A stretch of 64,000 nucleotides of DNA from a bacterium (lineage in GTDB: Bacteria; Patescibacteriota; UBA1384; VFKW01). The number at the start of each line of letters is the position of its first letter. Positions within the stretch are counted from its first letter, which is position 1. The notes under the pieces are model-generated. The model saw only the letters and a list, made by a program, of their open reading frames with translations, searched no databases and was not told the origin of the DNA. The stretch is from the NCBI GenBank assembly GCA_030647355.1, contig JAUSIS010000004.1, positions 4,066 to 68,065 of the forward strand, written 5' to 3'. The translations under genes and the position numbers were made by a program. Of this stretch, positions 1-64,000 are shown one piece after another.

Positions 1-661
1 ATCCTTGTGTCCAGCCGATCAGTTTTCTTAAGGTATCGGCACTCATTATTGTAACATGCAACGTCCCGTATTTCAACTGGTTTGCGTATCTTTTGTTTTT
101 ACTAGACTTACTAATTAATGTTTGTGGTTTATAAAACTGGCCCTTCGGCACCTTAGTTATTTCAGACCAGTAATTTAAAGACTCATCATATTGGCAATTA
201 TCATGAATGTGTATTCTCATCCTAATAGATTTTTCATTAATTCCGCATCTTTCTCGGAAAAATCTCATAGCAAATAAAATTATCAGCGGATCAGAATTAA
301 CGAACCTAACCATCCATTTTTCTTTTCGACTTCCTTCGGCGAGAAATAAACCGAGTCCTAGATAAAATAGTTCTTTTTTTGTTAAAACCTTTATTTCGGA
401 GGAATATTTTTTTAGTTCTTTACTAATACCTGCCCGATAAATCTCTGCTCTTTTTTTATTGTACTTGGTGATATTTTCTGAGGATTGTAATTTGGCTGCT
501 GAGATATTTTTGTTCTTAATTGCTTGAGATAAAGGAATACTAGAAAGCCACAAGGAAAGAGTTCCCTTAGAAATCTTGAGTTCAGATGATATTTGACTAT
601 AACTTAGACCTTGTTTTCGTAACTCTATTGCTCGAGTTCTTGAACTAGTGGAGTTTTTCAT
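1..661 (-). CDS. Partial CDS running off the window start. Has an N-terminal HTH domain followed by a single LAGLIDADG-like motif (..FYLGLGLFLAEGS..); possible homing-endonuclease-like protein
   Basis: Hand translation of the reverse strand gives an open frame from ATG at 659-661 to position 1 with no stop. The translation begins MKNSTSSRTRAIELRKQGLSYSQISSELKISKGTLSLWL (HTH) and later has YLGLGLFLAEGS, resembling the LAGLIDADG dodecapeptide. It is absent from the ORF track because it is truncated by the window edge. Confidence 0.4.
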   Translation of the reverse strand, partial: MKNSTSSRTRAIELRKQGLSYSQISSELKISKGTLSLWLSSIPLSQAIKNKNISAAKLQSSENITKYNKKRAEIYRAGISKELKKYSSEIKVLTKKELFYLGLGLFLAEGSRKEKWMVRFVNSDPLIILFAMRFFRERCGINEKSIRMRIHIHDNCQYDESLNYWSEITKVPKGQFYKPQTLISKSSKNKRYANQLKYGTLHVTIMSADTLRKLIGWTQG

Positions 662-712
662 AAATTAATTAGACTACTAGTTTATATTATTATCAAATTT
701 GGGTACTAGGAT

Positions 713-787
713 GGTGGGCAGTACAGGATTTGAACCTGTGACTTCTTGGATGTAAACCAAGCGCTCTAGCCGCTGAGCTAACTGCCC
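713..787 (-). tRNA. tRNA-Val (anticodon TAC)
   Basis: The reverse complement folds as a cloverleaf: GGGCAGT.. acceptor stem, GCTCAGCGGCTAGAGC D-arm, anticodon loop TTTACAT (TAC), GGTTCAAATCC T-arm, and an encoded CCA. Confidence 0.8.
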
Positions 788-790
788 TTT

Positions 791-878
791 GGTGCCGAGA
801 GGGGGACTTGAACCCCCACGTCCTTGCGGACACATGCACCTCAAGCATGCCTGTATACCAATTTCAGCATCCCGGCAC
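791..878 (-). tRNA. tRNA-Leu (anticodon GAG), class II with a long variable arm
   Basis: Reverse complement: GTGCCGG acceptor, anticodon stem CATGC/GCATG with loop TTGAGGT (GAG), long variable arm, GGGGGTTCAAGTCCCCT T-arm. Confidence 0.7.
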
Positions 879-910
879 ATTATATATTATAGGGTAAAAA
901 TCGGAAAAAA

Positions 911-1993
911 TCAACCAGTACGATTGGCGATTTCGTCTAAAATACGCCAACGACGTTGTTTTTCGCTCCAGGGAATAGGGTCGCCTAGTTTATGGGCGAC
1001 AGTGCCAAAGCGGGGAGAATATTTGTTGACATAAGCAATGAAATAGCCGACTTTTTTGAATACCTTGACAGTCTGCTGAAAATCTTCCTCTGTTTCACCA
1101 GGGAAGCCGACAATCACATCGGTCGAGATTTTAATGTTCGGTATTTTGGCTTTAATTTTTCTAACTAAATCTAGATATTGTTTTTTAGTATAGGGGCGAT
1201 TCATAGCCCGGAGAATCTTATCACTGCCCGATTGAAACGGGAGATGGATTTCTTTGGCAACTTTGCTTGAACTTGCAATTACGTCAATAACTTCACTGGT
1301 CATATCTTTGGGATGATTAGAAGTAAAATATATCTTAAAATCGCCCGAGATATTATTGAGTGTTTTGAGTAATTTTGCAAAGTCATATTGATAGGAATTA
1401 ACATTCTGGCCAAGGAGAGTGATCACTTTATAACCTTTTGATACTAAATCCTTGAAGCTTGTGACAATTTCGTCAAATGGCCTCGAGACTTCCCTGCCCT
1501 TGGTGTAAGGGACGGCGCAATACGAGCAAAAATTGTTACATCCGGACATAATTGGCAGATACGCAGAAGAGGTATTACTATTTTTTATTAACTGGGCAAA
1601 TAGCTTTCTATCTGGAATGGTAAGAAAATCTTTTAGTTTTTCAAGATTGCCATCCCAGAGGATGACGTTTTTTGCAGCCAGTTTCTTTTGATCATTATCA
1701 AGAATGCAGCCGGAAATGATAATTTTTTTTTCCATCTTCGCTCTTGGTATTTTACTCGGATTATTCATCCGTGTTTCATCCAAGATGCTTCGATGGACTT
1801 CGCCTTGCCAATTGTGGACCTGACCCATCATTCGATCGACGGCAGATTTGCGCACAGCACAAGCATTAATAAAAATAATTTCCGCTTCTTTAGGGTTTGT
1901 GAAAATAAAGCCAAGCTTTTCTAATATGTAATTGATACGAGCGGCTTCCCATTCGTTATATTGGCAGCCATAGGTTAAAATGTGGTATTTCAT
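911..1993 (-). CDS. MiaB/RimO/MtaB-family radical-SAM methylthiotransferase; no obvious C-terminal TRAM domain
   Basis: MTTase N-terminal motif (LTYGCQYNEWEA). Radical SAM CxxxCxxC motif (SGCNNFCSYCAVPYTKG). Probable start at MKYHILTYGCQ, position 1993. Confidence 0.75.
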   Translation of the reverse strand: MKYHILTYGCQYNEWEAARINYILEKLGFIFTNPKEAEIIFINACAVRKSAVDRMMGQVHNWQGEVHRSILDETRMNNPSKIPRAKMEKKIIISGCILDNDQKKLAAKNVILWDGNLEKLKDFLTIPDRKLFAQLIKNSNTSSAYLPIMSGCNNFCSYCAVPYTKGREVSRPFDEIVTSFKDLVSKGYKVITLLGQNVNSYQYDFAKLLKTLNNISGDFKIYFTSNHPKDMTSEVIDVIASSSKVAKEIHLPFQSGSDKILRAMNRPYTKKQYLDLVRKIKAKIPNIKISTDVIVGFPGETEEDFQQTVKVFKKVGYFIAYVNKYSPRFGTVAHKLGDPIPWSEKQRRWRILDEIANRTG

Positions 1994-2068
1994 CTGGATA
2001 ATTATACTGTTTCCCGTTAATTTTATCAAGAAAATAAAAAGAAGGACCATGACTGGTCCTTTAGTCGT

Positions 2069-2587
2069 TTATCGCGGTATTGTGCTGATATAGGCAAACC
2101 TGATATCGGCACTCAAGGGTTTAGCGCACTTCTGGCAATAGTCATCGCATGCTTTGGGTTCCAGTGAGTCGCAGGAAACAAATCGCTCGGCGCTCTGGCC
2201 ATTGCATCCTTCACCGTTGCACTTGATATGGTAGAAGAGTTTCATCCCCTTCCATTCCTTGATGTCGAAGACCGCTTCTTCATCCGGCAAGATCAGCACC
2301 GGTTGATAGAAGAATATTCGGCTGACGAGTTTCTCTTTGGAATACCGGCATTTCGCTTTGATTTCATAGAGATGGTTAGGCGCAGTCTCAGAGCAATAGA
2401 CTGGAATTATTTCGCTCAAGTGCTTTAGTATCCCGTAGCGGATTTGGACAGGGATCATAAGTCCCTTGTCTTCGTCGAAACGCCAGTAAGCAATTTCCTC
2501 AGGATGCACGATCCGCGGGAAATCATCATAGTGATAGACCTTGGGGAAACCACCTAGCGGCCATTTGAAATGTACAAACAACGCCAA
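2069..2587 (-). CDS. Hypothetical protein with a C-terminal Cys-rich (zinc-ribbon-like) cluster
   Basis: 172-aa ORF. C-terminus reads CNGEGCNGQ...CDDYCQKCAKP. No family recognised. Confidence 0.4.
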   Translation of the reverse strand: MALFVHFKWPLGGFPKVYHYDDFPRIVHPEEIAYWRFDEDKGLMIPVQIRYGILKHLSEIIPVYCSETAPNHLYEIKAKCRYSKEKLVSRIFFYQPVLILPDEEAVFDIKEWKGMKLFYHIKCNGEGCNGQSAERFVSCDSLEPKACDDYCQKCAKPLSADIRFAYISTIPR

Positions 2588-2867
2588 ACTCCTTGAGATT
2601 ATTCAAAACCGAAAAATAAAGAAAATGCCCGAGCCGAAGCACAGACATTTTCTTGAGTGCATTTTATCCACTCACCTTTTTATCGAAACGCCAGTATCTA
2701 ATTATAGATTGGGCTTATTCGAAAAAAGGTAAGGGACTTTACTTCGGTAGCCTGGCTGCCCAGCCCTTTTCAAAAAAGAGCTGGATCCATGGCTTTGCGT
2801 CCCCGTCTCACGGCGGGTTTGCCTTTTCGGTTTTGTAGAGAAATTATACCTTATTTGATTAAGTTTG

Positions 2868-3926
2868 TCAATACTTTGTACCGGTTGAGGACATCGGTAA
2901 CAGTCGTCCTGTTTGGATGCAATAATTAATTGGCGACTGGTAGTTTAGACTGGCATGTCTTCTTTTGGAATTGTAGTAGGCAAGCCAGTGAGTTAAGTTC
3001 TTGTTAAATATTAAAAGATCTGGGTGAAAATGTCCATGATCTAACCATTCTTCCTGCAGGGTTCGGTTAAATCTTTCTACGACGGCATTGTCCTTGGGGG
3101 TTCTGACTCGGGAAAAGTAGTGCTCGATCTTTAGTTGCTTGCAGGCCTCTTCAAACTCCTTGGCAAACTCTGAGCCATGATCGGTCTGGATATTAACAAT
3201 CTGATCGTCAAAAAGATAATTAAGCCGCTTTAGAAAGTCACTGGCAGACCCCGAGCTATGGTTCTTGTAGGTATGGGCAAAGGCAATCTTGCCGTATTTG
3301 TCTATAGCGGTTAAGATATATCTTTTTAGACCAAACAGGTGAAGCACAATGGTATCTATTTGGATTAAGAACCCTAAAGTATTAGTGTTTCTGGTTTTAA
3401 GATCAGTTATCTTTTTCTTGGTACGGTTGGCCTTACTTCGCTCTTTTTGCTTTTCGATCTTTTGTGGATTTGGGTAGAGTTTATGTTTTTGGATGGTGTA
3501 GAGGATTTTATGGCAGGAAATATCTTCACCAAAACGCTCGTTGTATTCCTGACGAATCTTTTCTTTACCCTGAGAAAGATCTTGTTTTCTAATGAGCTTA
3601 ATCCGGTCTTCTTCTAAGAGGGTTATCTCTTTTTGCCGGACATGAATAGGAGCACGGGACTTATCTTCTAAAGTTTGGAAGTCGGCCGAGTCAAAACGAT
3701 CCAGGAACTTATACAAGGTTTTTCTGGCAATGCCGAAGTGCCGACAAGTGAAAGTGGCATTAAATTCTCCTTTAGTTTCATAGTAAATTATCCATTCAAG
3801 TCGACGCATTCCTTCGCGCGAGATGCTCTGCATTTTAGCAACCCGTCTCCATCTTTCGCAGCGGTCGAGGAGAATGTGAGGCCTTGATTTAATGAACGCC
3901 CATTTTTGTGTACTTTTTATACCCAT
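2868..3926 (-). CDS. IS481-family DDE transposase (rve integrase core with N-terminal HTH)
   Basis: The rve catalytic core is readable in the translation: ..IQTDHGSEFAKEFEEACKQLKIEHYFSRVRTPKDNAVVERFNRTLQEEW.. The size (352 aa) and single-ORF organisation fit IS481. The stop lies ~17 bp outside the left IR. Confidence 0.8.
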   Translation of the reverse strand: MGIKSTQKWAFIKSRPHILLDRCERWRRVAKMQSISREGMRRLEWIIYYETKGEFNATFTCRHFGIARKTLYKFLDRFDSADFQTLEDKSRAPIHVRQKEITLLEEDRIKLIRKQDLSQGKEKIRQEYNERFGEDISCHKILYTIQKHKLYPNPQKIEKQKERSKANRTKKKITDLKTRNTNTLGFLIQIDTIVLHLFGLKRYILTAIDKYGKIAFAHTYKNHSSGSASDFLKRLNYLFDDQIVNIQTDHGSEFAKEFEEACKQLKIEHYFSRVRTPKDNAVVERFNRTLQEEWLDHGHFHPDLLIFNKNLTHWLAYYNSKRRHASLNYQSPINYCIQTGRLLPMSSTGTKY

Positions 3927-3972
3927 CGGTACCTCCTAATGCATTTTAGGGGTGTTACCGATGTATCTCAAC
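2885..3972 (-). mobile_element. IS481-family insertion sequence (~1.09 kb) with imperfect terminal inverted repeats
   Basis: Left end GTTGAGGACATCGGTAACA (2885-2903) matches the reverse complement of the right end TGTTACCGATGTATCTCAAC (3953-3972) at 18 of 19-20 positions. It encloses a single DDE transposase ORF. Confidence 0.65.
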
Positions 3973-4192
3973 TTATGCATACTTGTGTCTGATTTGTGTC
4001 TGATTTGTGCTCTATTCTGAAAATAGTTCGAACGTATTTCGGCCGTCAGGCGACCTGTCCCGAGCGACCTGTGGTGAGCGAAGTCGAACCAAGTCGAGGG
4101 AATAAAAACCCACCCACCTGAATTCTTGAACCTTAACAATTTCCAGTTTTTCTTTGGCGTTAATTACCAGGCCACCGCATCAGAAATTTATT

Positions 4193-4864
4193 CTAGTTCT
4201 GCCACGGGTATCTTACTTCTAAAATTTGTAGTGATTTGGAGTTTACAACCACTCTCATCGATCTTGCATTCTCAACACGATTATAATAATCTTTAGAGAC
4301 GCCGTAAACGAATCTCCAGTTAAGAGGCTGACTTTGGCGCTGGGATAAGGTAGCAAAATAACTACCACCTGAATCAGGATATCTCTGGTTGTAGACTTGG
4401 AATTGCGTTTCAGCAATAGTCAAAACCTCTGGAAAATCTTTAATTTTCAATATTTCAGATAAAGAGAATGGCTTATCACCATCGACCATAAGCTTAATTG
4501 ACGATTTAGTTATTTTATATTCTCCAGTCTCTGGTATGATTGAAAATAATAAATCAAACTTTTCTTCATCACTATGAAAATCGAAACTGTTGTCTGGTCG
4601 ATTGAAATTAAACGACCCATATTTTTTATCTACTATCACGGAATAAAGTTGTGGATTGCTAGAATACTTTCTGGCAATTTCAAAGGCTTTTTGTGCCTGT
4701 TCTAAAACTGAATTAGCATTCTTTAACTGTAGTTTACCAGACTCTAAAGTCTGGGAGAGATATTGGGGTATTTTTTCTTGCTTACCTGCATAGTAAAGGC
4801 CTACCAAGAGACTTGATATAGCTAAAATAATGGCAATGATTATAACCCAAAACCACTTTTTCAT
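4193..4864 (-). CDS. Hypothetical membrane-anchored protein (N-terminal TM helix)
   Basis: 223-aa ORF. N-terminus MKKWFWVIIIAIILAISSLLVGLYY. Flanked by inverted copies of a 13-bp core (see findings). Confidence 0.5.
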   Translation of the reverse strand: MKKWFWVIIIAIILAISSLLVGLYYAGKQEKIPQYLSQTLESGKLQLKNANSVLEQAQKAFEIARKYSSNPQLYSVIVDKKYGSFNFNRPDNSFDFHSDEEKFDLLFSIIPETGEYKITKSSIKLMVDGDKPFSLSEILKIKDFPEVLTIAETQFQVYNQRYPDSGGSYFATLSQRQSQPLNWRFVYGVSKDYYNRVENARSMRVVVNSKSLQILEVRYPWQN

Positions 4865-5113
4865 TTCCCTCCTTTAGTTAATAAAATCCCTTAAAATTTT
4901 CTTTTACCCTTCGACTCGACTCAGGGCAGGCAAAATGTGGTTCGAGCCGATGGATTCGACAAGCTCACCACAGGTATTTTTTCCAGGTTCTTTGGCAGTT
5001 TTCGAGGATCAAGAATTCGGGCGGGCGGGATTTTTTCGACCTCTTGGCCGTAAAACATTCGAGCCAACTTAAGAATAGACCCCCAGCGTTTACTAGTCAA
5101 GTTTTCGCCTGTG

Positions 5114-5197
5114 TGGGCATGAGAGGACTCGAACCTCCACGAGATTGCTCTCACTACGACCTGAACGTAGCGCGTATACCAATTCCGCCACATGCCC
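5114..5197 (-). tRNA. tRNA-Leu (anticodon CAG), class II
   Basis: Reverse complement: GGGCATG acceptor, GGCGGAATTGGTA D-arm, anticodon stem CTACG/CGTAG with loop TTCAGGT (CAG), long variable arm, GAGGTTCGAGTCCTC T-arm. Confidence 0.75.
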
Positions 5198-5201
5198 AAA
5201 T

Positions 5202-6563
5202 TTATTTTTTAACCCTCTTTGTTTTTATATACCAAGAATCTAGAAAAGAAAAGCGGTTAGATGGAATAATCATTGATGTTATATTTATTCCTTTGATCTT
5301 TTCGGCAACATAAAAGTTATATGGTTGATCGTCTTGGAATATTGCTCCATATTCTCCTAAGATTATTTGTTTAGCTGCTGCAAGTTTGTCTTTTCTAACC
5401 TTATCATCTAGGGTCAGACGAGCTTCCTCCATTAAACGATCTAATGTTTTATTTTTCAATTGGCTGAAGTTCATGCCTGTCGGTGGAATTTGGCTTGAAT
5501 GCCAGTAAGGATACAGGTCGTCATAATACCCAGTGTTGAAACCATATACCAGTATGTCATATTGTTTTTTTTGGGCTTCGCTACTTAATAAAGTAACACT
5601 TTTTATAGTCTTTTCGTCTACTTTGATGTTTAATCGGGTAAATTGCTTAATTAGAGCATTGGTAAATTTCGCGGCAGATTCGGTATCGGGTCTTAAAAGC
5701 TTAAGCGATAGCGCTTGAGTAAATGCGGGTCCTTCTATGGTCTGTTTTCGCAGATTTGTGTCGGTAATTTTTCCTGTATTGAAAAAAGCAACATTGTACC
5801 TCGGCAAAGAGACTGAATATTGGGGTAATTGTGGTTTTACATTCTCATCGGTCGCTATAACATCCCCCCTTTTTATCGCTTTTGAGAGTTTATCCTTGTT
5901 GGGATAGATACGGAAAATCACTTCCTCAATGTATGGTTTTTGGAACGGCTTATTATCGTTAGGAGTGAGGGTAATTTCTTTATCATTTTGCTCTTTAATT
6001 TTATAAGCGCCATATGGTAATACAGGTCTTAAGGTAGAGGCAAGAAAGAGACCATATGGTTGTTTCAAGGTAAATTTGATCGTAGTTGAGTCAGGCGAAC
6101 TAATTTGTACTTCTGACCAGCTGCCTTTTTGATTGCGAATATAGCCAGCTACCCGGGATGACGAGTATCCTTTGGTTAATTGAAAAGTATAGGTTTTTCC
6201 ATCTTCGCTAACCTGCCAACTTTTGGCGACAGCCGGTTTAATTGTTCCGTCATTTCCAAGGCGGGTTAAACCGATATGAGTTAAGTAGCTGATTGATTCG
6301 TCAACGGTGGGAAGCGAATCTGCAAATAGTCCTTCAGTGTACACACCGCCATAGTCCGGAATTTCCTTGGTACTGGCTAAATAGTTTTGGCGCATCAAGA
6401 AAGCTGCGCCAGTTAATATAAAAAGCAGGAGAGCCAAAACAACTGTTTTTTCTCTTTTAGTTAGAAATTGAGGTAACTTCGTCGGGTGTAATTGGAAAAT
6501 TTTTTCCAGAAAGGAAATCGTGTCCTCCAGTTTGCTATTTAACAACCAGAAGAACCAAAGCAA
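5202..6563 (-). CDS. Extracellular solute-binding protein, family 5-like (OppA/DppA-type ABC substrate-binding protein), N-terminal TM anchor
   Basis: ..KPAVAKSWQVSEDGKTYTFQLTKGY.. matches the SBP_bac_5 signature region. N-terminal hydrophobic helix present. Confidence 0.5.
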   Translation of the reverse strand: MLWFFWLLNSKLEDTISFLEKIFQLHPTKLPQFLTKREKTVVLALLLFILTGAAFLMRQNYLASTKEIPDYGGVYTEGLFADSLPTVDESISYLTHIGLTRLGNDGTIKPAVAKSWQVSEDGKTYTFQLTKGYSSSRVAGYIRNQKGSWSEVQISSPDSTTIKFTLKQPYGLFLASTLRPVLPYGAYKIKEQNDKEITLTPNDNKPFQKPYIEEVIFRIYPNKDKLSKAIKRGDVIATDENVKPQLPQYSVSLPRYNVAFFNTGKITDTNLRKQTIEGPAFTQALSLKLLRPDTESAAKFTNALIKQFTRLNIKVDEKTIKSVTLLSSEAQKKQYDILVYGFNTGYYDDLYPYWHSSQIPPTGMNFSQLKNKTLDRLMEEARLTLDDKVRKDKLAAAKQIILGEYGAIFQDDQPYNFYVAEKIKGINITSMIIPSNRFSFLDSWYIKTKRVKK

Positions 6564-6753
6564 CTAGTGCAAACAGGATAGCAATTATAATAGTAAAATA
6601 AAACAGCACTTTTTCTAGACCGCGGCGGGAGCGATAGAAATTACCTTCTCCGCCGAAAGCGCCGCCAAGACCTGTGCCTTGATGCTGGAGGAGAATACTG
6701 ATAATAAGCACTATTGCCAAGATGATTTCTGTATCAATCAATATGTGAGCCAT
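6535..6753 (-). CDS. secG: Preprotein translocase subunit SecG
   Basis: 72-aa ORF with two TM helices. LLQHQGTGLGGAFGG is the SecG signature. Confidence 0.75.
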   Translation of the reverse strand: MAHILIDTEIILAIVLIISILLQHQGTGLGGAFGGEGNFYRSRRGLEKVLFYFTIIIAILFALVALVLLVVK

Positions 6754-6932
6754 AGTTACTCCTGATCATTTCTGAATTAAAATCTTCAGGTGATTTGAGG
6801 CGTGATCCGGAATTGCACCGGAGTGAACGGTTTTGCAGACCGCTGCCTAACTTCTCGGCCATCACGCCATACTGCCAAAGGTAAAAGTATTTAATAGTAA
6901 ACTGGACTAGTTTAGGCAGTTGCGTATGAAGC

Positions 6933-7007
<75 letters not shown>

Positions 7008-7070
7008 AATGATACCATTTTACCATTTCTGCTGTCTTGTGTAAAGTCTAATACAGGTTTATAATCTGGC

Positions 7071-7442
7071 TTGGATAGTAATTATTCGAATGGAGGAATA
7101 ATGTCAAAAAAATGGAAAAGCAAATTAAAAAAACAACAAAGAGCAAAAATTATTCGAGAGTCACTCGCAGAAAAGTCGGTCAATGAGCCAAACATGCCTG
7201 CAGTAGCCCCTGAGCCAGAGATTACCTCTAAAACAGAAGTAATATCCAGCACATCTAAAAAACAGATCAATACATCTCAAGAAAAATTTTTACATAAAAC
7301 AACCGAAGTCAGGGCAGAGATTAGAAAAATTGGGATTGTTTTCGGAATAATCATTCTATTGCTTGTCGCCGCTAAGATATTAGATTATCAAACTAATTGG
7401 GTAACTGAAGTGGCTGACATCATATCCGGATTGATTAAATAG
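7071..7442 (+). CDS. Hypothetical small protein, basic N-terminus and C-terminal TM helix
   Basis: ORF only. Start ambiguous (alternative M at ~7101). Confidence 0.35.
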   Translation: MDSNYSNGGIMSKKWKSKLKKQQRAKIIRESLAEKSVNEPNMPAVAPEPEITSKTEVISSTSKKQINTSQEKFLHKTTEVRAEIRKIGIVFGIIILLLVAAKILDYQTNWVTEVADIISGLIK

Positions 7443-7560
7443 TATTTTATTGTAATTTCTAGGACTAAAAATTGATCATCTACTATGGAGTTGAATAGTA
7501 AATCAACTATTTGTTTTGATATAACAACACATAAAAATTTATTTTAAGATAATGATTACG

Positions 7561-9090
7561 TTAGAGAGTGAATTGGGCTTGGCTGCGATATTGTAGAGCT
7601 TCGGCAATATGGGGGGTTTTAATCTCATTGGAATTATCAAGGTCAGCGATAGTTCGAGCTAGTTTCAATACACGATGATAGGCACGCCCGGAGAGTTGTA
7701 GTTTATTGACAGCTTGCCTAAGAAGATTGGTGGAGGTTTCATCAACTTGGCAAAATTTTTCAATTTGGCGTGTATTCATCTGGGAGTTGAGCTCGATCGG
7801 AAGACTTTCAAATCTTTGGCTTTGTATTTTACGTGCATTGGTTACACGATTTTTTATAGTCTCGGATTTAGTAGGTTCGGATTTTTCGGTCATTTTCTCA
7901 AAACTAAGACGAGGAACTTCAATGTGCAAGTCAATTCTGTCAAGCAAGGGACCGCTCAACTTTTTACGATAAAGATTAATTTGGTGAGCAGTGCATTGGC
8001 AATTTTTTTCCGGATCAGTGTAATAACCGCAAGGGCAGGGGTTCATAGCCGCTACTAACATAAAATCTGCCGGGAATCGAACCGAACTTGCTGCACGGGC
8101 AACAACCACTTCTCCTTCTTCTAGGGGCTGGCGAAGAGTTTCTAATACTGATCTGGGAAATTCTGGAAATTCATCTAAAAAAAGAACGCCATGATGAGCA
8201 AGAGATATCTCGCCGGGTTTGGGGAATTGTCCGCCGCCGACAATCGAGACATAGCTTGAAGTATGGTGAGGAGATCGAATCGGTCTTGAGATAATTAACG
8301 GATTATCTTTTGTTATTTCTCCAGCAATACTATATATGGTGGTGACGTCAAATATTTCTTTTTTTGACATATCCGGCAAAATTCCAATCAGCGCCTTAGC
8401 GAGCAGAGTTTTGCCTGATCCCGGCGGACCAGAAAAGATAATATTGTGGTGGCCAGCGGCGGCAATCTCTAAGGCTCTTTTGGCATGCTGTTGACCACGA
8501 ACATCTTCAAAGTCAACACTAGCCGGTTTATTTTTTATTAATTTTGAGATATCTGACCCTCTAAATTTGGGAATGATTTTTTCCTCTTTCAGATGAAAAA
8601 TCAAATCGTCAAGATTGGCAACTGGTATTATATTTATTCCCTCCAGGAGAGCGGCTTCTTCGGCATTATCGGATGGAAGAAAAATATTTTTAATCCCTTT
8701 CGTGATGGCCATATGGGTTACTGGCAGAATACCCGGGATTGATCGCAGGGAGCCATTTAGTGATAGTTCTCCAATAAACAGGGAGTTGGAAAGACTTGCA
8801 ACCGGAATTTGTTCGTCACTTGCCAGTAAGGCAATAGCGATCGGGAGATCATACGATGGGCCGGATTTTCTGATATTGGCAGGGGCGAGATTAATTGTAA
8901 TTCTTTTGGTGGGAAATTTGACGCCTGAATTTCTAATTGCGCTACGGATTCTTTCCTTTGATTCATCAATGGCTTTATCTGGCAATCCGACAATGGCAAA
9001 CGAGGGCAGTCCCTGACCTAAATCTGCTTCAACTTCAATTGTAGTAGTTCCAATGCCATCAATAGCTGCAGATAATACCTTGGCTAACAT
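7561..9090 (-). CDS. comM: Mg-chelatase-like AAA+ ATPase, YifB/ComM family
   Basis: Lon-protease-like N-domain. Walker A motif FSGPPGSGKT. ChlI-like C-terminus. Start inferred at MLAKVLSAAIDG. Confidence 0.8.
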   Translation of the reverse strand: MLAKVLSAAIDGIGTTTIEVEADLGQGLPSFAIVGLPDKAIDESKERIRSAIRNSGVKFPTKRITINLAPANIRKSGPSYDLPIAIALLASDEQIPVASLSNSLFIGELSLNGSLRSIPGILPVTHMAITKGIKNIFLPSDNAEEAALLEGINIIPVANLDDLIFHLKEEKIIPKFRGSDISKLIKNKPASVDFEDVRGQQHAKRALEIAAAGHHNIIFSGPPGSGKTLLAKALIGILPDMSKKEIFDVTTIYSIAGEITKDNPLIISRPIRSPHHTSSYVSIVGGGQFPKPGEISLAHHGVLFLDEFPEFPRSVLETLRQPLEEGEVVVARAASSVRFPADFMLVAAMNPCPCGYYTDPEKNCQCTAHQINLYRKKLSGPLLDRIDLHIEVPRLSFEKMTEKSEPTKSETIKNRVTNARKIQSQRFESLPIELNSQMNTRQIEKFCQVDETSTNLLRQAVNKLQLSGRAYHRVLKLARTIADLDNSNEIKTPHIAEALQYRSQAQFTL

Positions 9091-9104
9091 ATTCCCCCTT
9101 GAAA

Positions 9105-9767
9105 TTAAATTGAGAGAATAAAGATAAGAGCAATAGCTAGTAGAATTGCGGACCATCCAAGAAGACGGATAGCTTTTCCTTGCTTGGAAAAAGTTAGAAT
9201 CAAACCGATAATAAACACTAAGATGGAAACGGCAATGAGTAGGTAGAGTAAAACAGGTTGAATCCCCGGGGTGGATATTAGACTATCGGCAGATAAAGCA
9301 CCATAGCCAGTTTGTTGGGAAATTGCAATTCCGGCGCCTGATAAGAGAATAATTATCGAGATAATACTCGTTAAGATTCTATCGCGACTGGAAAATAATC
9401 CCATTTTATCCGGAACGTGACTGGATACTTTCGGTTGGAGGCCAAAATATTTAGCCAGATCGCCGCTTTTCATAAAAATCCCTTTACACTCCTTGCAAAC
9501 TTCCATAACTACATTATTAGGTTTGGGTTCGTTTGATTTTTCTAGAGGAATGTGACATCTCGGGCAATCCCCAGGGATTTGCTCGTTATTGGGATCGGGG
9601 AATACAGTATCTATTTCTTCAACAATTCCGGCGTCCAAACGACTTAACTCATGCTGATCGAGCCAAAAACTGCCGCAGTGAGGGCATCGAGAGACTTTCA
9701 CTATCTCATGATATTTATCAACGACTTCCATTATCTGCATTTCAGTATGGCAAGTAGGGCAAATCAT
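9105..9767 (-). CDS. Zinc-ribbon domain protein with C-terminal TM helices
   Basis: CPTCH...CPHCG and CPRCH...CKEC cysteine pairs. RBS AGGAGG precedes the ATG at 9767. Confidence 0.5.
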   Translation of the reverse strand: MICPTCHTEMQIMEVVDKYHEIVKVSRCPHCGSFWLDQHELSRLDAGIVEEIDTVFPDPNNEQIPGDCPRCHIPLEKSNEPKPNNVVMEVCKECKGIFMKSGDLAKYFGLQPKVSSHVPDKMGLFSSRDRILTSIISIIILLSGAGIAISQQTGYGALSADSLISTPGIQPVLLYLLIAVSILVFIIGLILTFSKQGKAIRLLGWSAILLAIALIFILSI

Positions 9768-9820
9768 AGTGCCTCCTAAATCGAAGAATATTCTATTTTT
9801 ATTATAACACAAGTGGGTAT

Positions 9821-10798
9821 TTACTTAGCAAGAAACTTGGCAGTCTGACTGATTGCTTGGTGTTCATTTTTGACCCATATAACGGGTGTTCTATTTTTCA
9901 ACCAGGTGAGCTGTCGGCGGGCATAGGCATGGATAGCATATTTCAATTTTTCAATCATTTCTTCCTTGCTGGGTATTTCGTTTGTTAAATAAAGAGTAAT
10001 ATATCGGTATTCTAAGCCAAAAGAGATTAACCTCTCTTTAGGAATCCCGCTATCAATAAGAGATTGTACTTCTTCAATCATACCATTTCCAATGCGGTCA
10101 TCAACGCGCTTATCAATTTTTTGATAAAGCTCCTGCCGGGGAAGATCGTTTCCGAAATATATAGTATCGAAATTTGAGCCACTCTTCTTTTGCTGATAAC
10201 TGAAGGGTATGCTCGTTGCCATTGTGACAGATAATGCTCTGATAATACGGCGGAGGTTTTGATGATTAATTTTCTCAAAACTTACTTGATCTAGCACTTT
10301 TAATTTATCAAGTATCTCACCCGATGGTAATAATTCGAGTTCTTGCCTGATAGTCAGTTCTCTTTGGTCGGTTACAGGAATTGAGAATCCTTCAACAAGG
10401 GCTTGGATATATAGATTAGTACCTCCGACAATAATTGGGATTTTCCCTCGATTGGCAAAATTATCTATAAGCGTAAGGGCTTGTTTTTGAAAATCTGCGA
10501 CAGTGTAAGTTTCCAAAGGGGTAGCGACGTCAATTAAAAATTGGGGGATACCATGGATAACACGAGCACTTTGAGGTCCGAGGTCGGGTAAATTAATAGA
10601 AACCGAATCCCCTTCCTTGCCGGTTCCTAAATCCATACCGATGTAGACCTGTCGAGAGTCAGCCGAGATAATTTCTCCATTAAAATGCTCGGCAAGTTTT
10701 ACAGCCAGAGAAGTTTTCCCGCTCGATGTAGGACCAACAACAACTATTATTTTCTTTTTTTTGCACTTTTCATTTATCATATTTTTATCAACTTGCAT
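9821..10798 (-). CDS. miaA: tRNA dimethylallyltransferase MiaA
   Basis: VVVGPTSSGKTSLAVKLAEHFNGEIISADSRQVYIGMDLGTGK is the MiaA P-loop/DSxQ signature. Confidence 0.85.
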   Translation of the reverse strand: MQVDKNMINEKCKKKKIIVVVGPTSSGKTSLAVKLAEHFNGEIISADSRQVYIGMDLGTGKEGDSVSINLPDLGPQSARVIHGIPQFLIDVATPLETYTVADFQKQALTLIDNFANRGKIPIIVGGTNLYIQALVEGFSIPVTDQRELTIRQELELLPSGEILDKLKVLDQVSFEKINHQNLRRIIRALSVTMATSIPFSYQQKKSGSNFDTIYFGNDLPRQELYQKIDKRVDDRIGNGMIEEVQSLIDSGIPKERLISFGLEYRYITLYLTNEIPSKEEMIEKLKYAIHAYARRQLTWLKNRTPVIWVKNEHQAISQTAKFLAK

Positions 10799-10819
10799 AA
10801 AAATTACTTATTTTATACA

Positions 10820-11569
10820 ATGCCAATTATGGACGTATTAAATATAAAGAATCTTAGTAAATCTTACCACCTGAACGGAGGAGATGTCCATGTAGTTGAC
10901 CGGTTAACTCTGTCTTTAAAGAAGGGCGAGGTATTTGGTTTTTTGGGACCAAATGGAGCAGGCAAGACAACCACAATAAAGATGATAGTTGGATTGGCAT
11001 TCCCAAGCTCCGGGGAAATCAAAATCTTTGGGAAATCTAACACCGATCTTGCAACCAAGGAAAAGATTGGTTTTATGTCGGAACATCCATACTTTTATAG
11101 CTATCTAACTGGACGAGAAATGCTTGATTTTTTCGGTAAGCTTTTCCCTATTGCTCATGAAGTGAGAATTAAAAACACCAAAGAGCTCTTGGAGAAAGTA
11201 GGATTAGCGGATGCGGCAGATATACCAGTAAGAAAATATTCCAAAGGAATGAATCAGCGGCTTGGATTAGCATCTGCTTTAATAAATGATCCGAAGATAA
11301 TTTTCCTTGACGAGCCGTTGGACGGACTAGATCCGCTAGGACGGAGGCAAATTAAAGAAATCATTAAGGATTTGAAAAAAGAAGGAAAGACGGTATTTCT
11401 TAATTCACATATTCTAGCTGACGCAGAAGAAATTTGCGATCAAATCGGCATCATTGACCGAGGAAAATTAATTGCTCGAGGCGAACCAAAGAGTTTAGTA
11501 AAAGGATCAAAAAGTTTGGAAGATTTTTTTGTTAAACTAATCGAAAAAAGACGAAGAGAGGATAAATGA
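10820..11569 (+). CDS. ABC transporter ATP-binding protein (ABC-2 type exporter)
   Basis: Walker A motif GPNGAGKTT. Signature/Walker B region present. Start at MPIMDVLNIKNL (10820). Confidence 0.8.
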   Translation: MPIMDVLNIKNLSKSYHLNGGDVHVVDRLTLSLKKGEVFGFLGPNGAGKTTTIKMIVGLAFPSSGEIKIFGKSNTDLATKEKIGFMSEHPYFYSYLTGREMLDFFGKLFPIAHEVRIKNTKELLEKVGLADAADIPVRKYSKGMNQRLGLASALINDPKIIFLDEPLDGLDPLGRRQIKEIIKDLKKEGKTVFLNSHILADAEEICDQIGIIDRGKLIARGEPKSLVKGSKSLEDFFVKLIEKRRREDK

Positions 11570-12327
11570 GAAATATCCTAGCAGTAGCACAAAATACTTT
11601 TAGAGAAACCGTCAGAGATAGAATCTTGTATGTGATTTTTGTGTTTGCCGCACTGATGATCATCGGCTCCACTTTAGCCGGCTCGATTTCACTAGATCAA
11701 GACATTAAAGTAATGAAAGACTTTGGCTTGGCGAGTATTTTTCTTTTTAGTATTTTGATGGCAGTCTTTATTGGGACCAACCTTGTATATAAAGAGCTTG
11801 ATAAACGCACAATTTTTTTACTGCTTTCCAAGCCGGTCAAGCGAAGCGATGTAATAATTGGAAAATTCTTTGGGCTGGCGGCCACTATGCTGGTGATGAT
11901 ATTGCTTATGAGTATATTTTATATAGGTTTAATTAAGTATAAAACTGGGCAATGGGATATTTTATCACTGCAAGCTATAGGATTTAATTATTTAGAAGTT
12001 TTACTTATGATTGGGTTGACCCTGATGTTTTCCACCTTCACGGCGCCGATATCGAGTGCGATTTATTCGCTTTTGTTGTTTTTAATCGGTCATAGCAGCT
12101 CAACAATTATGCACATAGTAAAGACTTCGACTGGCTTTAGTAAGTATCTTTTGGAAGCGGCATATTATGTCTTCCCTAATTTAGAGAAATTCAATATCCG
12201 AAATAATGTCGTATACGGCATCGGGGCATCGTTAGAGCAAACCCTGCTTGCTATTGCCTATAGCGCAGTTTACTGTATATTTCTTATTTATCTGGGAATT
12301 GCAATCTTGAAAAAACAGGAATTTTAG
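11566..12327 (+). CDS. ABC-2 family transporter permease
   Basis: Multi-TM hydrophobic protein. Start overlaps the stop of the upstream ATPase. Confidence 0.6.
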   Translation: MRNILAVAQNTFRETVRDRILYVIFVFAALMIIGSTLAGSISLDQDIKVMKDFGLASIFLFSILMAVFIGTNLVYKELDKRTIFLLLSKPVKRSDVIIGKFFGLAATMLVMILLMSIFYIGLIKYKTGQWDILSLQAIGFNYLEVLLMIGLTLMFSTFTAPISSAIYSLLLFLIGHSSSTIMHIVKTSTGFSKYLLEAAYYVFPNLEKFNIRNNVVYGIGASLEQTLLAIAYSAVYCIFLIYLGIAILKKQEF

Positions 12328-13185
12328 ATGAAAATTCCATTTATCTTTGCTCGCATCGCAAATTGGTTATTGGTTCTTATTATATTAGCTGGAATAATAT
12401 TGTCTCAACTATATTACGATAATTGGAAAACAGCGCTCGGGAAAAACCCAGATATTCCTTACAATATTATGATTGAGCCTCATCCCCTACCATCTGCAGT
12501 TTTAAAGAAAACTTCTTTTGGATTGGATAATCTGATCGCCGATATTATGTGGCTGCAAACTATCCAGTACTATGGCGGCGGTTTGCCTAATGAGCGTTAT
12601 AGAGAACTGCCAATTATGATAGAGACCGTGACGGATCTAGATAAAAAATTTGCTTATCCCTATTCATTTGGATTGTTGATGCTGCCAGGAGAAGGGTTTG
12701 TTAAAGATGCCATCAAGCTGGGGGATAAAGGATTGAAAATTAAGGAGATGCGCGATAATTGGGAGATTCCATATTATCTGGCGATGATCTACAGATTCAA
12801 TCTGCATGATAATAAAATGGCAGCTAAATATTTTGAGATGGCTTCAAAGATTGACGGAGCACCTGAGATGGCAGCTATAATGGCGGGAATCAATTATGAA
12901 AAAGTCAATCAGCGGTTATTAGCTTATAAACTTTATGAAGGGATCTACCAGAAGGCAAAGAATAAGCAAGTTAGAAAACGGGCTAAAGAATATATGGATC
13001 ATATAGTTTTGATGGAAGAGCTCGAGACAGCGGCTAAAATCTATAAGCAGAAATTCGGAAATTTTCCGCAGAATTTGGGGGATTTAGAAAAGGCCAAGAT
13101 AATAGATAAAATACCACCTGATCCTATTGGAAGAGGTCTGGCAATCAACCCGACAACTGGTACTATAATTGAACTGCAAAAATAA
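12328..13185 (+). CDS. Hypothetical membrane-anchored protein
   Basis: ORF with one N-terminal TM helix. Start abuts the stop of the preceding gene. Confidence 0.4.
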   Translation: MKIPFIFARIANWLLVLIILAGIILSQLYYDNWKTALGKNPDIPYNIMIEPHPLPSAVLKKTSFGLDNLIADIMWLQTIQYYGGGLPNERYRELPIMIETVTDLDKKFAYPYSFGLLMLPGEGFVKDAIKLGDKGLKIKEMRDNWEIPYYLAMIYRFNLHDNKMAAKYFEMASKIDGAPEMAAIMAGINYEKVNQRLLAYKLYEGIYQKAKNKQVRKRAKEYMDHIVLMEELETAAKIYKQKFGNFPQNLGDLEKAKIIDKIPPDPIGRGLAINPTTGTIIELQK

Positions 13186-13205
13186 TCTAGAATATCCTGA
13201 TTCTT

Positions 13206-14171
13206 TTAAGCAGGGACGTTTTGGTTTAATTTGAGAATTGAAGCTAAAACCGGTACAATTTTTTTGAAATCGTGAAATAAAGGTCTTTTATCGTCAATTA
13301 AATTAGCTCGAATGAGTTTTATTTTTTTATATGATTGTTTGGCTGAAGTAATATTATGGACAAAACCAAGCTTACCTTCATCGCCATTGGCATGGACGAC
13401 TTTGTCATTTATTAAACAAGCGGTGATAATATCAGGGGAAGAATGACTCAAAAGGGCATCAATATGATCTTCTGTGCTGTACTTTTCGGTTTCCCCGCGT
13501 TCAGTGGAGATATTACAGACAAATACTTTCTGGGCTTTCTTATTGTCGAGGATTGCTTTGGTTATTCCCTTGATAAGTAAATTAGGGATGATACTCGTGT
13601 AGAGACTACCTGGTCCAATAATAATGAAATCGGCTGATTGGATTGCTTGAATCGCTTCTATATTTGCTTTAATTTTATCCGGCACGCAAAAAACTCTTTT
13701 AATAGGCGTACGATGTCCCATGACCGGAATATTCGATTCTCCTAAAACGACATGGCCGTTTTCAAGTTCGGCGGCAATATTAACATTGCTTAAAGTTGAA
13801 GGGATAACTTTTCCAGAAGTGGCTAAAATTTGACTGGCTTCTCTCACGGCTTGTTCAAAACTGCCGGTAATGTCGCATAGGGCGGTGAGGAAAAGATTAC
13901 CAAAGTTGTGACCGGAAAGACCACGTCCGTTGGGAAAACGATAATCAAATAATTTCGTAGCCAGTTCCTCATCATTTGACAGGGCAACAAGACATTGTCG
14001 GATATCACCCGGCGGCAGGATACCATAATCGCGCCTAAGACGACCGCTGGAAGACCCATCATCGGTCATGGTTACAATAGCAGAGATGTTAACTGGAAAG
14101 ATTCTTAGTCCCCTTAGAAGTACCGATAGACCGCTACCACCACCGATGGCGACAACATTAGGTTTTTCCAT
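13206..14171 (-). CDS. yvcK: YvcK/CofD-like (UPF0052, gluconeogenesis factor family) protein
   Basis: N-terminal AIGGGSGLSVLLRGL and LPPGDIRQCLVALS motifs are typical of the YvcK/CofD family. Confidence 0.65.
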   Translation of the reverse strand: MEKPNVVAIGGGSGLSVLLRGLRIFPVNISAIVTMTDDGSSSGRLRRDYGILPPGDIRQCLVALSNDEELATKLFDYRFPNGRGLSGHNFGNLFLTALCDITGSFEQAVREASQILATSGKVIPSTLSNVNIAAELENGHVVLGESNIPVMGHRTPIKRVFCVPDKIKANIEAIQAIQSADFIIIGPGSLYTSIIPNLLIKGITKAILDNKKAQKVFVCNISTERGETEKYSTEDHIDALLSHSSPDIITACLINDKVVHANGDEGKLGFVHNITSAKQSYKKIKLIRANLIDDKRPLFHDFKKIVPVLASILKLNQNVPA

Positions 14172-14293
14172 AGTCTCCTTTGATGTTCAGACTTCTGCTC
14201 GATTGCGAATTTAGTATAATTTACCATGCCTGGAAGATAAATGAAATATATACAATAACGAGAATAAATTACTATAAAAATAAAATTATGCGG

Positions 14294-14767
14294 TTACTTT
14301 TGATAAGTGACAATTTGGAAGTACGCATTTGACTGATTGTATGTCTCAAGAGAGCCCACCGAAACATCAACTGTAGCAAGTCCCAAAATATCTTTTTTGC
14401 CATTAACTGTCCAGCTGACAACAAATTTACCGTTGCGGTCTGATGTACCTGATTTGGTGCCATTATTATTAATATTACCATTAAAATAGGTTGTCTTCAT
14501 TCTGACCTCAATATTTGGAAGTGTTTCAATAGTTACCTTTTGCGGCCAATAAAGAAAAATCGGATCTTTAGTAATTATAATATTGATGGGTGTTATGATT
14601 TGCTTTGGCTGTGAGGATTTAGTGGTTACACCTAAAACTTTTCCTTGCGGAGTCTGATAGGGTGATGTGATTAAATTATCAGATCTCATATTGGATAATT
14701 GAGCAATATAAAATACGATCCCAATAAGGACTATTCCAGAAAAAAAGAAAATAAGAAAGCGTTTCAT
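14294..14767 (-). CDS. Hypothetical exported protein
   Basis: Signal/TM segment MKRFLIFFFSGIVLIGIVF. Confidence 0.4.
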   Translation of the reverse strand: MKRFLIFFFSGIVLIGIVFYIAQLSNMRSDNLITSPYQTPQGKVLGVTTKSSQPKQIITPINIIITKDPIFLYWPQKVTIETLPNIEVRMKTTYFNGNINNNGTKSGTSDRNGKFVVSWTVNGKKDILGLATVDVSVGSLETYNQSNAYFQIVTYQK

Positions 14768-14781
14768 AGTTTAATAATAGA

Positions 14782-15333
14782 TCATTTGAGCAGCTTCTCA
14801 ATAGATAGATCGAGAACATCGAATTCGTTTTCGCAACCAGGGGCTTCAATGACCTTTCGAGCGCCGTTTATAGACAGAGTATGGGTTGATTTATATGCCA
14901 TAAGTATAGGGGGTTCTTGGCAGTTTGTTTCCATGATCTGCGAGTTATTGATAATAGATTTTATTTTTCTAATTCCTTTGTCACTTATCTGGATTTGCTT
15001 ATTTTCCTTTCCTTCATAAACAACAAGACCTGACTGGTGGATTACCAGTTTCTGGTAACAGTTCTCATTGCCGGTCAAGCAAGGACCAAATTCTTCATAT
15101 CTTTGATAAATAATGTCCTCTTTTGGGCGCAGGAAAAAAATTAATATTGGTATTAAGATAATTACAGCAACAACAGCCAGTATTATTAATTTTTTTCTTT
15201 TTCGATGAAGTAAGAATTTATCTGTATCAAAATCATCTTCTGTCTGGGCGGGAGTAGTTGGCTCGTTTACATTAATGGGTGAATCGGGTTGGGAATAGTT
15301 TAGGGCCTCGTCCATTTTTCCCTCCATAAACAA
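14782..15333 (-). CDS. Hypothetical single-pass membrane protein
   Basis: ORF with internal TM helix LIILAVVAVIILIPILIFFL. Confidence 0.4.
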   Translation of the reverse strand: MFMEGKMDEALNYSQPDSPINVNEPTTPAQTEDDFDTDKFLLHRKRKKLIILAVVAVIILIPILIFFLRPKEDIIYQRYEEFGPCLTGNENCYQKLVIHQSGLVVYEGKENKQIQISDKGIRKIKSIINNSQIMETNCQEPPILMAYKSTHTLSINGARKVIEAPGCENEFDVLDLSIEKLLK

Positions 15334-15336
15334 TGA

Positions 15337-15795
15337 TTAGTTTCTAATTTGTGAGGCTAACTTATTTAGTATTTTATCATTAGCTCTTTTGTAATCGTTA
15401 GTACAGATATATCCTTCATATTTTTCAAAGTATTTATCTAAATTGGATTTAATTGCCTGCCAATTATCCGATTTTGTACCATGCATTGGAATAAGTTTCA
15501 CATGAGCATGATCTACCCCAAAACCTTCATAAACTAATGCAGTTCTTCCTACGTCTTTGAGCTTGGAATCCAATAATTTTCCAACTTGCTTGGCTGCTAA
15601 AGTTAAGTCGCAGAGAATTTCATCAGGTAAGTCGAAAGCATAACTTGGATAGTGATCTTTCGGTATAACGACAGAAAAACCTTCGGTATTGGGAAAAATG
15701 GAGAGGAAAGCGAGAAACTTATCATCCTCCCATATTTTATGAGAAGGCAATTTTCCAAGGGCAATCTGACAAAATATACAGTCCTCTTTATACAT
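15337..15795 (-). CDS. HIT-family (histidine triad) hydrolase
   Basis: N-terminal CIFCQI and a histidine-triad-like DHAHVKLIP motif. Confidence 0.6.
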   Translation of the reverse strand: MYKEDCIFCQIALGKLPSHKIWEDDKFLAFLSIFPNTEGFSVVIPKDHYPSYAFDLPDEILCDLTLAAKQVGKLLDSKLKDVGRTALVYEGFGVDHAHVKLIPMHGTKSDNWQAIKSNLDKYFEKYEGYICTNDYKRANDKILNKLASQIRN

Positions 15796-15796
15796 T

Positions 15797-16756
15797 TTAT
15801 TTCTCCCGTGAGTGGCGTATATAACCCGAGCAGGGAATAATTTCTATCCCGGCTTTTTCCAATTTATCAACTATTAGATTGAGACCAATCGAGTCGGAAG
15901 CTATGTGTCCGGCTATCACAACATTGATGTAATGTTTAGCCGCTTCCTCCCGGCTTTTTTCTGCAATGTGCATAGCGATTTCCGTGCCTATTCCATAATG
16001 ACTCATTCTTTCATAGACTTTCTCTGAACCGCCGGTACCTCCAGTCATGCCCGATACAACTATTTTTCCCGCTCTTGATTTTTCTTCTCCGGAAAATATT
16101 ACCGGTCCTGCTTGTAATTTGATTGCCTTATTGTATTCAGGAATTTCCTTTAAGCAATCAATTATCTCCCCTACTGTTTGGGGCTTTTTATCCTGAATAT
16201 ATTGATCTACAAAATGCCAAACGCAGTTGTCTGCCGGTGTATGGACATTTAGGATAGGAATATTTAATATTTTGGCAGTATCTATCGGTTGATAATGGTT
16301 TATCGGGGCTACATCGCGAGAAACTTGCGCCAGACGCTCTTGAAGAGTGCCTTCAGCAATATTCTCAGGCATGCCGGCTTTTACTAGAACTTCAGTTTGG
16401 ATATCCATTACTTCGTGGAGCAGTGCTAAAGCTTTGCCAATTGGGTGATGGCTAACAATGAGATCAATCGGTTTGCCCATTCTCTCTAATTCTTTAGCTA
16501 ATAAAACTTCGGCGGAATCTATATCTATGCCGATAAGAATTCGTTTGATTACTTTATTAGGATCACCAAAATGAATAGCTGAATCTGAATAAGGATTAGT
16601 TAACCTATCTTTATCATACTCGGCTTTCTTTTTAGCTGTTAATTCGCTATATTCTTTTTTATTTTTGGAGAGTAACTTTTCTATACCTTGGCGGCCTCTC
16701 GGGTCATTGTCTATACCTGTTTGAATGCAAAGTTCAAAAATTTCCTGGATAGTCAT
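15797..16756 (-). CDS. Nif3-family dinuclear metal centre protein (GTP cyclohydrolase 1 type 2 homologue)
   Basis: DLIVSHHP and AGHIASDS motifs resemble the Nif3 metal-binding motifs. Confidence 0.5.
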   Translation of the reverse strand: MTIQEIFELCIQTGIDNDPRGRQGIEKLLSKNKKEYSELTAKKKAEYDKDRLTNPYSDSAIHFGDPNKVIKRILIGIDIDSAEVLLAKELERMGKPIDLIVSHHPIGKALALLHEVMDIQTEVLVKAGMPENIAEGTLQERLAQVSRDVAPINHYQPIDTAKILNIPILNVHTPADNCVWHFVDQYIQDKKPQTVGEIIDCLKEIPEYNKAIKLQAGPVIFSGEEKSRAGKIVVSGMTGGTGGSEKVYERMSHYGIGTEIAMHIAEKSREEAAKHYINVVIAGHIASDSIGLNLIVDKLEKAGIEIIPCSGYIRHSREK

Positions 16757-16923
16757 ATTTTCCTTTCTTCTATATACTACACCATTTTTCAGAGGTAATA
16801 AAGGTAGAGTTTGCTAAATTGTGGGGTTTTTCATTATAATAGTATAGATGGAGGAAAATTATTAAATATATTTTAAAATTTCTTCTTGTCCCAATTATCG
16901 TTACTGCTTTATATAGCATAACC

Positions 16924-18642
16924 TTGCCAGTTAGAGCCGATATTAATGAGTGGTCAATTAAAAAATTTGAATCAGAAATAATTTTAAATAAAGATTCGAC
17001 AGCTACTATAACAGAAAATATTTTAGCCGATTGCGGTAATTGCGTAGGTAAGCATGGAATTTTCCGAATATTGCCTTTGCAGGCACAAAAAACAACTACC
17101 GATATAATAAAATCACCAATCAAACTGCAAAGCATAACCGACTTTAATAATAAACCCTACGACTTCCAGGAGATTATTAACCAGACAGATAAAACCATTA
17201 CATGGAAAATAGGCGATCCAAATATTACAGTTACCGGAGAGAATGATTATAGGATTAAATATATAGCAAAGAATGTTATCAGGTCTGGAAATACAGAATT
17301 TGATGAGTTCTATTGGAATTTGAATGGTATTTTTTGGGATCTTCAGACGGACAATTTTACAGCTCGAATCGTATTTCCTCCAGAGGTTACTTCGACAGGC
17401 ACACCAGTTGTCTACTTATACGGCGGTGGATTTGGACAAAATTCTCAGATAGCCAGTTATAAATGGGGAGGTAATATTTTAGCTGTCGAATCGAGCAGAA
17501 AATTACTGCCGAAAGAGGGAATAACAGTATCGGTGACAGTGCCCAAAAATATTTTCCAGCCCTATATTTTGACTAAACAGGATGAAGAGCTGTATACCGG
17601 CGGCGGGAAAATTACTCTACCAGATAGTGTAAAAAAATTATTTAATATTGCCGGTTTCTCTTGGCCTATAATGGTGCTGTTATTATGTTATCTTATCTGG
17701 GCGAAATATGGCAGGGATCCCAAGATTAACCGTGCAGTTGCACCCGAATTTGAGATACCAAAGGATCTTAGCCCAATTGATATGGGGATGGTTGATTCCA
17801 ATGGCAGACTGCTCAATCATTTTATTTCGGCAACTATCGTTAATTTGGCTGTAAAAAATTACATTACAATTGAATTAATTGGAAAAACGGGAATTTTTGC
17901 TAAAGAAGATTATAAATTGAGAACATCCGGGCAAAATATTCAGAGCTTGGGTGAATCGGAAAAAATTATTTACGAAAAACTTTTTGACGGGCAGTCGGAG
18001 ATTTTGCTATCAAGTTTGAAAAATAAATTCTATCTAAAATTACCAGGGATTATAAAAAATATTGATGGTAGTTTGCAGACTGCCGGGTTAATTAAATTAA
18101 CCGGTAACTATATTAAGTACGGGCTGGTAGCTTTGGCTGTCATATCTTTATTCGGTGGGTTTTCTTTGCTTGCCTTGGTACCTGCACTTGGGGGAGGATT
18201 GTTGGCTGGAGCTTTGATTATGTTATTTTTTGCCTTTATTATGCCATCCAGAACACAGCAGGGAGCGGAGCTTGAGCTTAGAATAAAGGGTTTCAAGATG
18301 TATCTAGAAACTGCTGAAAAGTATCGCCAGCAGTTTAATGAAAAAGAGAATATATTTGAGAAATTTTTGCCTTATGCCATGATATTCCAGTTAACGAAGA
18401 AATGGGTAAAAGCCATGCAGCAGATATATGGAGAAGAATATTTCAATTCGTATCATCCAATGTGGCTTCAAGGGGCATTACTTACAAGCGGGGATTTTAA
18501 CCTAGATCATTTCGAGACAGCTTTAGAATCTCTATCGTCAAATATGGCCAGTACAATTGCCTCATCACCTTCCTCCTCGGGGGCAGGCGGCGGCGGATTT
18601 TCCGGCGGCGGTGGAGGAGGGGGCGGCGGAAGAGGCTGGTAG
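16924..18642 (+). CDS. DUF2207-type membrane protein with a Gly-rich C-terminus (GGGGFSGGGGGGGGGRGW)
   Basis: Architecture: extracellular domain, TM helices, poly-Gly tail. The listed start is TTG at 16924. The in-frame upstream extension back to the stop at 16840 encodes a signal peptide (KYILKFLLVPIIVTALYSITLPVRA), so the true start is probably upstream and non-ATG. Confidence 0.6.
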   Translation: MPVRADINEWSIKKFESEIILNKDSTATITENILADCGNCVGKHGIFRILPLQAQKTTTDIIKSPIKLQSITDFNNKPYDFQEIINQTDKTITWKIGDPNITVTGENDYRIKYIAKNVIRSGNTEFDEFYWNLNGIFWDLQTDNFTARIVFPPEVTSTGTPVVYLYGGGFGQNSQIASYKWGGNILAVESSRKLLPKEGITVSVTVPKNIFQPYILTKQDEELYTGGGKITLPDSVKKLFNIAGFSWPIMVLLLCYLIWAKYGRDPKINRAVAPEFEIPKDLSPIDMGMVDSNGRLLNHFISATIVNLAVKNYITIELIGKTGIFAKEDYKLRTSGQNIQSLGESEKIIYEKLFDGQSEILLSSLKNKFYLKLPGIIKNIDGSLQTAGLIKLTGNYIKYGLVALAVISLFGGFSLLALVPALGGGLLAGALIMLFFAFIMPSRTQQGAELELRIKGFKMYLETAEKYRQQFNEKENIFEKFLPYAMIFQLTKKWVKAMQQIYGEEYFNSYHPMWLQGALLTSGDFNLDHFETALESLSSNMASTIASSPSSSGAGGGGFSGGGGGGGGGRGW

Positions 18643-18773
18643 AGCTTGGAAAGATTAGATTAGAGAGCTCAAGTTGCGAGCGGTTTTTGTTTTGTTCTAA
18701 TAATTTTATTCTGGTTCTTTGAGTGAAGATATTTTGTCCAACCGATTTAAGTTTATTGTTTTTTTCTAAGTTA

Positions 18774-18805
18774 ATACCTATTGACTTTTACACATCAATA
18801 GGTAT
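18774..18805 (+). promoter_or_regulatory. Palindromic operator-like site overlapping a sigma70-like promoter (-35 TTGACT at 18781-86; -10 TATACA at 18803-08)
   Basis: ATACCTATTGA (18774-84) and TCAATAGGTAT (18795-805) are perfect 11-bp inverted arms with a 10-nt spacer, about 50 bp upstream of the GTG start at 18853. Confidence 0.45.
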
Positions 18806-18852
18806 ACAACTAAGTTGTATAAAATAGATGAGCATATTACTAGGGGGTTTAT

Positions 18853-20227
18853 GTGGCAAATATTGATACGAAAAGGTTTGAGAGACGATTAGTACTGCCC
18901 AAAGGACAATTGAGATCATTTATAAGAGATTTGAGAAAAATACTCAAGCCGGTTAGTTTTTCGAAAAATAATTATTCGCAAACTATTTATCTTAATACAG
19001 AAGATCTTAGAGTTCCTTGGGGTATTTCTATAAGAGCTCGGCGATACGTGAAGAGACCTGATAAAAATATTACTATAGATTATTTGAATGATTACATTTG
19101 CGAATTTAAGGAAGGGGGCTTCGGATCCTGACCGTAAGGAAAAAATTCGAAAAACAATGAAAATTGACGACTTTTGCTCCTGGAGTGAAAAAAAACTAGA
19201 AAAGAGAATCTCTAAAGTTAAGTTGCGTCCCCATGCTGTCTGCCAATATTATCGTCAGCATTATATTTCAGATAAAGAAAAGGACTTGCGTTTAACTATA
19301 GACAAAAACGTTCGGTATGGATATTTCGATCCGATAAATGGATTCTCTTGGATCGGTAATGATGGAAGCGTCCGTATTGAAATCAAGGCAAGTAAAGAAT
19401 CAATGAATTCGGAAACATATCAGGAATTATTGAAAATACTGCAGAGTAAAAATTATTTAAATGTAATCTCTAAAAAAAATCAAATCTACAATTTTCTTAA
19501 GGATTTGCGGTTTAAGTATGTAAATAAACTAATCAACGAGTTGCCAGAATATGAAATCGAATCAAAAATTTCCATCAGCGACAACGATCCATGGATGGTA
19601 TTATTTAAAATTAAAGATGCTTTGGATAATGGATTTGATAAGAATTTGGATTTAAGTTATTATCCGCATGTTGAATGCACATCAAGAGTATACTATTATT
19701 TTCAGAAACTAGTTGATCCGCAGATTGACGAGGTTATTAAGTTATCGTTCAAAATTAATAAATTTCGACTTATATACAAAGACGAAGCCAAATTTATTAA
19801 GGATAGTTACCATCTAGGATGTATTATAAAAAGAAAGGAAATCAAAAATCCATGGTTTAATTTCAATGTTTCTAACAGTAAAAAAGTGCTCAAGATAATT
19901 GAAAATAAATTAGGATCCTTTACCAGAAGTGACTATTTGCAACGCAATAGGTTGGCTATTTGGCCACTCAATAATGTTTCCGGCAGATTATACCGTATAG
20001 GGATTGATAAATGTACGAGTAATTCCGGAGTAGATTATCAAATGGAGATCGAATACGAAGGTAGAATTAAGGGAGAGTGGAAAATTAGTAAAAACACTGA
20101 AAAAGAGATATCTTCAGAGTTGGCACATTTGACAAATACTGTATTTAACCTCCTAAATAAGGACAAACCCACTGCCGCACCAACACAGGAAACAAAACTC
20201 GATATCTTAAATTATAGGAAGAGGTAA
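18853..20227 (+). pseudogene. VTC-domain (CYTH/triphosphate-tunnel, polyphosphate-polymerase-like) protein split by a +1 frameshift at a G5 homopolymer (19114-19118)
   Basis: ORF 18853-19131 carries KRFERRLVL...YSQTIYLNTEDL...SIRARRY. ORF 19088-20227 carries KVKLRPHAVCQYYRQHY...DLRLTIDKNV...VRIEIKASKE. Both parts match conserved blocks of the Vtc4-type VTC domain. Deleting one G of GAAGGGGGCTTC joins the frames. Confidence 0.5.
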
Positions 20228-20249
20228 GAAGAGAATTAAAATATTGTGG

Positions 20250-21713
20250 TTAAGTACGTGGTAGTTTTCTAACAATCCCTTTCTCGGCATCAACTTCGAC
20301 AAGGTCACCGTCCTTTAATATTTTAGTCGCATTTTTCGTGCCGATCACGCAGGGTTTGTGCATTTCCCGGGCCATAATGGCCGCATGACAAGTAATACCG
20401 CCCTCGTCTGTGACAAAAGCAGCAGCTTTTTCCATGGCTGGCAATAGATCTGGCGTGGTCATAGAGGTTATTAAGATGTCACCTTTTTCAACCTTGATTT
20501 GTTGTGAAGGATTATTGACTATTTTTACCGTGCCCTTAACTACACCCTTGAAAGCAATTTGGCCTTTTATAAATTTATCCGACGATGTTGATTTTGAAAT
20601 ATCATTTTGAATTAGATTGCCCGTTTCCCAATTGAATTTTCCACCCGTTACAGAAATTGAAAATCCCTTTTGGCGGTCTAGTATCTTCTCCTTGAGCGAT
20701 TTGATATCTTCTTTACCTATATTATATATTTCTTCTTTTACTAAAAATGGCATCAACTCGCCAGATATCCCGACTTTTTGGCCTATTTCATATAAGATTG
20801 GCAATAAGTTATAAGCAGATAAGTTGATACTATCTTTCACATAAGTTCTAAGGAAAATCCAATTTTGATATTGTTTAATCAATTTAATATTTTTATTATC
20901 AAAATTTAATTCTTTGAAAATTTGTTTTTGTTTTTCTTCTTGTGCTTTTTGTTCCTTAATAATATTTTTTAGTTCACTCGCGGCATTTTTAGATAATTCC
21001 ATAAAACGCTTGGCAACTTCTTCTCTTTGAAGTGATTTACCTATGAACCAATGATATGACATCCAATTAAATTGTTTAATGTGATAATCAATGCATTGAT
21101 TCTTTTGTTCGGATGAAAAATTCGGAAAATCTATGGCACTTTTTAGAGCCGATTTGCGTTCTTCTATGACAATACTATTATTATTCGGCTCGCTAAGAGT
21201 TTCTAGATAAGATTCTAGCTGATCTATTTTATTATTCATCGCAGCTTTTAAAATAATTAAATTATATGCTTTTTCTTGAAGAATGTCTGCCATTTGTACA
21301 GAACCCCGATAACTCATATAGCCATTAATTTCTATAAATGTTTTTAACTCTTTTTGAAGAAAATTGATTAATTCTAGAGGCGTCATATTGTGTAATTTTG
21401 ATTGATTATAATCTTTTTTGAACCTGATTTTGGTTGCGAGGTGAAATATTTTATTGGCGATTTTATCCGGGTACGAAAAATTCTTATCGACATTGTAGGC
21501 TAAAAATGATTTTGTAATTTCAATTTCTTCCTCGTCGAAATAAAGATCGCCATCGAAATATGCTATGGCTGAAATAGATTTGGGAATTTCAAATGCCTTG
21601 ATACTAGCGTGGAAACCGTCAAGATAATATGAGGTGGAAAGCGGAGTATTTATTTTTTTCATATTCCATAGCCATTTAATTGGGTGGCCAGCCATATTTG
21701 TTTTCATCTCCAT
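20250..21713 (-). CDS. PEP-utilizing-enzyme mobile (phosphohistidine swivel) domain protein with an unrecognised ~370-aa N-terminal region
   Basis: C-terminus reads GGITCHAAIMAREMHKPCVIGTKNATKILKDGDLVEVDAEKGIVRK, the classic PEP-utilizers motif. No ATP-grasp or PEP-binding TIM domain is recognisable. Confidence 0.6.
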   Translation of the reverse strand: MEMKTNMAGHPIKWLWNMKKINTPLSTSYYLDGFHASIKAFEIPKSISAIAYFDGDLYFDEEEIEITKSFLAYNVDKNFSYPDKIANKIFHLATKIRFKKDYNQSKLHNMTPLELINFLQKELKTFIEINGYMSYRGSVQMADILQEKAYNLIILKAAMNNKIDQLESYLETLSEPNNNSIVIEERKSALKSAIDFPNFSSEQKNQCIDYHIKQFNWMSYHWFIGKSLQREEVAKRFMELSKNAASELKNIIKEQKAQEEKQKQIFKELNFDNKNIKLIKQYQNWIFLRTYVKDSINLSAYNLLPILYEIGQKVGISGELMPFLVKEEIYNIGKEDIKSLKEKILDRQKGFSISVTGGKFNWETGNLIQNDISKSTSSDKFIKGQIAFKGVVKGTVKIVNNPSQQIKVEKGDILITSMTTPDLLPAMEKAAAFVTDEGGITCHAAIMAREMHKPCVIGTKNATKILKDGDLVEVDAEKGIVRKLPRT

Positions 21714-21821
21714 GTCCTTTGTTGAATATTATCTTACTTATTATGCAACAAATAATCGCTCTCTTCAATCTGAGCTCGAACCACTGCTTTGAGGGTATTA
21801 AATTTTAACCGAAAATCGTCA

Positions 21822-21837
21822 GAGGGGCCAGGCGGGA
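21822..21837 (+). repeat. Degenerate copy A of the tRNA-Lys 3' end, inverted relative to the tRNA gene
   Basis: GAGGGGCCAGGCGGGA. Compare the reverse complement of the tRNA-Lys 3' end, GAGGGCCAGGCGGGGATCGAACCC. Confidence 0.45.
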
Positions 21838-21845
21838 CGACAAGA

Positions 21846-22115
21846 TTACCGGCTAGAAAAATTTTGTAATAATGTGCTGTACATTTGGGCGTCTTCGGCA
21901 ATTTTAGAATTGTTTTTGAGATTTATTATCTTTATTTTTTTTAGAATATTAGTGATATATTCAGGGCAAGAAGAATAAGATATTTCTTTCTCTCTTTTCT
22001 GGGCTTCAGTCAAGAATCTTTCTGCCATGATCACAGAATTTCTCTGAAGACCTAGAGATATTCTTTTTAGATCCATCGCCATTGATTGAATAGCATATTT
22101 TTCATCGAATGTCAT
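21846..22115 (-). CDS. Hypothetical small protein (89 aa)
   Basis: ORF only. Its start overlaps the stop of the upstream 112-aa ORF (ATGA). Confidence 0.35.
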   Translation of the reverse strand: MTFDEKYAIQSMAMDLKRISLGLQRNSVIMAERFLTEAQKREKEISYSSCPEYITNILKKIKIINLKNNSKIAEDAQMYSTLLQNFSSR

Positions 22116-22450
22116 AAGACTTCCTTAAAAAATTTCTTTGTAAGCTTGTCAAATAGTTCCCTTACGACCATATCTTGGATTTCATTGCCACGATTATTTT
22201 GTTTAGGCCTGATATTAATGAATGAATTATAGTCGATTGTGTTTGTTGCAATATCTATACCACCACCCCAAAGATTTTCTTGCTTAGAACCATTTTCGAG
22301 CAACAATTGCTCGCAGTCGAAGTGTCTATCGCATCCGGCACAACATATTTCTTTTTCAGTATCAAAAACTGTTTTTATATATACCTCAAAAAGCTCTGCT
22401 AATTTTTCAATTTCTTCTTTCGAGTATGGAGTTTCCTTTATAATAACCAT
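22112..22450 (-). CDS. Hypothetical small protein (112 aa) with CCAGCDRHFDCEQ Cys/His cluster
   Basis: ORF only. Translationally coupled to the 89-aa ORF. Confidence 0.35.
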   Translation of the reverse strand: MVIIKETPYSKEEIEKLAELFEVYIKTVFDTEKEICCAGCDRHFDCEQLLLENGSKQENLWGGGIDIATNTIDYNSFINIRPKQNNRGNEIQDMVVRELFDKLTKKFFKEVL

Positions 22451-22512
22451 ACAGCTATTTTACCACAAAATAATTTTAAGGGAAGAAATTTCATATAAGA
22501 AACCCCTACGCA

Positions 22513-22531
22513 GAGGTGCCAGGCGGGGATC
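22513..22531 (+). repeat. Degenerate copy B of the tRNA-Lys 3' end (inverted)
   Basis: GAGGTGCCAGGCGGGGATC. Confidence 0.45.
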
Positions 22532-22554
22532 AAGAGGAACCTTTGATGGAGATT

Positions 22555-23406
22555 TTAAGAGAGTTCGTCGGAAGGTCGGTAAGTACTCATGTAGAGTACG
22601 TATAGTATAGTACTTAAAAAGATTACTGAAATCTTTATTTCTTCTGTTTCATTATTGAGATCGTAATTATGGGGTAACATGGACCACCTGAGATTTGCCT
22701 CTTTAGTTAAAGACTCAAAAAAATTAATTATGCCTTGTTCGCTTTGATCTTCGCTAGCTTTCTGGAATATCTTTAAATCTAGTTTATTGATACTGTTTGC
22801 CCACTCAGACCTTGATGCAGACAGTTTGCATATTTCTCTTTTATCTACAGTATTTACGACCCACTGCCCACCTCCAAGTAAGTTGCCATCGATTGTAGCA
22901 ATAGCTTCTTTGGCTACGTTAAATACTTTTCTGTTTGGAATATCCAAAATAGCCATATGGTTATCATTTTTAAATAATTCAACTAACCCATTATTTATAT
23001 TTGCCTTAATGTTATTATTGGAACCATCATAGATAGAAAATACACCATTCAAAGATGATCCATGATTATCCATGTAGCTATAACTAAGAACCAAGTTGCC
23101 TAGTGCGGCTAAATTATTGTTTTGATAGTACCCGATTGTTCCTTTGATATCGACTTTTGTCAGTATGCGGTTCGCTTTTGTCAGCTGAGAAAATTCAATA
23201 TCTTGAGTTCCAGTCATCACATTGCCCTTTAATAAATTATTAGAATAAGCCATCATATTTTCTGTTCTACTAGTAATGTCTTCAGAAGTTTTACTTAAAG
23301 CTTTGCCAGTTTTATTTATCCAAATGAATCTCTTAATTATGAACACCATGACTACTAGCCAAACAATACCAAATGCAATCAAAAATAATATCTGTTCTAA
23401 ACTCAC
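22555..23406 (-). CDS. Hypothetical membrane-anchored protein (283 aa), Asn/Ser-rich
   Basis: N-terminal TM helix ILFLIAFGIVWLVVMVFII. No recognisable domain. Confidence 0.4.
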   Translation of the reverse strand: MSLEQILFLIAFGIVWLVVMVFIIKRFIWINKTGKALSKTSEDITSRTENMMAYSNNLLKGNVMTGTQDIEFSQLTKANRILTKVDIKGTIGYYQNNNLAALGNLVLSYSYMDNHGSSLNGVFSIYDGSNNNIKANINNGLVELFKNDNHMAILDIPNRKVFNVAKEAIATIDGNLLGGGQWVVNTVDKREICKLSASRSEWANSINKLDLKIFQKASEDQSEQGIINFFESLTKEANLRWSMLPHNYDLNNETEEIKISVIFLSTILYVLYMSTYRPSDELS

Positions 23407-23469
23407 TTTCTCCTCCGTTCATGAATAATTATAACATATAAGAACTTTTTCGGGTGCTTATATGTTATA

Positions 23470-23488
23470 GAGGGCCAGGCGGGGATCC
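23470..23488 (+). repeat. Copy C of the tRNA-Lys 3' end (inverted)
   Basis: GAGGGCCAGGCGGGGATCC. Confidence 0.5.
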
Positions 23489-23653
23489 TTCTCCCCCATC
23501 GTTTCACTCCTCCTCTGAAGCCTGGGACTTTTGCTGACGGCTCACAAAAACTGTTCGCCTATTCCTCCACTGGAGGCGCAAAAGTTCCCTTCGATCCCCT
23601 TATTTATTGGCTCAGATAAAATAACCCCATCTTGCGACAGGGTTATTTTATCT

Positions 23654-23677
23654 GAGGGCCAGGCGGGGATCGAACCC
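23654..23677 (+). repeat. Copy D of the tRNA-Lys 3' end (inverted), 24/24 identity, immediately preceded by a 15-bp-stem hairpin (23613-23654)
   Basis: GAGGGCCAGGCGGGGATCGAACCC equals the reverse complement of GGGTTCGATCCCCGCCTGGCCCTC (tRNA-Lys T-arm plus acceptor 3' strand). The adjacent hairpin is CAGATAAAATAACCC..GGGTTATTTTATCTG. Confidence 0.6.
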
Positions 23678-23795
23678 ATGATTTCAATGAATCGCATTGA
23701 TTTTTCGATCAGTTTACTCCATATTGAAGTGTTGACGGATATAGTGTTTTTTTGGTATAATAATTTAGAAATAAGGTTTATTTTATTTTTCTATT

Positions 23796-24121
23796 GGGCC
23801 AGTAGCTCAGTGGTAGAGCAGGGGCCTTTAATAATAAGAGCCTTTGCAGAGAAAAACAATCTGCAAAGTGGACGTCGCTATATGCTGGAAACCCCGTTGT
23901 TGCCGATGGTACTCGTTCGTAAGAGCAGTGAAAATCCATTCGGTGCGGACAATCAGCAGGAAACCCCGCCAAAGACGGGGGCTCCTCAGAGACTACACGC
24001 GATGCACCTGAAATGGTGAAGATATAGTCCAGACTACAATCCGCCAGCTGGCGGAGCTAGGGTAACTTAGTGTGGTAAGTTAAGCCTCGTGTCGCGGGTT
24101 CGATCCCCGCCTGGCCCTCCA
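23796..24121 (+). tRNA. tRNA-Lys (anticodon UUU) interrupted in the anticodon loop. Exon 1 is 23796-23828, exon 2 is 24080-24121 with encoded CCA
   Basis: Exon 1 is GGGCCAGTAGCTCAGTGGTAGAGCAGGGGCCTT. Exon 2 is TTAAGCCTCGTGTCGCGGGTTCGATCCCCGCCTGGCCCTCCA. Joined, they give a 7-bp acceptor stem (GGGCCAG/CTGGCCC), D-arm, anticodon stem GGGGC/GCCTC, loop CUUUUAA, T-arm GCGGG-TTCGATC-CCCGC. Confidence 0.75.
23829..24079 (+). ncRNA. Group I intron (IC3-like, tRNA-Leu(UAA)-intron family) inserted between anticodon-loop positions 34/35 of tRNA-Lys; no ORF
   Basis: Conserved R element CAGAGACTACACG (23987-99) and S element AAGATATAGTCC (24019-30) form P7. A P9-like hairpin CCGCCAGCTGGCGG is present. 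The 5' exon ends in U, the intron ends in G (24079), and the intron 5' end TAATAATAAGAGCCTT resembles cyanobacterial tRNA-Leu introns. Confidence 0.75.
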
Positions 24122-24273
24122 TATGAGGGGAAAGACACATCCAATAGAAATTAGAGAAAATGCCAAGACCTCAGATTTGAAGGTCATTCTTTGAATGAGA
24201 TAGCTAAGATAACGGGAGTTTTTATGGGTCCAAAAGAAGGGTAAGAGGTTGGGTCATATACGATCTAGGTCAT

Positions 24274-24795
24274 CTAATCATAACTTGAAGAAGTGCGGCG
24301 GATGCCGCCAGTTACGATTATCAATAATACTGGCGCAATTGTCCAGAATAAGCGGTAATCAATAATAAATCTGGCCATTTTGGAGGTTTCCTGGAGACCT
24401 TGACGCATTTCCGGTGGCATAAAGGTTGCAACTGCAGAGAGTAGTAGGACGGCATTAAAAAAACTGTAGGCAATGATTTCAATAGGAGAAAGTAGTCCGC
24501 GGGTACTCTTGCCGCCTAAACCGGATTTGCCAGCGACTAGGAAAGCTACTACAAGAAAAACGACTGCCTGGATGGTAAAAGGGGAAATATTAGCTTGAAT
24601 CCAGACTGAATTGGCAAAAGTTTTATTGCCAGTAAAAAAAAGCCGAATCGGTTCAACGACGACGGAAGATACAACTATACCGGTATAGATTGAGAGCAGG
24701 AAAGAAACAACGCGATCGCGTTGCATTATAAAACCGAATCCAACGGCTATGACCAGAAAGATGATAATGAAGACATCCCACGAGGGCACGCTCAT
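24274..24795 (-). CDS. Hypothetical polytopic membrane protein
   Basis: 173-aa hydrophobic ORF. Confidence 0.4.
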   Translation of the reverse strand: MSVPSWDVFIIIFLVIAVGFGFIMQRDRVVSFLLSIYTGIVVSSVVVEPIRLFFTGNKTFANSVWIQANISPFTIQAVVFLVVAFLVAGKSGLGGKSTRGLLSPIEIIAYSFFNAVLLLSAVATFMPPEMRQGLQETSKMARFIIDYRLFWTIAPVLLIIVTGGIRRTSSSYD

Positions 24796-24866
24796 ACCCC
24801 TCCATAGCGACTATTTAATCTCAGTATCTAGCATAACAAAATATAGAGACAAGTGTCAATTCTAAT

Positions 24867-25115
24867 TTATCTTTCAAATTTGTTGAGCTCTTCAATAATC
24901 TGTTCTATTACTTGCTTAGACTCATCCTCATTAGTCGGAAGAGGCAATCCCAAACGCTCCGATAATTCGGCCATTTCTGGCTCAGGATCTTTCATTTTAT
25001 CTTCTTCTGAAACCCCATACTCTAGATAGCTGATCCCTATTAATTGCCGATACCGTTCCAGGTTGCGAATTCGTTCATTCGGCTCTCCCTCGGTCCTAAT
25101 TTCGTCTCTTTCCAT
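24867..25115 (-). CDS. Hypothetical acidic small protein
   Basis: 82-aa ORF upstream of the dnaJ-like gene. Confidence 0.3.
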   Translation of the reverse strand: MERDEIRTEGEPNERIRNLERYRQLIGISYLEYGVSEEDKMKDPEPEMAELSERLGLPLPTNEDESKQVIEQIIEELNKFER

Positions 25116-25160
25116 TGCAATCTCCCATTAGTTATTATCAAAATAATAACATATTGAGGC

Positions 25161-25790
25161 TCACCTTTCTAGATGTTTCAATTCCTCATAGAGGCGGCGC
25201 TGGTCGCGGGTAAGATGCCTAGGTGTTTGAATATGAACGCTGATAACCAGGTCTCCGCGTCCCCGTCTGGTTTGAGCGCCTTTACCGCGAAATCTAAATT
25301 GAGCGCCGTCATGCATACCCGGTGGAATTCTTAATTTTAATTTGTCGCCATGCTGAGTTTGAAAATGTATTTCATCGCCAAGGACTGCTTGGGGAATAGA
25401 TATATTAATCTCCGCTTGGACATTGGAAAAAGCCCCTTCAAAAAGATCTTCAAAAATACTGCCTAAGCCACCGCCGGAAAAGCCAGAAAAATCAAAACCG
25501 CCTTGATTGAAGCCGCCGCTATAGCCGCCCTGACTAAAACCACCGCCAAAGCCGCCAGGACTACCGGCCCCAACACCCGCTTTGCCGAATTGATCATAGG
25601 CGGCGCGTTTCTGCGGATCCGACAAAACTTGATAGGCTTCGTTAACTTCTTTGAATCTGCCTTCAGCTGATTTACCGGCTCTGTCAGGATGATGTTGCAT
25701 CGCCATTTTTCGGTAAGCTTTTTTAATTTCATCAGCGCTTGCCGATTTGGTAATGCCTAATATTTCATAATAATCTCTATCTGTTGCCAT
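25161..25790 (-). CDS. DnaJ (J-domain) protein, short form with G/F-rich region, lacking the Zn-finger
   Basis: [33 protein letters not shown]-domain with [19 protein letters not shown] repeats. Confidence 0.75.
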
Positions 25791-25877
25791 AATTATTCTA
25801 GTTATCCTCCTTATGGAGATGGCGAGGAAGTTACCTGCCTCGCCATCATACCATAAAACCTGAGTTTTTCCAACTAG

Positions 25878-27791
25878 TTAGCCAACCTGTTCGCCTTCAG
25901 TTTCTTCTTTTGGCTCATTTTTGGGCTCTTCTTTCGGCTCTTCGGGCGCTGATTGAGAACCGGGTTCTTGCGGAGGAGTTTCGTCTTTGGATTTTTCATA
26001 CATTGCCGAACCGACTTTTTGAATAGCTTCAGAGAGTTCTTCGGTGGCAGATTTGATTTCTTCTGACGATGAAGAGATATTGGAGACGCTTCGGGTTTTG
26101 GTTATTTTATCTTCAACTTCACGTTTTAATTCAGGATCAACCTTATCGCCAGCGTCTTTGAGAGTTTTTTCGGCTGAATAAATTAGATTATCGGCGATAT
26201 TTTTGGCTTCTATTGCTTCTTTCTTCTTTTGATCATCGGCGGCATGAGCTTCAGCTTCCTGACGCATTTTCTCAATTTCTTGCTCATTTAAACCACTTGA
26301 GGAAGTAATAGTAATTTTTTGCTCTTTGCCGGTGGCTTTATCCTTGGCTGTAACATGGAGGATGCCATTGGCATCAATATCGAAAGTTACTTCGACTTGA
26401 GGAATACCGCGCGGGGCGGGAGGTATGCCATCGAGAATGAAACGGCCGAGTGTGCGGTTGTCGGCGGCCATTGGACGCTCACCCTGGAGAACATGAATCT
26501 CTACAGTAGTCTGATTGTCGGCGGCAGTAGAGAAAATCTGGCTTTTGGAAGTCGGGATTGTGCTATTTCTTTCAATAAGCGGCGTCATAACTCCACCGAG
26601 GGTTTCGATTCCCAAAGTAAGTGGAGTCACATCGAGTAAGAGCAGTTCTTTGACTTCACCGCTTAGAACTCCGCCTTGAATGGCGGCGCCGAGGGCGACT
26701 ACTTCATCAGGGTTAACGCCTTTGGATGGTTCTTTACCGAATATCTTTTTTACAGTTTCTTGAATCAGCGGCATTCGGGTCATCCCTCCAACTAAAATTA
26801 CCTCATCAATTTTTTCCTTAGTGACTCCGGCATCTTTCAGAGCTTGCTCGGATATAGGGACTGTTTTGTTGATGAGTTCGCCAGTTAGCTGCTCCAGCTT
26901 TGAGCGAGTAAGTTTCATGACAAGGTGTTTTGGACCGGTTGCGTCGGCTGTGATAAACGGCAGATTAATTTCTGTTTCCTGGCTGGAGGAGAGCTCGATT
27001 TTGGCTTTTTCGGCTGCTTCTTTAATACGCTGGATGGCAGTTTTCTCGGTGCGCAGATCTAGACTTTCCTGTTTTTTGAATTCATCAATAATCCAGTCCA
27101 TCACTTTAATATCTAGATCGTCGCCGCCTAAATGGGTATCGCCGCCGGTGGACTTGACTTCGAAGACACCATCGCCGATTTCTAAGATAGTTATATCGAA
27201 TGTACCGCCGCCGAAATCATAGACGGCGATTTTACCTTCTTTTTTCTTATCAAGACCATAAGCTAGGGCAGAGGCGGTCGGTTCGTTGATAATCCTTTGG
27301 ACATTCAGACCGGCAATTTTACCGGCATCTTTGGTCGCTTGGCGTTGGGAATCGTTGAAGTAAGCCGGTACAGTAATTACGGCATCGGTGACTTTTTCAC
27401 TTAAAAATGCTTCGGCATCTGTCTTTAATTTCTGCAGAATGAAAGCGGAAACTTCTTGAGGAGAGTATGGTTTGCCTCCCATCTCAACTGCAACACCACC
27501 GTCTGATTTAACAATTTTATAAGGCATTAATTTAATATCTTTTTGGACTTCCGAATCTTCAAAGCGGCGACCAATCAGACGTTTTACAGAGTAAACGGTG
27601 TTTTCCGGGTTGGTAACCGATTGTCGTTTAGCAAGCTGACCGACAAGACGTTCATTGTTTTTCGCTACAGCAACAACGGACGGGACGATATTTGAGCCCT
27701 CGGCTGAAGGAATGATTTTTGGTTTTCCTCCTTCCATGACAGCCACGGCTGAATTAGTAGTTCCAAGATCTATTCCAATAATTTTTGCCAT
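25878..27791 (-). CDS. dnaK: Molecular chaperone DnaK (Hsp70)
   Basis: Start at [18 protein letters not shown] (27791). DLGGGTFD and other Hsp70 signatures are present. Confidence 0.95.
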
Positions 27792-27864
27792 TTTGTCTCC
27801 TTTTTGGCTTTCTCCGCTATAAAATAAAGCGGAATTTAATTGGTATCTAAATATACGATAATAC

Positions 27865-27888
27865 AAATGTAAAGTTTTCTTTACATTT
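27865..27888 (+). promoter_or_regulatory. Perfect 10-bp inverted repeat (AAATGTAAAG-TTTT-CTTTACATTT) ~75 bp upstream of dnaK; candidate operator
   Basis: Seen directly in the sequence. It is not a CIRCE (TTAGCACTC-N9-GAGTGCTAA) or HAIR element. Confidence 0.35.
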
Positions 27889-27941
27889 TGTCAATAGCTA
27901 AAATACTAGAGGATAGACTCTACCCGTCATTAGTGGTTGGA

Positions 27942-28211
27942 TTATTGCGCTTCAGTATCTTCTTTTACCTCAAAGGGTGGATACTTTGGTGGCTCGCCGG
28001 GTGGCAACAGAGTATCTCTAACCAAGGAGTCCTGAGGAGTAAATAAGTCTTGGCAACGCTTAAGTGCTTGCTCGGATAGTTCATCTGTCAGATCTTCGGA
28101 TTTCGCGCCTTCTGGTAAAATACCAAGAGCTTGAGCTACTTCTAGGCGCTCTCTTTGAAACTTAGCCGCCCCTTCCAAAGCAATAACTTCTAATTTTTTT
28201 TCTTCTTCCAT
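27942..28211 (-). CDS. Hypothetical acidic protein between grpE and dnaK
   Basis: 89-aa ORF in the chaperone operon. Confidence 0.35.
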   Translation of the reverse strand: MEEEKKLEVIALEGAAKFQRERLEVAQALGILPEGAKSEDLTDELSEQALKRCQDLFTPQDSLVRDTLLPPGEPPKYPPFEVKEDTEAQ

Positions 28212-28244
28212 TTATTCTCCTTTACATAAATAATAGCATATTAT

Positions 28245-28790
28245 TCACTTTCCGCTAGAGACGCGGACTTTGGCGCAACGGACGACTTTGTCATTCAGTT
28301 TGTAGCCGCCTTCCAGTTCATCAATAACAGTGCCCTCTTCCAGTTCCGGGTGGGGCTCGTAGGCGATTGCCTCCATAGTATGCGGATCAAATTGTTTGCC
28401 GATTGTCTCAATATGGGTCAAGCCAGCGGAACTTAGCACCCCTTCCAGCTGTTTCTCGATTTGACGGATACCATCAAAATAAGCACTAATTTTACGCAGT
28501 TCATCTTCGGAAAGCTCGGGAACATTTTTGTCTGAAATTTGAATGGCCGGTGCGTGTTCGGAGGCACGGCGAAAGTTGTCTAAGATCGGGAATATCTCGG
28601 CAACCAGTCCATTTGTCGCCAAATGCGATGCTTGAGCGTGCTCGGTTTCTTTCCTTTTCCGATAATTATCAAAATCAGCTGCCAAGCGTTTGCATGATTC
28701 TGCCAGCTCGGCATTTTCTTTTTCCAGCAGTTTTATTTTTTCATTAATCATTTCAGGCTTATTGACGTCGCTTTTTGGTTTTTTGACCAT
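28245..28790 (-). CDS. grpE: Nucleotide exchange factor GrpE
   Basis: C-terminal FDPHTMEAI...GYKLNDKVVRCAKVRV matches GrpE. Start at MVKKPKSD (28790) is preceded by AGGAG. Confidence 0.8.
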   Translation of the reverse strand: MVKKPKSDVNKPEMINEKIKLLEKENAELAESCKRLAADFDNYRKRKETEHAQASHLATNGLVAEIFPILDNFRRASEHAPAIQISDKNVPELSEDELRKISAYFDGIRQIEKQLEGVLSSAGLTHIETIGKQFDPHTMEAIAYEPHPELEEGTVIDELEGGYKLNDKVVRCAKVRVSSGK

Positions 28791-28827
28791 TTTCGGCTCC
28801 TTCTCTTCCTTATGGTAGAATAATAAC

Positions 28828-30006
28828 ATGAGCCAGTCAAGGTTATTAATATATATGTGCCTGTCATTTGCCATGGGTATTGCGGGTGAAAATTGGATTG
28901 CCGTTAATCTGAAAATCATCGGGTTGGTAGTTTTGTTTTTATTTATGATCGGAGTTTTTCTAACGAGAGAAATAAAAATACGGCTGATTATTTTGTTTTG
29001 GGTAATTTTCTATTTGGGAATCGTCTATAGTAATTATCTAGCAGATGGTAGTTTGATCGGATCGGTTTTTTTGGCGCCAATAGTTGTCAGGTTAGGAGAT
29101 TTGCGAGAGTTAATCGAAAATTTATGCGCCCGTCTAATTAGTGAACCTTATGCTTCGCTTCTAAATGGAATATTGCTAGGGACTAAGAGCGGATTCGGTC
29201 CTGATTTATATCAGGCATTCAAGATAACCGGTTTAATGCATATTGTGGCAATCAGCGGATACAATGTGACAATAATCGTTAATTCTTTCTTTGTTTTAGC
29301 CAAGCCGCTTGCTTTACGACTACGGATGGGCTTAACTTTGGGTTTAATAATTTTATTTATTATATTGACCGGCGGTTCGGCTTCCGTTATAAGGGCGGGC
29401 ATTATGGGCGGGTTAGTAGTGGCGGCTCGCCTTTTCGGACGCAAGGCATTAGCCCTGAATTCATTAATATTGGCGGGATTTTTAATGGTAGCAGAGAGAC
29501 CGTATATTCTAGTCCATGATATTGGATTCCAGCTTTCAGTTGCCGCTACTTTGGGTTTAGTACTTTTCAGTCCAATTTTGAAAAGAGTAGGGGAGAGGGG
29601 AGTTGTAAAATTGTTGCCGGAGACTTTCCGGGAAGCGCTTTTTTCCACTCTCGCCGCTCAAGTGATGACAGCGCCTATTATCTTTTATTATTTTAAAAAT
29701 CTATCTTTGGTCTCCCCTATCGCCAATTTGCTGATTTTACCGATTATTCCCCTAGCAATGTCCATTGGCTTTATGGTAATTCTGGCCGGACTTTTATACT
29801 TTCCAATCGGTTATGTGCTCGGATTTGGAGCCTGGTTAATTTTGTATGTTATTGTATGGGTGGTAGAAAAATTAGCCCTAATCCCCTATGCCAGCATGAA
29901 TACACCGGCATGGATGATGTCGTTAATAATTCCGTATTATATTTGGCTAGCTTATCTAATCTGGAGTCAGCCGAAACAAGGAGTTTTGTCTAATGAAAAA
30001 ACTTAA
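28828..30006 (+). CDS. comEC: ComEC/Rec2 DNA internalisation channel, competence (membrane) domain only
   Basis: LLGTKSGFGPDLYQAFKITGLMHIVAISGYNVTII is the competence-domain signature. Polytopic membrane protein. Confidence 0.75.
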   Translation: MSQSRLLIYMCLSFAMGIAGENWIAVNLKIIGLVVLFLFMIGVFLTREIKIRLIILFWVIFYLGIVYSNYLADGSLIGSVFLAPIVVRLGDLRELIENLCARLISEPYASLLNGILLGTKSGFGPDLYQAFKITGLMHIVAISGYNVTIIVNSFFVLAKPLALRLRMGLTLGLIILFIILTGGSASVIRAGIMGGLVVAARLFGRKALALNSLILAGFLMVAERPYILVHDIGFQLSVAATLGLVLFSPILKRVGERGVVKLLPETFREALFSTLAAQVMTAPIIFYYFKNLSLVSPIANLLILPIIPLAMSIGFMVILAGLLYFPIGYVLGFGAWLILYVIVWVVEKLALIPYASMNTPAWMMSLIIPYYIWLAYLIWSQPKQGVLSNEKT

Positions 30007-30832
30007 CTTATGGTTGGCGTTGATAATTATCGCCGGAGTTGTCTGGGCGGGAGTTGTTAAGCATCCGGCACCGGATTTTCGGATGTATTTTTTGAATGTC
30101 GGGCAGGGTGATGCGACCTATCTATCGTTTCCTGACGGCCAAGATGCGCTCGTTGATGGAGGACCGGGAGATCGAGTTCTGACCGAGTTGGGACAAGTGA
30201 TGCCATTTTGGGATAAAGATCTGGATTTAGTAGTCGTGACGCATAATCACAGCGATCATATATCCGGTTTGGTTGGGGTTTTGAAAAGGTATCAAGTAAA
30301 TGAGATTTGGTTGAGCGGGGCAATTCACACAAGTAATCAATATTTAGAAATGCTAAGACTAATTAAAAATAAAAAAATCCCCGTGAAGATAGTTGAGGAA
30401 GGTGAGGAGAAGTATTTTGATCAGGTGAAGGTAAGGGTTGTTTATCCGGATGAAAATTGGCAAGGGAGAAAACCGGAAGATCAGCACGAAGCAACTGTGG
30501 TAACGAGGTGGACTTATGGAAAGTTTGCTTTACTTTTGACTGGCGATTTAGGGACGGCACAAATTGAACGCATAACGAGTTCCCGAGAAATAATCAAAGC
30601 GGATATTTTGAAAGTGCCGCACCATGGGAGCGCAACCGGGTTAAATAAGGAGTTTCTGGAGAAAATAAGCCCTAAAGCGGCAGTAATATCGGTAGGTAAG
30701 AATAATTCATTTGGACACCCAAAGCAATCAATTTTGAATTTGCTGAAACATTATTATATTAAGACTTATCGAACTGACCAAAATGGACGAGTGGAATTTG
30801 AAAGCGATGGTAGCGGCTTTAATAAGATTTAA
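29993..30832 (+). CDS. Metallo-beta-lactamase-fold protein with N-terminal TM helix, equivalent to the ComEC C-terminal MBL domain encoded as a separate gene
   Basis: VVTHNHSDHISG (HxHxDH) and KVPHHGS motifs. Start overlaps the comEC stop. Confidence 0.7.
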   Translation: MKKLNLWLALIIIAGVVWAGVVKHPAPDFRMYFLNVGQGDATYLSFPDGQDALVDGGPGDRVLTELGQVMPFWDKDLDLVVVTHNHSDHISGLVGVLKRYQVNEIWLSGAIHTSNQYLEMLRLIKNKKIPVKIVEEGEEKYFDQVKVRVVYPDENWQGRKPEDQHEATVVTRWTYGKFALLLTGDLGTAQIERITSSREIIKADILKVPHHGSATGLNKEFLEKISPKAAVISVGKNNSFGHPKQSILNLLKHYYIKTYRTDQNGRVEFESDGSGFNKI

Positions 30833-30860
30833 ATGAAAATAGCGGCGGAAAATCCGCCGC

Positions 30861-31556
30861 TTAACTGGTATTCCAGAGTACTTTGGCGAGCGATAATAGG
30901 TCTTCATATCGCTCGGCTGGATAGTCGCGAGGGACCCCTGGCCAGCCAGTCAGTACTTCACAGTACCGGATGCCAGCAGCCTTGGCTGCCTGGGCGTCAT
31001 ACGGTGCATCGCCTACATAGATGGCCTCTTCTGGCTTGACTCCCAACTGATCGCAGGCATAAAGTAGTCCGTCGGGAGCCGGTTTTTTCGGCAGTTTCAG
31101 CTCGGGAAGTTTGAAGATTCTGCTAAAGTACCCACCAATGTGATCCACTATCACATGATCCATCGGTTCGGCACGGTTGGTAACGATAGCAAGATGGCCG
31201 ATGCCAGGGCCGCCTACTGTCCACCAAAGCCTTCGCAGAGCTTCAACTGTCCCGGGCAGCAATCCCGCCCGGAGATTGGCTTGTGAGTATAGCTCGCACC
31301 ACATCAGAGTGGCCTCGTTTACGGTTAAGCCAATCCTTCTTCCGGAGTACTGCTCGTAACTGGGAATCAGGTGGAAGAATAAATCCTCTACCGAAAAGGC
31401 ATGTATGTCGTAGCTCTTGAGGAGCCGATCTAGACAGCCCTTATCATCACCAACTCGTTGACGCCAGATCTCATTGATAACCAGGCGATGGGCATGCAAT
31501 ACATCAAATAGCACGCCGTCATAGTCTAGGAGAATCACCTTGATCTTAGTTGTCAA
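30861..31556 (-). CDS. HAD-superfamily hydrolase (subfamily IA, phosphatase-like)
   Basis: ILLDYDGVLFD (DxDG motif I) and GDAPYDAQAA (motif IV-like). Confidence 0.6.
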   Translation of the reverse strand: MTTKIKVILLDYDGVLFDVLHAHRLVINEIWRQRVGDDKGCLDRLLKSYDIHAFSVEDLFFHLIPSYEQYSGRRIGLTVNEATLMWCELYSQANLRAGLLPGTVEALRRLWWTVGGPGIGHLAIVTNRAEPMDHVIVDHIGGYFSRIFKLPELKLPKKPAPDGLLYACDQLGVKPEEAIYVGDAPYDAQAAKAAGIRYCEVLTGWPGVPRDYPAERYEDLLSLAKVLWNTS

Positions 31557-31679
31557 AGACCTGTTCCATCCTTTCGCCCGTATTAGATATCAGAAAACTT
31601 GTGCTAATATAACAGATTTTGGCCCTTTTGTCAAGGAGAGGGATATGGTATAATCGGCGGGAATACGGAAGGAGAAGAG

Positions 31680-32429
31680 ATGTCAGGACATAGCAAGTGG
31701 TCTACGATAAAAAGACAAAAAGGCGTAGCAGATGCGAAGCGAAGCAGTGTTTTTACCAAATTAGCCAATACCATATCGGTAGCCGCCCGGCAGGGCGGCG
31801 GCGATATGACAATGAATTTTTCCTTGCGACTCGCCATTGATAAAGCCAAACAGTCAAATATGCCAAAAGAAAATATTGAACGAGCAGTTAAAAGAGGCAC
31901 CGGTGAACTAGAAGGAGCCAGGATTGAGGAGGTTATGTATGAGGCATATGGACCGGGAGGAACCGGTATTTTGGTGGAGGCGGCAACCGATAACCGCAAC
32001 CGGACTTCGGCGGAAGTTAAAGTGATCTTTAATAAATTTGGGGGCAAATTAGCCGAGCCGGGAGCAGTAAGTTATCAATTTAAAAAAAGGGGGGTACTGA
32101 ATTTTCTATTAAACGACAAGGATGCAGATGAAGTAGAATTGGCGGCAATAGAAGCAGGCGCAGAGGATTTCGAGCAGCATGGTAAGGAACTAATCGTTTA
32201 TTCTGAGCCAAGAGAAATTGATAAAGTTAGGGCAGCGATGATAGGGGCTGGTTTTGAACCGGCGGAGGTAAGTTTGTCTTGGGAACCATCAGCGATGATT
32301 AAGATAGAAGACGAGAAGATGGCGGGTAGCATTTTAATATTAATGAATGCACTTGAGGAGTTGGAAGATATAACAAGCGTCTCGAGTAATTTTGATATTC
32401 CAGATCAATTGATGGAAAAGTTAGTTTAA
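31680..32429 (+). CDS. yebC: YebC/PmpR-family transcriptional regulatory protein
   Basis: MSGHSKWSTIKRQKGVADAKRSSVFTKL is the canonical YebC N-terminus. Confidence 0.85.
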   Translation: MSGHSKWSTIKRQKGVADAKRSSVFTKLANTISVAARQGGGDMTMNFSLRLAIDKAKQSNMPKENIERAVKRGTGELEGARIEEVMYEAYGPGGTGILVEAATDNRNRTSAEVKVIFNKFGGKLAEPGAVSYQFKKRGVLNFLLNDKDADEVELAAIEAGAEDFEQHGKELIVYSEPREIDKVRAAMIGAGFEPAEVSLSWEPSAMIKIEDEKMAGSILILMNALEELEDITSVSSNFDIPDQLMEKLV

Positions 32430-32443
32430 AAGAAGGAGCGGGC

Positions 32444-32932
32444 GTGAGAATATTAGGGATCGACCCGGGGACTGGACGAATGGGTTTTGGGGTGGTTGAT
32501 TTTGATCGGCAGAAAGCTCATTTGGTTAAATATGGATGTATTTCCACGCCCGCACATACAGCAATTTCAGATCGATTGGTTATTATTTTCACAGAAATTA
32601 AGCAAATAATTGATAAATTTAAGCCCGATGTAATCGCAGTTGAGAAGTTGTTTTTTGCTAAAAATGTTACAACCGTAATGAGTGTTGGTGAGGCAATGGG
32701 CGTTGTTATATTGTTGGCGGCTTTAGCTAAAGTTCCAATAGTAGAATTTACGCCTTTGCAGGTAAAGCAGGCGCTGACAGGTTATGGGCGAGCAGAAAAG
32801 GGTCAAATACAAAAAATGGTTCAGGTAATTCTAAATATGGAAGAGCTGCCTCGGCCTGATGATGCGGCTGACGCGCTGGCGATTGCGATTACATGCTCGA
32901 GTAGTGCGCGAAGTCATTCACCTATTAAATAA
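32444..32932 (+). CDS. ruvC: Holliday junction resolvase RuvC
   Basis: MRILGIDPGTGRMGFGVV, plus conserved acidic residues. Confidence 0.85.
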   Translation: MRILGIDPGTGRMGFGVVDFDRQKAHLVKYGCISTPAHTAISDRLVIIFTEIKQIIDKFKPDVIAVEKLFFAKNVTTVMSVGEAMGVVILLAALAKVPIVEFTPLQVKQALTGYGRAEKGQIQKMVQVILNMEELPRPDDAADALAIAITCSSSARSHSPIK

Positions 32933-33666
32933 ACCGATTCCTTGGGCCGAGGCGTATTTTCAATTTCACTTGTAATATATTTAATTAGATTTTTTCCGAA
33001 ATCTTGGTCTATGATTTTTCCAAGGCTGCTAGGAAATATATTTTTGGAATCCGGATTATCGTATTTGTAAGGAAAAATACGCAGGGCTTTAAAGTCGTAT
33101 CTTACCGCTTCCTTTAAGACAGCCGGGTCGTCGTCAATAATAAGGCTATAACCTAAAAGTTTAATGTTTTTGGGTATGCGATAGATAGAACGACCTGTCG
33201 AGGGATCTATATTATCTTGAGAGGTCTTAAGTAAATCCTGATAATATTTTTCATCTACCTTCTTAATATAATCTTGTTCGGACTTAAGTACGAATTTGAA
33301 ACTGTAACTTTCTGCCGGAATAATCAGATTAAAATATTGTTCAAATTCAGGATACTTATTAAGTGTCTGCTGTATAGAGTCTCTGTCTGCAGCGCTCCAC
33401 ACCACTAAACGGTAACCCAAATCTTTCAACGATCCCAAGACTTGTTTGAGAGAATGGCGAAGAAAGGTTTGGTGATTTTTTATATCCCAACCACGCATAG
33501 TTTCATCTAAATCGAAGACGATTGTTTTAATAGAAAGGTGATTTTCTTGAGTAATAAAATCTTCCCTGAAGATTGAGCCATCAATAAATTTCTTGGAATA
33601 TTCAATCCGATCGGCTAGATTGAGCGGATCGATGTATTTATCTTTGGGAGTAAAATCTTTAGACAT
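32914..33666 (-). CDS. HAD-family NIF/FCP1-like phosphatase
   Basis: IVFDLDETM (DxDxT) motif typical of NLI-interacting-factor-like phosphatases. Confidence 0.5.
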   Translation of the reverse strand: MSKDFTPKDKYIDPLNLADRIEYSKKFIDGSIFREDFITQENHLSIKTIVFDLDETMRGWDIKNHQTFLRHSLKQVLGSLKDLGYRLVVWSAADRDSIQQTLNKYPEFEQYFNLIIPAESYSFKFVLKSEQDYIKKVDEKYYQDLLKTSQDNIDPSTGRSIYRIPKNIKLLGYSLIIDDDPAVLKEAVRYDFKALRIFPYKYDNPDSKNIFPSSLGKIIDQDFGKNLIKYITSEIENTPRPKESVYLIGE

Positions 33667-34681
33667 AATCAGTTAGCTTTCCGCCTTCGAGGGCTATTTG
33701 ATAGTTTTTGCGGCAAATCTCTAAGTTATTTTGGTATATCTCCCTTTGTTTAGATCGGATTGAGAGATTCTGGGATAAAGGATACCAAATCATAGATATT
33801 TCTTCAAGTATACGACAGAGTAAACTTAAGCGAAAGAGCTCGGGAAAGAATTCGTTTTGCCTCGTTTTTTGATAAAATTTCTGGAGTAAAAATTTTCTTT
33901 CCTCTGGACGCTCTAGCATGCGCATCCAGAGAGTGGTTAAATCCCAAGCGCAATTATCAATATGGAGAGTCTCCCAGTCAATGGCGATGGCGTGATCATT
34001 AATAATGATATTAGCGGGATGAAAATCACCATGGGTAAAAAGTGTACATGAGCCATCCAGTAGATCTTTAGAGTCCAAAATTATCTCATCGGCCTTTTCC
34101 ATAAGTTCTTCACCAAGAATTTCTTTCAGAATACGGGATTTTTTGTTTTTGAAGCGATGAAAAATCATGTGATATTTATCAAAATCCATCCATATCAGAT
34201 TTTTTGTCCAGTGATGAGATTTACAAAAGTCCTCTATGGGGAAAGACTGGATTTTAATTAATAGATTGATGATTTGATTGATTTCTTCTTTTTGCGGCGT
34301 ATCATAAATTATATTGCTTGAGCCAACGGTTTTTTTGTTGATATATTCACACATCAACCACTCGCAACCTTGCATTTGTGATTTAATATATACTGGAAGG
34401 CACTCAACTAATGGATTTTTGGGATCAGTCTTCTCTAATGTCCTTAGAAGACGTCTTTCGTTTTTGAAGTTTTTATTCCATTGCTTCAAAACCCGATGGT
34501 CAGCTATACGGGCTTTAAATAAAATTTTACTACCTTGAAATTTAGAAACCGTTAGATAGAAATTTTGTTTTCCTAAAATAGCACCTTCAACCGAATTTGA
34601 CGAGTGAAGATTATATTTCTCTATCACCTTGTTTATTTTTTTATCAATATCTTTGAGTGGCTTGTACTCATATTTGGGCAC
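33659..34681 (-). CDS. Aminoglycoside/choline-kinase-like phosphotransferase (APH fold)
   Basis: FTHGDFHPANIIIN...IDWET (HGDxxxxN...D) catalytic and Mg-binding motifs. Confidence 0.6.
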   Translation of the reverse strand: MPKYEYKPLKDIDKKINKVIEKYNLHSSNSVEGAILGKQNFYLTVSKFQGSKILFKARIADHRVLKQWNKNFKNERRLLRTLEKTDPKNPLVECLPVYIKSQMQGCEWLMCEYINKKTVGSSNIIYDTPQKEEINQIINLLIKIQSFPIEDFCKSHHWTKNLIWMDFDKYHMIFHRFKNKKSRILKEILGEELMEKADEIILDSKDLLDGSCTLFTHGDFHPANIIINDHAIAIDWETLHIDNCAWDLTTLWMRMLERPEERKFLLQKFYQKTRQNEFFPELFRLSLLCRILEEISMIWYPLSQNLSIRSKQREIYQNNLEICRKNYQIALEGGKLTDYV

Positions 34682-34841
34682 TTTGCCTCCTGAGCAGGTT
34701 AAAATAAAAAAACATCAGATACTAAAGCTTATGGAGCAAACGATGTTTTAATTAATTGACTTTCTAGTGTGTTTGAGCTATAATATTTGTATATTTTGGA
34801 TAATCCATTTGACTAACAAATCATAATATAATTTTTCTCTT

Positions 34842-36074
34842 TTGAAAAGGCCGGAAATGACAGAACATTCCTTAGGTATTAAATTAGCCGAGCAAGAGCG
34901 AGTTGTTCGAGTGATATATATAGGCAGTTATATTCCTCGAGAATGTGGGATAGCAACGTATACAAAAGATCTCACTACAGCTATTAACGTGCTTAACCCT
35001 CTTTGTTTATCTGAGATAATGGCTATTGATGAAAATGGTAATGATAGGAATTATCCTTGGGAAGTTAAATATAAGATCAGGCAAGACGACCTCGATTGCT
35101 ATACGAAAGCGGCTGAATATATTAATCAGTCCAGTGCCGATGTAGTCCATATTCAACATGAATTTGGAATTTTCGGGGGTAAGCATGGTGAATATATAAT
35201 TCCTTTCATGCAAGCAATTACCAAACCTATCATCACAACACTCCATACTGTTTTGGATCAGCCAGATGAGCATCGAAAAAAATTAATCCAAGAAATCGCT
35301 GAGCTTAGTACAGTAACAATCGTGATGATCAAAGCGGCGTCAGATCGATTGAATGAGGTGTATGGAATTGCGAAAGAAAAGATTGTCGTGATACCACATG
35401 GGGTACCAGATATTCCGTATGGTCCAACATTGCACTATAAAAAAGAGTTGGGCTATCAGGAAAATATGATCCTCTCGACATTCGGTTTGATTAACCCTGG
35501 CAAAGGCATTGAATATGTACTTGAGGCACTACCAGAAGTCGTCAAGAAGTTTTCTAAACTGAAATTTTTAATAATCGGCGCTACTCACCCGGTATTAGTA
35601 AAACGAGAGGGTGAAAAATACAGAGAGAAATTACAAGAGCTCGCTACTCGGCTTGGTTTGAATAAAAACGTGGAGTTTATAAACAGATACTTATCATTAG
35701 ACGAAGTGGTTCAATACCTTAGGGCAACAGATATATATATATCTCCATATCTGCAAAGCGAGCAAATTGCTTCGGGAACACTAGCATATGCACTAGGGGC
35801 AGGCAGAGCATGCATCTCGACAGAATATCTTTATGCAAAAGAGGTTTTGGCAGATGGACGAGGGATCTTAGTTCCTTTTAGAGATCCGCAAGCTATGACA
35901 GAAAAAATAACCGAGCTTACTGAGTCAGCCGAGAAACGTAATGAAATCGAAAAGAAAGCTTATAGTTATGGTCGAACGATGATTTGGTCAAATGTTGCCT
36001 TAAAGCACCTAAATCTTTTCTGGCTGATTGCGCGCGATAATAAGGCAGGAAGTGAAAATGGCGACCAAAGTTAA
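34842..36074 (+). CDS. Glycosyltransferase family 4 (GT-B, group 1)
   Basis: Typical GT4 N-terminal VIYIGSYIPRECGIATYTKDL and C-terminal E-x7-E-like region. Confidence 0.6.
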   Translation: MKRPEMTEHSLGIKLAEQERVVRVIYIGSYIPRECGIATYTKDLTTAINVLNPLCLSEIMAIDENGNDRNYPWEVKYKIRQDDLDCYTKAAEYINQSSADVVHIQHEFGIFGGKHGEYIIPFMQAITKPIITTLHTVLDQPDEHRKKLIQEIAELSTVTIVMIKAASDRLNEVYGIAKEKIVVIPHGVPDIPYGPTLHYKKELGYQENMILSTFGLINPGKGIEYVLEALPEVVKKFSKLKFLIIGATHPVLVKREGEKYREKLQELATRLGLNKNVEFINRYLSLDEVVQYLRATDIYISPYLQSEQIASGTLAYALGAGRACISTEYLYAKEVLADGRGILVPFRDPQAMTEKITELTESAEKRNEIEKKAYSYGRTMIWSNVALKHLNLFWLIARDNKAGSENGDQS

Positions 36075-37107
36075 CTTACGTGAAGCACCCTCCCTAAAGC
36101 ATCTGCAGGCACTAACAACTCGCAAGGGATTATATCAACATTGCCGGTTTAACGAGCCCGATAAGAAATTCGGTTACTCAATTGATGACAATGCTAGAGC
36201 CATCTTAGTTGCTTATCAATACTATGAACGATTTAGAAATCCTGAAGTTTTAGATATGGCGCAAATCTATTTGAATTATATATCACGAGCGCAAACTCCA
36301 TCTGGATTCTTTCATAATTTTGCCAGTTCATCGGGAAAATTTATTGATGTGCTGGGTTCGCAAGATTCGCAAGGGAGAACGATTTGGGCATTAGGGTATA
36401 TAATCAGCAGACAGAATGTCAACCCGGAGCTAGCTAAGAAAGCATTAAAAATATTGGGCAACTTCCGATTCGATTTGCGAATGGCTCGCCATGATCGAAC
36501 GAAAGCATTTGCATTGCTTGGATATTGTTATATCGGTGATAGGGAAAAAGTTAAAAGAATTGCCGATAAATTGGTAGAAAAATTTAAGTCACAAGAAACT
36601 AATAGCTGGAATTGGTTTGAAGATTATTTAACCTATTCGAACGCTATTTTACCTTATTCGCTTTTGATGGCTTTCGAATTATCGGGCATAGAGACTTATA
36701 AAAAGGTTGCACTTAAGAGTCTGAAGTTTTTACATCAAAAATGCATTGTCAAAGGAATTCCTGCGCCTATTGGTCAAGACGGTTGGTATAGGAAAGGAAA
36801 GAAGAAAGCAATCTACGATCAGCAAGTTGTAGATGTGGCGGATATGATTTTGGCACATACAAAGGCATTTGAGTTGACAGGAGAGCAAGTATATTTACAT
36901 TGGGCTCAAATGTGGTGGTCGTGGTTTGGTGGGAATAACTTAAATGACATGTCGCTGATCGATCCCGAGACGCATGGTTGTTATGATGGATTGACTCATA
37001 ATGGTATTAATTTAAACCAAGGCGCTGAATCAATCGTCTGTTATTTGCTCTCTTATCTAGCAATGTCAAAAGTTAATACAAATCTCGAAATCCAAACCTC
37101 AAAATAA
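36058..37107 (+). CDS. Hypothetical protein, possibly six-hairpin (alpha/alpha-barrel) glycosidase-like
   Basis: ORF in the glycan cluster with repeated helical W/Y-rich segments. No specific family recognised. Confidence 0.35.
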   Translation: MATKVNLREAPSLKHLQALTTRKGLYQHCRFNEPDKKFGYSIDDNARAILVAYQYYERFRNPEVLDMAQIYLNYISRAQTPSGFFHNFASSSGKFIDVLGSQDSQGRTIWALGYIISRQNVNPELAKKALKILGNFRFDLRMARHDRTKAFALLGYCYIGDREKVKRIADKLVEKFKSQETNSWNWFEDYLTYSNAILPYSLLMAFELSGIETYKKVALKSLKFLHQKCIVKGIPAPIGQDGWYRKGKKKAIYDQQVVDVADMILAHTKAFELTGEQVYLHWAQMWWSWFGGNNLNDMSLIDPETHGCYDGLTHNGINLNQGAESIVCYLLSYLAMSKVNTNLEIQTSK

Positions 37108-37221
37108 CAATGAAAAATTAAAATCTAAATTCTAATCTAATAAATACAAATAACAAAAAATTCAGAATTTTGTTTCTATCAAATGGAGTGGTAAGATTAG
37201 GGTAAATTCATGGGAGGATGA

Positions 37222-38202
37222 GTGAAAAAATATAAAATTGGTGTAATCGGACATGGTGGATTTGGGCGATTCTGTATCCAGAACTATAAAAAAATGGAAC
37301 AAGTTGAAATAGCAGCAGTGGCAGGGAAAGATGCGAGTGAGGTAGAGAAATTTGCCATAGAATTTGAGATTCCTTTCTGGACAGCCGATTACAAAGATAT
37401 TTTAAAGCAAAAGAATATAGATATAGTGGCTATTTTTACTCCACCATTTCTTCACTTTGAGATGGCTTGTGAGTGTGCAAGAGCGGGCAAGGCATTTCTG
37501 GTTGAAAAACCGTTGGCATTATCTCTTAAGGAGGCAGGCACTATAATTGAACTGGCTAAGCAACATAATGTACCAGCGACGATTGGTTATGTAATGCGTT
37601 ACTCATCTATTTACAGTAGAGTCAGGGAAATAATGAGAAGCGGAAAATTGGGCCGATTAAAGAGACTGCTGTTCGAAAACTATGCTAGCGGAGCGTTGCC
37701 AGATAGCCATTGGCTATTTGATCAAAATAAAAGCGGGGGCTTACTTGTGGAGCATGGTGTTCATTTTTTTGATATTTTTGGCTCAATTGTCGGAGAAAAC
37801 CCTCTGCAGGCAAAATCCTATACTCCATCACCACGCGAAACATTAGCAGTTATCGAATACCCTAATAAAATTATTGCCACTTTTTATCACTGCTTTGATA
37901 AGATCCCCTTACTTGAGAGAAATTATGCTCGTTTAGTATTTGAGAAAGGTTATATCGAGATCGAGGGATGGATACCGATGGCTTTAAAGTGGGAGCATGA
38001 AGATGAATCCGGTCAGATTGTGGTAAAGGAAGAAAAAATCCAAACGGAAAAAAATGAGGAATATGGAAAATTGGTTAGAGAAGTCTTAGCCGATCTATTA
38101 GAAAAAGTGGAAAATCCTTCTCATCAGACGAAAGTAACGCTAAAGGACGGTTTTGATAGTCTCGCGCTGGCAATAGAAGCGCGAGATCATCAAGTATTCT
38201 AA
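37222..38202 (+). CDS. Gfo/Idh/MocA-family NAD(P)-dependent oxidoreductase
   Basis: GTG start after GGGAGGA. KIGVIGHGGFGRFCIQNY Rossmann motif. Confidence 0.7.
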   Translation: MKKYKIGVIGHGGFGRFCIQNYKKMEQVEIAAVAGKDASEVEKFAIEFEIPFWTADYKDILKQKNIDIVAIFTPPFLHFEMACECARAGKAFLVEKPLALSLKEAGTIIELAKQHNVPATIGYVMRYSSIYSRVREIMRSGKLGRLKRLLFENYASGALPDSHWLFDQNKSGGLLVEHGVHFFDIFGSIVGENPLQAKSYTPSPRETLAVIEYPNKIIATFYHCFDKIPLLERNYARLVFEKGYIEIEGWIPMALKWEHEDESGQIVVKEEKIQTEKNEEYGKLVREVLADLLEKVENPSHQTKVTLKDGFDSLALAIEARDHQVF

Positions 38203-38246
38203 TTCATCCGGAATTATATTAAGATAGTAGTGGACGGGAGGGGCTA

Positions 38247-40718
38247 TTGTCTCATTATGGACATTTCTCAAAGACGGGCGATGAATATATAATAAATCGT
38301 CCCGATACTCCAAAGCCGTGGATAAATCTAATTACAAATGGAAAATATTGCGCCTTAGTTTCTCAAACAGGCGGAGGTTATTCTTTTGTCGGAGATGCCG
38401 GTTATAATCGTATTCTAAAAGAGCAGCCGGGCGAGGAGTTAATTTATGATCGCCCAGGCAGATATATTTATGTAAGGGATAATGAGACAAAAGAAATTTG
38501 GGGACTAACTTGGCAACCGAACCGAACCGATTATCAGTTTTTTGAAGCCCGACACGGTTTGGGATACACAAAAGTTAATTGTATAACCAATGGTATTGAT
38601 GGAAAAGTAACTTATTTTGTCCCGCTTGAAGATACTTGCGAAATCTGGATGACAAATATTAAAAATAAGAGTAATAAAAAACGCGATCTTTCGCTGTTTG
38701 TTTATGTGGAATGGAGCTTAGGAAATCATCATGCCAATCTAGCCGAAGCCAGTTTTAACGATTTGTTTAACGATTTGGAATATGAAGATGGGGCAATATT
38801 TGCTACTAAAAGACGTTGGGATCGCCCGGATATTAAAGTGGCGCCATGGGATAAAGTAGCTTTTTTGACAATTAATACTGAAGTTGACGGGTTTGATTGC
38901 TTTAAAGAGAAATTTACCGGAATGTATGGATCGCTTGATAAGCCGCTGGCAGTACAAGAAGGGAAATGTTCAGGAAGTAAGGGAGATGGGCATCATAGTG
39001 TGGGAGCCTTGCAGAAGAATGTCATTCTCAATCCAGGCGAGGAGCTAAGTTTTGATGTTATTTTGGGAACCGAGGAGAGGGAGAATTTTAATTTAGAGAA
39101 ACAGAAATGGTCTTTTAAAGAGCTGGGAATTGATAAGCACATTATTAAAAAATACAAAAAACATGAAGCAGTGGAAAGTGCGTTTGAAGAATTAACTACG
39201 TTTTGGCATAAATATATAAATCGAGTCACTGTTAAAACACCCGATCCTGATTTTAATACCTCTTTTAATTATTGGAATAAGTATCAAGCATGGATGACTG
39301 TTCAGTGGTCGCTGATGGATTCTTATTATGTTGGCGGTAGTGCCACTTTTGGATTTCGAGATATGAATCAGCATATCCTTGGCACATTACCAAATGATAT
39401 AGAATTATCAAAAGAACGTTTGGTGACACTGCTTAGTTACCAGTATAGCGAGGGTAAAACAGTACATAACTGGGATGCTCTTTTGAAGAAAGGGGTAATC
39501 ACTGATCATTCGGACGACACAATGTGGCTGGTGATGGCGGTAATAAATTATATTGAGGAAACGGGCGATATTGCCTTTTTGGAAGAGACCGTTTCGTATC
39601 ATGACGACGGGGAGGCGACTGTTTTCCAGCATATAGTAAGAGCAATTGAATTTACACTTACTCACTGTTCAAATCGGGGTATTCCTCATCGCAGAACTGC
39701 CGATTGGAATGATGCCTTAGATGGAGGGAAAGAGGGTAAAGGCGAATCCGCTATGGTGGCTAATCAGTTATGTTATAATTTGCGAAAGTTGTTTCCGATT
39801 CTGGAGAAAGCACATCAAGATGATTTAACTAAGAGATACCGAGCCGTCTATGAAAAGGTAAAAAGATCGCTTAACAAAGATTTCTGGGATGGTAAATGGT
39901 ATATCAGGGCAACATTAGATGATGGAAGTCCAATCGGAAGCCACTTGAATAGAGAAGCTAAAATAGATATAAATGGGCAAACTTGGCCAGTCATGTCTGG
40001 GGTAGCTGATTATAAGCGTGGTGTTCAAGTGATGGATTCTGTATGGAAATACCTCATGACAGATTATGGACCGACTATGTTCAGTCCGCCTTTCGACGAG
40101 CCATCAAAAGAATTTGGCATTATTTCGCAGTTTACTCCTGGAACTAAAGAAAATGGTGCAATATTCAACCATCCGGTTTCTTGGGCGGTAATTGCTGAGT
40201 GTATGTTGGGACGCGGCGATAAAGCATATGAAATTTGGCGAAGAACTTCTTTTATGACACGGGGTAAAAATCCGGAATTATATCGAGTTGAGCCATATGT
40301 TTACGCGGAATTTGTCTATGGGCCGCCGCATCCGGAACTTGGGAGAGGTTCTTTTACCTGGACCACTGGTTCGGCTTCTTGGTTTTGGAGGGCATGTTTA
40401 GACTATATCTGCGGCGTAAGACCAGTCTTAGACGGATTAATGATTGATCCATGCATACCTAAAGAATGGGGTGAATTAGAGGTAAAAAGAGCTTTCAGGG
40501 GTGGAGATTATTATATTAAAATAAAAAATCCATTAAAAGTTATGACGGGAGTAGGATCGATTAAGGCAGATGGAAAAGAGATTACAGGTAATATTATCCC
40601 CGACTTAGGAACCGGTCACCATATTATCGAAGTAGTCATGGGAAAAGATCATAAAAAGTCTATACAAGAATCTCATAAACAACAAAACGAAAGAATCAAA
40701 GTCAAAGATATTAGATAG
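38247..40718 (+). CDS. GH94-like glycoside phosphorylase (cellobiose/chitobiose-phosphorylase family)
   Basis: 823 aa. C-terminal region ..EPYVYAEFVYGPPHPELGRGSFTWTTGSASWFWRA.. resembles the GH94 catalytic (alpha/alpha)6 domain. Confidence 0.6.
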   Translation: MSHYGHFSKTGDEYIINRPDTPKPWINLITNGKYCALVSQTGGGYSFVGDAGYNRILKEQPGEELIYDRPGRYIYVRDNETKEIWGLTWQPNRTDYQFFEARHGLGYTKVNCITNGIDGKVTYFVPLEDTCEIWMTNIKNKSNKKRDLSLFVYVEWSLGNHHANLAEASFNDLFNDLEYEDGAIFATKRRWDRPDIKVAPWDKVAFLTINTEVDGFDCFKEKFTGMYGSLDKPLAVQEGKCSGSKGDGHHSVGALQKNVILNPGEELSFDVILGTEERENFNLEKQKWSFKELGIDKHIIKKYKKHEAVESAFEELTTFWHKYINRVTVKTPDPDFNTSFNYWNKYQAWMTVQWSLMDSYYVGGSATFGFRDMNQHILGTLPNDIELSKERLVTLLSYQYSEGKTVHNWDALLKKGVITDHSDDTMWLVMAVINYIEETGDIAFLEETVSYHDDGEATVFQHIVRAIEFTLTHCSNRGIPHRRTADWNDALDGGKEGKGESAMVANQLCYNLRKLFPILEKAHQDDLTKRYRAVYEKVKRSLNKDFWDGKWYIRATLDDGSPIGSHLNREAKIDINGQTWPVMSGVADYKRGVQVMDSVWKYLMTDYGPTMFSPPFDEPSKEFGIISQFTPGTKENGAIFNHPVSWAVIAECMLGRGDKAYEIWRRTSFMTRGKNPELYRVEPYVYAEFVYGPPHPELGRGSFTWTTGSASWFWRACLDYICGVRPVLDGLMIDPCIPKEWGELEVKRAFRGGDYYIKIKNPLKVMTGVGSIKADGKEITGNIIPDLGTGHHIIEVVMGKDHKKSIQESHKQQNERIKVKDIR

Positions 40719-40735
40719 ATCTGCTTGACTGGCTA

Positions 40736-41731
40736 GTGGAGAACAACTATTATCTAGTGGGAGTGCCAGTGATGCAGTTATTCAAGCGATTTGAAAAAAA
40801 TCCAATTCTCGAGCCAACAAGTAATCCTTGGGAATCAAAAGCTGTTTTTAATGCTGCGGCTGCTAAAGTCGGTAGTGAAATAAAGTTGCTCTATAGAGCT
40901 GTCGGCGATGATAATATATCCAGGATCGGAATAGCAACAAGCTATGATGGTTATACTTTTTCTCGGCAGGATCAGCCGATACTCGAGGGACAAGCCAATA
41001 ATCCCTATGAAACACGAGGGATTGAAGATCCTCGAATTACTTTTTTGGACGGTTATTATAATATTCTATATGTAGCGGCATCATTGTACCCCGAGGGACA
41101 TCCGAAACCAGTTTGGGCATATGATGCACCTTGGAGAGTTCGGATTGCTCTAGCAAGAACAAAAGATTTTGTCAATTTTGAGCGGGACGGAGTGGTAATT
41201 AAAGATCGGGATAGTAAAGATCCGGCTCTTTTTGGTGAACGCATTGCAGATAAACTATACCTTATTCATAGAATTTACCCTTCCGTTTGGCTAAGTGTCG
41301 GCAGAGAGTGGGGCGTTTGGGAAAGTCACAAATGCATCTTAGAACCTCGCAAAGGGATGTGGGACGGCGAGCGTATCGGAGCCGGGCCGCCGCCCATTAA
41401 AACAAAAGAGGGTTGGCTCCTTATTTATCATGGTAAGGATCGTGAAGGAGTTTATCGTAGCGGTGCGGCATTGTTGGATAGTAAGGATCCTAGTAGAGTA
41501 TTAGCACGAAGTAGCGAACCGTTTTTAGAGCCAGAGGCAGAACATGAAAAAGGTATAATAAGCGGGAATAAATCGGTGGCTGTTTTTTCTTGCGGAGTAA
41601 TTTCCCAAGCAAGCGAACTCATAGTTTATTACGGCGCCGCCGATAGAGTGCTATGTGTAGGAACAATTAGTATTAACGAACTACTGGGAACATTAGAACC
41701 CGAGAAAGTTTCTAAAGGGGTTCAAATATGA
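40736..41731 (+). CDS. GH130-family beta-glycoside phosphorylase (5-bladed beta-propeller, DUF377)
   Basis: ..FKRFEKNPILEP..WESKAVFNAAAA..LLYRAVG..IGIATSYDGYTF..ETRGIEDPRITF.. typical GH130 blocks. Confidence 0.65.
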   Translation: MENNYYLVGVPVMQLFKRFEKNPILEPTSNPWESKAVFNAAAAKVGSEIKLLYRAVGDDNISRIGIATSYDGYTFSRQDQPILEGQANNPYETRGIEDPRITFLDGYYNILYVAASLYPEGHPKPVWAYDAPWRVRIALARTKDFVNFERDGVVIKDRDSKDPALFGERIADKLYLIHRIYPSVWLSVGREWGVWESHKCILEPRKGMWDGERIGAGPPPIKTKEGWLLIYHGKDREGVYRSGAALLDSKDPSRVLARSSEPFLEPEAEHEKGIISGNKSVAVFSCGVISQASELIVYYGAADRVLCVGTISINELLGTLEPEKVSKGVQI

Positions 41732-42564
41732 ATTATTATTTAGGTCTAGACTTAGGGGGAACTCAAATCAGAGGCGGGATTGTTGATGATGATGGTAATA
41801 TAGTCCTCGAGAAAGCAATACCCACCAAATTATCAACAAGTAGTATTGTTGATCGGTTATTTGATCTAATAAGAGAGTTAATTAGTGAATATCAAGTAAA
41901 GGCGATTGGGATTGGGGTGCCGGGTCCGATTGATTTTGGTGCCGGTTTAATACTCAACCCGCCAAATCTGCCTGAATTGAACAATGTTCCTCTAAAACAA
42001 AAGATAGACCAAGAATTTAATTTACCTGTTGCTATGGATCGGGACGCCAATTGCGCTTTGATCGGTGAACATTGGGTCGGAATTGCCAAAGGGATGCAGA
42101 ATATAGCTCTCATTACTTGGGGTACCGGTGTAGGCGGAGCAGTTATTATTGATAACAAAATCTATCGCGGACACAGCGGGTTGGCAGATGAGATAGGGCA
42201 CATGATTATTGATAAAGATGGACCAGAATGTTCGCTAGGGCATCGGGGGTGCTTGGAAACATTCATCGGAGGAGCGAACGTTCAGCTAAGATATGGCAAA
42301 TCGCTGGAAGAAATTACTGCCGGAGGAAGAGAAGGGCAGGAAAGAGACAGGGAGATAGTCAGGGAAATCGGCGAGTATTTGAAGATAGGATTGATGAATA
42401 TTGTTACCTTATATGATCCGGAATTGATTATCATTGATGGGGGTGCAGCTCAAAGTTTGGATGTATTTCTGCTAGAGATTGGTGATTTGCCTGTGCGTGT
42501 AAGTCCATTGGCAAAGGAGGCGGGAATTTTGGGGGCGGCGAGATTGGTAAGTGAACTTATATAG
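41728..42564 (+). CDS. ROK-family sugar kinase (glucokinase-like)
   Basis: YYLGLDLGGTQIRGGIVD N-terminal ATPase motif. CxCGxxGC-like zinc motif HRGCLE. Confidence 0.7.
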   Translation: MNYYLGLDLGGTQIRGGIVDDDGNIVLEKAIPTKLSTSSIVDRLFDLIRELISEYQVKAIGIGVPGPIDFGAGLILNPPNLPELNNVPLKQKIDQEFNLPVAMDRDANCALIGEHWVGIAKGMQNIALITWGTGVGGAVIIDNKIYRGHSGLADEIGHMIIDKDGPECSLGHRGCLETFIGGANVQLRYGKSLEEITAGGREGQERDREIVREIGEYLKIGLMNIVTLYDPELIIIDGGAAQSLDVFLLEIGDLPVRVSPLAKEAGILGAARLVSELI

Positions 42565-42572
42565 GAGGGATC

Positions 42573-43022
42573 GTGAGAAAAAATATTATGGTTCGACTGA
42601 TATTAAGTTTCAATATCTTAGGAGTAATCCTTTTCTTATTACCACAACTTATTGTAACCGCTGGTATGATTTATATGGGGAGTGCGCTTGAATTGGGAAT
42701 GAGGGAGACTGTGGGATTACTAGGATATATGTATAAAGCATTGCCCGTTAATATCTTGATAGCAGGATTGTTGATATTTGCTATATCTATTGTTGGTATA
42801 TTTGGAACGTTTAAGGATAAAAAATGGGGCAAATTATTACTGGCAATCTCAACTATCATCTATCTAGTTAATGTAATGGGTGATTTCATGCAAGCCGATG
42901 TGGCAAATAAATTAGCTGGCCTTATTATTAATCCAATTATTCTGTTAATGATATATTGGCTTGTTGGTAAAGCAAAGTTATTCCAGATTGCCCCAACCAT
43001 CTCGCTTAATAGTAAGGAATAA
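42573..43022 (+). CDS. Hypothetical polytopic membrane protein
   Basis: 149-aa hydrophobic ORF. Confidence 0.4.
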   Translation: MRKNIMVRLILSFNILGVILFLLPQLIVTAGMIYMGSALELGMRETVGLLGYMYKALPVNILIAGLLIFAISIVGIFGTFKDKKWGKLLLAISTIIYLVNVMGDFMQADVANKLAGLIINPIILLMIYWLVGKAKLFQIAPTISLNSKE

Positions 43023-43024
43023 TA

Positions 43025-43591
43025 ATGATTGGATATTTGAGAGGGAAAGTTAAATATCAAGGAGTCGGGTGGATTATTTTAGATGTGCATGATTTTGGAT
43101 ATAAAATTTTTACAAATTCAAAAGCAGAAATCGGTGATGAGATAGAGTTGTTAATACACCACTTGGTTAGAGAGGATGCGAGTGATTTGTATGGTTTTAG
43201 TGATATTGGTGAATTGGGACTTTTTGAGCAACTTTTGACAGTTTCCGGAGTCGGACCGAAGATGGGCTTGGCAATTTTGAGTATTGGTTCTGTTGAAAAG
43301 ATTAGACAGGCAATTATTAAAGGTGATACTACGCTTTTTACAAGTGTTTCGGGAATTGGTAAAAAAGTGGCGGCAAAAATTATAGTGGAATTAAAAAATA
43401 AAATGGGGTCTTCAGATGGATCGTATTTACCACAAGATAACAGCGAGGACTCAGATTTGATAGCGGCTTTGGAACAATTGGGATATAAGCAAATGGAGAT
43501 TTTTGAAGTGCTAAAAAATATACCCTCTGAATTGTCCGGTACCAAGACTAAGTTGACTTGGGCGCTTCAGAGGATGAAAAAAGTGAAGTGA
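43025..43591 (+). CDS. ruvA: Holliday junction branch-migration protein RuvA
   Basis: MIGYLRGKV..., plus the HhH region LLTVSGVGPKMGLAILS. Confidence 0.85.
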   Translation: MIGYLRGKVKYQGVGWIILDVHDFGYKIFTNSKAEIGDEIELLIHHLVREDASDLYGFSDIGELGLFEQLLTVSGVGPKMGLAILSIGSVEKIRQAIIKGDTTLFTSVSGIGKKVAAKIIVELKNKMGSSDGSYLPQDNSEDSDLIAALEQLGYKQMEIFEVLKNIPSELSGTKTKLTWALQRMKKVK

Positions 43592-44450
43592 GAGAGATAT
43601 TCTTTTGAATTTTATTATCCAGTAGTAAAATGAGCCAAGCTAAAAATATAGTTGTTATAAGAAAAAGGGGGATTTCCCAAGAATTTTGAAGGGGAAATAG
43701 TTTCAATAGCGGGAAATGGATTAAAAAAGCGGGAAAAGAAATCACCGCAAGGAAGGTAACAGGTTTATTAAATATGGAAAGCGAAAGCGATTGAATAAAA
43801 TTATATACCCTTTCAGTTTTTATCAACCAAAGCCCTAAGCTAAATTCGAAAAGACGGCAAAGAGGAAACCAATCGATTGGGCGATGGACGCTTAACCAGT
43901 ATTTACCAACATACCATCTGCTAAAAATACTAATAATCAATATTGCTAATAAAATAAAGTTTTTTTGCTTATCCATCATTTTAGAGACAAATGGGTAGAG
44001 TAAGTACAGAGCCATTATTAATCCGATAAACCATGTCACAGGGCTGATAAATATAGTTTCCCAATGCATACCACTTAGACCCTGTAGGCCTGTCGCATTG
44101 AAAAGATAGTTTTTCCAGGTGAAGCCGAGAGGATTACCGAGGTAAAGAGTAATCAGGATGGCGAAGATTAAAGTCATCCAATATATAGGATAGATTCTCT
44201 GGATTCTTTTCAACATAAACTCTCGGAAATCTACTTTTTTCTTAGCATAACTAAGCTCAATAGCCATACCGCTCAATATAAGGAACAAAGTGACGCCTAT
44301 TCCACCCCATGTTACATAATAAAATCCTTCAATACCAAAAAAACCTCCAAGAGGGCTGCCAAGTTTCTGGGCAATGTGAACAGCAATGATTAAGCCGACA
44401 GCGATTACCCGCATGATGTCCAGGATAATAATACGTTTAGTAGCCAGCAT
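43548..44450 (-). CDS. Acyltransferase family 3 (OafA-like) membrane protein
   Basis: ILDIMRVIAVGLIIAVH N-terminal acyltransferase_3 signature. About 10 TM helices. Start at MLATKR after an AGGAAG RBS. Confidence 0.65.
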   Translation of the reverse strand: MLATKRIIILDIMRVIAVGLIIAVHIAQKLGSPLGGFFGIEGFYYVTWGGIGVTLFLILSGMAIELSYAKKKVDFREFMLKRIQRIYPIYWMTLIFAILITLYLGNPLGFTWKNYLFNATGLQGLSGMHWETIFISPVTWFIGLIMALYLLYPFVSKMMDKQKNFILLAILIISIFSRWYVGKYWLSVHRPIDWFPLCRLFEFSLGLWLIKTERVYNFIQSLSLSIFNKPVTFLAVISFPAFLIHFPLLKLFPLQNSWEIPLFLITTIFLAWLILLLDNKIQKNISLTSLFSSSEAPKST

Positions 44451-44599
44451 TTTACTTCCTTTAATAAATGTTACCATCCAGCGACCGATCTGCCAACCGT
44501 TTAAAAATTTTTCCACCAGCTAGACGGCTGGAAGCAGTATAAAAGTCCACCGAGATCCCGGGTTTTTTTCTTGTATAAATTCAGGTATAATTCTGTCGT

Positions 44600-46630
44600 A
44601 TGTTAGACTTAGATATTTCAATTAGTGCTCTTCCCGGGGTCGGCCCAAAAATTAAAGAAAAGCTAGAAAGAGTCGGTTTACGGCAAATCAGCGACCTATT
44701 GTTTTATTTCCCCAGAAAATGGGAGGATTATCGAAATTTCACTCCAATTGCATGGTGCCGTAGGGACGAAGAGGTAACAATTAAAGGTATTATTATTAAA
44801 GTCGAAAAGGAGCGGACACGGCTTCGCAACATGATGATTGTTAAGGCAAGGGTGCAAGATGAAACTGGAGAAATCAACGCGGTGTGGTTCAACCAGGGAT
44901 TCATGGAACGGATGGTGAGAGCTAATCAGAAAGTTACTCTACATGGCAAGGTTGATTTTGATTGGAAAAACAAAGAACGAGTACTCGCCTCCCCTATTCT
45001 AGTAAAGGAAGAGAAGATCGTTCCGGTTTATAGCGAGGGAGCTGGAATTTCCAGTAAAATTTATGAGAAGATCATCAAATCGGCTTTGGCTGTTGCGGAT
45101 AATCTTGAAGAATGGCTGCCAGATGAAGTTAAGGAAGAACATGATTTAATTAATTTAGCAGAAGCTATCAAACAGATTCATCATCCCAGTTCTTTTGAGG
45201 CACTTAATGCGGCAAAATTACGGTTGGCATTTGATGAGTTATTTTTGATCGCCTTGTCTATGGCGGAAGCCAGAGCCGAGCTCAAAAAAGAAAAGGGATT
45301 ACCGGTGAAAATAGATGAAGAGTTATTGAAAAAGTTTACCTCAAAATTGCCCTATATATTAACCGATGCGCAAAGGAAAGCAACTTGGGAGATTATAAAA
45401 GATGTAGAAAGAGGACGACCGATGAATAGATTGGTCGAGGGCGATGTTGGGTCCGGAAAAACGGTTGTCGGTACTATGGCAGCTCTGGCGGTTATCAATA
45501 ATGGCTATCAAGTGGCTTGGATGGCACCGACCGAGATTCTAGCAAGACAGCACTATAAAAATGTCGCCGATATGCTAAACTTCTTTGGTATAAAAATTGC
45601 TTTGGTGACAGGCAATTTAAAGGAAGATTACACCGATGCAGATATGATAATTGGGACGCATGCATTAATCCAAGATAATATGGTATATAAAAATTTAGGA
45701 TTGGTAATAGTGGACGAACAGCACCGTTTTGGCGTCGCCCAAAGAAGCAAGTTGCGCAATAAACAACATGAAGACCGAATGCCTCATTTACTATCTATGA
45801 CGGCAACACCGATTCCCAGGACACTGGCTTTGGCATTGTACGGCGATCTGGAGATTTCAATAATAAATCAAATGCCGGAGGGACGGCAGAAGGTGAAAAC
45901 TCAAGTTGTGTCCCCGACCGATCGGCAGAAAGCGTATGATTTTATCAAAGCGGAAATTTTAAAAGGGAGACAGGCATTTGTGATTTGTCCGCTCATCGAA
46001 TCGAGCAATTCTAAAATACCGGATGGACAGATCGATCTATTTGAGGTGGAGAGGAAATCGGCAGTTAAAGAATTTGAGAAATTATCGAAAAATGTATTTC
46101 CAGACTTATCGATCGGGCTATTGCATGGGAGAATGAAAGCCAAAGAAAAAGAATTAATAATGAATGATTTTTCAAAAGGGAAGATTAATATTTTAGTGGC
46201 GACGGCGGTGGTGGAAGTGGGAATAGATATACCTAACGCCACCGTTATGATGATCGAAGGGGCTGAAAGATTCGGCTTGGCGCAACTACACCAATTTCGC
46301 GGCAGAGTAGGGCGGGGGAAGAGCCAAGCATATTGCTTGCTGTTTTCGGAAAGTTGGAGCGATACGACAAAACTCAGATTACAGGCGCTAGTAGAAAGCA
46401 ACGACGGTTTTGAATTGGCAGAGAGAGATCTCCAGCTTCGAGGACCGGGAGAATTAGCAGGAATCAGGCAATCAGGTTTGCCCGACTTGAAGATGGCTTC
46501 ATTAACCGATACAATATTAATTAAGAAAGCGCGGGTTTCGGCGGAAAGGTTGATCGCGCGAGGATTGAATCGCTATCCCCTACTTAATAAAAAACTTGAC
46601 GAATTTGAACATTCTCGCCATTTAGAATGA
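44600..46630 (+). CDS. recG: ATP-dependent DNA helicase RecG
   Basis: Wedge/OB domain, DVGSGKTVV Walker A, DEQHRFGV DEAH box. 676 aa. Confidence 0.85.
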   Translation: MLDLDISISALPGVGPKIKEKLERVGLRQISDLLFYFPRKWEDYRNFTPIAWCRRDEEVTIKGIIIKVEKERTRLRNMMIVKARVQDETGEINAVWFNQGFMERMVRANQKVTLHGKVDFDWKNKERVLASPILVKEEKIVPVYSEGAGISSKIYEKIIKSALAVADNLEEWLPDEVKEEHDLINLAEAIKQIHHPSSFEALNAAKLRLAFDELFLIALSMAEARAELKKEKGLPVKIDEELLKKFTSKLPYILTDAQRKATWEIIKDVERGRPMNRLVEGDVGSGKTVVGTMAALAVINNGYQVAWMAPTEILARQHYKNVADMLNFFGIKIALVTGNLKEDYTDADMIIGTHALIQDNMVYKNLGLVIVDEQHRFGVAQRSKLRNKQHEDRMPHLLSMTATPIPRTLALALYGDLEISIINQMPEGRQKVKTQVVSPTDRQKAYDFIKAEILKGRQAFVICPLIESSNSKIPDGQIDLFEVERKSAVKEFEKLSKNVFPDLSIGLLHGRMKAKEKELIMNDFSKGKINILVATAVVEVGIDIPNATVMMIEGAERFGLAQLHQFRGRVGRGKSQAYCLLFSESWSDTTKLRLQALVESNDGFELAERDLQLRGPGELAGIRQSGLPDLKMASLTDTILIKKARVSAERLIARGLNRYPLLNKKLDEFEHSRHLE

Positions 46631-46639
46631 GAGTTTGAA

Positions 46640-47116
46640 ATGAAGAAATTATTAGATAAATATCAGATCCATATTACAGTCGCGTTAATTCTATTTATCG
46701 CTATCGGCGGACTAGCTCTTTTGTACGAGCAACAAAGAGATAAGATTATCGGCGCTCAAAACACGCTGAAAGTCGAAAAGGAAGGTTGGCAGAGAGAAAA
46801 GGATGAGTTGAGTGAGCAAGTTAGCCAGCTAGAAACGCAAGTCAGTGAGATTCAGAAACAGAAAGCTTCCATAAGCGGAGGGACAGCTACTGGTGTATCA
46901 ACCAGCAATACAACTAGTACCACCGGTTTGATTGATATCAATACTGCCGATAAAACCGTGCTCGACACTTTACCGGGTATTGGCGAGACTAAGGCAGAAG
47001 CGATTATTGAGTACCGCAGCGGACATGGTTTATTTAAGAGAATCGAGGATTTAAAGCAAGTCAAAGGTATCGGTGATGCAACCTTTGAAAAGTTAAAAGA
47101 CAAGATAACAATATGA
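46640..47116 (+). CDS. comEA: ComEA-like DNA-binding competence protein (helix-hairpin-helix)
   Basis: TM anchor followed by IDINTADKTVLDTLPGIGETKAEAIIEYR...IEDLKQVKGIG HhH pair. Confidence 0.75.
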   Translation: MKKLLDKYQIHITVALILFIAIGGLALLYEQQRDKIIGAQNTLKVEKEGWQREKDELSEQVSQLETQVSEIQKQKASISGGTATGVSTSNTTSTTGLIDINTADKTVLDTLPGIGETKAEAIIEYRSGHGLFKRIEDLKQVKGIGDATFEKLKDKITI

Positions 47117-47256
47117 TGGTAAGATAAAAATATGGAAATACGACTGAAAAAAATAAAGTCGCTTAAGACAGAAACCTTTTGTAATAACACTAAGCTAACG
47201 CCAATTAGAGTAAAACTTTTTAAATAACCCAGCCGTTCGAGTATGAGAGGTAAAAA

Positions 47257-47706
47257 ATGATGAAACCAATTACAAATAATTTAATCGTCGAACTGCATGT
47301 GCCGGATTTAAACATTGCAAAGGAATTTTATTCTAAATTAGGATTTAATGTTTCGTTGGACGATAAGCCGAATGAAAAAGAATTAGGCTACTTGACCATG
47401 ATTCGCAGTGATCCTGCCGGTAAAACCATGCTGAACTTTTATGGCGGTGACGAGAGAGTTAATAACCAGTCTTTTTTTAAGCAATTTCCAAAAGAAACAA
47501 AAAGAGGATATGCGATAGAAGTGACTATTGTTGTTGCAAGGATTGATGAATTTTACGATAAGATTAAAACGAGCTTAAAGGACAATATTGTCCGGGAAAT
47601 AAAGGAGCTGGAGGATCACAACCATAAATGGAAAGATTTCCGCATGGTTGATCCGTTTGGCTTTTACTTACGCTTCACAGAACTTATTAATTGGGGTCAA
47701 AAGTAA
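47257..47706 (+). CDS. VOC/glyoxalase-bleomycin-resistance-fold protein (putative)
   Basis: N-terminal LIVELHVPDLNIAKEFYSKLGF resembles the VOC beta-alpha-beta-beta-beta module. Confidence 0.4.
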   Translation: MMKPITNNLIVELHVPDLNIAKEFYSKLGFNVSLDDKPNEKELGYLTMIRSDPAGKTMLNFYGGDERVNNQSFFKQFPKETKRGYAIEVTIVVARIDEFYDKIKTSLKDNIVREIKELEDHNHKWKDFRMVDPFGFYLRFTELINWGQK

Positions 47707-47794
47707 CGCCTCGTCGCGGTGAGGCGTTGAAATAACCTGTTGCCGGATTGACGAATATTTGCCTGCGGAGTAGGCTTAAGGCAGGGAGAGTAAA

Positions 47795-48394
47795 ATGAAA
47801 AAAACTTTAATTATTGTGGCAGCGGTAATTGTCTTCGGGGGTATTGCTTTTGCGTCATATCGCTATTGGTTATTTCAGAGCCAACTACCTCCGACAACCT
47901 CGGGTGATATAAAACTCAAGGTAGTTACGGGAGAGACAGGAAAGCCCATTTCCAATGCTAAAATCACAGTGTGCGATTTTAGCATAGTATTTGATGTTGT
48001 CCCGGGGGAGATCCGATCATATTGCGAAAGGGTAAAGGATGCTAGACGGGAAAATTCTACGAGGGTGCAAACTGCAACGGATGATCAGGGCATCTTTTAC
48101 TTAAATAAGAGCGAGTTATTGCCTGCCGCTATATATATGGTGGAAGTTAAAACTATTTCTGAAGATAGATCATCGAGTATATCTTTTGAAAATCTTAATG
48201 CCGACGGCACTGCAAGTCTTGCTAGCGAAACAATAATAAGGGTTCTAAATCAAGAAAGTGATGGGCACGTTGTCTCTAATAAATATTATGATCTGACTAC
48301 AAAACAAGTAAGAGAGGTTTTCACTGATAAAGCGGTCGCCGAAAAAACCTACCCCTATGAGACAGTGAACCTGGTCCTTTGGAGTCATGAGTAG
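47795..48394 (+). CDS. Hypothetical exported protein with a carboxypeptidase-regulatory-like beta-sandwich segment
   Basis: TM/signal at the N-terminus. LKVVTGETGKPISNAKITV motif. Confidence 0.35.
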   Translation: MKKTLIIVAAVIVFGGIAFASYRYWLFQSQLPPTTSGDIKLKVVTGETGKPISNAKITVCDFSIVFDVVPGEIRSYCERVKDARRENSTRVQTATDDQGIFYLNKSELLPAAIYMVEVKTISEDRSSSISFENLNADGTASLASETIIRVLNQESDGHVVSNKYYDLTTKQVREVFTDKAVAEKTYPYETVNLVLWSHE

Positions 48395-48520
48395 TAAAGC
48401 CAGGAATTTTTAGTAGTGAGGCGTTAAAATAACATGTTGTTTACAGTGAGCTTGTCGAATCTGTCGAATTGCAGATAGGTAAAAACGAACTATGCTTTGA
48501 GCGTATAAAAAGGGGTATTA

Positions 48521-49282
48521 GTGACTAATAAATATCCGGATATTAAAACTGCTTGGCGAGGAGCTACAATATTTAACCGGATTCTTATATCCCTTTTTTT
48601 TCTAGGGATGCTTAGTCTTGTGGTTGCTGCAATTCTAGAAGAACTTTATATCCCTCTGCATGACGTGCTTTATATCATCGCGACAGCATTAACAATCCTG
48701 CCCCCAATAATCATTATTATTAATTACGGAAAGCCGATGTGGCTTAGGAATGCAGCCTATAACTCTGCCCAATACTATCCTTTTTATCTTCCAAGTCTTT
48801 TTAAATCAGCCAGCCACAAACATACTTTTTTGGAAAAGTTAAAAATAGGTAAAATTACAGCGAATTTATATAATATAGAGATTACCGAACCTTTTCATCC
48901 CTTTAAAAGACAGTATTATCTCTGCGCGCTTCAAATGCCAAAAGAATATGGAAACATTTTTATAACAGATACGGATTTTCAGAAGAATTTGAGTCAATCT
49001 AGTCATTATTTTAATAAAATATTACCGGTCTTTCCCGAAGATGAGTATGAAAGCAACCTTTTTAACAACCGTTTTGTAGTCCATACTCAAATTAAACAGG
49101 ATGCATACCGATTCATTAATCCAAACCTAATGCACATTCTTAACAACACTGATTTTAAGAATATCGGTATTGATGTAACCGGCCGTATCCTTCGAGTTTT
49201 TACTTTAGTTAATAATTCCTTAAATACTCCCCAACAATCTCTTAAGCAACTTACCGAAAAGATTGTTACTTCCATCGATTGA
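48521..49282 (+). CDS. Hypothetical membrane protein
   Basis: 253-aa ORF with two TM helices. Confidence 0.35.
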   Translation: MTNKYPDIKTAWRGATIFNRILISLFFLGMLSLVVAAILEELYIPLHDVLYIIATALTILPPIIIIINYGKPMWLRNAAYNSAQYYPFYLPSLFKSASHKHTFLEKLKIGKITANLYNIEITEPFHPFKRQYYLCALQMPKEYGNIFITDTDFQKNLSQSSHYFNKILPVFPEDEYESNLFNNRFVVHTQIKQDAYRFINPNLMHILNNTDFKNIGIDVTGRILRVFTLVNNSLNTPQQSLKQLTEKIVTSID

Positions 49283-49388
49283 CTACATATTAGGAACTAT
49301 TCTAGGAATTTTTGGCGGGAATACAAATTCCGGGAGTTAAGAAGATCGATAGGTTGCTATTAATCCTTCGGTTTCCTATACTAGAGAT

Positions 49389-50006
49389 ATGAAAATAATC
49401 GATCAAAATCAGTGTCAAGGTCTACTCACGAAGATTTTATGGATTGCGGCCTGGATATTGGCAACAATATTTATCACTTCCAACTTTTACTTTCCTCTAC
49501 CTGTCTATATTGGTGTAGATTGGGAATCTCATTTCTCATTGACGAATTATTCGATTAATTTTTTTGTATGGGCTATTATTCTTTATCTGCTTTATAAATA
49601 TCTGCACCCGCTTTTAAAAATAAATCGCTTATTCTTTCTTCTGATTTTATGCAGTTTGATTATCACCTCATTAACTGTAATTATTAAAAACCCATCCAAG
49701 AGTACATCAATTATTAAAAACCCAACTGTTCCAAAGATTGCATCTGGAGAAATAGAGAGTACATCTGGAGAAATAATATGGTTAAAGCACAAAGAATTTT
49801 CCAGTCGTCCAGCTCAAACAAGGACTGATTCCTATAGGGGTCTACCAGCTCCCTTCTATCATCATTGGACCGGCTATGATACTATGGGGCAAGTTAGTTG
49901 GGACTACATAACACTTACATCGGACACTTTAATTTTTAATGCGATCTTTTGGTTTATAGTAAGTTCTTTCGTTGTTAGATTTAAAATAAAATCTAACCAG
50001 AAGTAG
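49389..50006 (+). CDS. Hypothetical polytopic membrane protein
   Basis: 205-aa ORF, multiple TM helices. Confidence 0.35.
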   Translation: MKIIDQNQCQGLLTKILWIAAWILATIFITSNFYFPLPVYIGVDWESHFSLTNYSINFFVWAIILYLLYKYLHPLLKINRLFFLLILCSLIITSLTVIIKNPSKSTSIIKNPTVPKIASGEIESTSGEIIWLKHKEFSSRPAQTRTDSYRGLPAPFYHHWTGYDTMGQVSWDYITLTSDTLIFNAIFWFIVSSFVVRFKIKSNQK

Positions 50007-50257
50007 CTATCTTGACTCCAAAAAGAAGAGTAAGGGGACGGTTCTCAAATAATCTCAAGATTCGCTAAAAACATATCAACTAAATCCCGTTAGAGCAAGC
50101 GCCCTAGGCAATAGTCAAAAAACCAAACGCGGGGTAAATTTTCCCTTTGCCCTTCCGTAGTCCCGCCATCCGGTGGACGAAGGAGGGTTGCCCAAGCGCT
50201 CTTTTGAGAGTAATATAAAACCAAAGCAAGGGGTGATATTGTTAAACGAGGGAATAA

Positions 50258-50548
50258 ATGAAACCTTTTTATAAAAAAGAAGATTTTACACTTTTTCAAG
50301 GCGATTGTTTGAATGTGTTAGCTGAAATGCCCGAAGATTCGGCTGATATGATTTTTGCCGACCCACCCTACTTTCTCTCAAGCGGTTCTTTTACTTGTCA
50401 GAATGGTAAAATGGTTAGCGTTAAAAAGGGCGATTGGGATTTAAGCAATGGGACTAAAAAGAATTTTGAATTTCATATTGAGTGGATAAAGGCATGTAAA
50501 AGAGTTCTGAAACCCGGCGGATCTATTTGGATAAGCGGGACTATATGA
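50258..50548 (+). pseudogene. N-terminal fragment (96 aa) of a beta-class (DPPY-first) N6-adenine/N4-cytosine DNA methyltransferase, truncated before the AdoMet-binding motif
   Basis: ..FQGDCLNVLAEMPEDSADMIFADPPYF.. (motif IV DPPY) followed by a stop. No FxGxG motif in any downstream frame. The stop overlaps the start of the next gene (ATGA). Confidence 0.55.
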
Positions 50549-51315
50549 AATTAACTTTTGATTTACAATTTGCTGATAACTATAAAAGTCAATCGCAAAG
50601 GGTGCGTGTTTTAACTGAGCAATGGGTTAATGATTCGGTTTTTTGTCCAAATTGCGGATATCTTAATATTGATAGATACCCAAATAATCAACCAGTTGCC
50701 GATTTTTATTGTTCAAACTGCAAAGAAGATTACGAATTAAAAAGCAAACAAGATAGTGTAGGAAAAAAAATAGTAGATGGCGCATATCGAACTATGATTG
50801 AACGATTGCAAAGTAGTAATAACCCGAATTTTTTTCTGCTTTACTACGATTTACAAAATTTCGAAGTGCAGAATTTTCTTGTCATACCAAAACACTTTTT
50901 TATTCCCGAAATTATTGAGAAACGAAAGCCACTTGCGCCAACTGCCTACCGTGCCGGCTGGATTGGTTGCAATATCCTTTTACAAAGTATCCCACAAACC
51001 GGAAAAATATTTTTTGTTAAAAATAGGCAGGTTGAATCAAAAGAAAAAGTGCTTACAGAATGGCGAAAGACTCTTTTCTTGCGAGAAGAAAAAGAAATAA
51101 AAGCAAAGGGATGGCTACTGGATGTTATGATGTGCGTAGATAAGTTCAAGTGTAAAGATTTTTCGCTCGATGATATGTATACATTTGAAAACGAATTAAG
51201 CAAGAAGCATCCTGACAACCGTCATATAAAAGACAAAATTCGCCAGCAATTACAAATTTTGCGAGATAAGGGATATATCGAATTTACCAACCGAGGAAAT
51301 TATAGGATAAATTAA
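50545..51315 (+). CDS. DpnI-like type IIM (methylation-dependent, G(m6)ATC-type) restriction endonuclease
   Basis: Collinear with R.DpnI as I recall it: N-terminal ..YKSQSQRVRVLTEQWV..CPNCG..PVADFYCSNC..ELKSK..; NNPNFFLLYYDLQNFEVQNFLVIPKHFF; KPLAPTAYRAGWIGCNI; C-terminal winged-helix IKDKIRQQLQILRDKGYIEF. Confidence 0.65.
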   Translation: MKLTFDLQFADNYKSQSQRVRVLTEQWVNDSVFCPNCGYLNIDRYPNNQPVADFYCSNCKEDYELKSKQDSVGKKIVDGAYRTMIERLQSSNNPNFFLLYYDLQNFEVQNFLVIPKHFFIPEIIEKRKPLAPTAYRAGWIGCNILLQSIPQTGKIFFVKNRQVESKEKVLTEWRKTLFLREEKEIKAKGWLLDVMMCVDKFKCKDFSLDDMYTFENELSKKHPDNRHIKDKIRQQLQILRDKGYIEFTNRGNYRIN

Positions 51316-51317
51316 AA

Positions 51318-51509
51318 ATGGAAATTAAATTATCACCATTTTTTGCAAAAATGATTCTGCAATTTAATCCGTTCACGCGGTTTAAAGTTATGTGTCTTGG
51401 ATATGGGGAAGATTTTGTAAATTATACCGAACTTGTGTGGCAAGACGACAAGCACCTAGATTTCACCAACAAAGAAGACTATCCGCAATTTCAGTTATGG
51501 TATGTTTAG
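51318..51509 (+). CDS. Hypothetical small protein (63 aa)
   Basis: ORF only. Possibly the 5' part of a frameshifted gene (see findings). Confidence 0.25.
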   Translation: MEIKLSPFFAKMILQFNPFTRFKVMCLGYGEDFVNYTELVWQDDKHLDFTNKEDYPQFQLWYV

Positions 51510-51805
51510 GGTCGTGAAGGGCAAGTATGGTAAATGGATTCAGGCAAGGACAAAAGGTACCGGGGGAATAAACCCCAGAACAGGTGAAAGACGACCAATA
51601 ACCCGTGCATTTTACGCAAAAACCGGTTTGGTTAAGAAAATTTTTGAAACTGCATCATAGACAAAATCACCAACGACGAAATCCAGTCTTGACTTGACGT
51701 TTCCGATGCCACCGCTTGCCGATACCTTGATGATCTCGAAAAGGAAGAACTCTTGAAACAAGTCGGCACCGACGGCCCGAAAGTATTTTATCAAAAGGAG
51801 GAAAA

Positions 51806-52456
51806 ATGACACTATCTGCCAATAGCACGAGTAATCTAACGAGAGCCCTTTTATTAATGTCTTTTTTATTTGGAATTTTTGCGTTACCCAAACCAATTTT
51901 GGCGGCTCCAGTGCCTACTACCCCCAGATGTGGATTGGAAGCTATGATAACCAACCTATCCATTGAAATTACAAAGCCAGATGGCATCTCATACGAAGGC
52001 GGTGAGACACAATATTTCCCCACTATCAAAATCACTAAAACCAGCAAAGTCGGAGATACAATAAAGGGTGCACCAAAAACTTGCGAAGAAGCATTTCCGA
52101 TCGGCAAGATCATTGAAACCAGTATTATTAAAGAGCGAGACCTAAATCAAGGCAATGAACTTAAAGTTGGCCAAGTAATTGGCTTTACAGGCTATATGCG
52201 AATTGATGAATTTTCCAAGGAGCCCGGACTAATTATAGATACTAATCCTTCCAATTCAGAGTCTGTTAGGATTATAAAAGATGTCGGCATAGATGAAGAC
52301 AATGACGGGAATGGAGAAACGCAAACCAATAAAGCACTATATTATTTACTGATTATTCCGTTAGCATTTCTGATATTTGCTGGATATTTTATCATCAAAA
52401 GACACAAAACCAAAGTAGACTCATCGGTAAAGAACGAGGAAACGAAATTGGACTAG
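51806..52456 (+). CDS. Hypothetical secreted/cell-surface protein (signal peptide and C-terminal TM anchor)
   Basis: N-terminal LLLMSFLFGIFALPKPILAAP. C-terminal LYYLLIIPLAFLIFAGYFIIKRHK. Preferred over the overlapping antisense ORFs. Confidence 0.5.
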   Translation: MTLSANSTSNLTRALLLMSFLFGIFALPKPILAAPVPTTPRCGLEAMITNLSIEITKPDGISYEGGETQYFPTIKITKTSKVGDTIKGAPKTCEEAFPIGKIIETSIIKERDLNQGNELKVGQVIGFTGYMRIDEFSKEPGLIIDTNPSNSESVRIIKDVGIDEDNDGNGETQTNKALYYLLIIPLAFLIFAGYFIIKRHKTKVDSSVKNEETKLD

Positions 52457-52700
52457 CTTATCGCCTCACCGCCCCGTTAGATAATTTTATATCTAATGGG
52501 GAGCCGTTAAGTTTCAAAGGCTTGGGAAGTTAGGTATAATAAAGCTATGAAAGAGGGGAAATGGACGACGTCTCCAGCTGTGTATATGACAAACGATGTT
52601 GTGCTATGTGTAGCGTAAAACCAATTAACAAAACATTTATTTACTTTGCAAGCGGCTGGTTGTAAAATATAAGTAATTAAGTACAAGAGAAAGGAGAACT

Positions 52701-53450
52701 ATGGAATGGTTCTTAATAGTTATCGGATTTATCATACTAATAAGTATTCGTCAGGTAAACCAATACGAGAGGGCGCTTAAATTTACCCTGGGGAAATACA
52801 GCAGCACATCTAATCCAGGTTGGCGTTTAGTTTGGCCTATTTTTCAATCAATGCGCAAAATTGATATTAGAGTTAAAGCCGTTGATGTGCCAACCCAATT
52901 AGCCATCACGCGCGACAATGTCTCAGCAAATATTAGCGCAGTCATATACTATAAAGTTAGTTCGCCGGAAAAAGCAGTACTTGAAGTCGAAGACTTTTTT
53001 TATGCAGTCTCCCAGCTTGCCCAAACAACAATGCGTAATGTTGTAGGTCAAGTTTCTCTGGATGACTTACTTGCCGAACGAAATCAAATCTCCCAACGTA
53101 TCCGCGACATCATCGATAAAGCGACTGATTCTTGGGGGATAAAAGTAGATAATGTAGAATTGAAGGATATATCTTTGCCCGAAGAAATGAAGCGTGTCAT
53201 TGCCAAGCAAGCAGAAGCAGAGAGAGAAAAACGAGCGGTTATTACCAAAGCGGAAGGTGATATGATAGCCGCTACCAACCTGGCTAAAGCCGCTAACACA
53301 TTATCAGCAGCTCCTGGTGCCTTGCATTTGCGCACATTAAGCACAATTAATGATGTAAGTTCTGATCAGTCTAATACGGTTATTTTTGCCGTACCTATTG
53401 AGGTCTTGGATGCAATAAAAGGCCTTGGTCAATATTTTCAAAAAAAATAA
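52701..53450 (+). CDS. SPFH/band-7 (stomatin/prohibitin-like) domain protein
   Basis: N-terminal TM helix, then SPFH core (..VDVPTQLAITRDNVSANISAVIYYKV..) and a coiled-coil AEAEREKRA. Confidence 0.75.
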   Translation: MEWFLIVIGFIILISIRQVNQYERALKFTLGKYSSTSNPGWRLVWPIFQSMRKIDIRVKAVDVPTQLAITRDNVSANISAVIYYKVSSPEKAVLEVEDFFYAVSQLAQTTMRNVVGQVSLDDLLAERNQISQRIRDIIDKATDSWGIKVDNVELKDISLPEEMKRVIAKQAEAEREKRAVITKAEGDMIAATNLAKAANTLSAAPGALHLRTLSTINDVSSDQSNTVIFAVPIEVLDAIKGLGQYFQKK

Positions 53451-53690
53451 CTGAGAATATAATTCGTCTAATTTAAACGAAATATAGTACAATGGATACT
53501 TAAATCTATTTTTTGCACTTACGATACGCTTCGCATTTTTACTGGCCGGTTGATTATTGTCGGCTTGTTAATTTGCATTTGAAAAATTATAAGCTTTATA
53601 AATTTGTAAAAAGAAGATTGGTTCATGTTACAATGAATTTTATGATTTTATCCGGTAAGATGTCTATTAATTAAGTTAATAGGGGGTGTT

Positions 53691-55211
53691 ATGGTAAATT
53701 CACTTATACCGGGAAAAAATACATCAATTTGGCTAGATACTACACCCAACACGAATTTCCCTTCTCTGGAAAAAGATCTAATCGTTGATACGGTCATTAT
53801 CGGTGGAGGGATTGCCGGTCTAAGCACGGCATTTTTCCTCAAACAAGCCGGCAAGAAAGTAGCTATTGTAGAGTCGCAACACATAGTGAAAGGAACGACG
53901 GGTTTTACAACGGCGAAGATTACTTCCGCCCATGGTTTGATTTATAAATACCTAACCGATAGATTCGGTTTAGAAAAAGCGCGCATTTATGCTGAGGCCA
54001 ATCAAAAAGCGCTAGAAACGATGTCATCTTTAATTGAAAGCTTACATATTGAGGCTGATTTTAAGCGTTTGCCTGCCTATACTTATGCGGTTTCGGATAA
54101 CGACATTGATTTAATAAAAAATGAGGTGGAGGCGGCCAGGCGATTAGGATTGCCCGTCTCTTTTACAACCGATATCCCACTGCCTTTTCCAACGGCTGGT
54201 GCTATTAAATACGAGAACCAGGCACGTTACCATCCGCGAAAATATCTTTTATCACTTGCCAAACGGATTAACGGCGGGGGAAGTCACATTTTTGAAAAAA
54301 CAAAAGTCATTGATGTTGAAGAAGGCAAATCGGTTCGTGTTCGTACCGAAAAAGGCGATATTACTGCACGCGACGTTGTCATTGCAACAAATTACCCTAT
54401 TTATGATCCTAATGCATATTTTGCCCGCATGACTGCCAGGCAATCATTGGTTATCGCCGTCAGATTGAACCGTTTGGTTCCTCAGGGTTTGTTCTACAGC
54501 ACGGAAAAATCTTTTCACTCTCTTAGACCACAACCTTTCCAGTTTGGAGAAGAGTTATTGCTTTCAGGCGGTAAAGTGTTCAAAACCGGGCAAGAGGATG
54601 ACATTACCGGAAATTATTTAGAATTAATTAATTGGACGAAAGAGAATTTTGATGTAAGGTCGGTTGAATACCATTGGACTACAAACGATAGTGAATCTCA
54701 CGACCGCGTACCTCTAATCGGCAGGTTGAATCCTGATTCAAAGCATTTATATGTCGCTACCGGTTTTAACGGCTGGGGCATGGCGCACGGTACGGTTGCA
54801 GGAATGCTATTGTCGGATACTATTTTAGGTAACAAAAATTCTTGGCTTAAATTGTATGATCCTTCCCGGATTTCAAATATAGCATCGAGCCGAAGTTTAT
54901 TAGACAATCTTAATTCAATTGGCCAGATGATAAAAAGTAAATTCGCTAGATTACCAACTGAAATTGATTTGGAAAATGACGAAGCAAAAGTCGTTTTGCA
55001 AAATGGCAAAAAATTAGCAATTTATCGAGATGAAGTAGGGAAAATTCATGCAATTTCCGCTGTTTGTACACATATGGGTTGTACTGTCGGCTGGAATAAT
55101 ACCGAAAAGACATGGGATTGTCCTTGCCATGGCTCAAGATTCACTAAGGATGGGGTGGTAATCCATGGACCGGCTATCAAAAATCTCGAGAAAGAGGTGA
55201 CAAAGAAGTAG
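53691..55211 (+). CDS. FAD-dependent oxidoreductase fused to a C-terminal Rieske [2Fe-2S] domain
   Basis: DTVIIGGGIAGLSTAFFL dinucleotide-binding motif. C-terminal CTHMGC...CPCHGSRF Rieske ligands. Confidence 0.7.
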   Translation: MVNSLIPGKNTSIWLDTTPNTNFPSLEKDLIVDTVIIGGGIAGLSTAFFLKQAGKKVAIVESQHIVKGTTGFTTAKITSAHGLIYKYLTDRFGLEKARIYAEANQKALETMSSLIESLHIEADFKRLPAYTYAVSDNDIDLIKNEVEAARRLGLPVSFTTDIPLPFPTAGAIKYENQARYHPRKYLLSLAKRINGGGSHIFEKTKVIDVEEGKSVRVRTEKGDITARDVVIATNYPIYDPNAYFARMTARQSLVIAVRLNRLVPQGLFYSTEKSFHSLRPQPFQFGEELLLSGGKVFKTGQEDDITGNYLELINWTKENFDVRSVEYHWTTNDSESHDRVPLIGRLNPDSKHLYVATGFNGWGMAHGTVAGMLLSDTILGNKNSWLKLYDPSRISNIASSRSLLDNLNSIGQMIKSKFARLPTEIDLENDEAKVVLQNGKKLAIYRDEVGKIHAISAVCTHMGCTVGWNNTEKTWDCPCHGSRFTKDGVVIHGPAIKNLEKEVTKK

Positions 55212-55246
55212 CTTTTTTGCCCTGACTATTCAACGACAGTCCCTTA

Positions 55247-57238
55247 ATGTATAATCAAAGTAAGGTGGGGATTGTGTGGAAATTTTTCTTGTGTTTAAAA
55301 CTGTTAATAATTGCCGTTTTAGCTGTTGCTACTTTTCCTAAAACAACTTTGGCAGTGAGTTTCAGTTCTCCGAATGGTAAAGTGATTGCTGAGGATATTT
55401 CTGATGGGCAAGGGGCAAAAATACGAATTACCTGGGATGAAGTACCAATACCAGACAGCTATACCACGCTGGCTGATAGACCAAATCAATACATACTTTA
55501 CCGCTGGGGTTATCCGGATAAGTTTCCAAGGAAAACTATTTGTCAAAGAGATTTAGCTTCTACTAAAAGAGCGTGTATAGATTTGACTGCCGTGTCGGGT
55601 CGGAGATACAGTTATGAATTGGCTTTTTATTTAGAAGACTATAAAAATAATAAATTTGGTTCATATGGCCTAGATGAAAATTACAAAGTTACAGCCGTGT
55701 CGTTAGATAAACTTGCTCCTAGTATACCTAACAATGTATCAAGTAAGTTTGAGAGTGGTGTTTTGGTGATTGATTGGTTGGTCAATCAAGAAAAAGATGT
55801 GGCAAGTTACGAGGTGAACTTATATAAGGAGCGAACGGCAAAGGCGCCGGTAATTACCCTGAATCCTACAGAAAATTTACTATATTTGGAAAAACCAAGT
55901 GCTGATTATCAATACTTTACCCTTGCCGCAAGAGATTCGTCCGGGAACTTATCAAATTCTACTCAAATATCTAAAATTAATCGCCTGAGCGCCATTGGAA
56001 AGATATCAAAGCAGAGCAAGCCAATCGGGGTTGTGGCGGTTATTGCCTTGGCTTTTATTGCTGCTTTCATTTTTTTACGGGAAAGGCTACTAGTCCAACG
56101 GCAAGAAAAACATAATTCTCCGATTCTACCTTATATCGGTTTTGGTATACCTGCTTCTTTACTTACTTACGCTTCTTCTACTTTTGAGATGTTTGGAGAG
56201 GCAGCACCTATCTGGCTATTGCCAATTATCTGGTTAAGTGTTTTTGTATTTGGTAGCTTGCTTTATAACTCGATAAAACAGGGGCAATCAATGCAAGCCG
56301 TTAGTCGTGAGAATACCTTTTTATCGACTTTTGGCTATGCCTTTACCAGAATAGCGATTGTAGCTTTTTCCTTTGCCATGATGTCGATTGCTGAGAAGTT
56401 TATAAGTGTAAAATTTTTCGCCGGAATAATGGCGTTGTTCTGGATACCTCTCCTAGTCTTTCTTGTCTATAAAACGATTTTTTATTTGTTCAAACTAAGC
56501 GCTTATGGCAAGAGTATTCGGCAAAATCCGAGCGAGAGTAACCTAGTTTTTTTGTGGCGTACTTACAAAAAACGAAAAGAAATTTTTTCCACACCTGGTA
56601 ATATAATCCCCAAAGGAGATCCGATCGGGAGGACTTATAAGGTTAAATTTGTAACTTATATATCAATTTCGACTATTTTACTTTTTGTAGTGATGGCTAA
56701 TTATTTTGAATTTGGTTTTTCCGGTAATTTTTACGGGCCTTCGGTGCCAGATCGCTATGTGAGTAAAGAATTCGGTTTAGAATTAGTTTTGCAGCCACCG
56801 GATAATAAGTGGCATGGCGGCGAGTTACTTAATCAAAATTACCTAAGTTTTGATAGGCGTTCCTCTAACGGCGGGCAAGGAGTTTATCTGGAAAAATTTG
56901 AATGGATTGAGGACAATCCTAAACCGTTAAATTTGAATGCTTTTTACGAGCACCATTTAACTGAACAAGAGAGACTGGATAAGACATTTGGCAATAAAAC
57001 AAATCCTTATAGTCAGAAACGATATGTTCGTTACAATAACTGGGTTGGAATTACGGTTTATGGAGATGAACAATATTCAGCTAGCTGGACTGCCTTCGTG
57101 GCAAACGAAAGTCAATATTATGAAATCAGTTACGGTTACAGAACTGACTGGCCAAAGGAAAACAATATCGAATATAATCGAAAACTAGCAAAAAAACATT
57201 TTGATAATTTACTCAAGAGCGTAAAATTTAGAAACTGA
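55247..57238 (+). CDS. Hypothetical large membrane protein (signal peptide, extracellular domain, about 5 TM helices, C-terminal domain)
   Basis: 663-aa ORF. No family recognised. Confidence 0.4.
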   Translation: MYNQSKVGIVWKFFLCLKLLIIAVLAVATFPKTTLAVSFSSPNGKVIAEDISDGQGAKIRITWDEVPIPDSYTTLADRPNQYILYRWGYPDKFPRKTICQRDLASTKRACIDLTAVSGRRYSYELAFYLEDYKNNKFGSYGLDENYKVTAVSLDKLAPSIPNNVSSKFESGVLVIDWLVNQEKDVASYEVNLYKERTAKAPVITLNPTENLLYLEKPSADYQYFTLAARDSSGNLSNSTQISKINRLSAIGKISKQSKPIGVVAVIALAFIAAFIFLRERLLVQRQEKHNSPILPYIGFGIPASLLTYASSTFEMFGEAAPIWLLPIIWLSVFVFGSLLYNSIKQGQSMQAVSRENTFLSTFGYAFTRIAIVAFSFAMMSIAEKFISVKFFAGIMALFWIPLLVFLVYKTIFYLFKLSAYGKSIRQNPSESNLVFLWRTYKKRKEIFSTPGNIIPKGDPIGRTYKVKFVTYISISTILLFVVMANYFEFGFSGNFYGPSVPDRYVSKEFGLELVLQPPDNKWHGGELLNQNYLSFDRRSSNGGQGVYLEKFEWIEDNPKPLNLNAFYEHHLTEQERLDKTFGNKTNPYSQKRYVRYNNWVGITVYGDEQYSASWTAFVANESQYYEISYGYRTDWPKENNIEYNRKLAKKHFDNLLKSVKFRN

Positions 57239-57935
57239 AAGTTTTTAATTCGTCAATTATATTAGCAGCTGTTTGATCAGTTACATAATCTGGTGTTATT
57301 CTTGTTTTTTTAAAAATTTGTTCTTCTAGTGCGATTAAATCTTTAGCAAATTGATCAAATTGGTCATCAGATAAAAAAGCATGGGAAGTGCCTTGATAAC
57401 GTTTCTTTCCTTCGGCAAGCCGCTCTTGGGCAGAGACAATACCAAATGGAGTTACTCGCATATCGGCGTAGCAGCAAATTTTATTTTCATAGTGATCATG
57501 AAGTACATTACTGCTTGTTTGTAAGAACCCGACTGAATTGAGATAATCCTGGATTCCTGTTGGCAAGTTAAGTTCTTTGGCAATTTGACGAGTTACTTCG
57601 TGCTCATCTTTGGTTTTATATTTTTGGGAAATTTCTTTTTTAACATTTTCCCAATATACTAGCCCCTCAGGAGCTAAGGATTCAGGAAATAAAGTGAGAT
57701 CAAATTTTAAAATATTACCCATATCGTGGACCAGACAGGCTTTTATGACTCCGTCGGTATCAAGTTGGTCGGGGAAATTATCGCAGATGAGTTTGGCAAC
57801 TCCCGCTACTCTTAATTGATGGAGTTGGAGCTGGGGCATAATATTATATTTCTGGTAGATCTCAATTACTGTTGGCACAAGATCCTCTTTTTGATATTGG
57901 TTATTTAAATTTTGGTTGTAATAAAAGCTTACCAA
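57228..57935 (-). CDS. HD-domain metal-dependent phosphohydrolase
   Basis: ..H(x)n..ACLVHDMGN.. HD motif. About 235 aa. Confidence 0.5.
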   Translation of the reverse strand: MVSFYYNQNLNNQYQKEDLVPTVIEIYQKYNIMPQLQLHQLRVAGVAKLICDNFPDQLDTDGVIKACLVHDMGNILKFDLTLFPESLAPEGLVYWENVKKEISQKYKTKDEHEVTRQIAKELNLPTGIQDYLNSVGFLQTSSNVLHDHYENKICCYADMRVTPFGIVSAQERLAEGKKRYQGTSHAFLSDDQFDQFAKDLIALEEQIFKKTRITPDYVTDQTAANIIDELKTFSF

Positions 57936-58078
57936 AAATGGAACAAACGGTAAATGTTTATTAGGCGCAGTTACATCTTGTGGTCAGTATTTATTGACAA
58001 GGTGACTCACTTTTGGTATTTTTATACTATGACCTATATCGGGGGTGGAGGTGTCTGTAAGCTAAGTAAAGGAGCTCC

Positions 58079-58345
58079 ATGAATAAAGATAAGACGCTAG
58101 TCAATTTCAAAAAGGCGCAAAGTCATATCAATAAGATAATTAAGATGGTAGAGGATGGGGACTATTGCATAAATATCATGCAGCAGAATTTGGCGGTAAT
58201 CGGCCTCTTGAAATCTGCTCATCAGATGCTGATGGAAGAACATTTAAATACTTGCTTTGCCAAAGCCATGTCTACCAGTAATGAAAAGCGTAAAAAAGAA
58301 ATGACTGAGGAAATTTTAAAACTCATTAAGTTATATAATAAGTAA
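58079..58345 (+). CDS. csoR: CsoR/RcnR-family metal-sensing transcriptional repressor
   Basis: 88 aa. Conserved C-H-C ligand pattern (..GDYCINIMQQ..AHQMLMEEHLNTC..) typical of CsoR. Confidence 0.65.
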   Translation: MNKDKTLVNFKKAQSHINKIIKMVEDGDYCINIMQQNLAVIGLLKSAHQMLMEEHLNTCFAKAMSTSNEKRKKEMTEEILKLIKLYNK

Positions 58346-58351
58346 ATTTTA

Positions 58352-60148
58352 ATGAGCAAAAAAAAACAACATAAAAATAGCTGGAAGAATCAAGTACATC
58401 GAAATGGCGAAAGACAGGAGCAAATTCCGATAAAAGGCATGCATTGCCGCTCTTGTGAGATTTTAATTGAAGATGAACTAAACAAAATACCCTCGATAAT
58501 AAAGATAGCAGTTAACCATAAAAACGGGATAGCGACTATCCGCCATGAAGGTACGGTCGACATGGAAGCAGTTAATAAGGCTATCCAAGATGCCGGTTAT
58601 GAGATAGGCATCGAGCGAAAAGATTTTGTCTCGAAAAATTTTGAGGATTATAAAGACCTATATATATCGGCAGTCATCTTGCTTAGTCTATATATTATAT
58701 ATAAGTGGACGGGCTTATCGAGTTTAAGCATCGGATCTTCAAGCGGCTATTCCAGCTTGCCTGTAGTTTTGTTGGTTGGCCTAACCGCCGGATTTTCTAC
58801 TTGCATGGTTCTGGTTGGAGGATTGGTGCTTGGGATATCTGCTCGGCATAGCGAGAAACATCCGGAAGCGACGGCTCTGCAAAAATTTCGACCTCATATA
58901 TTCTTTAACATCGGGCGTATTATCTCCTTCTTTACTCTGGGCGGACTTATCGGGGTTTTAGGATCGGTATTTCAGCTTTCCGGCCCGACTCTTGGATTGC
59001 TTACAATTATAGTTGGTTTCGTGATGATAGTGTTGGGTATCCAATTAATTGAGATTTTTCCCGGGTTGAAAAGCGGTAGCTTCACTCTACCTAAACAAAT
59101 CAGTCAATTCTTCGGCATGAAAGAGCGGCATAACAAAGAATACAGCCATAAAAATTCAACAATTATGGGCGCCTTAACTTTCTTTTTACCCTGCGGTTTT
59201 ACCCAAGCAATGCAGCTGTATGCTATTTCCACCGGAAGTTTTAAGACCGGCGCCCTTGTCATGGGTATTTTTGCGATCGGGACAATGCCGGGATTATTGG
59301 GGGTTGGCGGACTGACCTCTATTATCAAAGGCGCATTTGCAAAAAGATTCTTCAAATTTGCCGGCCTACTAGTTATTATCTTGGCATTTGTTAACATTTC
59401 TCATGGTTACAATTTAATTGGTTGGAAAATTAATTTAGCAGGATCGAAAAAGATTATAGCTGATGCTAATGATCCGAATGTTAATATAGAAAATGGTATT
59501 CAGGTGATTCGCATGACCCAAAATACTAACGGTTACTCCCCTAGTAATTTCACAATTAAAGCCGACATCCCCTCGCGATGGATTATCGATGGCCGAGATC
59601 CTACTTCTTGTTCGAGTGCCATCATTTCATCTAAATTTGGGATAAGAAAAATTCTTAAGCAAGGGAAAAATGTAATCGAGTTTACCCCCAAAGAAACCGG
59701 AGAGGCAACTTTCTCCTGCCTAATGGGTATGTATCGCGGACAATTTACTATAATTGAAAATAGTAGTAAGTATGCTAAAGAGAGTGAGAATCTTCAGGCA
59801 CCAACAGACGATAAACCGCAAGTGCAGCAGGCTCCGACACAAACTGCGCCTGCGCCAAAACCAAATTCAGACATACAAATCATTAAAGCGACCTTTGATA
59901 CTGACCGGGGTATTATCCCCAACGCGTTCGAAGTTTCAGTCGGAAAGCCAGTTCGTTTCGAAATTGATGCCAAGGAAGACGGATTCGGTTGCATGTCAAC
60001 AATTGGGATTCCCGGCCTAGTTGACCAGCCGGAGCTACTCGAAAAAGGTAAAACTATTAATTTTTCTTTCACGCCAAAAAAACAGGGCGAATACGATATC
60101 ACCTGCGCCATGGGCGTTCCTTTTGGAGCTACATTAAAGGTTAACTGA
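58352..60148 (+). CDS. Fusion protein: N-terminal HMA (GMHCRSC) domain + DsbD_2/TauE-like Cys-containing membrane domain + two C-terminal cupredoxin-like domains
   Basis: IKGMHCRSCEILIE metal-binding motif. TM helices with FSTCMVL and FFLPCGF. Two repeats of ..F..V..G.PVRFEI/..IEFTP..G..F.C.MG.. (Cupredoxin_1-like). Confidence 0.55.
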   Translation: MSKKKQHKNSWKNQVHRNGERQEQIPIKGMHCRSCEILIEDELNKIPSIIKIAVNHKNGIATIRHEGTVDMEAVNKAIQDAGYEIGIERKDFVSKNFEDYKDLYISAVILLSLYIIYKWTGLSSLSIGSSSGYSSLPVVLLVGLTAGFSTCMVLVGGLVLGISARHSEKHPEATALQKFRPHIFFNIGRIISFFTLGGLIGVLGSVFQLSGPTLGLLTIIVGFVMIVLGIQLIEIFPGLKSGSFTLPKQISQFFGMKERHNKEYSHKNSTIMGALTFFLPCGFTQAMQLYAISTGSFKTGALVMGIFAIGTMPGLLGVGGLTSIIKGAFAKRFFKFAGLLVIILAFVNISHGYNLIGWKINLAGSKKIIADANDPNVNIENGIQVIRMTQNTNGYSPSNFTIKADIPSRWIIDGRDPTSCSSAIISSKFGIRKILKQGKNVIEFTPKETGEATFSCLMGMYRGQFTIIENSSKYAKESENLQAPTDDKPQVQQAPTQTAPAPKPNSDIQIIKATFDTDRGIIPNAFEVSVGKPVRFEIDAKEDGFGCMSTIGIPGLVDQPELLEKGKTINFSFTPKKQGEYDITCAMGVPFGATLKVN

Positions 60149-60236
60149 AGTTAGCAACTCTTAGTAATAAGTGAGATATTGACAACAAATTCAATGACCT
60201 ATACCATAGGTGTAGGTGAATAAAGAAAGGGTTAAT

Positions 60237-60455
60237 ATGCAAACACTATTTACTCAAAAAGTAAAAATCTCTGGTATGACATGCGGTGCATGCGCTAAGC
60301 TAATCAGCAAACGGATAAGTAAAATTGATGGGGTTCAAGATATTAAAATAGAAAACAATACCGGTGAAACGGAAATTGTCAGCACACAAGATCTTGATAT
60401 TAGCGCAATCCAAAACGCCCTCGGCGAGACCGAATATAAAGTCGTTAATTTGTAA
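60237..60455 (+). CDS. copZ: Copper chaperone CopZ (single HMA domain)
   Basis: KISGMTCGACAKLI metal-binding loop. About 72 aa. Confidence 0.75.
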   Translation: MQTLFTQKVKISGMTCGACAKLISKRISKIDGVQDIKIENNTGETEIVSTQDLDISAIQNALGETEYKVVNL

Positions 60456-60464
60456 GGAGTAAAA

Positions 60465-63431
60465 ATGGCCAAAAAACTAGAGCTGAAAATTGAGGGTATG
60501 CACTGTAATTCTTGTGTCGCTCTGATCCAGGAAGAGCTAAAGGAACTGGACGGAATTACTGATATAAATATCGATCCTGAAAAAGGGAGCGGGAGTTTGG
60601 TTTTAAATAACGAATCAGTTTCCACTGCACAAATTATCGAGGCGATTAAGCTGGCAGGTTATAAAGCTGAAGTAGTGGGAGAATCGGAAGATAAAAAAGA
60701 AGACTCGGACATTTCAATTAAACAAAAAACGATTGCTAACGGCAAACCTTTGAAAGTTAAAATTGAATCCAAGATCGAAGCTGTGGGCAAAATTATTCAG
60801 GATGAAGACGGTCGCCCAGTATTCGATGGTAAGATCCAGAACGATCGCAGTGCCGAAATAAGTGTTCCCGATAGAGATATTGAAGCAAATGGATTGCTCA
60901 AGCAGTTTGTTAATTCGATTAACATTACTAATATATTTGATAACAATCCTACGCAAAATGTAAAATCAATCGGCGAGGGTAATGAAAAATCTCAAAATGC
61001 CGATAAGCCTGATAGTCCAGTTCAGCAAAGCTTAAGCTCCAGTAGAAAAATATCTTTATCGCTGTCCGGTATGCATTGCGCCTCCTGTGCAGGTATTATT
61101 GAAAGGTCTTTGAAAAAAGTTTCGGGGGTCAGCCAGGCCAATGTTAATTTTGCCGCCGAAAAGGCATCTGTTATTTTCAATGAAAATCTTTCTCCGGTTG
61201 AAGATTTAATCAAGGCGGTTAAGAACGCCGGCTACAAAGCCGTTGTTGTTGATGAAAAGGACACAGAGTACGATTCTCGCAAGCGCCAAAGGGAAATTAA
61301 TTCTTTGTGGAGAAACTTTAGTGTCAGTTTTATTCTAAGCCTACCGATGCTTTACTTCATGTTTTTGGATTTCTTCAAATGGCTTCCCGGTGCCGGTAGT
61401 TTCCCACCTTATTTTGGAATAGTTTCCCTCATTTTAGCTACACCCGTTCAGTTTGGAGTCGGGGCCGGCTTTTATAAAGGTATGTGGTCAAGCCTGAAAA
61501 TGCGCACCTTCAACATGGATAGCCTGATTGCCATTGGCACTACCACGGCTTATGTATACAGCTTATTCAATTATATAAATTACGTATTGGTCAATAATTC
61601 TATCTTCGGTCTGAACGGTGCAAAAATCCCTGATTTATATTTTGAAACAGCCGCCTTCTTGATCACATTTGTCATTTTGGGCAAATGGTTGGAGGCAAGA
61701 GCCAAAGGAAAAACTTCCGATGCTATTAAAAAATTGATGGGACTACAGGCCAAAACGGCTCGCGTTATCAGAAATGGCGTTACCCAAGACATCGCAATTG
61801 ATGATGTAATCAACGGCGATACTATTTTAGTTCGCCCCGGGGAAAAAGTCCCGGTTGACGGTAAAATCACCAAAGGTTCTTCGGCAGTTGATGAATCAAT
61901 GCTTACCGGAGAAAGCTTGCCGGTGGAAAAAAATGTCGGCGATATGGTAGTCGGCGCCACTATTAATAAAACCGGTAGTTTTGAATTTACGGCCACAAGG
62001 GTTGGCAGTGAAACAACTCTTGCTCAAATTATCCGATTGATCGAAGAAGCCCAAGGTTCCAAAGCCCCCATTCAGGCTTTTGCCGATCGCATTTCCTCCT
62101 GGTTTGTGCCGGCCGTTATCGGGTTGGCCATTCTCACCTTCCTTATTTGGTACTTGGCCCTTGGCGCTACACTAGCCTTCTCGCTTATGGCTTTCACCGC
62201 CGTTATCGTTATCGCTTGTCCTTGCGCCCTCGGGCTAGCCACACCAACCGCCATTATGGTTGGAACAGGTAAAGGCGCCGAACAAGGAATCTTGATTAAA
62301 GGCGGCGAACCCCTTGAAAAAGCTTGTAAAATTAATACCGTAGTTTTTGACAAAACAGGAACTTTGACCCACGGCAAACCGGTGGTTACCGACGTTCTCA
62401 GTTTTAGCGGGAACAGCGATGAAGATGAAATTATGATGATTGCCGGCAGTCTAGAAAAATCTTCCGAACACCCATTGGCCGAAGCCATCTATAACTATGC
62501 CAATGAAGAATCAATCGACCTAAGCGAGGTTGACAATTTCAAAGCCGTTCCCGGGCATGGTGTTGAAGGTATTATTAATAAAACAAAATATTTCCTTGGG
62601 AACCGAAAATTAATTACCGATATAGTCGGACTCGGAATTGAGAAAATCGACCGAAAGCTTTCCCGCCTTGAGGAGCAAGGTAAAACCACCATGATCCTGG
62701 CCACCGAAAAAGAGATATTGGGAACGGTTGCTGTTGCCGACACGGTTAAAGAGACCTCAAAGGAAGCTATCTCGAAACTCAAAGTGATGGGTGTTGAAGT
62801 TTATATGATTACCGGCGACAACGAGCGAACCGCCCGAGCCATTGCCAGTCAAGTCGGCATTACCAATGTCCTATCCGAAGTCCTGCCGGAAGATAAAGCC
62901 AATGAGGTAAAAAAATTACAGGAAAATAATAAAAAAGTAGCTATGGTGGGCGACGGCATTAATGACGCCCCTGCTTTGGCTCAAGCCGATCTGGGAATTG
63001 CTATGGGTTCGGGAACCGATGTAGCCATGGAGGCCGGCGGCATTGTTATAATTAAAAATGATCTAAATGATGTCGTAAAGGCGATCGAACTATCCAAGGA
63101 AACTATGGGTAAAATCCGACAGAATATGTTCTTCGCGCTTTTCTATAATGTAATTGGCATACCGATTGCAGCTCGTGTTTTTGCCGGCTATGGACTAGTT
63201 CTGAAGCCGGAATTAGCCGGGTTAGCGATGGCCTTTAGTTCTATTTCGGTTGTTACTAATTCGCTGCTACTTCGCTATTTTAGACCGTTCAAGAAGAATT
63301 ATATCTCCATGCTGGCACCAGTTATTATGGCCATTTTATTCACCCTAATGTTCATAGAGTTTGCTCGACTCAGTTCCAAAATGAATACTGAAAAATCGAT
63401 GGAAAAAACAAACGTCCGGCAAGATAGGTAA
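60465..63431 (+). CDS. copA: Copper-translocating P1B-type ATPase CopA with two N-terminal HMA domains
   Basis: GMHCNSC and GMHCASC HMA motifs. CPC ([11 protein letters not shown]) in TM6. DKTGTLT phosphorylation site. [10 protein letters not shown] hinge. Confidence 0.9.
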
Positions 63432-63452
63432 GTTAATTTATATAGGAGAGTT

Positions 63453-63938
63453 ATGAGAAACTACTTGGCTGCATTTATAGTTATCATACTATTAGTGATA
63501 CTTGGCGCAATTGCCATTGGTGGAAGCAATACCAATCCTTCGTATTCCCAAAAAGACCCCAATAAGCCGATTGCCCAGGTTAATGAAAAAAGCTTCAACC
63601 TGGGAGATATGAATGTTAATGACACTAAAGCGTACGATTTTTCGATTACCAACACCGGAAAAAAAGATCTTACGCTTAACAGAATATCGACTTCGTGCGA
63701 TTGTACTTTTGCTAAGATAATAAAGGCAGATGGCACAGAAAGTCCAAACTTGACAATGAACTCGGCGAATCAATGGCAGACCAGCTTAAAAACAGGCGAG
63801 TCAGCCAAACTTCGAGTTACCTACAAGCCATCAATAATGCCTCTGGAGGGATTGGTTGACCGCTATGCTACAGTTGCAACTAATGACCCAGATAATCCAA
63901 AGTTAGAGTTCAAGGTGAGTGCCAAGGTGTCAAAATGA
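63453..63938 (+). CDS. DUF1573-like membrane-anchored protein (CxC motif)
   Basis: N-terminal TM helix. ..KKDLTLNRISTSCDCTF.. resembles DUF1573. Confidence 0.45.
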   Translation: MRNYLAAFIVIILLVILGAIAIGGSNTNPSYSQKDPNKPIAQVNEKSFNLGDMNVNDTKAYDFSITNTGKKDLTLNRISTSCDCTFAKIIKADGTESPNLTMNSANQWQTSLKTGESAKLRVTYKPSIMPLEGLVDRYATVATNDPDNPKLEFKVSAKVSK

Positions 63939-64000
63939 GTCTTTGGCCATTGTTTATTGCAGGCATAACCGATTCTTACAATCCGTGCAGCGTGGGAGTG
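63935..64000 (+). CDS. Partial CDS (5' end only): CcdA/DsbD-like thiol:disulfide transmembrane protein (putative)
   Basis: MSLWPLFIAGITDSYNPCSVG.. continues past the window end. The ATG overlaps the upstream stop (ATGA). Confidence 0.3.
   Translation, partial: MSLWPLFIAGITDSYNPCSVGV

Follow-up and report, generated by a model that had tools for sequence, protein, structure and literature searches.

The reading of this locus that we favour, with a probability of about 0.6, is that of a recently inactivated accessory gene of a Patescibacteria (CPR) bacterium, belonging to a family of tandem-tunnel proteins, in which the N-terminal tunnel is VTC-like and the C-terminal tunnel CYTH-type, and which has been broken here by the gain of a single G. 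Before the lesion, the gene would have encoded a soluble protein of 457 residues carrying two different TTM domains in tandem. One additional G, most simply the expansion of a G4 tract to G5, would shift the frame within the surface loop connecting strands beta4 and beta5, and translation from the GTG start would come to a stop after 92 residues. The most likely outcome is that the N-terminal tunnel loses its function and the gene persists as a young pseudogene. The features of the locus are collected in Table 1, where positions refer to the window, that is, the whole stretch of 64,000 nucleotides that was analysed.

Table 1. Features of the split tandem-tunnel gene and its upstream region
Feature	Position	Strand	Details
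Perfect inverted repeat ATACCTATTGA-N10-TCAATAGGTAT	18774-18784 / 18795-18805	.	Candidate operator
Best promoter-like pair of the intergenic region	TTGACT 18781-18786, 16 nt, TATACA 18803-18808	+	Weak, 9/12
Second perfect palindrome TATACAACT-A-AGTTGTATA	18803-18821	.	Centre 18812; overlaps the first by 3 nt
Shine-Dalgarno-like AGGGGG	18842-18847	+	5 nt 5' of the GTG start
ORF A	18853-19131	+	GTG start, 92 aa, frame 1; ancestral residues 1-88, then 4 out-of-frame codons and TGA
N-terminal VTC-type triphosphate-tunnel domain	18853-19528	+	Residues 1-225 of the repaired protein
Key codons of the N-terminal tunnel	R8 18874-76, E10 18880-82, R12 18886-88, E176 19379-81, K178 19385-87	+	
ORF B	19088-20227	+	379 aa, frame 2
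G5 tract GGGGG	19114-19118	+	Inside GAAGGGGGCTTC; most parsimonious site of a 1-nt insertion
C-terminal CYTH-type triphosphate-tunnel domain (predicted)	19529-20227	+	Residues 226-457
ExExK	19553-19567	+	E234, E236, K238
ExE motif	20045-20053	+	E398, E400

A split gene with intact homologues

The locus consists of two reading frames that overlap by 44 nt, with a shift of +1 between them. ORF A covers strands beta1-beta4 of the N-terminal tunnel and includes R8/E10/R12, Y46, S59, R63 and K86. ORF B encodes the ancestral residues 89-457 starting at 19118, its first 10 codons (19088-19117) being out-of-frame read-through, and no Shine-Dalgarno sequence is present in front of its ATG. It is ORF B that appears at NCBI, as MDO8512922.1, with the annotation "VTC domain-containing protein". 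The GTG start of ORF A agrees with the N-termini of the homologues (MxxIDLxRxExRF). The shift must lie between the conserved codon for K86 (19108-19110), which is read in frame 1, and the frame-1 stop (19129-19131), and K97, conserved in the family as K86 is, is read in frame 2. Because the G5 tract is the sole homopolymer between these bounds, its expansion from G4 is the most parsimonious lesion. The first-pass annotation had joined both ORFs into one gene and placed their junction exactly at this tract: the single gene, the coordinates and the tract itself hold, while the exact site is parsimonious and not proven. Removal of one G yields an ORF of 457 aa in which ...EFKEG runs directly into ASDPDRKEK..., with a beta4-beta5 loop whose length falls inside the range of the family.

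The repaired protein is collinear with about 90 intact homologues of 400-490 aa, the best of which is 42% identical, and the collinearity with many of those of 430-470 aa extends over residues 1-452. An exhaustive HMMER search gave 144 matches, 32 of them at E<=1e-30, and the family amounts to about 140 clusters at 50% identity. Word-indexed protein searches, with either the repaired protein or the family alignment, returned essentially the protein itself, and single-protein queries of GTDB species genomes and JGI metagenomes retrieved no close orthologues. The alignment of homologues confirmed that the VTC blocks recognised in the first pass are conserved motifs of the family, which in the repaired protein read R8-x-E10-x-R12, QTIYLN, S59..R63.Y, LRP..Y132.R134, R146.T148.D150 and R174.E176.K178.

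A comparison of the frames of orthologues had been proposed as a check on the split, and it showed that 14 of the 17 loci covering the junction are unsplit, with an open reading frame. In L011, a distant homologue, the split falls in the same beta4-beta5 loop, with an ATG located 3 nt past the stop of its first ORF and AAGGAG upstream of it; its shift goes in the opposite direction and occurs at unrelated sequence. This case could hint that a split in the beta4-beta5 loop is tolerated or recurrent. Another split case, L013, is a noisy assembly. Three further candidates were rejected, as P0024 is truncated by a contig edge, P0112 comes from a noisy contig and P0136, on a contig of 711 bp, has a TAA in frame.

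Two predicted tunnels on one polypeptide

At the level of sequence, the Pfam VTC profile (PF09359) scores 27.7 bits on the repaired protein against a cut-off of 23, in a partial match to profile positions 103-174 of 235, and it also matches 21 of 25 family members. VTC is the only Pfam domain of the protein, without any SPX domain or Vtc1-type TM domain, and a search of NCBIfam gave no match. When the family profile was compared with PDB sequences, the chains retrieved were those of Vtc3, Vtc2 and Vtc4 (E 1e-4 to 0.04). Modelled whole with AF2 (pLDDT 92.1, pTM 0.90), the protein has Vtc4 as its best Foldseek match (3g3r/3g3q, E about 2e-9). The VTC/CYTH-like identity claimed in the first pass, together with the Pfam run on the fused translation suggested there, is thereby borne out.

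The C-terminal part, which had been left unassigned as about 200 residues, comprises about 230 residues and is, in the AF2 model, a second tunnel of CYTH type with the full ExExK and ExE metal-binding signature. Modelled alone (pLDDT 94.4), this half has AtTTM3 as its best Foldseek match (5a5y; E 1e-7, TM 0.58/0.63), with further matches to YgiF, to the Bacillus CYTH protein GBAA_1210 and to RNA triphosphatases. For both the whole protein and the C-half, the best Foldseek matches of the models are exclusively TTM structures. The CYTH assignment of the C-half is visible only in the predicted structure, not in profile searches: Pfam CYTH matches neither the window protein (E<=1) nor any of 25 members (E<=0.01), and the C-half profile matches none of the PDB sequences. 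An origin of the two tunnels by internal duplication was rejected, the hhalign comparison of the N-half with the C-half not being significant.

In both halves, the residues of the tunnel are strongly conserved across the family. Among 92 full-length members, the N-half positions R8, E10, R12, E176 and K178 are kept in 76, 79, 72, 83 and 84 sequences, respectively, and the C-half positions E234, E236, K238, E329, E398 and E400 in 88, 86, 85, 88, 89 and 89. All six of these C-half residues are present in the window copy, which departs from the conserved C-half positions at N280 (to Y) and S383 (to G). Conserved arginines and lysines of the tunnels are found at positions 12, 63, 86, 97, 134, 146, 178 and 207 in the N-half and at 238, 296, 309, 327, 331, 364 and 366 in the C-half. 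E176 (83/92) and E398 (89/92) are candidates for the invariant glutamate by which TTMs hold the substrate-bound metal, their equivalence to Glu169 of AtTTM3 being deduced from strand order; residue equivalences to Vtc4 and AtTTM3 are in general those given by motif order and predicted strands, not by superposition.

TTMs have been distinguished by an acidic-patch versus a basic-patch criterion, in which a complete acidic patch defines the two-metal hydrolases, while the polyphosphate polymerase has basic residues, which guide the growing chain, in place of the acidic glutamates of hydrolytic TTMs (Martinez et al. 2015, PMC4641920). In the N-half, two of the four acidic-patch positions are occupied by basic residues (R8 and K178) and E10 is retained, the fourth equivalent being, with some uncertainty, K86 or K97.

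Like yeast Vtc4 (and Vtc2 and Vtc3), the N-half has the Y-x-R and R-x-T-D strands, an invariant glutamate (E176) with a basic residue after it (K178), and a plug helix with an S-K pair; unlike Vtc4, which lacks an equivalent of Glu-4, it has E10. The pairing of two tunnels resembles that of Vtc4 and Vtc3 in the VTC complex, but here both tunnels reside on one polypeptide, unlike in VTC proteins, and the SPX domain, the transmembrane channel domain and a conserved membrane partner are missing. As regards the C-half, its predicted closed tunnel fold is that of the CYTH-type TTM hydrolases (the tripolyphosphatases AtTTM3 and E. coli YgiF, NeuTTM, CyaB, Cet1-type RNA triphosphatases), and the ExExK on strand 1, the R-x-E-x-K strand and the E-x-E strand add up to the complete acidic patch (site-2 metal) of two-metal TTM hydrolases, whereas the Pfam CYTH match of CYTH proteins is lacking. 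YgiF, a TTM with a polyP-binding CHAD domain, likewise fuses a hydrolase-type tunnel to a second module related to phosphate polymers, although in the present family the fusion partner is another tunnel and not CHAD.

The stand-alone bacterial VTC-domain proteins (about 230-260 aa), such as that of the Clostridium perfringens NELoc-1 locus, belong to the same Pfam family. These are single-domain proteins, often encoded beside DUF4956 and usually with a membrane-protein neighbour, in contrast to the fixed two-tunnel tandem with no conserved neighbour described here. The searched literature gives incidental mention only of bacterial VTC-domain proteins, in agreement with the earlier remark that they are functionally uncharacterised, and it holds no entry on a family with Vtc4-like and CYTH-like tunnels in tandem, which thus appears to be undescribed.

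Origin of the frameshift

The first-pass annotation had left three options for the split, namely a sequencing or assembly indel, a phase-variable switch and a decaying gene, of which a genuine lesion of recent date is favoured. The lesion is regarded as recent because the 369 codons that follow it in ORF B have remained open in low-GC DNA (32-36%) and because all highly conserved N-half positions have been kept; overall, 52 of 59 highly conserved positions are retained in the window copy, and all seven deviations lie in the C-half. Since no orthologue exceeds 42% identity, the event is not datable. An artefact of the assembler is disfavoured because an independent Logan assembly is identical: the Logan contig of run SRR13727527 (62,909 bp) matches the window at 100% over 15853-23227, G5 included, although one set of reads may underlie both this contig and the NCBI MAG. 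The searched literature makes no mention of this run or of the protein accession. An error of sequencing or consensus calling, in an organism that truly carries G4 and an intact 457-codon gene, keeps an appreciable chance but is unlikely. It would account for the otherwise pristine state of the gene, and homopolymers are classic sites of indel errors; however, two assemblers agree over more than 7 kb, and five Gs are few for a systematic indel in short reads. Moreover, no other broken genes were seen in the window, whose long ORFs are intact, in contrast to the noisy contig of L013, and 17 of its G/C runs of at least 5 sit inside intact ORFs. The window has 41 such runs, the longest of 6, and shuffled sequences contain more of them (63 +/- 7).

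It is improbable that the lesion is real and the locus nevertheless works, either through non-covalent reassembly of the products of ORF A and ORF B or through an internal start that makes the C-tunnel only. The break does fall in a surface loop, the same one as in L011 with its ATG and AAGGAG, and the C-half is predicted to fold confidently as a self-contained unit, but ORF B would have to be translated from an ATG that lacks a Shine-Dalgarno sequence and through ten out-of-frame codons. Furthermore, most loci are unsplit at the junction, one of the other split cases is the noisy L013, and a closed beta-tunnel cut after four strands would normally be destroyed. A regulated restoration of the frame, by a G4/G5 slippage switch or by a programmed +1 frameshift (GGG_G slip with AAGGA upstream), is very improbable. 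As in contingency genes and the +1 site of prfB, an early G run (codon 88) separates two frames, GGGGG would let a tRNA-Gly slip from GGG to a perfect +1 pairing, an SD-like AAGGA lies just 5' of the tract, and L011 is shifted in the same loop as well. Characterised contingency loci have tracts of about 7 or more nt, far above G5, and a phase-variable switch is disfavoured because the tract is so short and so common, with many of its kind in intact ORFs. In addition, neither the shift nor the tract is conserved in any orthologue, and the shift of L011 differs from this one in direction and in sequence. Unlike the prfB site, the point of shift has neither a slow codon nor a stop, the next 0-frame codon (GGC) not being rare (18.5 per 1000) and the stop lying four codons on. 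With the artefact and the switch both disfavoured, a genuine and recent lesion is the option that is retained.

Palindromes upstream of the gene

The perfect 11-bp inverted repeat with a 10-nt spacer noticed in the first pass was confirmed. It is beyond chance, because the window contains four perfect repeats whose arms measure 11 nt or more and whose spacers measure 20 nt or less, while 0.35 +/- 0.54 are expected from first-order Markov simulations. Its half-site has no other copy in the window, and no comparable upstream repeat was found in the homologues. A second perfect palindrome, absent from the first-pass annotation, lies next to it; this 9-1-9 palindrome is not significant by itself (2 observed versus 1.35 expected) and is notable for its position beside the first. 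The first pass had also placed the repeat over the -35 and -10 hexamers and proposed control by a repressor. The palindrome is real, whereas the promoter is weak, since the score of TTGACT-16-TATACA ties with those of other pairs and the absence of the final T of the -10 leaves it uncalled by a consensus scan. The regulator was not found either, no DNA-binding domain being detected in the tested neighbours. A search of Rfam with the leader at E<=1 gave nothing but a chance sRNA match, and RNA folding of 18760-18860 showed nothing out of the ordinary (z = -0.83). A role of the upstream hairpin as a terminator was ruled out, as it has no U-tract. Judged from their position and from these statistics, the palindromes are most simply candidate operators over a weak promoter.

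Occurrence and genomic surroundings

Homologues whose hosts could be named come from CPR bacteria (Moraniibacteriota, Saccharibacteria and an unclassified bacterium) and from one DPANN archaeon. There is no conserved gene neighbourhood, the neighbours being different at every locus, and no VTC1/DUF4956 protein was found among them. In relatives with DnaK proteins 81-85% identical, synteny is kept over 24274-34681 and no copy of the gene lies within 10 kb. The GC content is 30-36% at the locus versus 42-46% in the syntenic part. The gene would lie in a chromosomal region that is variable, non-syntenic and low in GC. An origin from a mobile element, a phage or a defence system was considered and rejected, with no matches in phage records, plasmids, IMG/VR, PHROGs or PADLOC.

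Possible implications for polyphosphate metabolism

The frameshift is an ordinary lesion that is relevant mainly to annotation, as NCBI shows the 379-aa fragment only.

Phosphoanhydrides are the probable substrates of the intact enzyme. The C-terminal tunnel would be a two-metal hydrolase of tri-/polyphosphate or NTP, and the binding or extension of polyphosphate would fall to the Vtc4-like N-terminal tunnel. A speculative and rather unlikely proposal is that the family provides prokaryotes with a soluble, self-contained equivalent of the VTC polyphosphate polymerase of eukaryotes; in a lesser variant, the beta4-beta5 loop, frameshifted in two unrelated members, would be a tolerated or regulated split point. 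If the main proposal were true, the Vtc4-like tunnel would make or hold polyphosphate, and the fused CYTH tunnel would prime, trim or use it. The family bears in this way on whether prokaryotes possess VTC-type polyphosphate polymerases, and the intact members P0003, P0004 and the L004 copy are direct candidates for in vitro testing. Under the same proposal, the ultra-small CPR bacteria and DPANN archaea would have a metabolism of polyphosphate or triphosphate that is independent of PPK-type kinases.

A frameshifted gene with intact relatives

The first-pass annotation described two overlapping reading frames, ORF A and ORF B, as parts of one VTC-type gene separated by a +1 shift, the coordinates are correct, and collinear intact homologues confirm the split of this triphosphate tunnel metalloenzyme (TTM) gene. 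At NCBI the ORF B fragment is recorded as MDO8512922.1, "VTC domain-containing protein". Removal of one G produces a 457-aa ORF in which ...EFKEG is joined to ASDPDRKEK.... A word-indexed protein search returned nothing beyond the fragment itself; an exhaustive HMMER search over 1.84 billion cluster representatives retrieved 144 relatives of the repaired protein, 32 of them with E<=1e-30. Most of these have a length of 420-470 aa and match the repaired frame collinearly over residues 1 to ~452; the top relative (P0002) shares 42% identity. In the family alignment K86 and K97 are both conserved, the former being read in frame 1 and the latter in frame 2, and the loop length after repair falls inside the family range. 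The interval allowed for the shift extends from the K86 codon (19108-19110) to the frame-1 stop (19129-19131). Since the G5 tract is the only homopolymer in these 18 nt, a G4 to G5 insertion would be the most parsimonious lesion, any 1-nt insertion in the interval being equivalent. As to whether orthologues keep an intact frame, 14 homologous loci are open across the junction.

Features of the window around the split TTM gene and beyond
Feature	Position	Strand	Description
ORF A	18853-19131	+	GTG start, 92 aa, frame 1
ORF B	19088-20227	+	379 aa, frame 2
G5 tract	19114-19118	+	within GAAGGGGGCTTC
Palindrome 1, perfect	18774-18805		ATACCTATTGA-N10-TCAATAGGTAT; upstream of ORF A
Palindrome 2, perfect	18803-18821		TATACAACT-A-AGTTGTATA; 3-nt overlap with palindrome 1
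Further inverted repeat	23430-23469		perfect core of at least 11 nt
Further inverted repeat	23611-23656		perfect 17-nt arms CTCAGATAAAATAACCC / GGGTTATTTTATCTGAG
Further inverted repeat	47955-47985		perfect core of at least 11 nt
Lower-GC block	~16900-24200		30-38% GC vs 42-46% at 23.5-29 kb; DUF2207, TTM gene, PEP-utilizers swivel-domain protein, 89-aa ORF, DUF5674, 283-aa ORF
DUF2207 membrane protein	16924-18642	+	glycine-run tail at end (…SSSGAGGGGFSGGGGGGGGGRGW)
Convergent neighbour	20250-21713	-	487-aa protein, 22 nt from TTM gene stop
c-di-GMP-I-GGC riboswitch aptamer	2742-2832	-	RF03167, 67.4 bits vs gathering score 59

The frameshift appears to be a young lesion, because 369 codons of ORF B are still open despite DNA of 32-36% GC and the repaired protein keeps 52 of the 59 positions conserved at >=80%, including all those of its N-terminal half (residues 1-225). 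The seven deviations (N228, R278, Y280, D360, R381, G383 and I451) all lie in the C-terminal half (residues 226-457). In P0002, the nearest relative, only 75% of the conserved positions are kept and the C-terminal ExExK motif is lost (R-I-E-S-M); the C-terminal tunnel of this clade may already have been under relaxed constraint.

Nature of the lesion

The proposal of a sequencing or assembly indel holds only in part. An assembler artefact is unlikely since the sequence assembled independently from run SRR13727527 in Logan (a contig of 62,909 bp on which ORF A and ORF B are both called) is 100% identical to window 15853-23227, G5 included, and since the window carries long intact ORFs throughout, with 17 G5+ tracts inside 26 unbroken genes; a truly error-prone contig (L013) looks quite unlike it. 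The identical assembly and the unbroken tracts also argue against a sequencing or consensus error, which is considered unlikely; a read-level error or a minority allele keeps a modest chance, and G5 is probably the real majority allele. The idea of a phase-variable switch at G5 was not borne out, and neither this nor programmed recoding is given more than a very slight chance: G/C runs of at least 5 number 41 in the window (longest 6), below the 63 +/- 7 of shuffles, the shift is found in no orthologue, the 0-frame codon following GGG is GGC (18.5 per 1000, not rare) and a stop lies four codons beyond the shift site. That the split gene is still functional is improbable. The favoured reading, ahead of error, functional split and switch, is the decaying gene of the earlier proposal, namely an accessory gene genuinely and recently inactivated (probability about 0.6).

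A distant homologue (L011; JGI 3300044712, Ga0453684_0135074, 2101-2955) is likewise split in the beta4-beta5 loop, where the first ORF (106 aa) stops at 2421 and the sequence goes on in another frame from 2424. Its shift is -1, opposite in direction to that of the window gene, and falls inside ACGTCAAATTTGGTCATAAGG with an A_AAT_TTG heptamer; this second split was treated as a coincidence, helped along by detection bias and by a loop that is rich in purines and tolerant of indels. Further candidate splits were rejected as a contig-edge truncation (P0024), a noisy contig (L013) and a contig of 711 bp whose frame contains a stop (L012). At another homologous locus, L024 (Ga0172379_10019293), an in-frame TGA (1612-1614) takes exactly the place of the conserved Trp in the RKAFW motif of the family, which suggests a code-4-like reading of UGA as Trp in that organism.

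Upstream palindromes

The perfect 11-bp palindrome first noticed upstream of the gene is present, and palindrome 2, absent from that annotation, spans a candidate -10 hexamer and the start-site region. The window holds 4 inverted repeats with perfect arms of at least 11 nt and spacers of at most 20 nt, where Markov simulations give 0.35 +/- 0.54; the palindromes are statistically real, and any function they have is putative. The claimed promoter overlap concerns a weak pair, TTGACT(18781)-16-TATACA(18803), which matches 9/12, has a -10 hexamer without the conserved final T and was not called by a consensus promoter scan; an alternative, TCAATA-17-TATAAA, matches 8/12. Since the palindromes overlie the only candidate promoters, whichever pair is taken, a reading as candidate operator fits. 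Three observations speak against repressor control: no DNA-binding protein was found among the neighbours examined, the half-site is unique in the window, and no comparable repeat lies upstream of the homologues. An RNA element or terminator is unsupported, as the leader has no Rfam match, its RNA fold is unexceptional (z = -0.83) and no U-tract follows the hairpin. Of the three further repeats, two are close to where ORFs 22555-23406 (-) and 23531-24019 (+) diverge.

Distribution and gene context

Named family members belong to CPR and DPANN genomes (Moraniibacteriota, Saccharibacteria, an unclassified bacterium and a Pacearchaeota archaeon of the DPANN); among named matches, the window DnaK comes nearest to "Patescibacteria group" and Berkelbacteria sequences, at 72-78%. 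Neighbouring genes differ at each homologous locus: T4SS-like genes (L014), integrase, S15 and PNPase (L015), PolX, NUDIX, MGMT and Zip (L001), a PhoU-like gene (L004), SRP54 and FtsY (L005) or RadC (L003). In L014 (Logan SRR30681617) the gene at 4001-5353, encoding P0002, sits within a TrbL/PrgI/TraC-like type IV secretion cluster. No membrane partner or SPX domain was found, and phage, plasmid, IMG/VR, PHROGs and PADLOC searches for a mobile or defence origin gave zero matches.

The TTM gene sits in the lower-GC block, at 30-36% GC against 42-46%. This block is absent from relatives with 81-85% identical DnaK, whose synteny with the window covers only 24274-34681, and its genes have no counterparts in the DnaK-linked regions of two relatives (L027 and L028). 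The block probably represents variable or accessory DNA, and both its GC content and its absence from relatives fit an accessory gene that is dispensable and open to loss. In the convergent neighbour the only known domain, a PEP-utilising enzyme phosphohistidine swivel domain, occupies the last 70 residues (the N-terminal 400 have no match), and the glycine-run-tail DNA of the DUF2207 gene supplies several local G5 tracts. Elsewhere in the window, the riboswitch aptamer lies upstream of an ORF without Pfam match (2069-2587, -, 172 aa).

Two kinds of predicted tunnel

The proposed VTC similarity was borne out in the N-terminal half of the repaired protein, which scores 27.7 bits against Pfam VTC (gathering score 23), a match shared by 21 of 25 family members. 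A PDB search with the family profile recovered Vtc3, Vtc2 and Vtc4 chains (E 1e-4 to 0.04) over the LRP..Y.R...R.T.D strands. An AF2 model of the whole repaired protein, built on the family alignment (pLDDT 92.1, pTM 0.90), contains two consecutive beta-rich modules and, among PDB entries, matches Vtc4 structures best (E ~2e-9), then Vtc2, YgiF, AtTTM3 and Cet1. The C-terminal residues, previously left unassigned, gave a model of pLDDT 94.4 on their own, with AtTTM3 as top match (E 1e-7, TM 0.58/0.63) together with YgiF, a Bacillus CYTH protein, and viral and fungal RNA triphosphatases; a second triphosphate-tunnel domain is therefore predicted. Sequence methods are blind to this tunnel, with no Pfam CYTH or PDB profile match, and hhalign found no significant match between the halves. 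The protein is thus modelled as a Vtc4-like tunnel followed by a CYTH-like one, and it belongs to a small undescribed family.

Martinez et al. 2015 (PMC4641920) show that hydrolytic TTMs owe a second metal site to four glutamates forming an acidic patch, which in AtTTM3 are Glu2 and Glu4 of strand 1, Glu90 and Glu171. Vtc4 has basic residues at these positions, and they guide the polyP chain as it grows; Glu169 does not vary between the two types. With equivalences based on motif order and predicted strands, the C-terminal half would, like AtTTM3, carry a complete hydrolase-type signature, conserved among 92 full-length members at E234 (88), E236 (86), K238 (85), E329 (88), E398 (89) and E400 (89). 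The N-terminal half (R8 76, E10 79, R12 72, E176 83, K178 84) would have basic residues at two patch positions and retain one Glu. These counts clearly point to purifying selection on both tunnels, and the acidic patch of one half against the partly basic patch of the other suggests a division of labour, in which a Vtc4-like N-terminal module would bind or extend polyP and a two-metal C-terminal module would cleave tri-/polyphosphate or NTP.

Follow-up and report, generated by a model that had tools for sequence, protein, structure and literature searches.

The 64,000-nucleotide stretch of DNA analysed here (the window), which comes from the Patescibacteria, carries a tRNA-Lys(UUU) gene and, within 2.3 kb of it and on the opposite strand, four copies of its 3′ end (A to D), which are direct relative to each other. 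These copies probably are relics of att duplication at a tRNA-Lys gene that served as an integration hot spot, the promoter and the tRNA body having been inverted later. Such a footprint is of a known, CIME-like kind, the inversion being its unusual element.

In the history that we propose, a chromosomal tRNA-Lys(UUU) gene, which in this Patescibacteria lineage follows closely on dnaK-dnaJ, would first have received site-specific insertions at its 3′ end, and with every insertion the part of the tRNA between the T loop and the 3′ terminus would have been duplicated. The newest copy would lie nearest the gene and the older ones would have been displaced outward while decaying, giving the series D, C, B, A, all mutually direct; most of what was inserted, including the integrase genes, would since have been lost, leaving short att-flanked remnants comparable to CIMEs. 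The tRNA gene would originally have stood on the minus strand, as dnaK and the copies do, and the promoter, the leader and the tRNA body with its intron (23678-24095) would have been inverted afterwards. Because of this inversion of the body the copies would now appear inverted relative to the gene, and because identical 24-bp stretches of the tRNA 3′ end lie at both ends of the segment, the gene would still be intact. A tyrosine integrase is the presumed maker of the duplications, the order of events is likewise our reconstruction, and the inversion may have arisen either by recombination between inverted T-arm copies or by a replication template switch.

Copies of the tRNA-Lys 3′ end and the hairpins beside them

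The array comprises the following features.

21822-21839, minus strand: copy A, the most decayed, with 10 exact bases (GAGGGGCCAGGCGGGACG), 8 nt past the stop codon of the 89-aa gene
21846-22115, minus strand: 89-aa gene, overlapping the DUF5674 gene by 4 nt, its conserved partner
22112-22450, minus strand: DUF5674 gene, 112 aa (Pfam PF18924, E 1.6e-28)
22513-22535, minus strand: copy B (GAGGTGCCAGGCGGGGATCAAG), with 14 exact bases (GATCCCCGCCTGGC), about 19/23 with one indel
22555-23406, minus strand: 283-aa ORFan with a membrane helix at its N terminus, lying between copies C and B
23430-23469, minus strand: hairpin with a 16-bp stem directly 3′ of copy C (fold z = -2.4)
23470-23487, minus strand: copy C (GAGGGCCAGGCGGGGATC), 18/18, from the T-loop GATC to the first C of CCA
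23588-23612, plus strand: copy E, a partial T-loop/acceptor copy in the sense opposite to D (TTCGATCCCC...TGGC)
23611-23656, minus strand: hairpin with a 17-bp stem directly 3′ of copy D (arms 23611-23627 and 23640-23656)
23654-23677, minus strand: copy D, 24/24, T arm and acceptor 3′ strand

As the initial annotation had claimed, four inverted copies are present at 21822, 22513, 23470 and 23654, each occupying an intergenic gap between minus-strand ORFs, and the number of exact bases falls with distance from the tRNA, from 24 in D through 18 in C and 14 in B to 10 in A, with intervals between copies of 184, 956 and 691 bp. Their descent from the tRNA-Lys 3′ end, also proposed initially, is borne out by the perfect match of copy D and by the 10-mer GCCAGGCGGG, which occurs exactly five times in 64 kb, namely in copies A to D and, on the other strand, in the tRNA itself (24106-24115), where chance would give about 1.3 matches even with one mismatch allowed. 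The 24-mer had no match in 100 shuffles, and a scan of the window with an 18-mer gave no further copy beyond the chance level of 12-13/18. The motif of these tRNA-Lys 3′-end copies is GATCCCCGCCTGGCCCTC.

The extent of the copies is what would be expected of att relics: B and C are identical to the tRNA from GATC in the T loop to the discriminator and the first C of CCA, and the T loop is one known crossover sublocation of tRNA-targeting integrases (Williams 2002, cited in PMC9897764; Islander, PMC4383910). Copy C with its flank extends to 22 nt at 95% (23466-23487), adding 3 nt of trailer, and copies A and B have one extra base in common (GAGGnGCC). Copy D may mark either the original position of the gene's 3′ end or the first displaced copy. 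It lacks an encoded CCA, which all intact relatives encode, and this observation speaks against the att-relic reading.

An integrase had been described initially as missing, and indeed neither a tyrosine nor a serine recombinase was found in the 64-kb window by Pfam scans of all ORFs of at least 100 aa, nor does the window hold a Phage_integrase domain; its only mobility gene encodes an rve-type transposase (2868-3926), about 18 kb from the array. A scan of viral contigs with the 18-mer gave no attP beside an integrase, its matches being either chance ones in high-GC coding DNA (L087, L088) or pieces of tRNA in two GC-rich contigs, and the 2.6-kb region had no blastn match among phage records. 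The intervals between the copies are too tiny for autonomous elements, so massive deletion has to be assumed. Counted against the att-relic reading are the lack of a recombinase gene in the window, the lack of a matching attP and the presence of the conserved DUF5674 and 89-aa pair between B and A.

Copy E had been noted initially as a partial T-arm copy near 23590 and was recovered as TTCGATCCCC at 23590-23599, where it serves as an outer arm in a long imperfect palindrome, which is centred on the hairpin and includes D. The hairpin next to copy D is present as reported, but its stem is of 17 bp rather than 15 bp and its limits are not 23613-23654. It is terminator-like without a U tract, the region around it (23560-23700) folds at -61.2 kcal/mol (z = -5.9), and relatives have a hairpin at the equivalent place past the intact tRNA. 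The arrangement of D and E as outer arms around this hairpin is one of the points that favour an origin without any integrase, in which template switching at hairpins past the tRNA would have generated palindrome arms, local duplications and the inversion alike. An antisense T-loop copy 44-55 nt past the tRNA end in three tRNA-Lys loci (L097 and L092 among them) and one tRNA-Ser locus points the same way, as do the palindromic T-arm-like debris CGATCCCCGCCGGAGATCG and the truncated 5′ copy upstream of the intact tRNA gene of L092, and the comparison with L102, which is consistent with a second inversion flanked by inverted repeats at 4011-5079. Template switching would account for copy E but not for three direct copies 0.2-1 kb apart with whole genes between them, and the T-loop start shared by B and C is a prediction of site-specific crossover; we therefore hold this origin to be unlikely.

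The hairpin next to copy C is unrelated in sequence to that next to D, and a -10 element resembling TGnTATAAT was read from the sequence in its 3′ arm, upstream of the 283-aa gene. Both of these hairpins are long, the 294-nt region folds with z = -7.3, and a small terminator-like hairpin overlaps the end of copy B. These structures would suit a role at the RNA level, in which the copies act as tRNA-like processing or termination signals on the minus strand and plus-strand transcripts are antisense to the tRNA-Lys 3′ end. Such a role is nevertheless very improbable, given that no copy has the 5′ acceptor strand required for a tRNA-like minihelix, that the intergenic regions of A and B are no more stably folded than shuffled sequences (z = +1.1), that terminator-like sites are not enriched, and that Rfam searches covering both strands of 21.5-24.4 kb and admitting E values up to 1 returned, besides the intron, one weak match, to RsaE (E 0.43).

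Other identities considered for parts of the array were set aside. The spacer between D and C has no credible Rfam match and is thus out as a known RNA; it was also rejected as a tmRNA or tRNA-like molecule, for it has no acceptor 5′ strand, ARAGORN was negative and relatives share just its first 20 nt. A retroelement primer-binding site, which would be the complement of the tRNA-Lys 3′ end, was discarded as well, the copies having no complement of CCA and no reverse transcriptase being present.

Orientation of the tRNA-Lys gene in the window and in relatives

The tRNA-Lys gene and its surroundings comprise the following features.

23678-24095: segment probably inverted, comprising the promoter and leader together with the intron-bearing tRNA body, between the arms of a perfect 24-bp inverted repeat
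23732-23761, plus strand: sigma-70-like promoter of the tRNA, TTGACG-18-TATAAT with a TG extension, 11/12 consensus positions
23762-23777, plus strand: tRNA leader (ATTTAGAAATAAGGTT), similar to the leader in L092
23796-24121, plus strand: tRNA-Lys(UUU) gene with group I intron (joined exons)
23796-23828, plus strand: tRNA-Lys(UUU) 5′ exon, which joins 24080-24121 to give a canonical tRNA
23829-24079, plus strand: candidate group I intron of 251 nt in the anticodon loop (Rfam RF00028)
24080-24121, plus strand: tRNA-Lys 3′ exon with encoded CCA at its end (joined-exon ARAGORN run)
24096-24119: right arm of the 24-bp inverted repeat, within the tRNA-Lys 3′ exon
24274-24795, minus strand: 173-aa membrane-protein gene, the last of a conserved grpE-dnaK-dnaJ block

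The array lies at a break in synteny. The 173-aa protein is 87% identical to its homolog in L082, 72% in L083, 57% in L085 and 41% in L092, and nothing to the left of its gene is shared; in the four closest relatives (DnaK 78-85% identical) synteny ends exactly here, with no tRNA-Lys at that place, and no empty site was found in a close relative. GC content is 0.32-0.35 at 19-23 kb and 0.38-0.45 elsewhere in the window. The same arrangement is found in two assemblies, that of the window and the Logan contig L081, and an assembly artefact was rejected on the grounds that the 24-bp repeat is shorter than assembler k-mers and the two assemblies agree.

The relative that bears most directly on the ancestral orientation is L092, which, together with L095 and L097, came from a metagenome scan with a 22-mer of the tRNA end. 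Its gene order is grpE-dnaK-dnaJ-173-aa homolog-tRNA-Lys(UUU), and its tRNA-Lys gene, the 3′ half of which is identical to that of the window, has no intron and is encoded on the same strand as dnaK, as copies A to D are in the window. Downstream of it stand a hairpin and then a decayed direct 3′ copy ending in CCA, followed by aspS where the window has the array; decayed direct 3′ copies downstream of tRNA-Lys were also seen in L095, L097 and L015, which agrees with the initial suggestion of att-relic behaviour. The leader of the intact L092 gene matches that of the window, with 0/1000 shuffles scoring as high, and since this leader is shared, the inverted piece would be the orthologous gene and not an import; the likeness of the two promoters is not significant (152/1000 shuffles), so that significance is confined to the leader.

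On the minus strand, copy D is followed downstream by its hairpin and then by GGGGATCGAAGG / ATAAATAAGGGGATCGAAGG, resembling the flank of the intact tRNA in relatives (against L097, 2/1000 shuffles score as high), and the flank of the present tRNA 3′ end has no such similarity. Flipping 23678-24095 in silico renders the window colinear with L092 (173-aa gene, tRNA exons and 3′ end on one strand) and makes copies A to D direct relative to the tRNA gene. The initial suggestion that an inversion underlies the orientation of the copies is thus supported by the strand of the L092 gene and by the flank of D. Ten of the Patescibacteria loci fetched by DnaJ, with L092 (fetched by DNA scan) included, have a tRNA-Lys(UUU) gene no more than a few kb from dnaJ, co-directional with it in seven and opposite to it in three. 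As a point against the inversion, the ancestral orientation is fixed by one syntenic relative, L092, and the three opposite loci are more distant. A scan of a genome collection with DnaJ returned distant relatives only (best identity 41%), with the motif in none of them, and a metagenome scan with the 173-aa protein gave no match.

The perfect 24-bp inverted repeat formed by copy D and the tRNA 3′ end brackets 418 bp that include the promoter, and the tRNA gene is intact in either orientation, features that also lend themselves to a reversible switch in which the segment flips the promoter and the tRNA, the other orientation reading into the 283-aa and DUF5674 genes. The likeness is to invertible promoter segments of the fimS and hin type, in which short perfect inverted repeats likewise surround a few hundred bp with a promoter. 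Unlike those systems, the window encodes neither an invertase nor any other recombinase of the tyrosine or serine type, a single orientation is seen in the two assemblies and the repeat is a piece of a tRNA gene; in addition, the flipped tRNA would have no encoded CCA. We regard such a switch as a very faint prospect.

Genes between the copies

The enclosed proteins had been put forward initially as candidates for defence or toxin-antitoxin functions, a proposal that finds no backing in PADLOC, PHROGs or NCBIfam, where the one match is a weak PADLOC hit. That hit belongs to the 283-aa protein ('2TM effector', E 4e-4), which matches no family at curated cut-offs (Pfam DUF948 falls below cut-off), gives nothing against NCBIfam or PHROGs, and has a single homolog among 5.8 billion proteins (L102, 64% identity), in a neighbourhood that differs from that of the window. 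The DUF5674 gene has 866 homologs at 62-83% identity across Patescibacteria, and its structure model (pLDDT 94) has no clear structural relative. Its overlap with the 89-aa gene recurs in L098-L101, L103 and L104, and in L098 and L104 the pair stands in ordinary chromosomal contexts with no tRNA fragments detected (in L104, 50 nt upstream were covered). Being conserved across the phylum and at home in ordinary contexts, the 112- and 89-aa pair does not fit the defence or toxin-antitoxin role suggested for it, and short genes between the copies should accordingly not be read as defence cargo, one 'cassette' here being a phylum-wide gene pair.

A further relative is L103, a contig of 1.5 kb with a DUF5674 protein 83% identical to that of the window, in which decayed tRNA-fragment copies flank the pair at the same two positions, one upstream of DUF5674 (the B position) and one after the 89-aa gene (the A position), and in which the neighbours on both sides of the pair differ from those in the window. 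Conservation of the B-type copy between the window and L103 is about 83%, on a par with the coding sequence. Taken with the placement of each copy exactly between genes, the different location of the 283-aa gene in L102 and one IMG/VR contig in which 315 nt separate a DUF5674 gene from a tyrosine integrase gene, this suggests that the tRNA-derived segments could be working recombination sites bounding small cassettes that are moved by a recombinase encoded elsewhere, the array being maintained in an integron- or CIME-like manner. Weighing against it are the lack of a tyrosine or serine recombinase in the window, the poor state of A and B (10-14 exact bases and an indel), which is unexpected for sites in use, and the occurrence of the pair without fragments in L098 and, as far as downstream sequence and the 50 nt covered upstream go, in L104; A and B also show no attC-like structure, and the short L103 contig may owe its likeness to shared ancestry of the whole array. 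We rate working sites as rather improbable, and still more doubtful is the extended proposal that tRNA-Lys 3′ segments bound cassettes in Patescibacteria which are shuffled by a recombinase encoded elsewhere, the same enzyme flipping the tRNA promoter toward or away from them by way of the 24-bp repeat. Were the fragments active sites, they would represent a new cassette system, for which the evidence is thin.

Integron arrays and CALINs resemble the window in having small co-oriented genes with a repeated site between them and no adjacent integrase. The attC sites of integrons are imperfect palindromes of 57-141 bp that fold into hairpins and carry conserved R and L boxes. In the window, by contrast, the site is a tRNA fragment, attC-like folding is lacking at A and B, no IntI-type integrase is encoded, and the cassettes have promoter-like elements of their own.

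Known integration systems and the intron of the tRNA-Lys gene

The att-relic reading draws its closest parallels from islands at tRNA genes and from CIMEs. Relics of attR and tandem islands at tRNA genes are likewise marked by repeated tRNA 3′ ends, each starting in a loop and reaching the gene's terminus (Reiter 1989; Williams 2002; Islander, PMC4383910; PMC9897764), and the copies here are similarly co-oriented, decay outward and lie at a synteny break with a drop in GC. Unlike such islands, the array has no integrase, its intervals are 0.2-1 kb long, the intact gene faces the opposite way to the copies and a gene pair with phylum-wide conservation occupies one of the intervals. CIMEs are left by decay and accretion of ICEs and IMEs, for example at the Streptococcus agalactiae tRNA-Lys gene, and share with the array the att-flanked remnants without integration and transfer genes in tandem at a tRNA-Lys 3′ end (review PMC5704250). 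CIMEs, however, keep intact attL and attR sites and can be mobilized by an incoming element (PMC5704250), whereas the outer sites are decayed here; furthermore, no related functional element is known, and the host belongs to the Patescibacteria and has a very small genome. As for a recombinase gene inside the element, its absence fits the definition of a CIME and not that of an island.

If the copies are att relics, the window records integrase-less remnants stacked at a tRNA-Lys integration hot spot in the Patescibacteria, a group whose mobile elements are poorly described. The later inversion would further mean that a tRNA gene can flip undamaged inside its own duplicated 3′ end, and island finders that expect direct repeats may be misled by such a locus.

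The intron adds a further peculiarity. With the intron in place the window tRNA-Lys was missed by ARAGORN, which on the joined exons (23796-23828 and 24080-24121) returned a canonical 75-nt tRNA-Lys(ttt). The intron matches the full RF00028 model at 48.7 bits (E 1.1e-10), just below the gathering score of 50, so that, at the level of sequence, both marks of a group I intron are present, a match to the catalytic core and exons that form a canonical tRNA. Insertion is predicted at position 34/35 of the tRNA, the splice position being deduced from a U at the end of the exon and a G at the end of the intron. Group I introns in anticodon loops of Patescibacteria tRNAs (PMC13011429) are similarly about 250 nt long, have no homing endonuclease gene and hide the tRNA from finders. 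The main text of that study discusses Asn, Asp, fMet, Leu and Arg tRNAs, Lys being absent there; the host here, by contrast, is tRNA-Lys(UUU) with the intron probably at 34/35. The tRNA-Lys genes of both L092 and L095 are intronless, and the window exons are 97% identical to the tRNA-Lys of L092.

The split tRNA-Lys gene and the repeats of its 3' end

The window belongs to the chromosome of a Patescibacteria (CPR) bacterium: Logan contig SRR13727527_7904 is identical to it across 21.9 kb, and its proteins match MDO8512925, MDO8512926, and MDO8512931 of a 140-kb NCBI MAG contig. It carries a tRNA-Lys(UUU) gene, missed by ARAGORN, which is interrupted by a group I intron (Rfam RF00028, 48.7 bits, E 1e-10, slightly under the gathering score) and whose joined exons form a canonical 75-nt tRNA-Lys.

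Features of the tRNA-Lys locus, from right to left
23796-24121, plus strand: tRNA-Lys(UUU) gene with a 251-nt group I intron
23732-23761, 35 nt 5' of the tRNA gene: near-consensus promoter, TTGACG-18-TATAAT
23654-23677, minus strand: copy D of the tRNA 3' end, a perfect 24-mer
23466-23487, minus strand: copy C, 18 exact bases shared with the tRNA end
Between C and B, minus strand: 283-aa ORF
22513-22535, minus strand: copy B, 14 exact bases
Between B and A, minus strand: 112-aa (DUF5674) and 89-aa gene pair
21822-21839, minus strand: copy A, 10 exact bases
Left of A, minus strand: 487-aa protein with a PEP-utilizers mobile domain

The initial annotation had described four inverted copies of the tRNA-Lys 3' end that lose similarity with distance from the tRNA and lie in intergenic gaps, and all of this is borne out: the 64 kb contain five occurrences of GCCAGGCGGG, one in the tRNA 3' end and four on the opposite strand (21827, 22518, 23474, and 23658), the shared bases fall steadily from D (24) to A, and each copy sits between minus-strand ORFs. 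Shuffles gave 0 matches to the copy D 24-mer, and the window holds no additional copy of the tRNA end above chance level. The partial T-arm copy (TTCGATCCCC, 23590) and the hairpin reported beside copy D are both real, the hairpin having a 17-bp stem. On the minus strand, copy D is followed by this hairpin and then by GGGGATCGAAGG, which pairs back with the T-arm portion of D, so that the entire stretch forms a long imperfect palindrome; a 16-bp hairpin likewise immediately follows copy C.

Orientation of the tRNA gene in the window and in relatives

The order comEC-grpE-dnaK is kept in four DnaK relatives (L082, L083, L084, and L085/L086; 78-85% identical), as are dnaJ and the 173-aa gene that ends this block in L082, L083, and L085/L086, whose contigs extend that far. 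Beyond the 173-aa gene, all content differs between the window and these three, and no tRNA-Lys is found there in the sequence covered by the relatives' contigs. The informative loci came from a metagenome DNA scan with a 22-mer of the tRNA end. One of them, L092, carries grpE, dnaK (72%), dnaJ, a 173-aa homolog, and an intronless tRNA-Lys(UUU) on the dnaK strand, with the same 3' half as in the window; downstream of this tRNA come a terminator hairpin, a T-loop piece in antisense, a decayed 3' copy in direct orientation that ends in CCA, and lastly an aspS-like gene. L097 has the order tRNA end, hairpin, ATAGATAGGGATCGAAGG, decayed copy, L095 the order intronless tRNA, small GIY-YIG gene, decayed copy, and L015 (Saccharimonadales) is arranged similarly. 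Across 10 loci with tRNA-Lys(UUU) near dnaJ (Patescibacteria loci fetched via DnaJ, plus L092), the tRNA is co-directional with dnaJ in seven and opposite in three.

In the window, copies A-D share the strand of dnaK, the intact tRNA-Lys occupies the opposite one, and three results tie copy D to what would be the original position of the gene. The sequence after copy D (the hairpin, then ATAAATAAGGGGATCGAAGG at +46) matches the 3' flank of the intact L097 tRNA, with 2 of 1000 shuffles scoring as high, and the sequence past the present tRNA 3' end gives no match in the same comparison. An antisense T-loop piece stands at +44 to +55 after copy D, in L097, and in L092. Finally, the leader immediately 5' of the window tRNA matches that of the intact tRNA gene of L092 (a score reached by 0 of 1000 shuffles), so the flipped piece is the orthologous gene and not an import. 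When 23678-24095 (promoter, leader, tRNA body, and intron) is flipped in silico, the order of L092 reappears along a single strand, and since a perfect 24-bp repeat brackets this piece, the tRNA is intact in either orientation. Comparison with relatives thus supports a probable inversion of the tRNA segment, which could have proceeded by recombination between inverted T-arm copies or, alternatively, by a replication template switch; the L092 tRNA gene has T-arm-like palindromic debris on either side, so substrates for the former exist in the lineage.

In L008 (12930-13080), a 10-nt antisense repeat of the T loop of a tRNA-Ser(TGA) lies 50 nt past that tRNA, a layout shared with the tRNA-Lys loci of the window (at copy D), L097, and L092. 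A truncated 5' tRNA-Lys copy in L092 (9859-10039; 53 nt, identical) lies 181 nt 5' of the intact gene, with a GC-rich insert holding a T-arm-like palindrome, CGATCCCCGCCGGAGATCG, between them. The GIY-YIG gene directly 3' of tRNA-Lys(UUU) and before the decayed direct copy (L095, 2919-3170; L015, 16230-16511) may be a small insertion that recurs in two distant Patescibacteria lineages.

Origin of the copies

Copies B and C match the tRNA from the T-loop GATC through to the gene end, the signature of integrases whose crossover point is in the T loop (Williams 2002; Islander, PMC4383910; PMC9897764); repeated insertion at an intact tRNA gene would leave direct copies decaying outward. The absence of an integrase, also remarked on initially, holds within the window: the 64 kb encode no tyrosine or serine recombinase, and the sole mobility gene, for an rve transposase, is ~18 kb away from the array. 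The intervals between copies are much shorter than any autonomous element would need. CIMEs, remnants between att sites whose integration genes are gone (PMC5704250), therefore offer the best comparison for the array. As originally proposed, a series of integrations at tRNA-Lys with subsequent inversion and decay best explains the array, the inversion being backed by the relatives; the footprint is of a known kind, in an unusual host and with the inversion as an unusual twist.

Enclosed genes and other loci

That the tRNA fragments act as working cassette boundaries has a low probability. The DUF5674 and 89-aa genes form an overlapping pair across Patescibacteria (62-83% identity). In L103, a 1.5-kb contig (83% identical), decayed copies stand at both positions matching B and A and the neighbours differ on both sides, so that either B and A would be older than the divergence of these two organisms or the pair would move with its boundary copies. 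No tRNA fragments surround the pair in L098, where it lies among msrA, msrB, rbfA, and pheST, and none lies downstream of it in L104, whose upstream coverage is only 50 nt. The 283-aa protein has one homolog among 5.8 billion sequences, with no tRNA fragment in the flank covered by its contig (L102). The suggestion that the enclosed proteins are defence or toxin-antitoxin cargo is unsupported, PADLOC, PHROGs, and NCBIfam giving no such signal. In one IMG/VR contig (L105, 4727-6336), 315 nt separate a DUF5674 homolog (59% identical) from a divergently oriented gene for a tyrosine integrase, at the end of the contig.

The 283-aa homolog adjoins a repeat arm like those which, in the window, enclose another ORF beside tRNA-Leu(CAG): a 223-aa ORF without family match (4193-4864, minus strand) within imperfect inverted repeats (4011-4145 versus 4963-5079). 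The gene order in L102 fits a possible inversion of the piece enclosed within 4011-5079. GC is down to 0.32-0.35 between ~19 kb and 23 kb (19000-23000), a stretch that runs beyond copy A across the PEP-utilizers and VTC-domain genes, with no fifth tRNA fragment at its left boundary. L091 and L094 are the same sequence (L094 reverse strand, ~3300-3420), in which a 3' fragment of this same tRNA-Lys is followed 15 nt on by the 5' fragment of that tRNA (GGGCCAGTAGATCAG); several tRNA pieces there each have GCGCTGATGAAGCTTGCTTACATGG before them, and an HNH-like ORF follows. Two GC-rich IMG/VR contigs (L089, 5040-5092; L090, 9440-9494) each hold a 31-nt 3' end identical to that of this tRNA-Lys, with no recognisable 5' half within 700 nt and another tRNA-like 5' end immediately after. 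A c-di-GMP-I-GGC riboswitch (2742-2832, minus strand; 67 bits, above the gathering score) has the rve-type transposase gene (2868-3926) on one side and, on the other, a 172-aa ORF without family match (2069-2587).

Follow-up and report, generated by a model that had tools for sequence, protein, structure and literature searches.

Our best explanation of the locus described here, to which we assign a probability of about 0.88, is a chromosomal Patescibacteria tRNA-Lys(UUU) gene in which a 251-nt, self-splicing group I intron with no ORF separates U34 from U35; the intron's presumed partner in mobility has decayed. The gene is found in a 64,000-nucleotide stretch of DNA, referred to here as the window. 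We observe the anatomy of the split gene, its homology to other introns, covariation across the fold, the phylum of the host and the remnant of an endonuclease gene. Features are listed in Table 1.

Table 1. Features of the split tRNA-Lys(UUU) locus; percentages are cells paired in the homologue alignment.
Feature	Position	Strand	Details
σ70-type promoter (predicted)	23732..23761	+	TTGACG, 18-nt spacer, TG-TATAAT
5′ exon, tRNA-Lys(UUU)	23796..23828	+	GGGCCAGTAGCTCAGTGGTAGAGCAGGGGCCTT; acceptor strand, D arm, 5′ strand of anticodon stem, C32 U33 U34
P1 and internal guide	23826..23840	+	C23826-G23840, U23827-A23839, U23828.G23838 wobble, U23829-A23837
ORF-less group I intron, 251 nt	23829..24079	+	U23829 is the first base, ωG 24079 the last
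P2 hairpin	23843..23867	+	8 bp, loop GAAAAACAA; double-sided changes in 5/6 core pairs
P3, 5′ strand	23873..23878	+	Pairs with 23999-24004; 6/6 double-sided changes; 87.7%
P4, P5 and P5 extension	23883..23958	+	P4, 23883-88 with 23953-58 (84%); P5, 23894-97 with 23945-48 (66%); extension, 23903-09 with 23936-43 plus distal hairpin
P6 and P6a	23959..23985	+	P6, 23959-60 with 23984-85 (93.6%); P6a, 23964-68 with 23976-80
R element and P3, 3′ strand	23987..24004	+	R, CAGAGACTACACG, at 23987-23999: P7 5′ strand (G23989, bulged A23990, 23991-95), then J7/3; P3 3′ strand, 23999-24004
P8 hairpin	24005..24018	+	4 bp, loop UGAAAU; 99.5%; 3/4 double changes
S element	24019..24030	+	AAGATATAGTCC; J8/7 AAGAUA, P7 3′ strand 24025-24030
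3′ domain	24033..24079	+	Closing helix, 24033-38 with 24071-76 (84%), enclosing P9, 24040-45 with 24050-55; P9a, 24057-61 with 24066-70, GUAA tetraloop (95%, double changes 5/5); then AAG, ending at ωG
3′ exon	24080..24121	+	TTAAGCCTC...CTGGCCC-T-CCA; U35 U36 A37 A38, 3′ strand of anticodon stem, 5-nt variable loop, T arm, acceptor strand, discriminator U (24118), encoded CCA (24119-24121)
Decayed free-standing LAGLIDADG/HTH endonuclease gene	24123..24244	+	ATG at 24123

Two exons form a tRNA-Lys(UUU)

An initial annotation of the DNA had proposed that the two exons join to give a canonical 75-nt tRNA-Lys(UUU), and this was borne out. Given the joined exons, ARAGORN reports a 75-nt tRNA-Lys(ttt). 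With introns allowed, the same program calls the split gene as tRNA-Lys(ttt) i(34,251). The MFE structure of the spliced sequence is a perfect cloverleaf, accounting for 71% of the ensemble. The predicted product has a 7-nt anticodon loop, CUUUUAA, with U33 and the anticodon UUU. Note that neither ARAGORN with default settings nor the Rfam model for tRNA detects the gene; a partial match to the latter covers positions 23796-23820, in the 5′ exon.

The tRNA body is 83-89% identical to the spliced tRNAs of the five closest intron-containing relatives (loci L150, L151, L162, L170 and L210). Identity is 77% with the intronless tRNA-Lys(UUU) of a syntenic locus, L246, 72-78% with the intronless CPR-type tRNA-Lys of L247, L249 and L250, and 63% with that of L248. 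The usual discriminator of bacterial tRNA-Lys, which is a lysine identity element, is A73. The window gene instead has U73. Since U73 is common to the five closest relatives and to the intronless gene of L246, we regard it as a trait of the lineage and not a defect.

The insert has a complete group I core

In a 701-nt search, the Rfam model RF00028 (Intron_gpI) matched the intron along its full length (1-253) with 48.7 bits and an E-value of 2.7e-11. This match, suggested as a check by the initial annotation, is significant by E-value but falls 1.3 bits short of the curated gathering score of 50 bits. Hence, it is absent from a gathering scan of the whole window. For tRNA introns, Williams 2020 applied cut-offs of around 18-20 bits. 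The rRNA introns with the same core score 51-82 bits against Intron_gpI. Folding of the pre-tRNA gave a z-score of -4.07. A 162-aa ORF that lies over exon and intron (23531-24019, + strand) has no Pfam match and was set aside as spurious.

The guanosine-binding helix of group I introns is P7. Here, it pairs G23989 with C24030, and positions 23991-95 with 24025-29, leaving a bulged nucleotide between. All the hallmarks that had been noted beforehand, namely R and S elements that form P7, a P9 hairpin, a 5′ exon ending in U and a terminal intron G, could be located. The P3-P8 and P4-P6 domains are present, as is the P3/P7 pseudoknot. The P1 to P9 fold that had been left to be drawn by hand is complete, with covariation backing from 47 homologues. 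The closing helix of the 3′ domain, P9 and P9a were all recovered by the MFE fold. In the functional register P1 is short, with three exon pairs, one or two intron pairs and an A.A mismatch. The guide also has the potential to form P10, through UAA (23835-23837) and UUA of the 3′ exon (24080-24082).

Covariation supports the fold and places the splice site

The hand-drawn structure was scored on an alignment of 47 non-redundant homologues. Paired cells made up 84.1% of the total, compared to 36-45% with slid partners, although drawing the structure on the window sequence biases this comparison in its favour. Double-sided changes were found in 49 of 68 pairs. The covariation score was 0.395, against at most 0.131 for slid partners, and none of 500 shuffles reached the observed values. 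Compensatory changes back P2, P3, P4, P6, P8 and P9. The invariance of P7 is uninformative, because both scans used to collect homologues required the P7 sequence. P6a is paired in just 55% of cells, a consequence of poor MAFFT alignment of this variable hairpin. P5a is paired in 96% of cells among the sequences that possess it. The P5 extension is common to Actinomycetota Lys introns and missing from the five closest CPR-type relatives.

CUU of the 5′ exon and GAG of the guide are invariant in 47/47 sequences. The neighbouring pair, which joins the first intron position to the nucleotide immediately 5′ of GAG, covaries in 45/47 (CG in 20, UA in 15, UG in 10 and other combinations in 2). We conclude that the wobble pair involves U34 (U23828.G23838) and that the 5′ splice site follows this base. 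At the other end, G24079 precedes the 3′ splice site as ωG. The junctions, CUU|...G|UUAA, therefore agree with the insertion between positions 34 and 35 first put forward for this gene. The predicted ligated junction is GGGGCCUU|UUAAGCCUC.

Relatives of the intron

Two pattern scans identified at least 99 loci, including the window, with Lys(UUU) introns of the same architecture (an anticodon stem, then CTT | intron...G | TTAA); conservation of G|TTAA in the metagenome loci is by construction, because the junction was part of the search pattern. Loci from Agromyces, Arthrobacter and Microbacterium were also recovered. Lys(TTT) 34/35 group I introns of Actinomycetota have also been catalogued (Nakagawa et al. 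2026, mSystems, Table S5, PMC13011429). Hence, the original suggestion that a group I intron in tRNA-Lys is an undescribed combination does not hold. The proposal of a CPR-type host fared better: the best named matches to the DnaK encoded here are from Patescibacteria and Berkelbacteria, with 72-78% identity. Among the 95 complete Patescibacteria genomes surveyed by Nakagawa et al. 2026 (PMC13011429), neither a Lys intron nor an IC intron turned up. Thus, relative to that survey, what is new is the Patescibacteria host of the Lys intron; the class of intron was already known. A literature search for 'Lys.3Ug' gave no match. Williams 2020 gives 21 intron types.

Among the matches listed, the nearest relatives are Actinomycetota tRNA-Lys(UUU) introns, at around 70-73% identity, followed by tRNA-Arg(UCU) 34/35 introns. 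The closest Lys introns are labelled IB2, rather than IC3, by Nakagawa et al. (PMC13011429). Four Actinomycetota introns (GCF_009930795.1, GCF_022919715.1, GCF_015277895.1 and GCF_021582875.1) occupy the same site in the same tRNA, with the same CUU|...G|UUAA junctions. They are likewise ORF-less, at 218-255 nt compared to 251 nt in the window. The first two also resemble the window intron in their P3-P8 core and in having the P5 extension, and are 71-73% identical to it. Differences are apparent in the host (Actinomycetota, with a GC content of ~0.7, compared to Patescibacteria, with ~0.38), in the discriminator (A73 instead of U73), and in P1 and P2, which in the window resemble those of CPR-type relatives. 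Downstream, the window has a LAGLIDADG remnant while some Actinomycetota-type loci have an HNH ORF.

The initial annotation had likened the intron to the tRNA-Leu(UAA) family, and this is true in part. Leu(UAA) introns are also ORF-less, are inserted at 34/35, and pair CUU with a GAG guide. Their 3′ domain has a similar layout, with a closing helix, two hairpins and a GUGGUAxG end. However, the nearest relatives lie elsewhere; a Leu(UAA) intron is just ~59% identical to that of the window. The host tRNA differs, the 3′ exon is AAAA rather than UUAA, and the P10 guide bases are changed accordingly. The P3-P7 core of the window intron reads UAUGCUGGAA...CUCAGAGACUACACG, compared to AAAUUCGGGG...GUAGAGACUAGACGG in IC3-labelled Leu and Lys introns. 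The window-type core is also present in rRNA introns.

Arg(UCU) 34/35 introns, from Bacillota and Bacteroidota, use the same site after CUU and are 67-69% identical (Nakagawa Table S5). P1-P2 (GGAGCCUUUAUA...AAGUGGA) and J8/7-P7 (GGUGAAGAUAUAGUCCAGAC) are very similar, while the host tRNA, 3′ exon (CUAA) and P4-P6 sequence are not. [quoted passage not shown] These are also group I introns of the anticodon loop, either ORF-less or HNH-bearing and, like the window intron, are missed or mis-assigned by standard annotation tools. They differ in insertion site (35/36), host tRNA and subgroup (IA).

Endonuclease genes accompany tRNA-Lys(UUU)

Directly after the window tRNA is the remnant of a LAGLIDADG endonuclease gene. 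It reads MRGKTHPIEIREN, then a 1-nt frameshift, then CQDLRFEGHSLNEIAKITGVFMGPKEG*, so that ~40 codons are left and ~245 are missing. Once corrected for the frameshift, it aligns with the N-terminus of the L150 ORF over 33 aa, at 52% identity (E = 2e-11). Intact LAGLIDADG_3 ORFs, of 282-300 aa, directly follow the tRNA in L210, L151, L162 and L150. The fifth close relative, L170, has the intron but no LAGLIDADG ORF at this place. The same family was also found after the intronless tRNA-Lys(UUU) in 5/5 sampled loci (L246-L250). Hence, the endonuclease may be associated with the tRNA and not with the intron. Searched against PDB sequences, the LAGLIDADG ORF gave just spurious hemocyanin matches.

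Other nuclease families are found beside, or inside, Lys introns of other lineages. In total, LAGLIDADG, PD-(D/E)XK and two HNH groups are represented at tRNA-Lys(UUU) loci. The situation recalls collaborative, or trans, homing, as in cyanophage psbA/F-CphI and phage Aeh1 nrdA/mobE (Hausner et al. 2014, PMC3984707), where an ORF-less intron has a free-standing homing endonuclease gene as its neighbour. Likewise, Lys introns of other lineages have homologous endonucleases, either alongside or within them. In the window itself the adjoining gene is not intact and, while the precedents are protein genes of phages, the gene here is a tRNA gene of a cellular bacterium.

We tentatively suggest, at a little below even odds, that tRNA-Lys(UUU) genes are a recurrent meeting site for ORF-less introns and several unrelated families of free-standing endonucleases. 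The intron would shield the gene against the endonuclease next to it, and collaborative homing would spread the pair among cellular bacteria, Patescibacteria included. If tRNA-Lys(UUU) genes are such a landing site, the loci would cover the proposed path towards a mobile intron in full. These are an endonuclease beside an intronless tRNA (L246-L250), an endonuclease beside an intron-containing tRNA (L210, L151 and at least 15 others), an intron that itself contains a homologous endonuclease (at least 17 loci) and a decayed endonuclease with the intron kept (the window).

Promoter and neighbourhood

The predicted promoter matches 11/12 consensus positions and has an extended TG, although the number of hits in the promoter scan was not above that for shuffles. 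The tRNA starts 35 nt beyond the end of the -10 box, a suitable distance. TTGACG...TAAAAT is found at the equivalent place in L210 and L246. In L246, the intronless tRNA-Lys(UUU) is at the syntenic position, after genes for DnaJ and a 174-aa membrane protein. The closest relatives by DnaK (L121-L125, 78-85% identity) have neither tRNA-Lys nor intron at this locus. Therefore, the locus is not stably syntenic and these relatives permit no direct comparison with and without the intron; L210 and L246 provided one.

Partial copies of the tRNA 3′ end are also present near the gene, upstream, inverted and on the minus strand. Inverted repeats of 24 nt, at 23654-77 and 24096-24119, flank a segment of 418 bp. 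As tRNA genes these can be dismissed, with no Rfam tRNA match at E ≤ 10. No inverted copies were seen in the 98 other Lys-intron loci, or in L246-L250, and so the feature is peculiar to the window. Under the homing suggestion above, the copies could be scars of such events. A 283-aa ORF beside one copy (22555-23406, - strand) has a hydrophobic N-terminus, has no Pfam or PHROG match, and is not a decayed endonuclease. A weak RsaE-like match was also dismissed (24 bits, compared to a cut-off of 79).

Proposed route to the mature tRNA

Transcription, the chemistry of self-splicing, function of the mature tRNA and past mobility are predictions from sequence. The precursor would be transcribed from its own σ70-type promoter and the intron would fold to the P1-P9 core. 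Pairing of C32-U33-U34 with the guide GAG would create the U34.G23838 wobble in P1. Exogenous guanosine, held in P7, would then attack after U23828. Next, G24079 would enter the same P7 site while UUA of the 3′ exon pairs with the guide UAA, forming P10. Attack by the 5′ exon after G24079 would release the intron and ligate the 75-nt tRNA, with its CUUUUAA loop. The mature tRNA-Lys(UUU) should read AAA and AAG.

The window intron itself encodes no endonuclease, and its relatives probably travel with the free-standing LAGLIDADG gene that follows the tRNA. Since that neighbour has decayed to a stub here, the intron would now be an immobile passenger, and would have to keep splicing for the tRNA to function. 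The frameshifted and truncated stub, beside intact intron helices and an intact tRNA, fits selection on splicing rather than mobility.

Alternative explanations

Splicing in the cell might need a protein helper, in which case the intron would not be self-splicing in the strict sense. The helper could be a host factor, or the neighbouring LAGLIDADG protein of relatives in the role of maturase. Fungal mitochondria provide a precedent for LAGLIDADG maturases. The weak P1 of the window intron, and the position of the LAGLIDADG ORF directly after the tRNA in four relatives, are also consistent with a helper. Even so, we consider this unlikely. In the window, intron and tRNA are intact despite reduction of the LAGLIDADG gene to a frameshifted stub, and L170 retains the intron with no such ORF. 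Moreover, the family is also found behind intronless tRNA-Lys genes, in all five loci sampled, and so is not there for the sake of the intron. Self-splicing in vitro is reported for other tRNA group I introns of Patescibacteria (Nakagawa et al. 2026, PMC13011429). Alternatively, the gene could be a relic, in which splicing has been lost or the tRNA has fallen out of use, with a second tRNA-Lys(UUU) elsewhere doing the work. Our view of the genome spans 64 kb, the adjoining endonuclease gene has decayed, and the partial 3′-end copies show that the locus has undergone rearrangement. Against this, P1-P9, the bulged A of P7, ωG, the U.G pair and the cloverleaf are all intact, and differences from relatives of ~70% identity are largely compensatory. 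The near-consensus promoter has been kept and the counterpart at the same position in L246 is an intronless tRNA-Lys(UUU). Hence, a relic is very unlikely.

We give almost no weight to other splice sites, for which the product is not tRNA-Lys. Splicing as U33 | ...A | GUUAA would generate tRNA-Asn(GUU). ARAGORN gives Asn(gtt) for at least 50 related loci, and Asn for the Agromyces loci. Similarly, in the Rfam alignment the wobble pair is shifted upstream by one base, to U23827 (U33.G), and two-way ambiguity of just this kind has been documented by Nakagawa et al. (PMC13011429). However, the Asn reading requires a terminal intron A instead of G, and the Rfam register leaves a 6-nt anticodon loop, which is not a tRNA. 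Covariation in P1 sets the register at U34, and the shifted register is unable to pair in L151. Furthermore, genuine tRNA-Asn(GUU) genes, with a UC... start and G73, are present together with the intron-containing Lys gene in tRNA arrays, for example L135, L138 and L164. Published Lys-intron tRNAs are 90-100% identical to intronless tRNA-Lys (Nakagawa Table S5, PMC13011429), and the L246 counterpart is itself Lys(UUU). When all combinations of splice junctions were enumerated, most of the output was noise. Readings as Asn(GUU), suppressor-like UUA and Leu(UAA) could be rejected for want of U-1/ωG, of a 7-nt loop or, in the case of Leu, of the long variable arm.

Implications

A standard pipeline would list this genome as being without tRNA-Lys(UUU), since default ARAGORN and Rfam miss the gene, and gene callers put spurious ORFs over the intron. 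If this is the sole tRNA reading AAA, translation in a reduced genome would depend on RNA-catalysed splicing. The locus also adds a Lys, non-IA case to the intron-rich Patescibacteria described in Nakagawa et al. 2026 (PMC13011429). In that survey, the search for endonuclease genes was confined to the introns themselves, and mobility of tRNA introns was judged to be limited. We find nuclease genes repeatedly right behind tRNA-Lys(UUU), with or without an intron, and homologues inside longer versions of the intron. Free-standing neighbouring endonucleases could alter the conclusion of limited mobility, and the tRNA-Lys nuclease loci would offer a natural series in which the assembly of mobile introns could be studied.

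The insert in tRNA-Lys(UUU) is a group I intron

Fusing the two exons (23828 to 24080) gives 75 nt that ARAGORN calls tRNA-Lys(ttt), and the minimum free energy (MFE) structure of this spliced RNA is a perfect cloverleaf, making up 71% of the ensemble. When introns are allowed, ARAGORN reports tRNA-Lys(ttt) interrupted at position 34 by 251 nt, as in the initial annotation, whose coordinates and sequence for 23796-24121 were accurate. Note that default ARAGORN misses this gene, reporting five other tRNAs in the window, and that an Rfam scan at the gathering threshold lists neither tRNA nor intron at 23796-24121. For the intron, the silence arises because its score, 48.7 bits, is 1.3 below the curated 50-bit cut-off. 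A permissive Rfam scan (23600-24300) recovers Intron_gpI across the whole model (1-253; E 2.7e-11). Separately, a 162-aa TTG ORF over the intron (23531-24019, +) has no Pfam hit and is taken as a spurious call. Similarly, the public assembly has a spurious 113-aa gene over the intron, on the opposite strand (L001:9773-10114, -).

Helices P1 to P9a were drawn by hand, with the Rfam alignment as guide, and have standard pairs throughout in the window sequence. As had been proposed, the R (23987-23999) and S (24019-24030) elements build P7, with A23990 bulged. When the precursor is folded without constraints, its MFE structure contains P2, P3, P4, P5/P5a, P6/P6a, P8 and the three 3'-domain helices, and retains the anticodon stem (z = -4.07).

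Homologues were collected by a core-pattern scan of one genome per species (at least 119 loci) and by a metagenome scan (at least 120 loci), where the pattern was P7 joined to G/TTAA and the T loop. According to our own exon mapping, at least 99 loci, including the window, have the anticodon stem and CTT/intron...G/TTAA, which is the architecture of tRNA-Lys(UUU) split at 34/35. Among these, contig GC is 0.28-0.74 and intron length 190-831 nt. We then aligned 47 non-redundant short introns with their flanks (alignment A1). Under the hand-drawn structure 84.1% of cells are paired, compared with 36-45% after sliding the partners by 1-3 columns, a control biased toward that structure since it was derived from the window sequence. 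The covariation score is 0.395 (at most 0.131 when slid), 49 of the 68 pairs changed on both sides, and none of 500 shuffles reached the observed values. The bulk of the signal comes from P2, P3, P4, P6, P8, the 3' closing helix and P9a; P7 is invariant, partly by construction, as both scans required it. We conclude that the insert is a genuine group I intron, intact and without an ORF, in a Patescibacteria tRNA-Lys(UUU) gene. Judged from its sequence, the intron most likely self-splices, with the predicted cut after U34.

Splice sites and tRNA identity

Two registers place the 5' splice site differently. In the Rfam alignment G23838 faces U23827, which, with the terminal intron guanosine at 24079, would leave a 6-nt anticodon loop. 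In the other, which is also that of the tRNA-Leu(UAA) intron, C32-U33-U34 pair with G23840-A23839-G23838. All 47 sequences of A1 have CUU and GAG unchanged, and the first intron base pairs with the base 5' of GAG in nearly every case (C-G 20, U-A 15, U.G 10, unpaired 2). This pairing supports the C32-U33-U34 register, and so a 5' splice site after U23828. For many relatives ARAGORN instead calls tRNA-Asn(GUU). This reading would require an intron ending in A, and is contradicted by several tRNA arrays in which genuine tRNA-Asn genes adjoin the split Lys gene. Nakagawa et al. (mSystems 2026, PMC13011429) describe the same type of annotation ambiguity. Seven split genes (L135, L138, L161, L164, L224, L237 and L238; GC 0.42-0.49) lie within dense arrays, which also hold tRNA-Lys(CUU), Asn(GUU), Arg(UCU) and others. 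Such arrays could belong to phages or mobile elements.

Relatives of the intron

Known tRNA/group I intron settings were raised from four to 21 by Williams (bioRxiv 2020). Nakagawa et al. (PMC13011429) surveyed 4,934 complete genomes, and their Table S5 already lists four Actinomycetota genomes with Lys(TTT) 34/35 introns, of which two are labelled IB2 (lengths 247 and 255 nt) and the others IC3 (218-219 nt). The initial annotation had thought a group I intron in a lysine tRNA of a CPR-type genome undescribed; the table shows the lysine tRNA host to be known. For 95 complete Patescibacteria genomes, the survey gives Asn, Asp, Met, Phe, Tyr and Thr introns, with no Lys intron and none of subgroup IC. 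Thus, the intron class was known but, in the sections of that survey consulted, Patescibacteria do not appear as its host phylum. At 71-73% identity, the IB2-labelled Lys introns are closer to the window intron than Arg(UCU) 34/35 introns (67-69%) or a Leu(UAA) IC3 intron (about 59%). The likeness to the Leu(UAA) family first suggested holds for the insertion site, the CUU/GAG pairing and the 3' domain, but not for overall identity.

Among the matches listed, members of this core family outside tRNA genes are found in 23S and 16S rRNA genes. These rRNA introns, with the core TATGCTGGAA ... CAGAGACTAYACG, are from diverse bacteria, and several of the genes hold two. Core-pattern matches also included records labelled DPANN archaea.

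Genomic setting

The best named relatives of the window DnaK (25878-27791, -) are 'Patescibacteria group bacterium' and Berkelbacteria (72-78% identity). The contig comes from a Logan assembly of SRR13727527. Spliced tRNAs of five metagenome loci (L150, L151, L162, L170 and L210; GC 0.34-0.43) are 83-89% identical to that of the window and share its unusual U73. L210 is also syntenic: its split tRNA comes after DnaK (72% identity), DnaJ and a 174-aa protein. L246 has the same neighbourhood (DnaJ, 176 aa, 174-aa membrane protein) and an intronless tRNA-Lys(UUU), 77% identical and also with U73; its tRNA-endonuclease unit is inverted relative to the 174-aa gene. This synteny and tRNA likeness indicate that the window gene corresponds to the ordinary chromosomal tRNA-Lys(UUU) of its lineage. 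In closer DnaK relatives (L121, L123 and L124; 78-85% identity) the GrpE-DnaK-DnaJ-membrane protein neighbourhood is kept but no tRNA-Lys occupies the corresponding spot; the more distant L210 and L246 do have one.

Upstream of the gene, on the opposite strand, the tRNA 3' end (24096-24123, +) recurs as three incomplete copies that degrade with distance. The nearest forms a perfect 24-nt inverted repeat with 24096-24119, around the predicted promoter and tRNA body. No such copies were found in the other loci examined. Possible origins are old integration/att scars, an inversion, or repair scars. Elsewhere, this apparent Patescibacteria contig carries a c-di-GMP-I-GGC riboswitch aptamer (2742-2832, -; 67.4 bits, gathering score 59).

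Features of the split tRNA gene and of comparison loci
Feature	Position or loci	Strand	Details
5' exon	23796-23828	+	acceptor strand, D arm, anticodon-stem strand GGGGC, CUU
3' exon	24080-24121	+	UUAA, GCCUC, 5-nt variable loop, T arm, acceptor strand, discriminator U, encoded CCA
LAGLIDADG/HTH endonuclease stub	24123-24244	+	frameshifted, cut-off gene directly after tRNA
tRNA 3'-end copy	23654-23677	-	24 nt, 24/24 identical
Hairpin	23611-23656		strong, 17 bp; follows nearest copy
tRNA 3'-end copy	23466-23487	-	22 nt, one mismatch (21/22)
tRNA 3'-end copy	22514-22531	-	14 nt exact
LAGLIDADG_3 ORF	L210:4422-5270	-	intact, directly after tRNA
LAGLIDADG_3 ORF	L151:1878-2780	-	intact, directly after tRNA
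Intronless tRNA-Lys(UUU)	L246:1987-2059; L247:1654-1727; L248:1897-1969; L249:1958-2032; L250:1928-2000		before LAGLIDADG ORF
Split tRNA-Lys	L148, L240, L154, L157, L182, L197, L233, L244, L120, L140, L211, L212, L190, L220		PD-(D/E)XK, HNH or DUF559-like ORF within 150 nt
Long introns	L128, L130, L131, L135, L155, L161, L165, L173, L179, L191, L192, L208, L215, L221, L223, L226, L243		internal ORF
rRNA-gene introns	L022, L035, L082, L034, L059, L030, L058, L115, L083, L063, L027, L056, L040, L026, L092, L111		core TATGCTGGAA ... CAGAGACTAYACG

Endonuclease genes beside tRNA-Lys(UUU)

In L210, L151, L162 and L150, a LAGLIDADG_3 ORF of 282-300 aa runs in the direction of the tRNA, starting 7-13 nt past its discriminator (Pfam E-values 8e-10 and 2e-8). 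The window has a stub here: ATG, MRGKTHPIEIREN, a 1-nt frameshift, CQDLRFEGHSLNEIAKITGV and an early stop. Once frameshift-corrected, it matches the N-terminus of the L150 ORF (52% identity over 33 residues, E 2e-11). Read from these alignments, the window endonuclease gene is a decayed one, beside which intron and tRNA remained intact. In the protein database this LAGLIDADG family comprises 78 clusters, and all five distant homologues sampled (36-49% identity) directly follow an intronless tRNA-Lys(UUU) on its 3' side. Note that the endonuclease gene as called extends over the tRNA in L246, L247 and L249.

Nuclease ORFs lie within 150 nt 3' in 17 of the 74 ORF-less introns having sufficient 3' flank, a count made at tRNA-Lys(UUU) loci only. 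They comprise LAGLIDADG, PD-(D/E)XK, two HNH groups and a weak DUF559-like group. Introns are long at 18 Lys-intron loci, 17 of which have an internal ORF, and none of the Lys-intron loci has both internal and free-standing ORFs. In blastp comparisons, free-standing PD-(D/E)XK and HNH-A ORFs group with intron-encoded ones. The pattern would match 'collaborative homing', a path to intron mobility described for phages (Hausner et al. 2014, PMC3984707). The LAGLIDADG lineage seems linked to the 3' flank of tRNA-Lys(UUU), intron present or not. The association of tRNA-Lys(UUU) with its introns and adjoining endonuclease genes is what deserves follow-up.

Follow-up and report, generated by a model that had tools for sequence, protein, structure and literature searches.

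Why should a gene for an endonuclease that cuts methylated DNA begin exactly where a gene for a DNA methyltransferase breaks off? The question is raised by positions 50258–51315 of the window, by which we mean the whole 64,000-nucleotide stretch of bacterial DNA that was analyzed. An earlier note, made from the sequence alone, had described two reading frames there, a DpnI-like endonuclease and a truncated methyltransferase, and had read them as a captured snapshot of cassette replacement. The evidence supports that interpretation as largely right but incomplete: both reading frames are present at those coordinates, but the description of a two-part locus missed a small partner gene, orfA (51318–51509), and the MutH-like remnant of a second nuclease gene (51505–51660). 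With a probability of roughly 0.8, we consider the locus to be a gene-replacement scar, in which a cassette of DpnI and orfA sits in the middle of a GATC restriction-modification operon. The features of the locus are as follows.

50258–50548, forward strand: 5′ methyltransferase stub, 96 of about 265 codons, beta-class N6-adenine methyltransferase of the DpnA/M2.DpnII-like group
50545–51315, forward strand: complete DpnI-family endonuclease gene, 256 amino acids (Type IIM, Gm6ATC-directed by family; PF06044 and PF17726)
51318–51509, forward strand: orfA, a conserved 63-amino-acid partner gene, starting 2 nt past the DpnI stop
51505–51660, forward strand: 3′ stub of a MutH-family GATC endonuclease gene, residues about 164–213 of 214, within the open reading frame 51502–51660
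51663–51808, forward strand: unrelated remnant with an in-frame TGA, the last approximately 48 codons of a gene for a small membrane-anchored winged-helix protein

The 256-residue product matches the Pfam families DpnI (PF06044, E 5e-82) and DpnI_C (PF17726, E 1e-33) as well as the PADLOC model mREase_II (1e-115), and R.DpnI (PDB 4esj) aligns with it end to end (E 4e-90, 54% identity), bearing out the collinearity that had been proposed. The catalytic residues and both CXXC zinc pairs of R.DpnI have been defined previously (PMC3424567). E25, D53, E64 and K66 of the PD-(D/E)XK domain are all kept in the window's protein and are invariant in four relatives, the zinc site consists of C34-P-N-C37 and C56-S-N-C59, two CXXC pairs flanking D53, and the winged-helix domain that reads methyl-GATC falls at residues 187–254 (PF17726); the predicted combination of catalytic domain, zinc ribbon and winged helix is thus complete. 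The gene is intact and, with dN/dS values of 0.05–0.12 in comparison with relatives, under purifying selection. No relatives of DpnI were found in a viral contig collection, and carriage of the cassette by phages is unsupported.

Directly upstream, the 96-residue stub matches N6_N4_Mtase (PF01555, E 2e-11) only over profile positions 2–53 of 221. It covers positions 4–96 of 260 in the PADLOC model MTase_II, aligns with residues 15–100 of CcrM (E 1e-14) and is 80% identical to residues 3–96 of the intact 270-residue methyltransferase of locus L004. Motif IV, DPPY, is present at residues 35–38; the TRD and the AdoMet motif I (FxGxG) are both missing, the latter being found in full-length relatives such as the L004 methyltransferase as LDPFTGSSTTG near residue 220. 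The piece is as the earlier note described it, a beta-class fragment with DPPY and without the AdoMet motif, and is predicted to be catalytically dead, a fragment and no longer a working member of its family. As no methyltransferase-like sequence follows it in any frame of the window (tblastn), the truncation is neither a frameshift nor an assembly slip. Because all stub homologues in a first protein search were at most 168 amino acids long, the gene was suspected to be split or interrupted by an intron or insertion element; this was rejected when a genome scan showed full-length relatives to be the majority, at 257–285 and typically about 260–275 amino acids; the short homologues most likely reflect a length limit of the search tool combined with fragments at contig ends. 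Exact-sequence look-ups for contigs carrying the window's DpnI or stub protein gave no match.

The stop of the stub and the start of DpnI overlap as ATGA at 50545–50548. This overlap, pointed out earlier, is real but not special, being built into the 5′ end of the DpnI gene: the conserved start ATGAAATTAACTTTTGA of related loci has stops in both other frames, at +3 and +16, and since these end any upstream frame, the overlap is no evidence by itself.

On the other side of the cassette, 51505–51660 is 78% identical to residues 164–213 of the protein encoded at positions 5129–5773 of locus L007 (tblastn, E 7e-20). The full 214-residue protein of this type matches Pfam MutH (PF02976, E 1e-9) and aligns over residues 15–206 with Escherichia coli MutH (PDB 2azo). 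The catalytic D...ExK region, which lies in the N-terminal half of the protein, is missing from the window's piece, which is predicted to be a dead remnant of the restriction gene that the operon lost; a DpnII-family remnant was sought in the window and not found, the nuclease remnant being MutH-like instead. The adjoining remnant at 51663–51808, with full-length copies in loci L135, L152, L112 and L137 (tblastx), lies outside the DpnI system and shows that several broken genes stand side by side here. The surroundings contributed little: there was no Rfam match at E ≤ 1 in the GC-richer flanks (50007–50257 and 51600–51850), no tRNA near the locus, nothing above shuffle expectation in a promoter and terminator scan and no promoter upstream of the stub in a consensus scan, and no loci sharing the outer flanks of the window were retrieved. 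Apart from the parts listed above, tblastn found no methyltransferase of the beta class or of Dam-like type and no gene of the DpnII family or similar to MutH across the 64 kb.

The intact counterparts of the two remnants indicate what the operon may have contained. We retrieved 80 genomic loci with close relatives of the stub, most of which encode a full-length methyltransferase, and assigned the downstream partners of the intact relatives, which are 60–80% identical to the window over the stub region, by protein clusters and Pfam. The gene directly downstream codes for a MutH-like nuclease in 12 loci, a 174-residue protein of unknown kind in 11, a Dam-like D12 methyltransferase in 10 (several with R.DpnII further downstream), a DpnII-family nuclease (R.DpnII) in 7 and a DUF6996/DUF6997 protein in 5. 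Cassettes of intact methyltransferase and nuclease, which the earlier note had suggested looking for, thus exist among relatives, with MutH-like or DpnII-family nucleases downstream. The MutH/Sau3AI, DpnII and Dam families all act at GATC, and the trio of beta methyltransferase, Dam-like methyltransferase and R.DpnII is the gene set of pneumococcal DpnII, the methyltransferase family considered here being its DpnA-like beta class. The association supports a GATC specificity of the lost methyltransferase; association is what the specificity has to rest on, as the best curated matches of the family are to CcrM, an enzyme of GANTC. The MutH-like stub of the window makes the GATC case specific to this locus: the displaced gene belongs to the same family as the nucleases of MutH/Sau3AI-type endonuclease and methyltransferase pairs, and only its last approximately 50 codons remain here. 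A methyltransferase beside DpnI is not always dead, since in locus L121 a full-length, more distant beta methyltransferase is directly coupled to DpnI.

The same kind of scar is found elsewhere. A metagenome scan with an alignment of DpnI gave 80 loci with a DpnI 70–88% identical to that of the window. Methyltransferase-derived sequence abuts the DpnI start in at least 24 of these 80 (HMM i-E < 0.01) and, judged by eye, in several more, and in 12 of the 80 a MutH-like stub comes directly behind orfA. The locus of the nearest stub homologue on a long contig (L001) consists of a methyltransferase stub of 110 amino acids, DpnI, a small open reading frame and the C-terminal 114 residues of R.DpnII; L008 has a similar architecture with a nearly complete R.DpnII, and L029 has a methyltransferase stub of 184 amino acids. 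The positions of the junctions vary, from about residue 13 to 184 of the methyltransferase and from about residue 76 to 195 of the nuclease. The left junction of the window (..IWISGT, then at/ATG; ..IW[IA][SN]GT in the group) is common to loci L089, L098 and L147, and as the DpnI proteins of these three are only 72–82% identical to the window's, the junction is either old or has been passed around. It is a product neither of misassembly nor of a single event in the recent past. Of the proposed snapshot, the replacement and the dead remnant stand, but not the freshness, the scars being widespread and shared by such divergent loci.

In at least 12 classes of junction, the remnant ends 0–10 nt from the DpnI ATG or starts at most about 10 nt past the orfA stop, and the remnants are always contiguous terminal pieces without internal deletions. 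In a tree of DpnI, the 96-residue junction is basal in the clade of the window and shorter or absent stubs are nested inside it, a pattern suggestive of loss that advances from the end nearest the cassette. Neither simple decay nor simple homologous exchange explains why the junctions hug the ends of the cassette's reading frames. Candidate causes are that termination-reinitiation is selected for, that the starts of the cassette's reading frames share a short AAATTATG-like leader offering microhomology, or that the cassette has defined ends.

The partner gene is itself a recurrent component. A 63-residue orfA lies 3′ of DpnI, with a gap of 2–12 nt, in 37 collected loci, and its relatives form 41 protein clusters, all annotated as hypothetical. 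It has no family match in Pfam, NCBIfam or PADLOC. An AlphaFold (AF2) model is confident, with a pLDDT of 82, and has no fold match in the PDB (best E 3.3). Pairs of orfA sequences have dN/dS values of 0.05–0.18, and the gene evolves under purifying selection. Other DpnI loci have a different small open reading frame in the slot of orfA, and at least four such unrelated types occur.

If the cassette has moved between hosts that methylate GATC and hosts that do not, its own sequence may carry a trace of it. In 74 distinct DpnI reading frames, we observed 31 GATC sites against 92 ± 6 in synonymous-codon shuffles (observed/expected, O/E, 0.34), a strong depletion the significance of which is overstated by treating related sequences as independent; other palindromes in the same reading frames had O/E values of 0.68–1.07. 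For orfA, the numbers were 3 observed and 13 in the shuffles, and the window's own DpnI–orfA cassette contains no GATC at all. The corresponding O/E values were 0.79 for intact methyltransferase genes and 1.01 for MutH-like genes, a depletion that is slight at most. Over the whole window, O/E was 0.86, an avoidance too weak to be informative on methylation status. A gene that lacks GATC can be cut neither by GATC nucleases while it is unmethylated nor by DpnI once it is methylated, and the avoidance in the cassette fits a gene crossing between both kinds of host.

A second trace, at the boundary between stub and cassette, is of the kind that recombination would leave. Loci L090 and L091 have an identical junction and a dS of 0.08 in both DpnI and orfA, in comparison with 0.75, a nine-fold difference, in the stub. 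L092 and L091 are 100% identical from approximately 100 nt inside DpnI, across the nuclease stub and over 800 nt further, up to the end of the aligned stretch, in comparison with 73–88% identity in the methyltransferase stub and unrelated sequence further upstream. Stubs with the same junction are each nearest to a different intact methyltransferase, that of the window to L004 (80%) and that of L089 to L007 (81%), whereas the stubs of the window and L089 are 69% identical to each other. The jump in divergence at the stub boundary indicates recombination through the stubs.

Two readings would deny that a GATC methyltransferase was lost here. One takes the truncation for an artefact of assembly or sequencing, or for UGA recoding in an intact methyltransferase gene. 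The stop of the stub is indeed a TGA, the source is a metagenome-assembled genome and some relatives in this phylum reassign UGA; however, a TAA lies two codons past the TGA, methyltransferase sequence is absent downstream in any frame, a complete DpnI gene begins at the junction and the same junction was assembled independently in metagenome contigs from other samples. We regard the truncation as genuine, as the earlier note had it, and give the artefact or recoding practically no credence. The other, which we consider very improbable, holds that the lost methyltransferase was not specific to GATC but, for example, CcrM/HinfI-like and specific to GANTC, in which case there would have been no conflict with DpnI and the adjacency would be decay in a defence island. 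Among structures and NCBIfam models, CcrM matches the family best, and an apparently intact beta methyltransferase is coupled to DpnI in L121; that enzyme, however, is only about 40% identical and outside the group of the stub, and the window has a MutH-family 3′ end where intact operons have the full gene. Moreover, the close intact relatives adjoin MutH-like, DpnII-family and Dam-like partners, and fusion of stub and DpnI in 24 of 80 loci is unexpected for random adjacency.

A third reading accepts the loss but not that the fragment is mere debris: the stub could have been kept for a function, as a small protein modulating DpnI or as a leader reading frame for coupled translation of DpnI. 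Most stubs are uninterrupted frames right up to the DpnI start, their dN/dS of 0.03–0.19 is as low as that of DpnI, and the stub of the window has a Shine–Dalgarno-like GAGG motif, DpnI having only a weak one. Yet stub lengths from about 13 to 184 residues mean that no common protein is conserved, the stubs of L084, L085/86, L116 and L147 are decayed or cut to a short internal piece, and many DpnI loci are without any stub. The low dN/dS, which we had considered as proof of function and rejected as such, needs no function of the stub, as it is equally explained by recent derivation from intact methyltransferase genes or recombination with them through the stub. On balance, a retained function seems unlikely.

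Under the replacement reading, the ancestral operon would have consisted of two genes, coding for a beta-class adenine methyltransferase and, downstream, a MutH-family nuclease, and would have lost the 3′ two-thirds of the former and the 5′ three-quarters of the latter, with DpnI and the 63-residue orfA filling the gap as a compact two-gene cassette. A single replacement would inactivate methyltransferase and nuclease together, and given the known incompatibility of DpnI and Dam, this double knockout in one step may be the only viable route for a Gm6ATC cutter into a GATC-methylating lineage. Transcription of DpnI would probably start from the old methyltransferase promoter and translation probably from termination-reinitiation after the 96-codon stub. 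The enzyme most likely restricts incoming DNA with Dam-type GATC methylation, for example that of phages grown on sister lineages still having the GATC system. The GATC avoidance and a history of the stub that differs from that of the cassette suggest that homologous recombination through the remnants is most likely how the cassette spreads among Patescibacteria that are related.

How does such a locus compare with known systems? In pneumococcus, the cassettes DpnI (dpnC-dpnD) and DpnII (dpnM-dpnA-dpnB) alternate at one locus and are mutually exclusive, the exchange being recombination through flanking homology. The complementary-defence logic of our locus is most likely of the same kind, and in both cases a small gene of unknown function lies behind DpnI; orfA is without similarity to any Pfam family and thus no relationship to DpnD is shown. 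The pneumococcal cassettes swap as wholes, without leftovers, the chromosomal flanks being conserved, whereas in our locus the displaced genes themselves, as remnants, form the flanks, and the displaced nuclease of the window is MutH-like, not of the DpnII family. The analogy to the pneumococcal switch drawn in the earlier note is therefore one of kind, and an equally close precedent is found in Neisseria (PMC4269198). There, drg, the gene of a DpnI-family nuclease specific to Gm6ATC, is inserted in dam, which is truncated (PMC4269198); the activities of Dam and Drg are mutually exclusive, and drg was apparently acquired from outside, having a foreign base composition (PMC4269198, PMC516771). 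The likeness of drg (NmeBII; the Pfam "Dam-replacing family") lies in a DpnI-family gene in the locus of a truncated GATC methyltransferase. The victim in Neisseria, however, is an orphan alpha-class dam next to leuS, whereas here a beta-class methyltransferase and its cognate MutH-like nuclease would have been decapitated by one replacement, and there is a conserved 63-residue partner gene, a Patescibacteria host and many variants of the junction. The locus accordingly differs from the known cases in four respects: the double gene loss, both remnants as flanks, a new partner gene and the many junction variants.

The replacement reading extends the classic stories of DpnI/DpnII and of dam replacement in Neisseria to uncultivated, ultra-small bacteria, and with a cleaner genetic logic, as one compact cassette would disable both genes of the GATC system and install the opposite specificity. 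The recurrence of the scars, the GATC avoidance and the recombination through the stubs together suggest an ongoing alternation at the population level between methylating GATC and cutting methylated GATC, which, if true, would influence how these communities resist phages and exchange genes. Natural competence has been shown for this radiation (PMC10187176), which makes an exchange of the cassette by transformation plausible. Beyond this, it is possible, though doubtful, that the cassette is a self-propagating, operon-replacing module that moves by natural transformation among Patescibacteria, with the stubs as homology arms, defined ends and orfA as an accessory. Such a module would home into any related intact GATC operon and, in one step, turn a lineage that methylates into one that restricts methylated DNA, orfA would make the takeover survivable, for instance by delaying or damping DpnI while the old methylation is diluted, and the anchoring of the junctions at the ends of the reading frames would come from a defined-end mechanism, not from decay. 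The product of orfA is a candidate for controlling a methyl-directed nuclease. NCBI lists the stub of this genome as MDO8512956.1 and DpnI as MDO8512957.1 but leaves orfA unannotated. The DnaK encoded in the window is closest to Patescibacteria/Berkelbacteria proteins.

Coupling of a methyltransferase gene to DpnI is not universally accompanied by truncation, since one retrieved locus (L121, 42-1794) encodes a full-length beta-class methyltransferase of 263 aa (PF01555, 6e-65), which is joined by an ATGA overlap to the start of DpnI and followed on the 3' side by orfA, the conserved 63-aa partner gene. This methyltransferase shares only ~40% identity with the family studied here, and its specificity is presumably non-GATC. 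A different pairing was found in the Sphingobacteriales bacterium TSM_CSS (L046, 5001-7291): the methyltransferase there belongs to the family studied here and its C-terminus is aberrant, and the next gene encodes a 264-aa protein in which a PLD-type nuclease domain is fused to the DpnI C-terminal winged-helix domain. A MutH-like remnant covering residues 13-145 lies 3' of the fusion gene. The same kind of operon seems here to hold a different methyl-reader nuclease.

The apparent length of the stub's relatives depends on the search. With the 96-aa stub as query, the protein homolog search returned only matches of at most 168 aa (~1.75 times the query length), and the whole family can therefore falsely look truncated; despite this, full-length relatives are common. 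Directly after 11 of the intact methyltransferase genes (L002, L010, L012, L021, L025, L035, L052, L055, L064, L071 and L074), we identified a gene for a conserved protein of ~174-188 aa. Its one scanned representative, from L002, had no Pfam match, and the protein may represent an undescribed family of GATC nucleases. Another five methyltransferase genes are followed by genes encoding DUF6996/DUF6997 proteins.

Variation was also seen on the 3' side of DpnI. Just after its stop codon, an intergenic motif is conserved in several loci (L095, L096, L099, L103, L105, L139, L141, L145 and L115): TTGACT...(T)GATCAAAGATC, which contains two GATC sites and is followed by an alternative small ORF (MDISRELAIQILKYLD...). 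The motif may serve as a control region sensitive to methylation. Contigs L092 and L091 derive from two separate samples. Their identity is 100% between a point ~100 nt inside DpnI and the end of the alignment, which lies >800 nt beyond the nuclease stub. Their methyltransferase stubs show 73-88% identity and the sequences further upstream are unrelated; this break marks a genuine site of recombination or, alternatively, a strain-level chimera produced by assembly.

In the window, one more gene remnant adjoins the 3' side of the nuclease stub:

51663-51808, + strand: remnant of the gene for a small, membrane-anchored winged-helix protein, consisting of its 3'-terminal ~48 codons and containing an in-frame TGA; full-length copies are present in L135, L152, L112 and L137.

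An RNA element was found at a separate position:

2742-2832, - strand: c-di-GMP-I-GGC riboswitch aptamer (Rfam, 67 bits vs. a gathering score of 59).

The genome hosting this riboswitch appears to belong to Patescibacteria. Across the whole 64-kb window, GGCC was the most strongly depleted of the 4-base palindromes (97 observed vs. 205 expected, O/E 0.47), with O/E being 0.62 for CGCG and only 0.86 for GATC. The depletion of GGCC and CGCG may be a trace of another restriction pressure.
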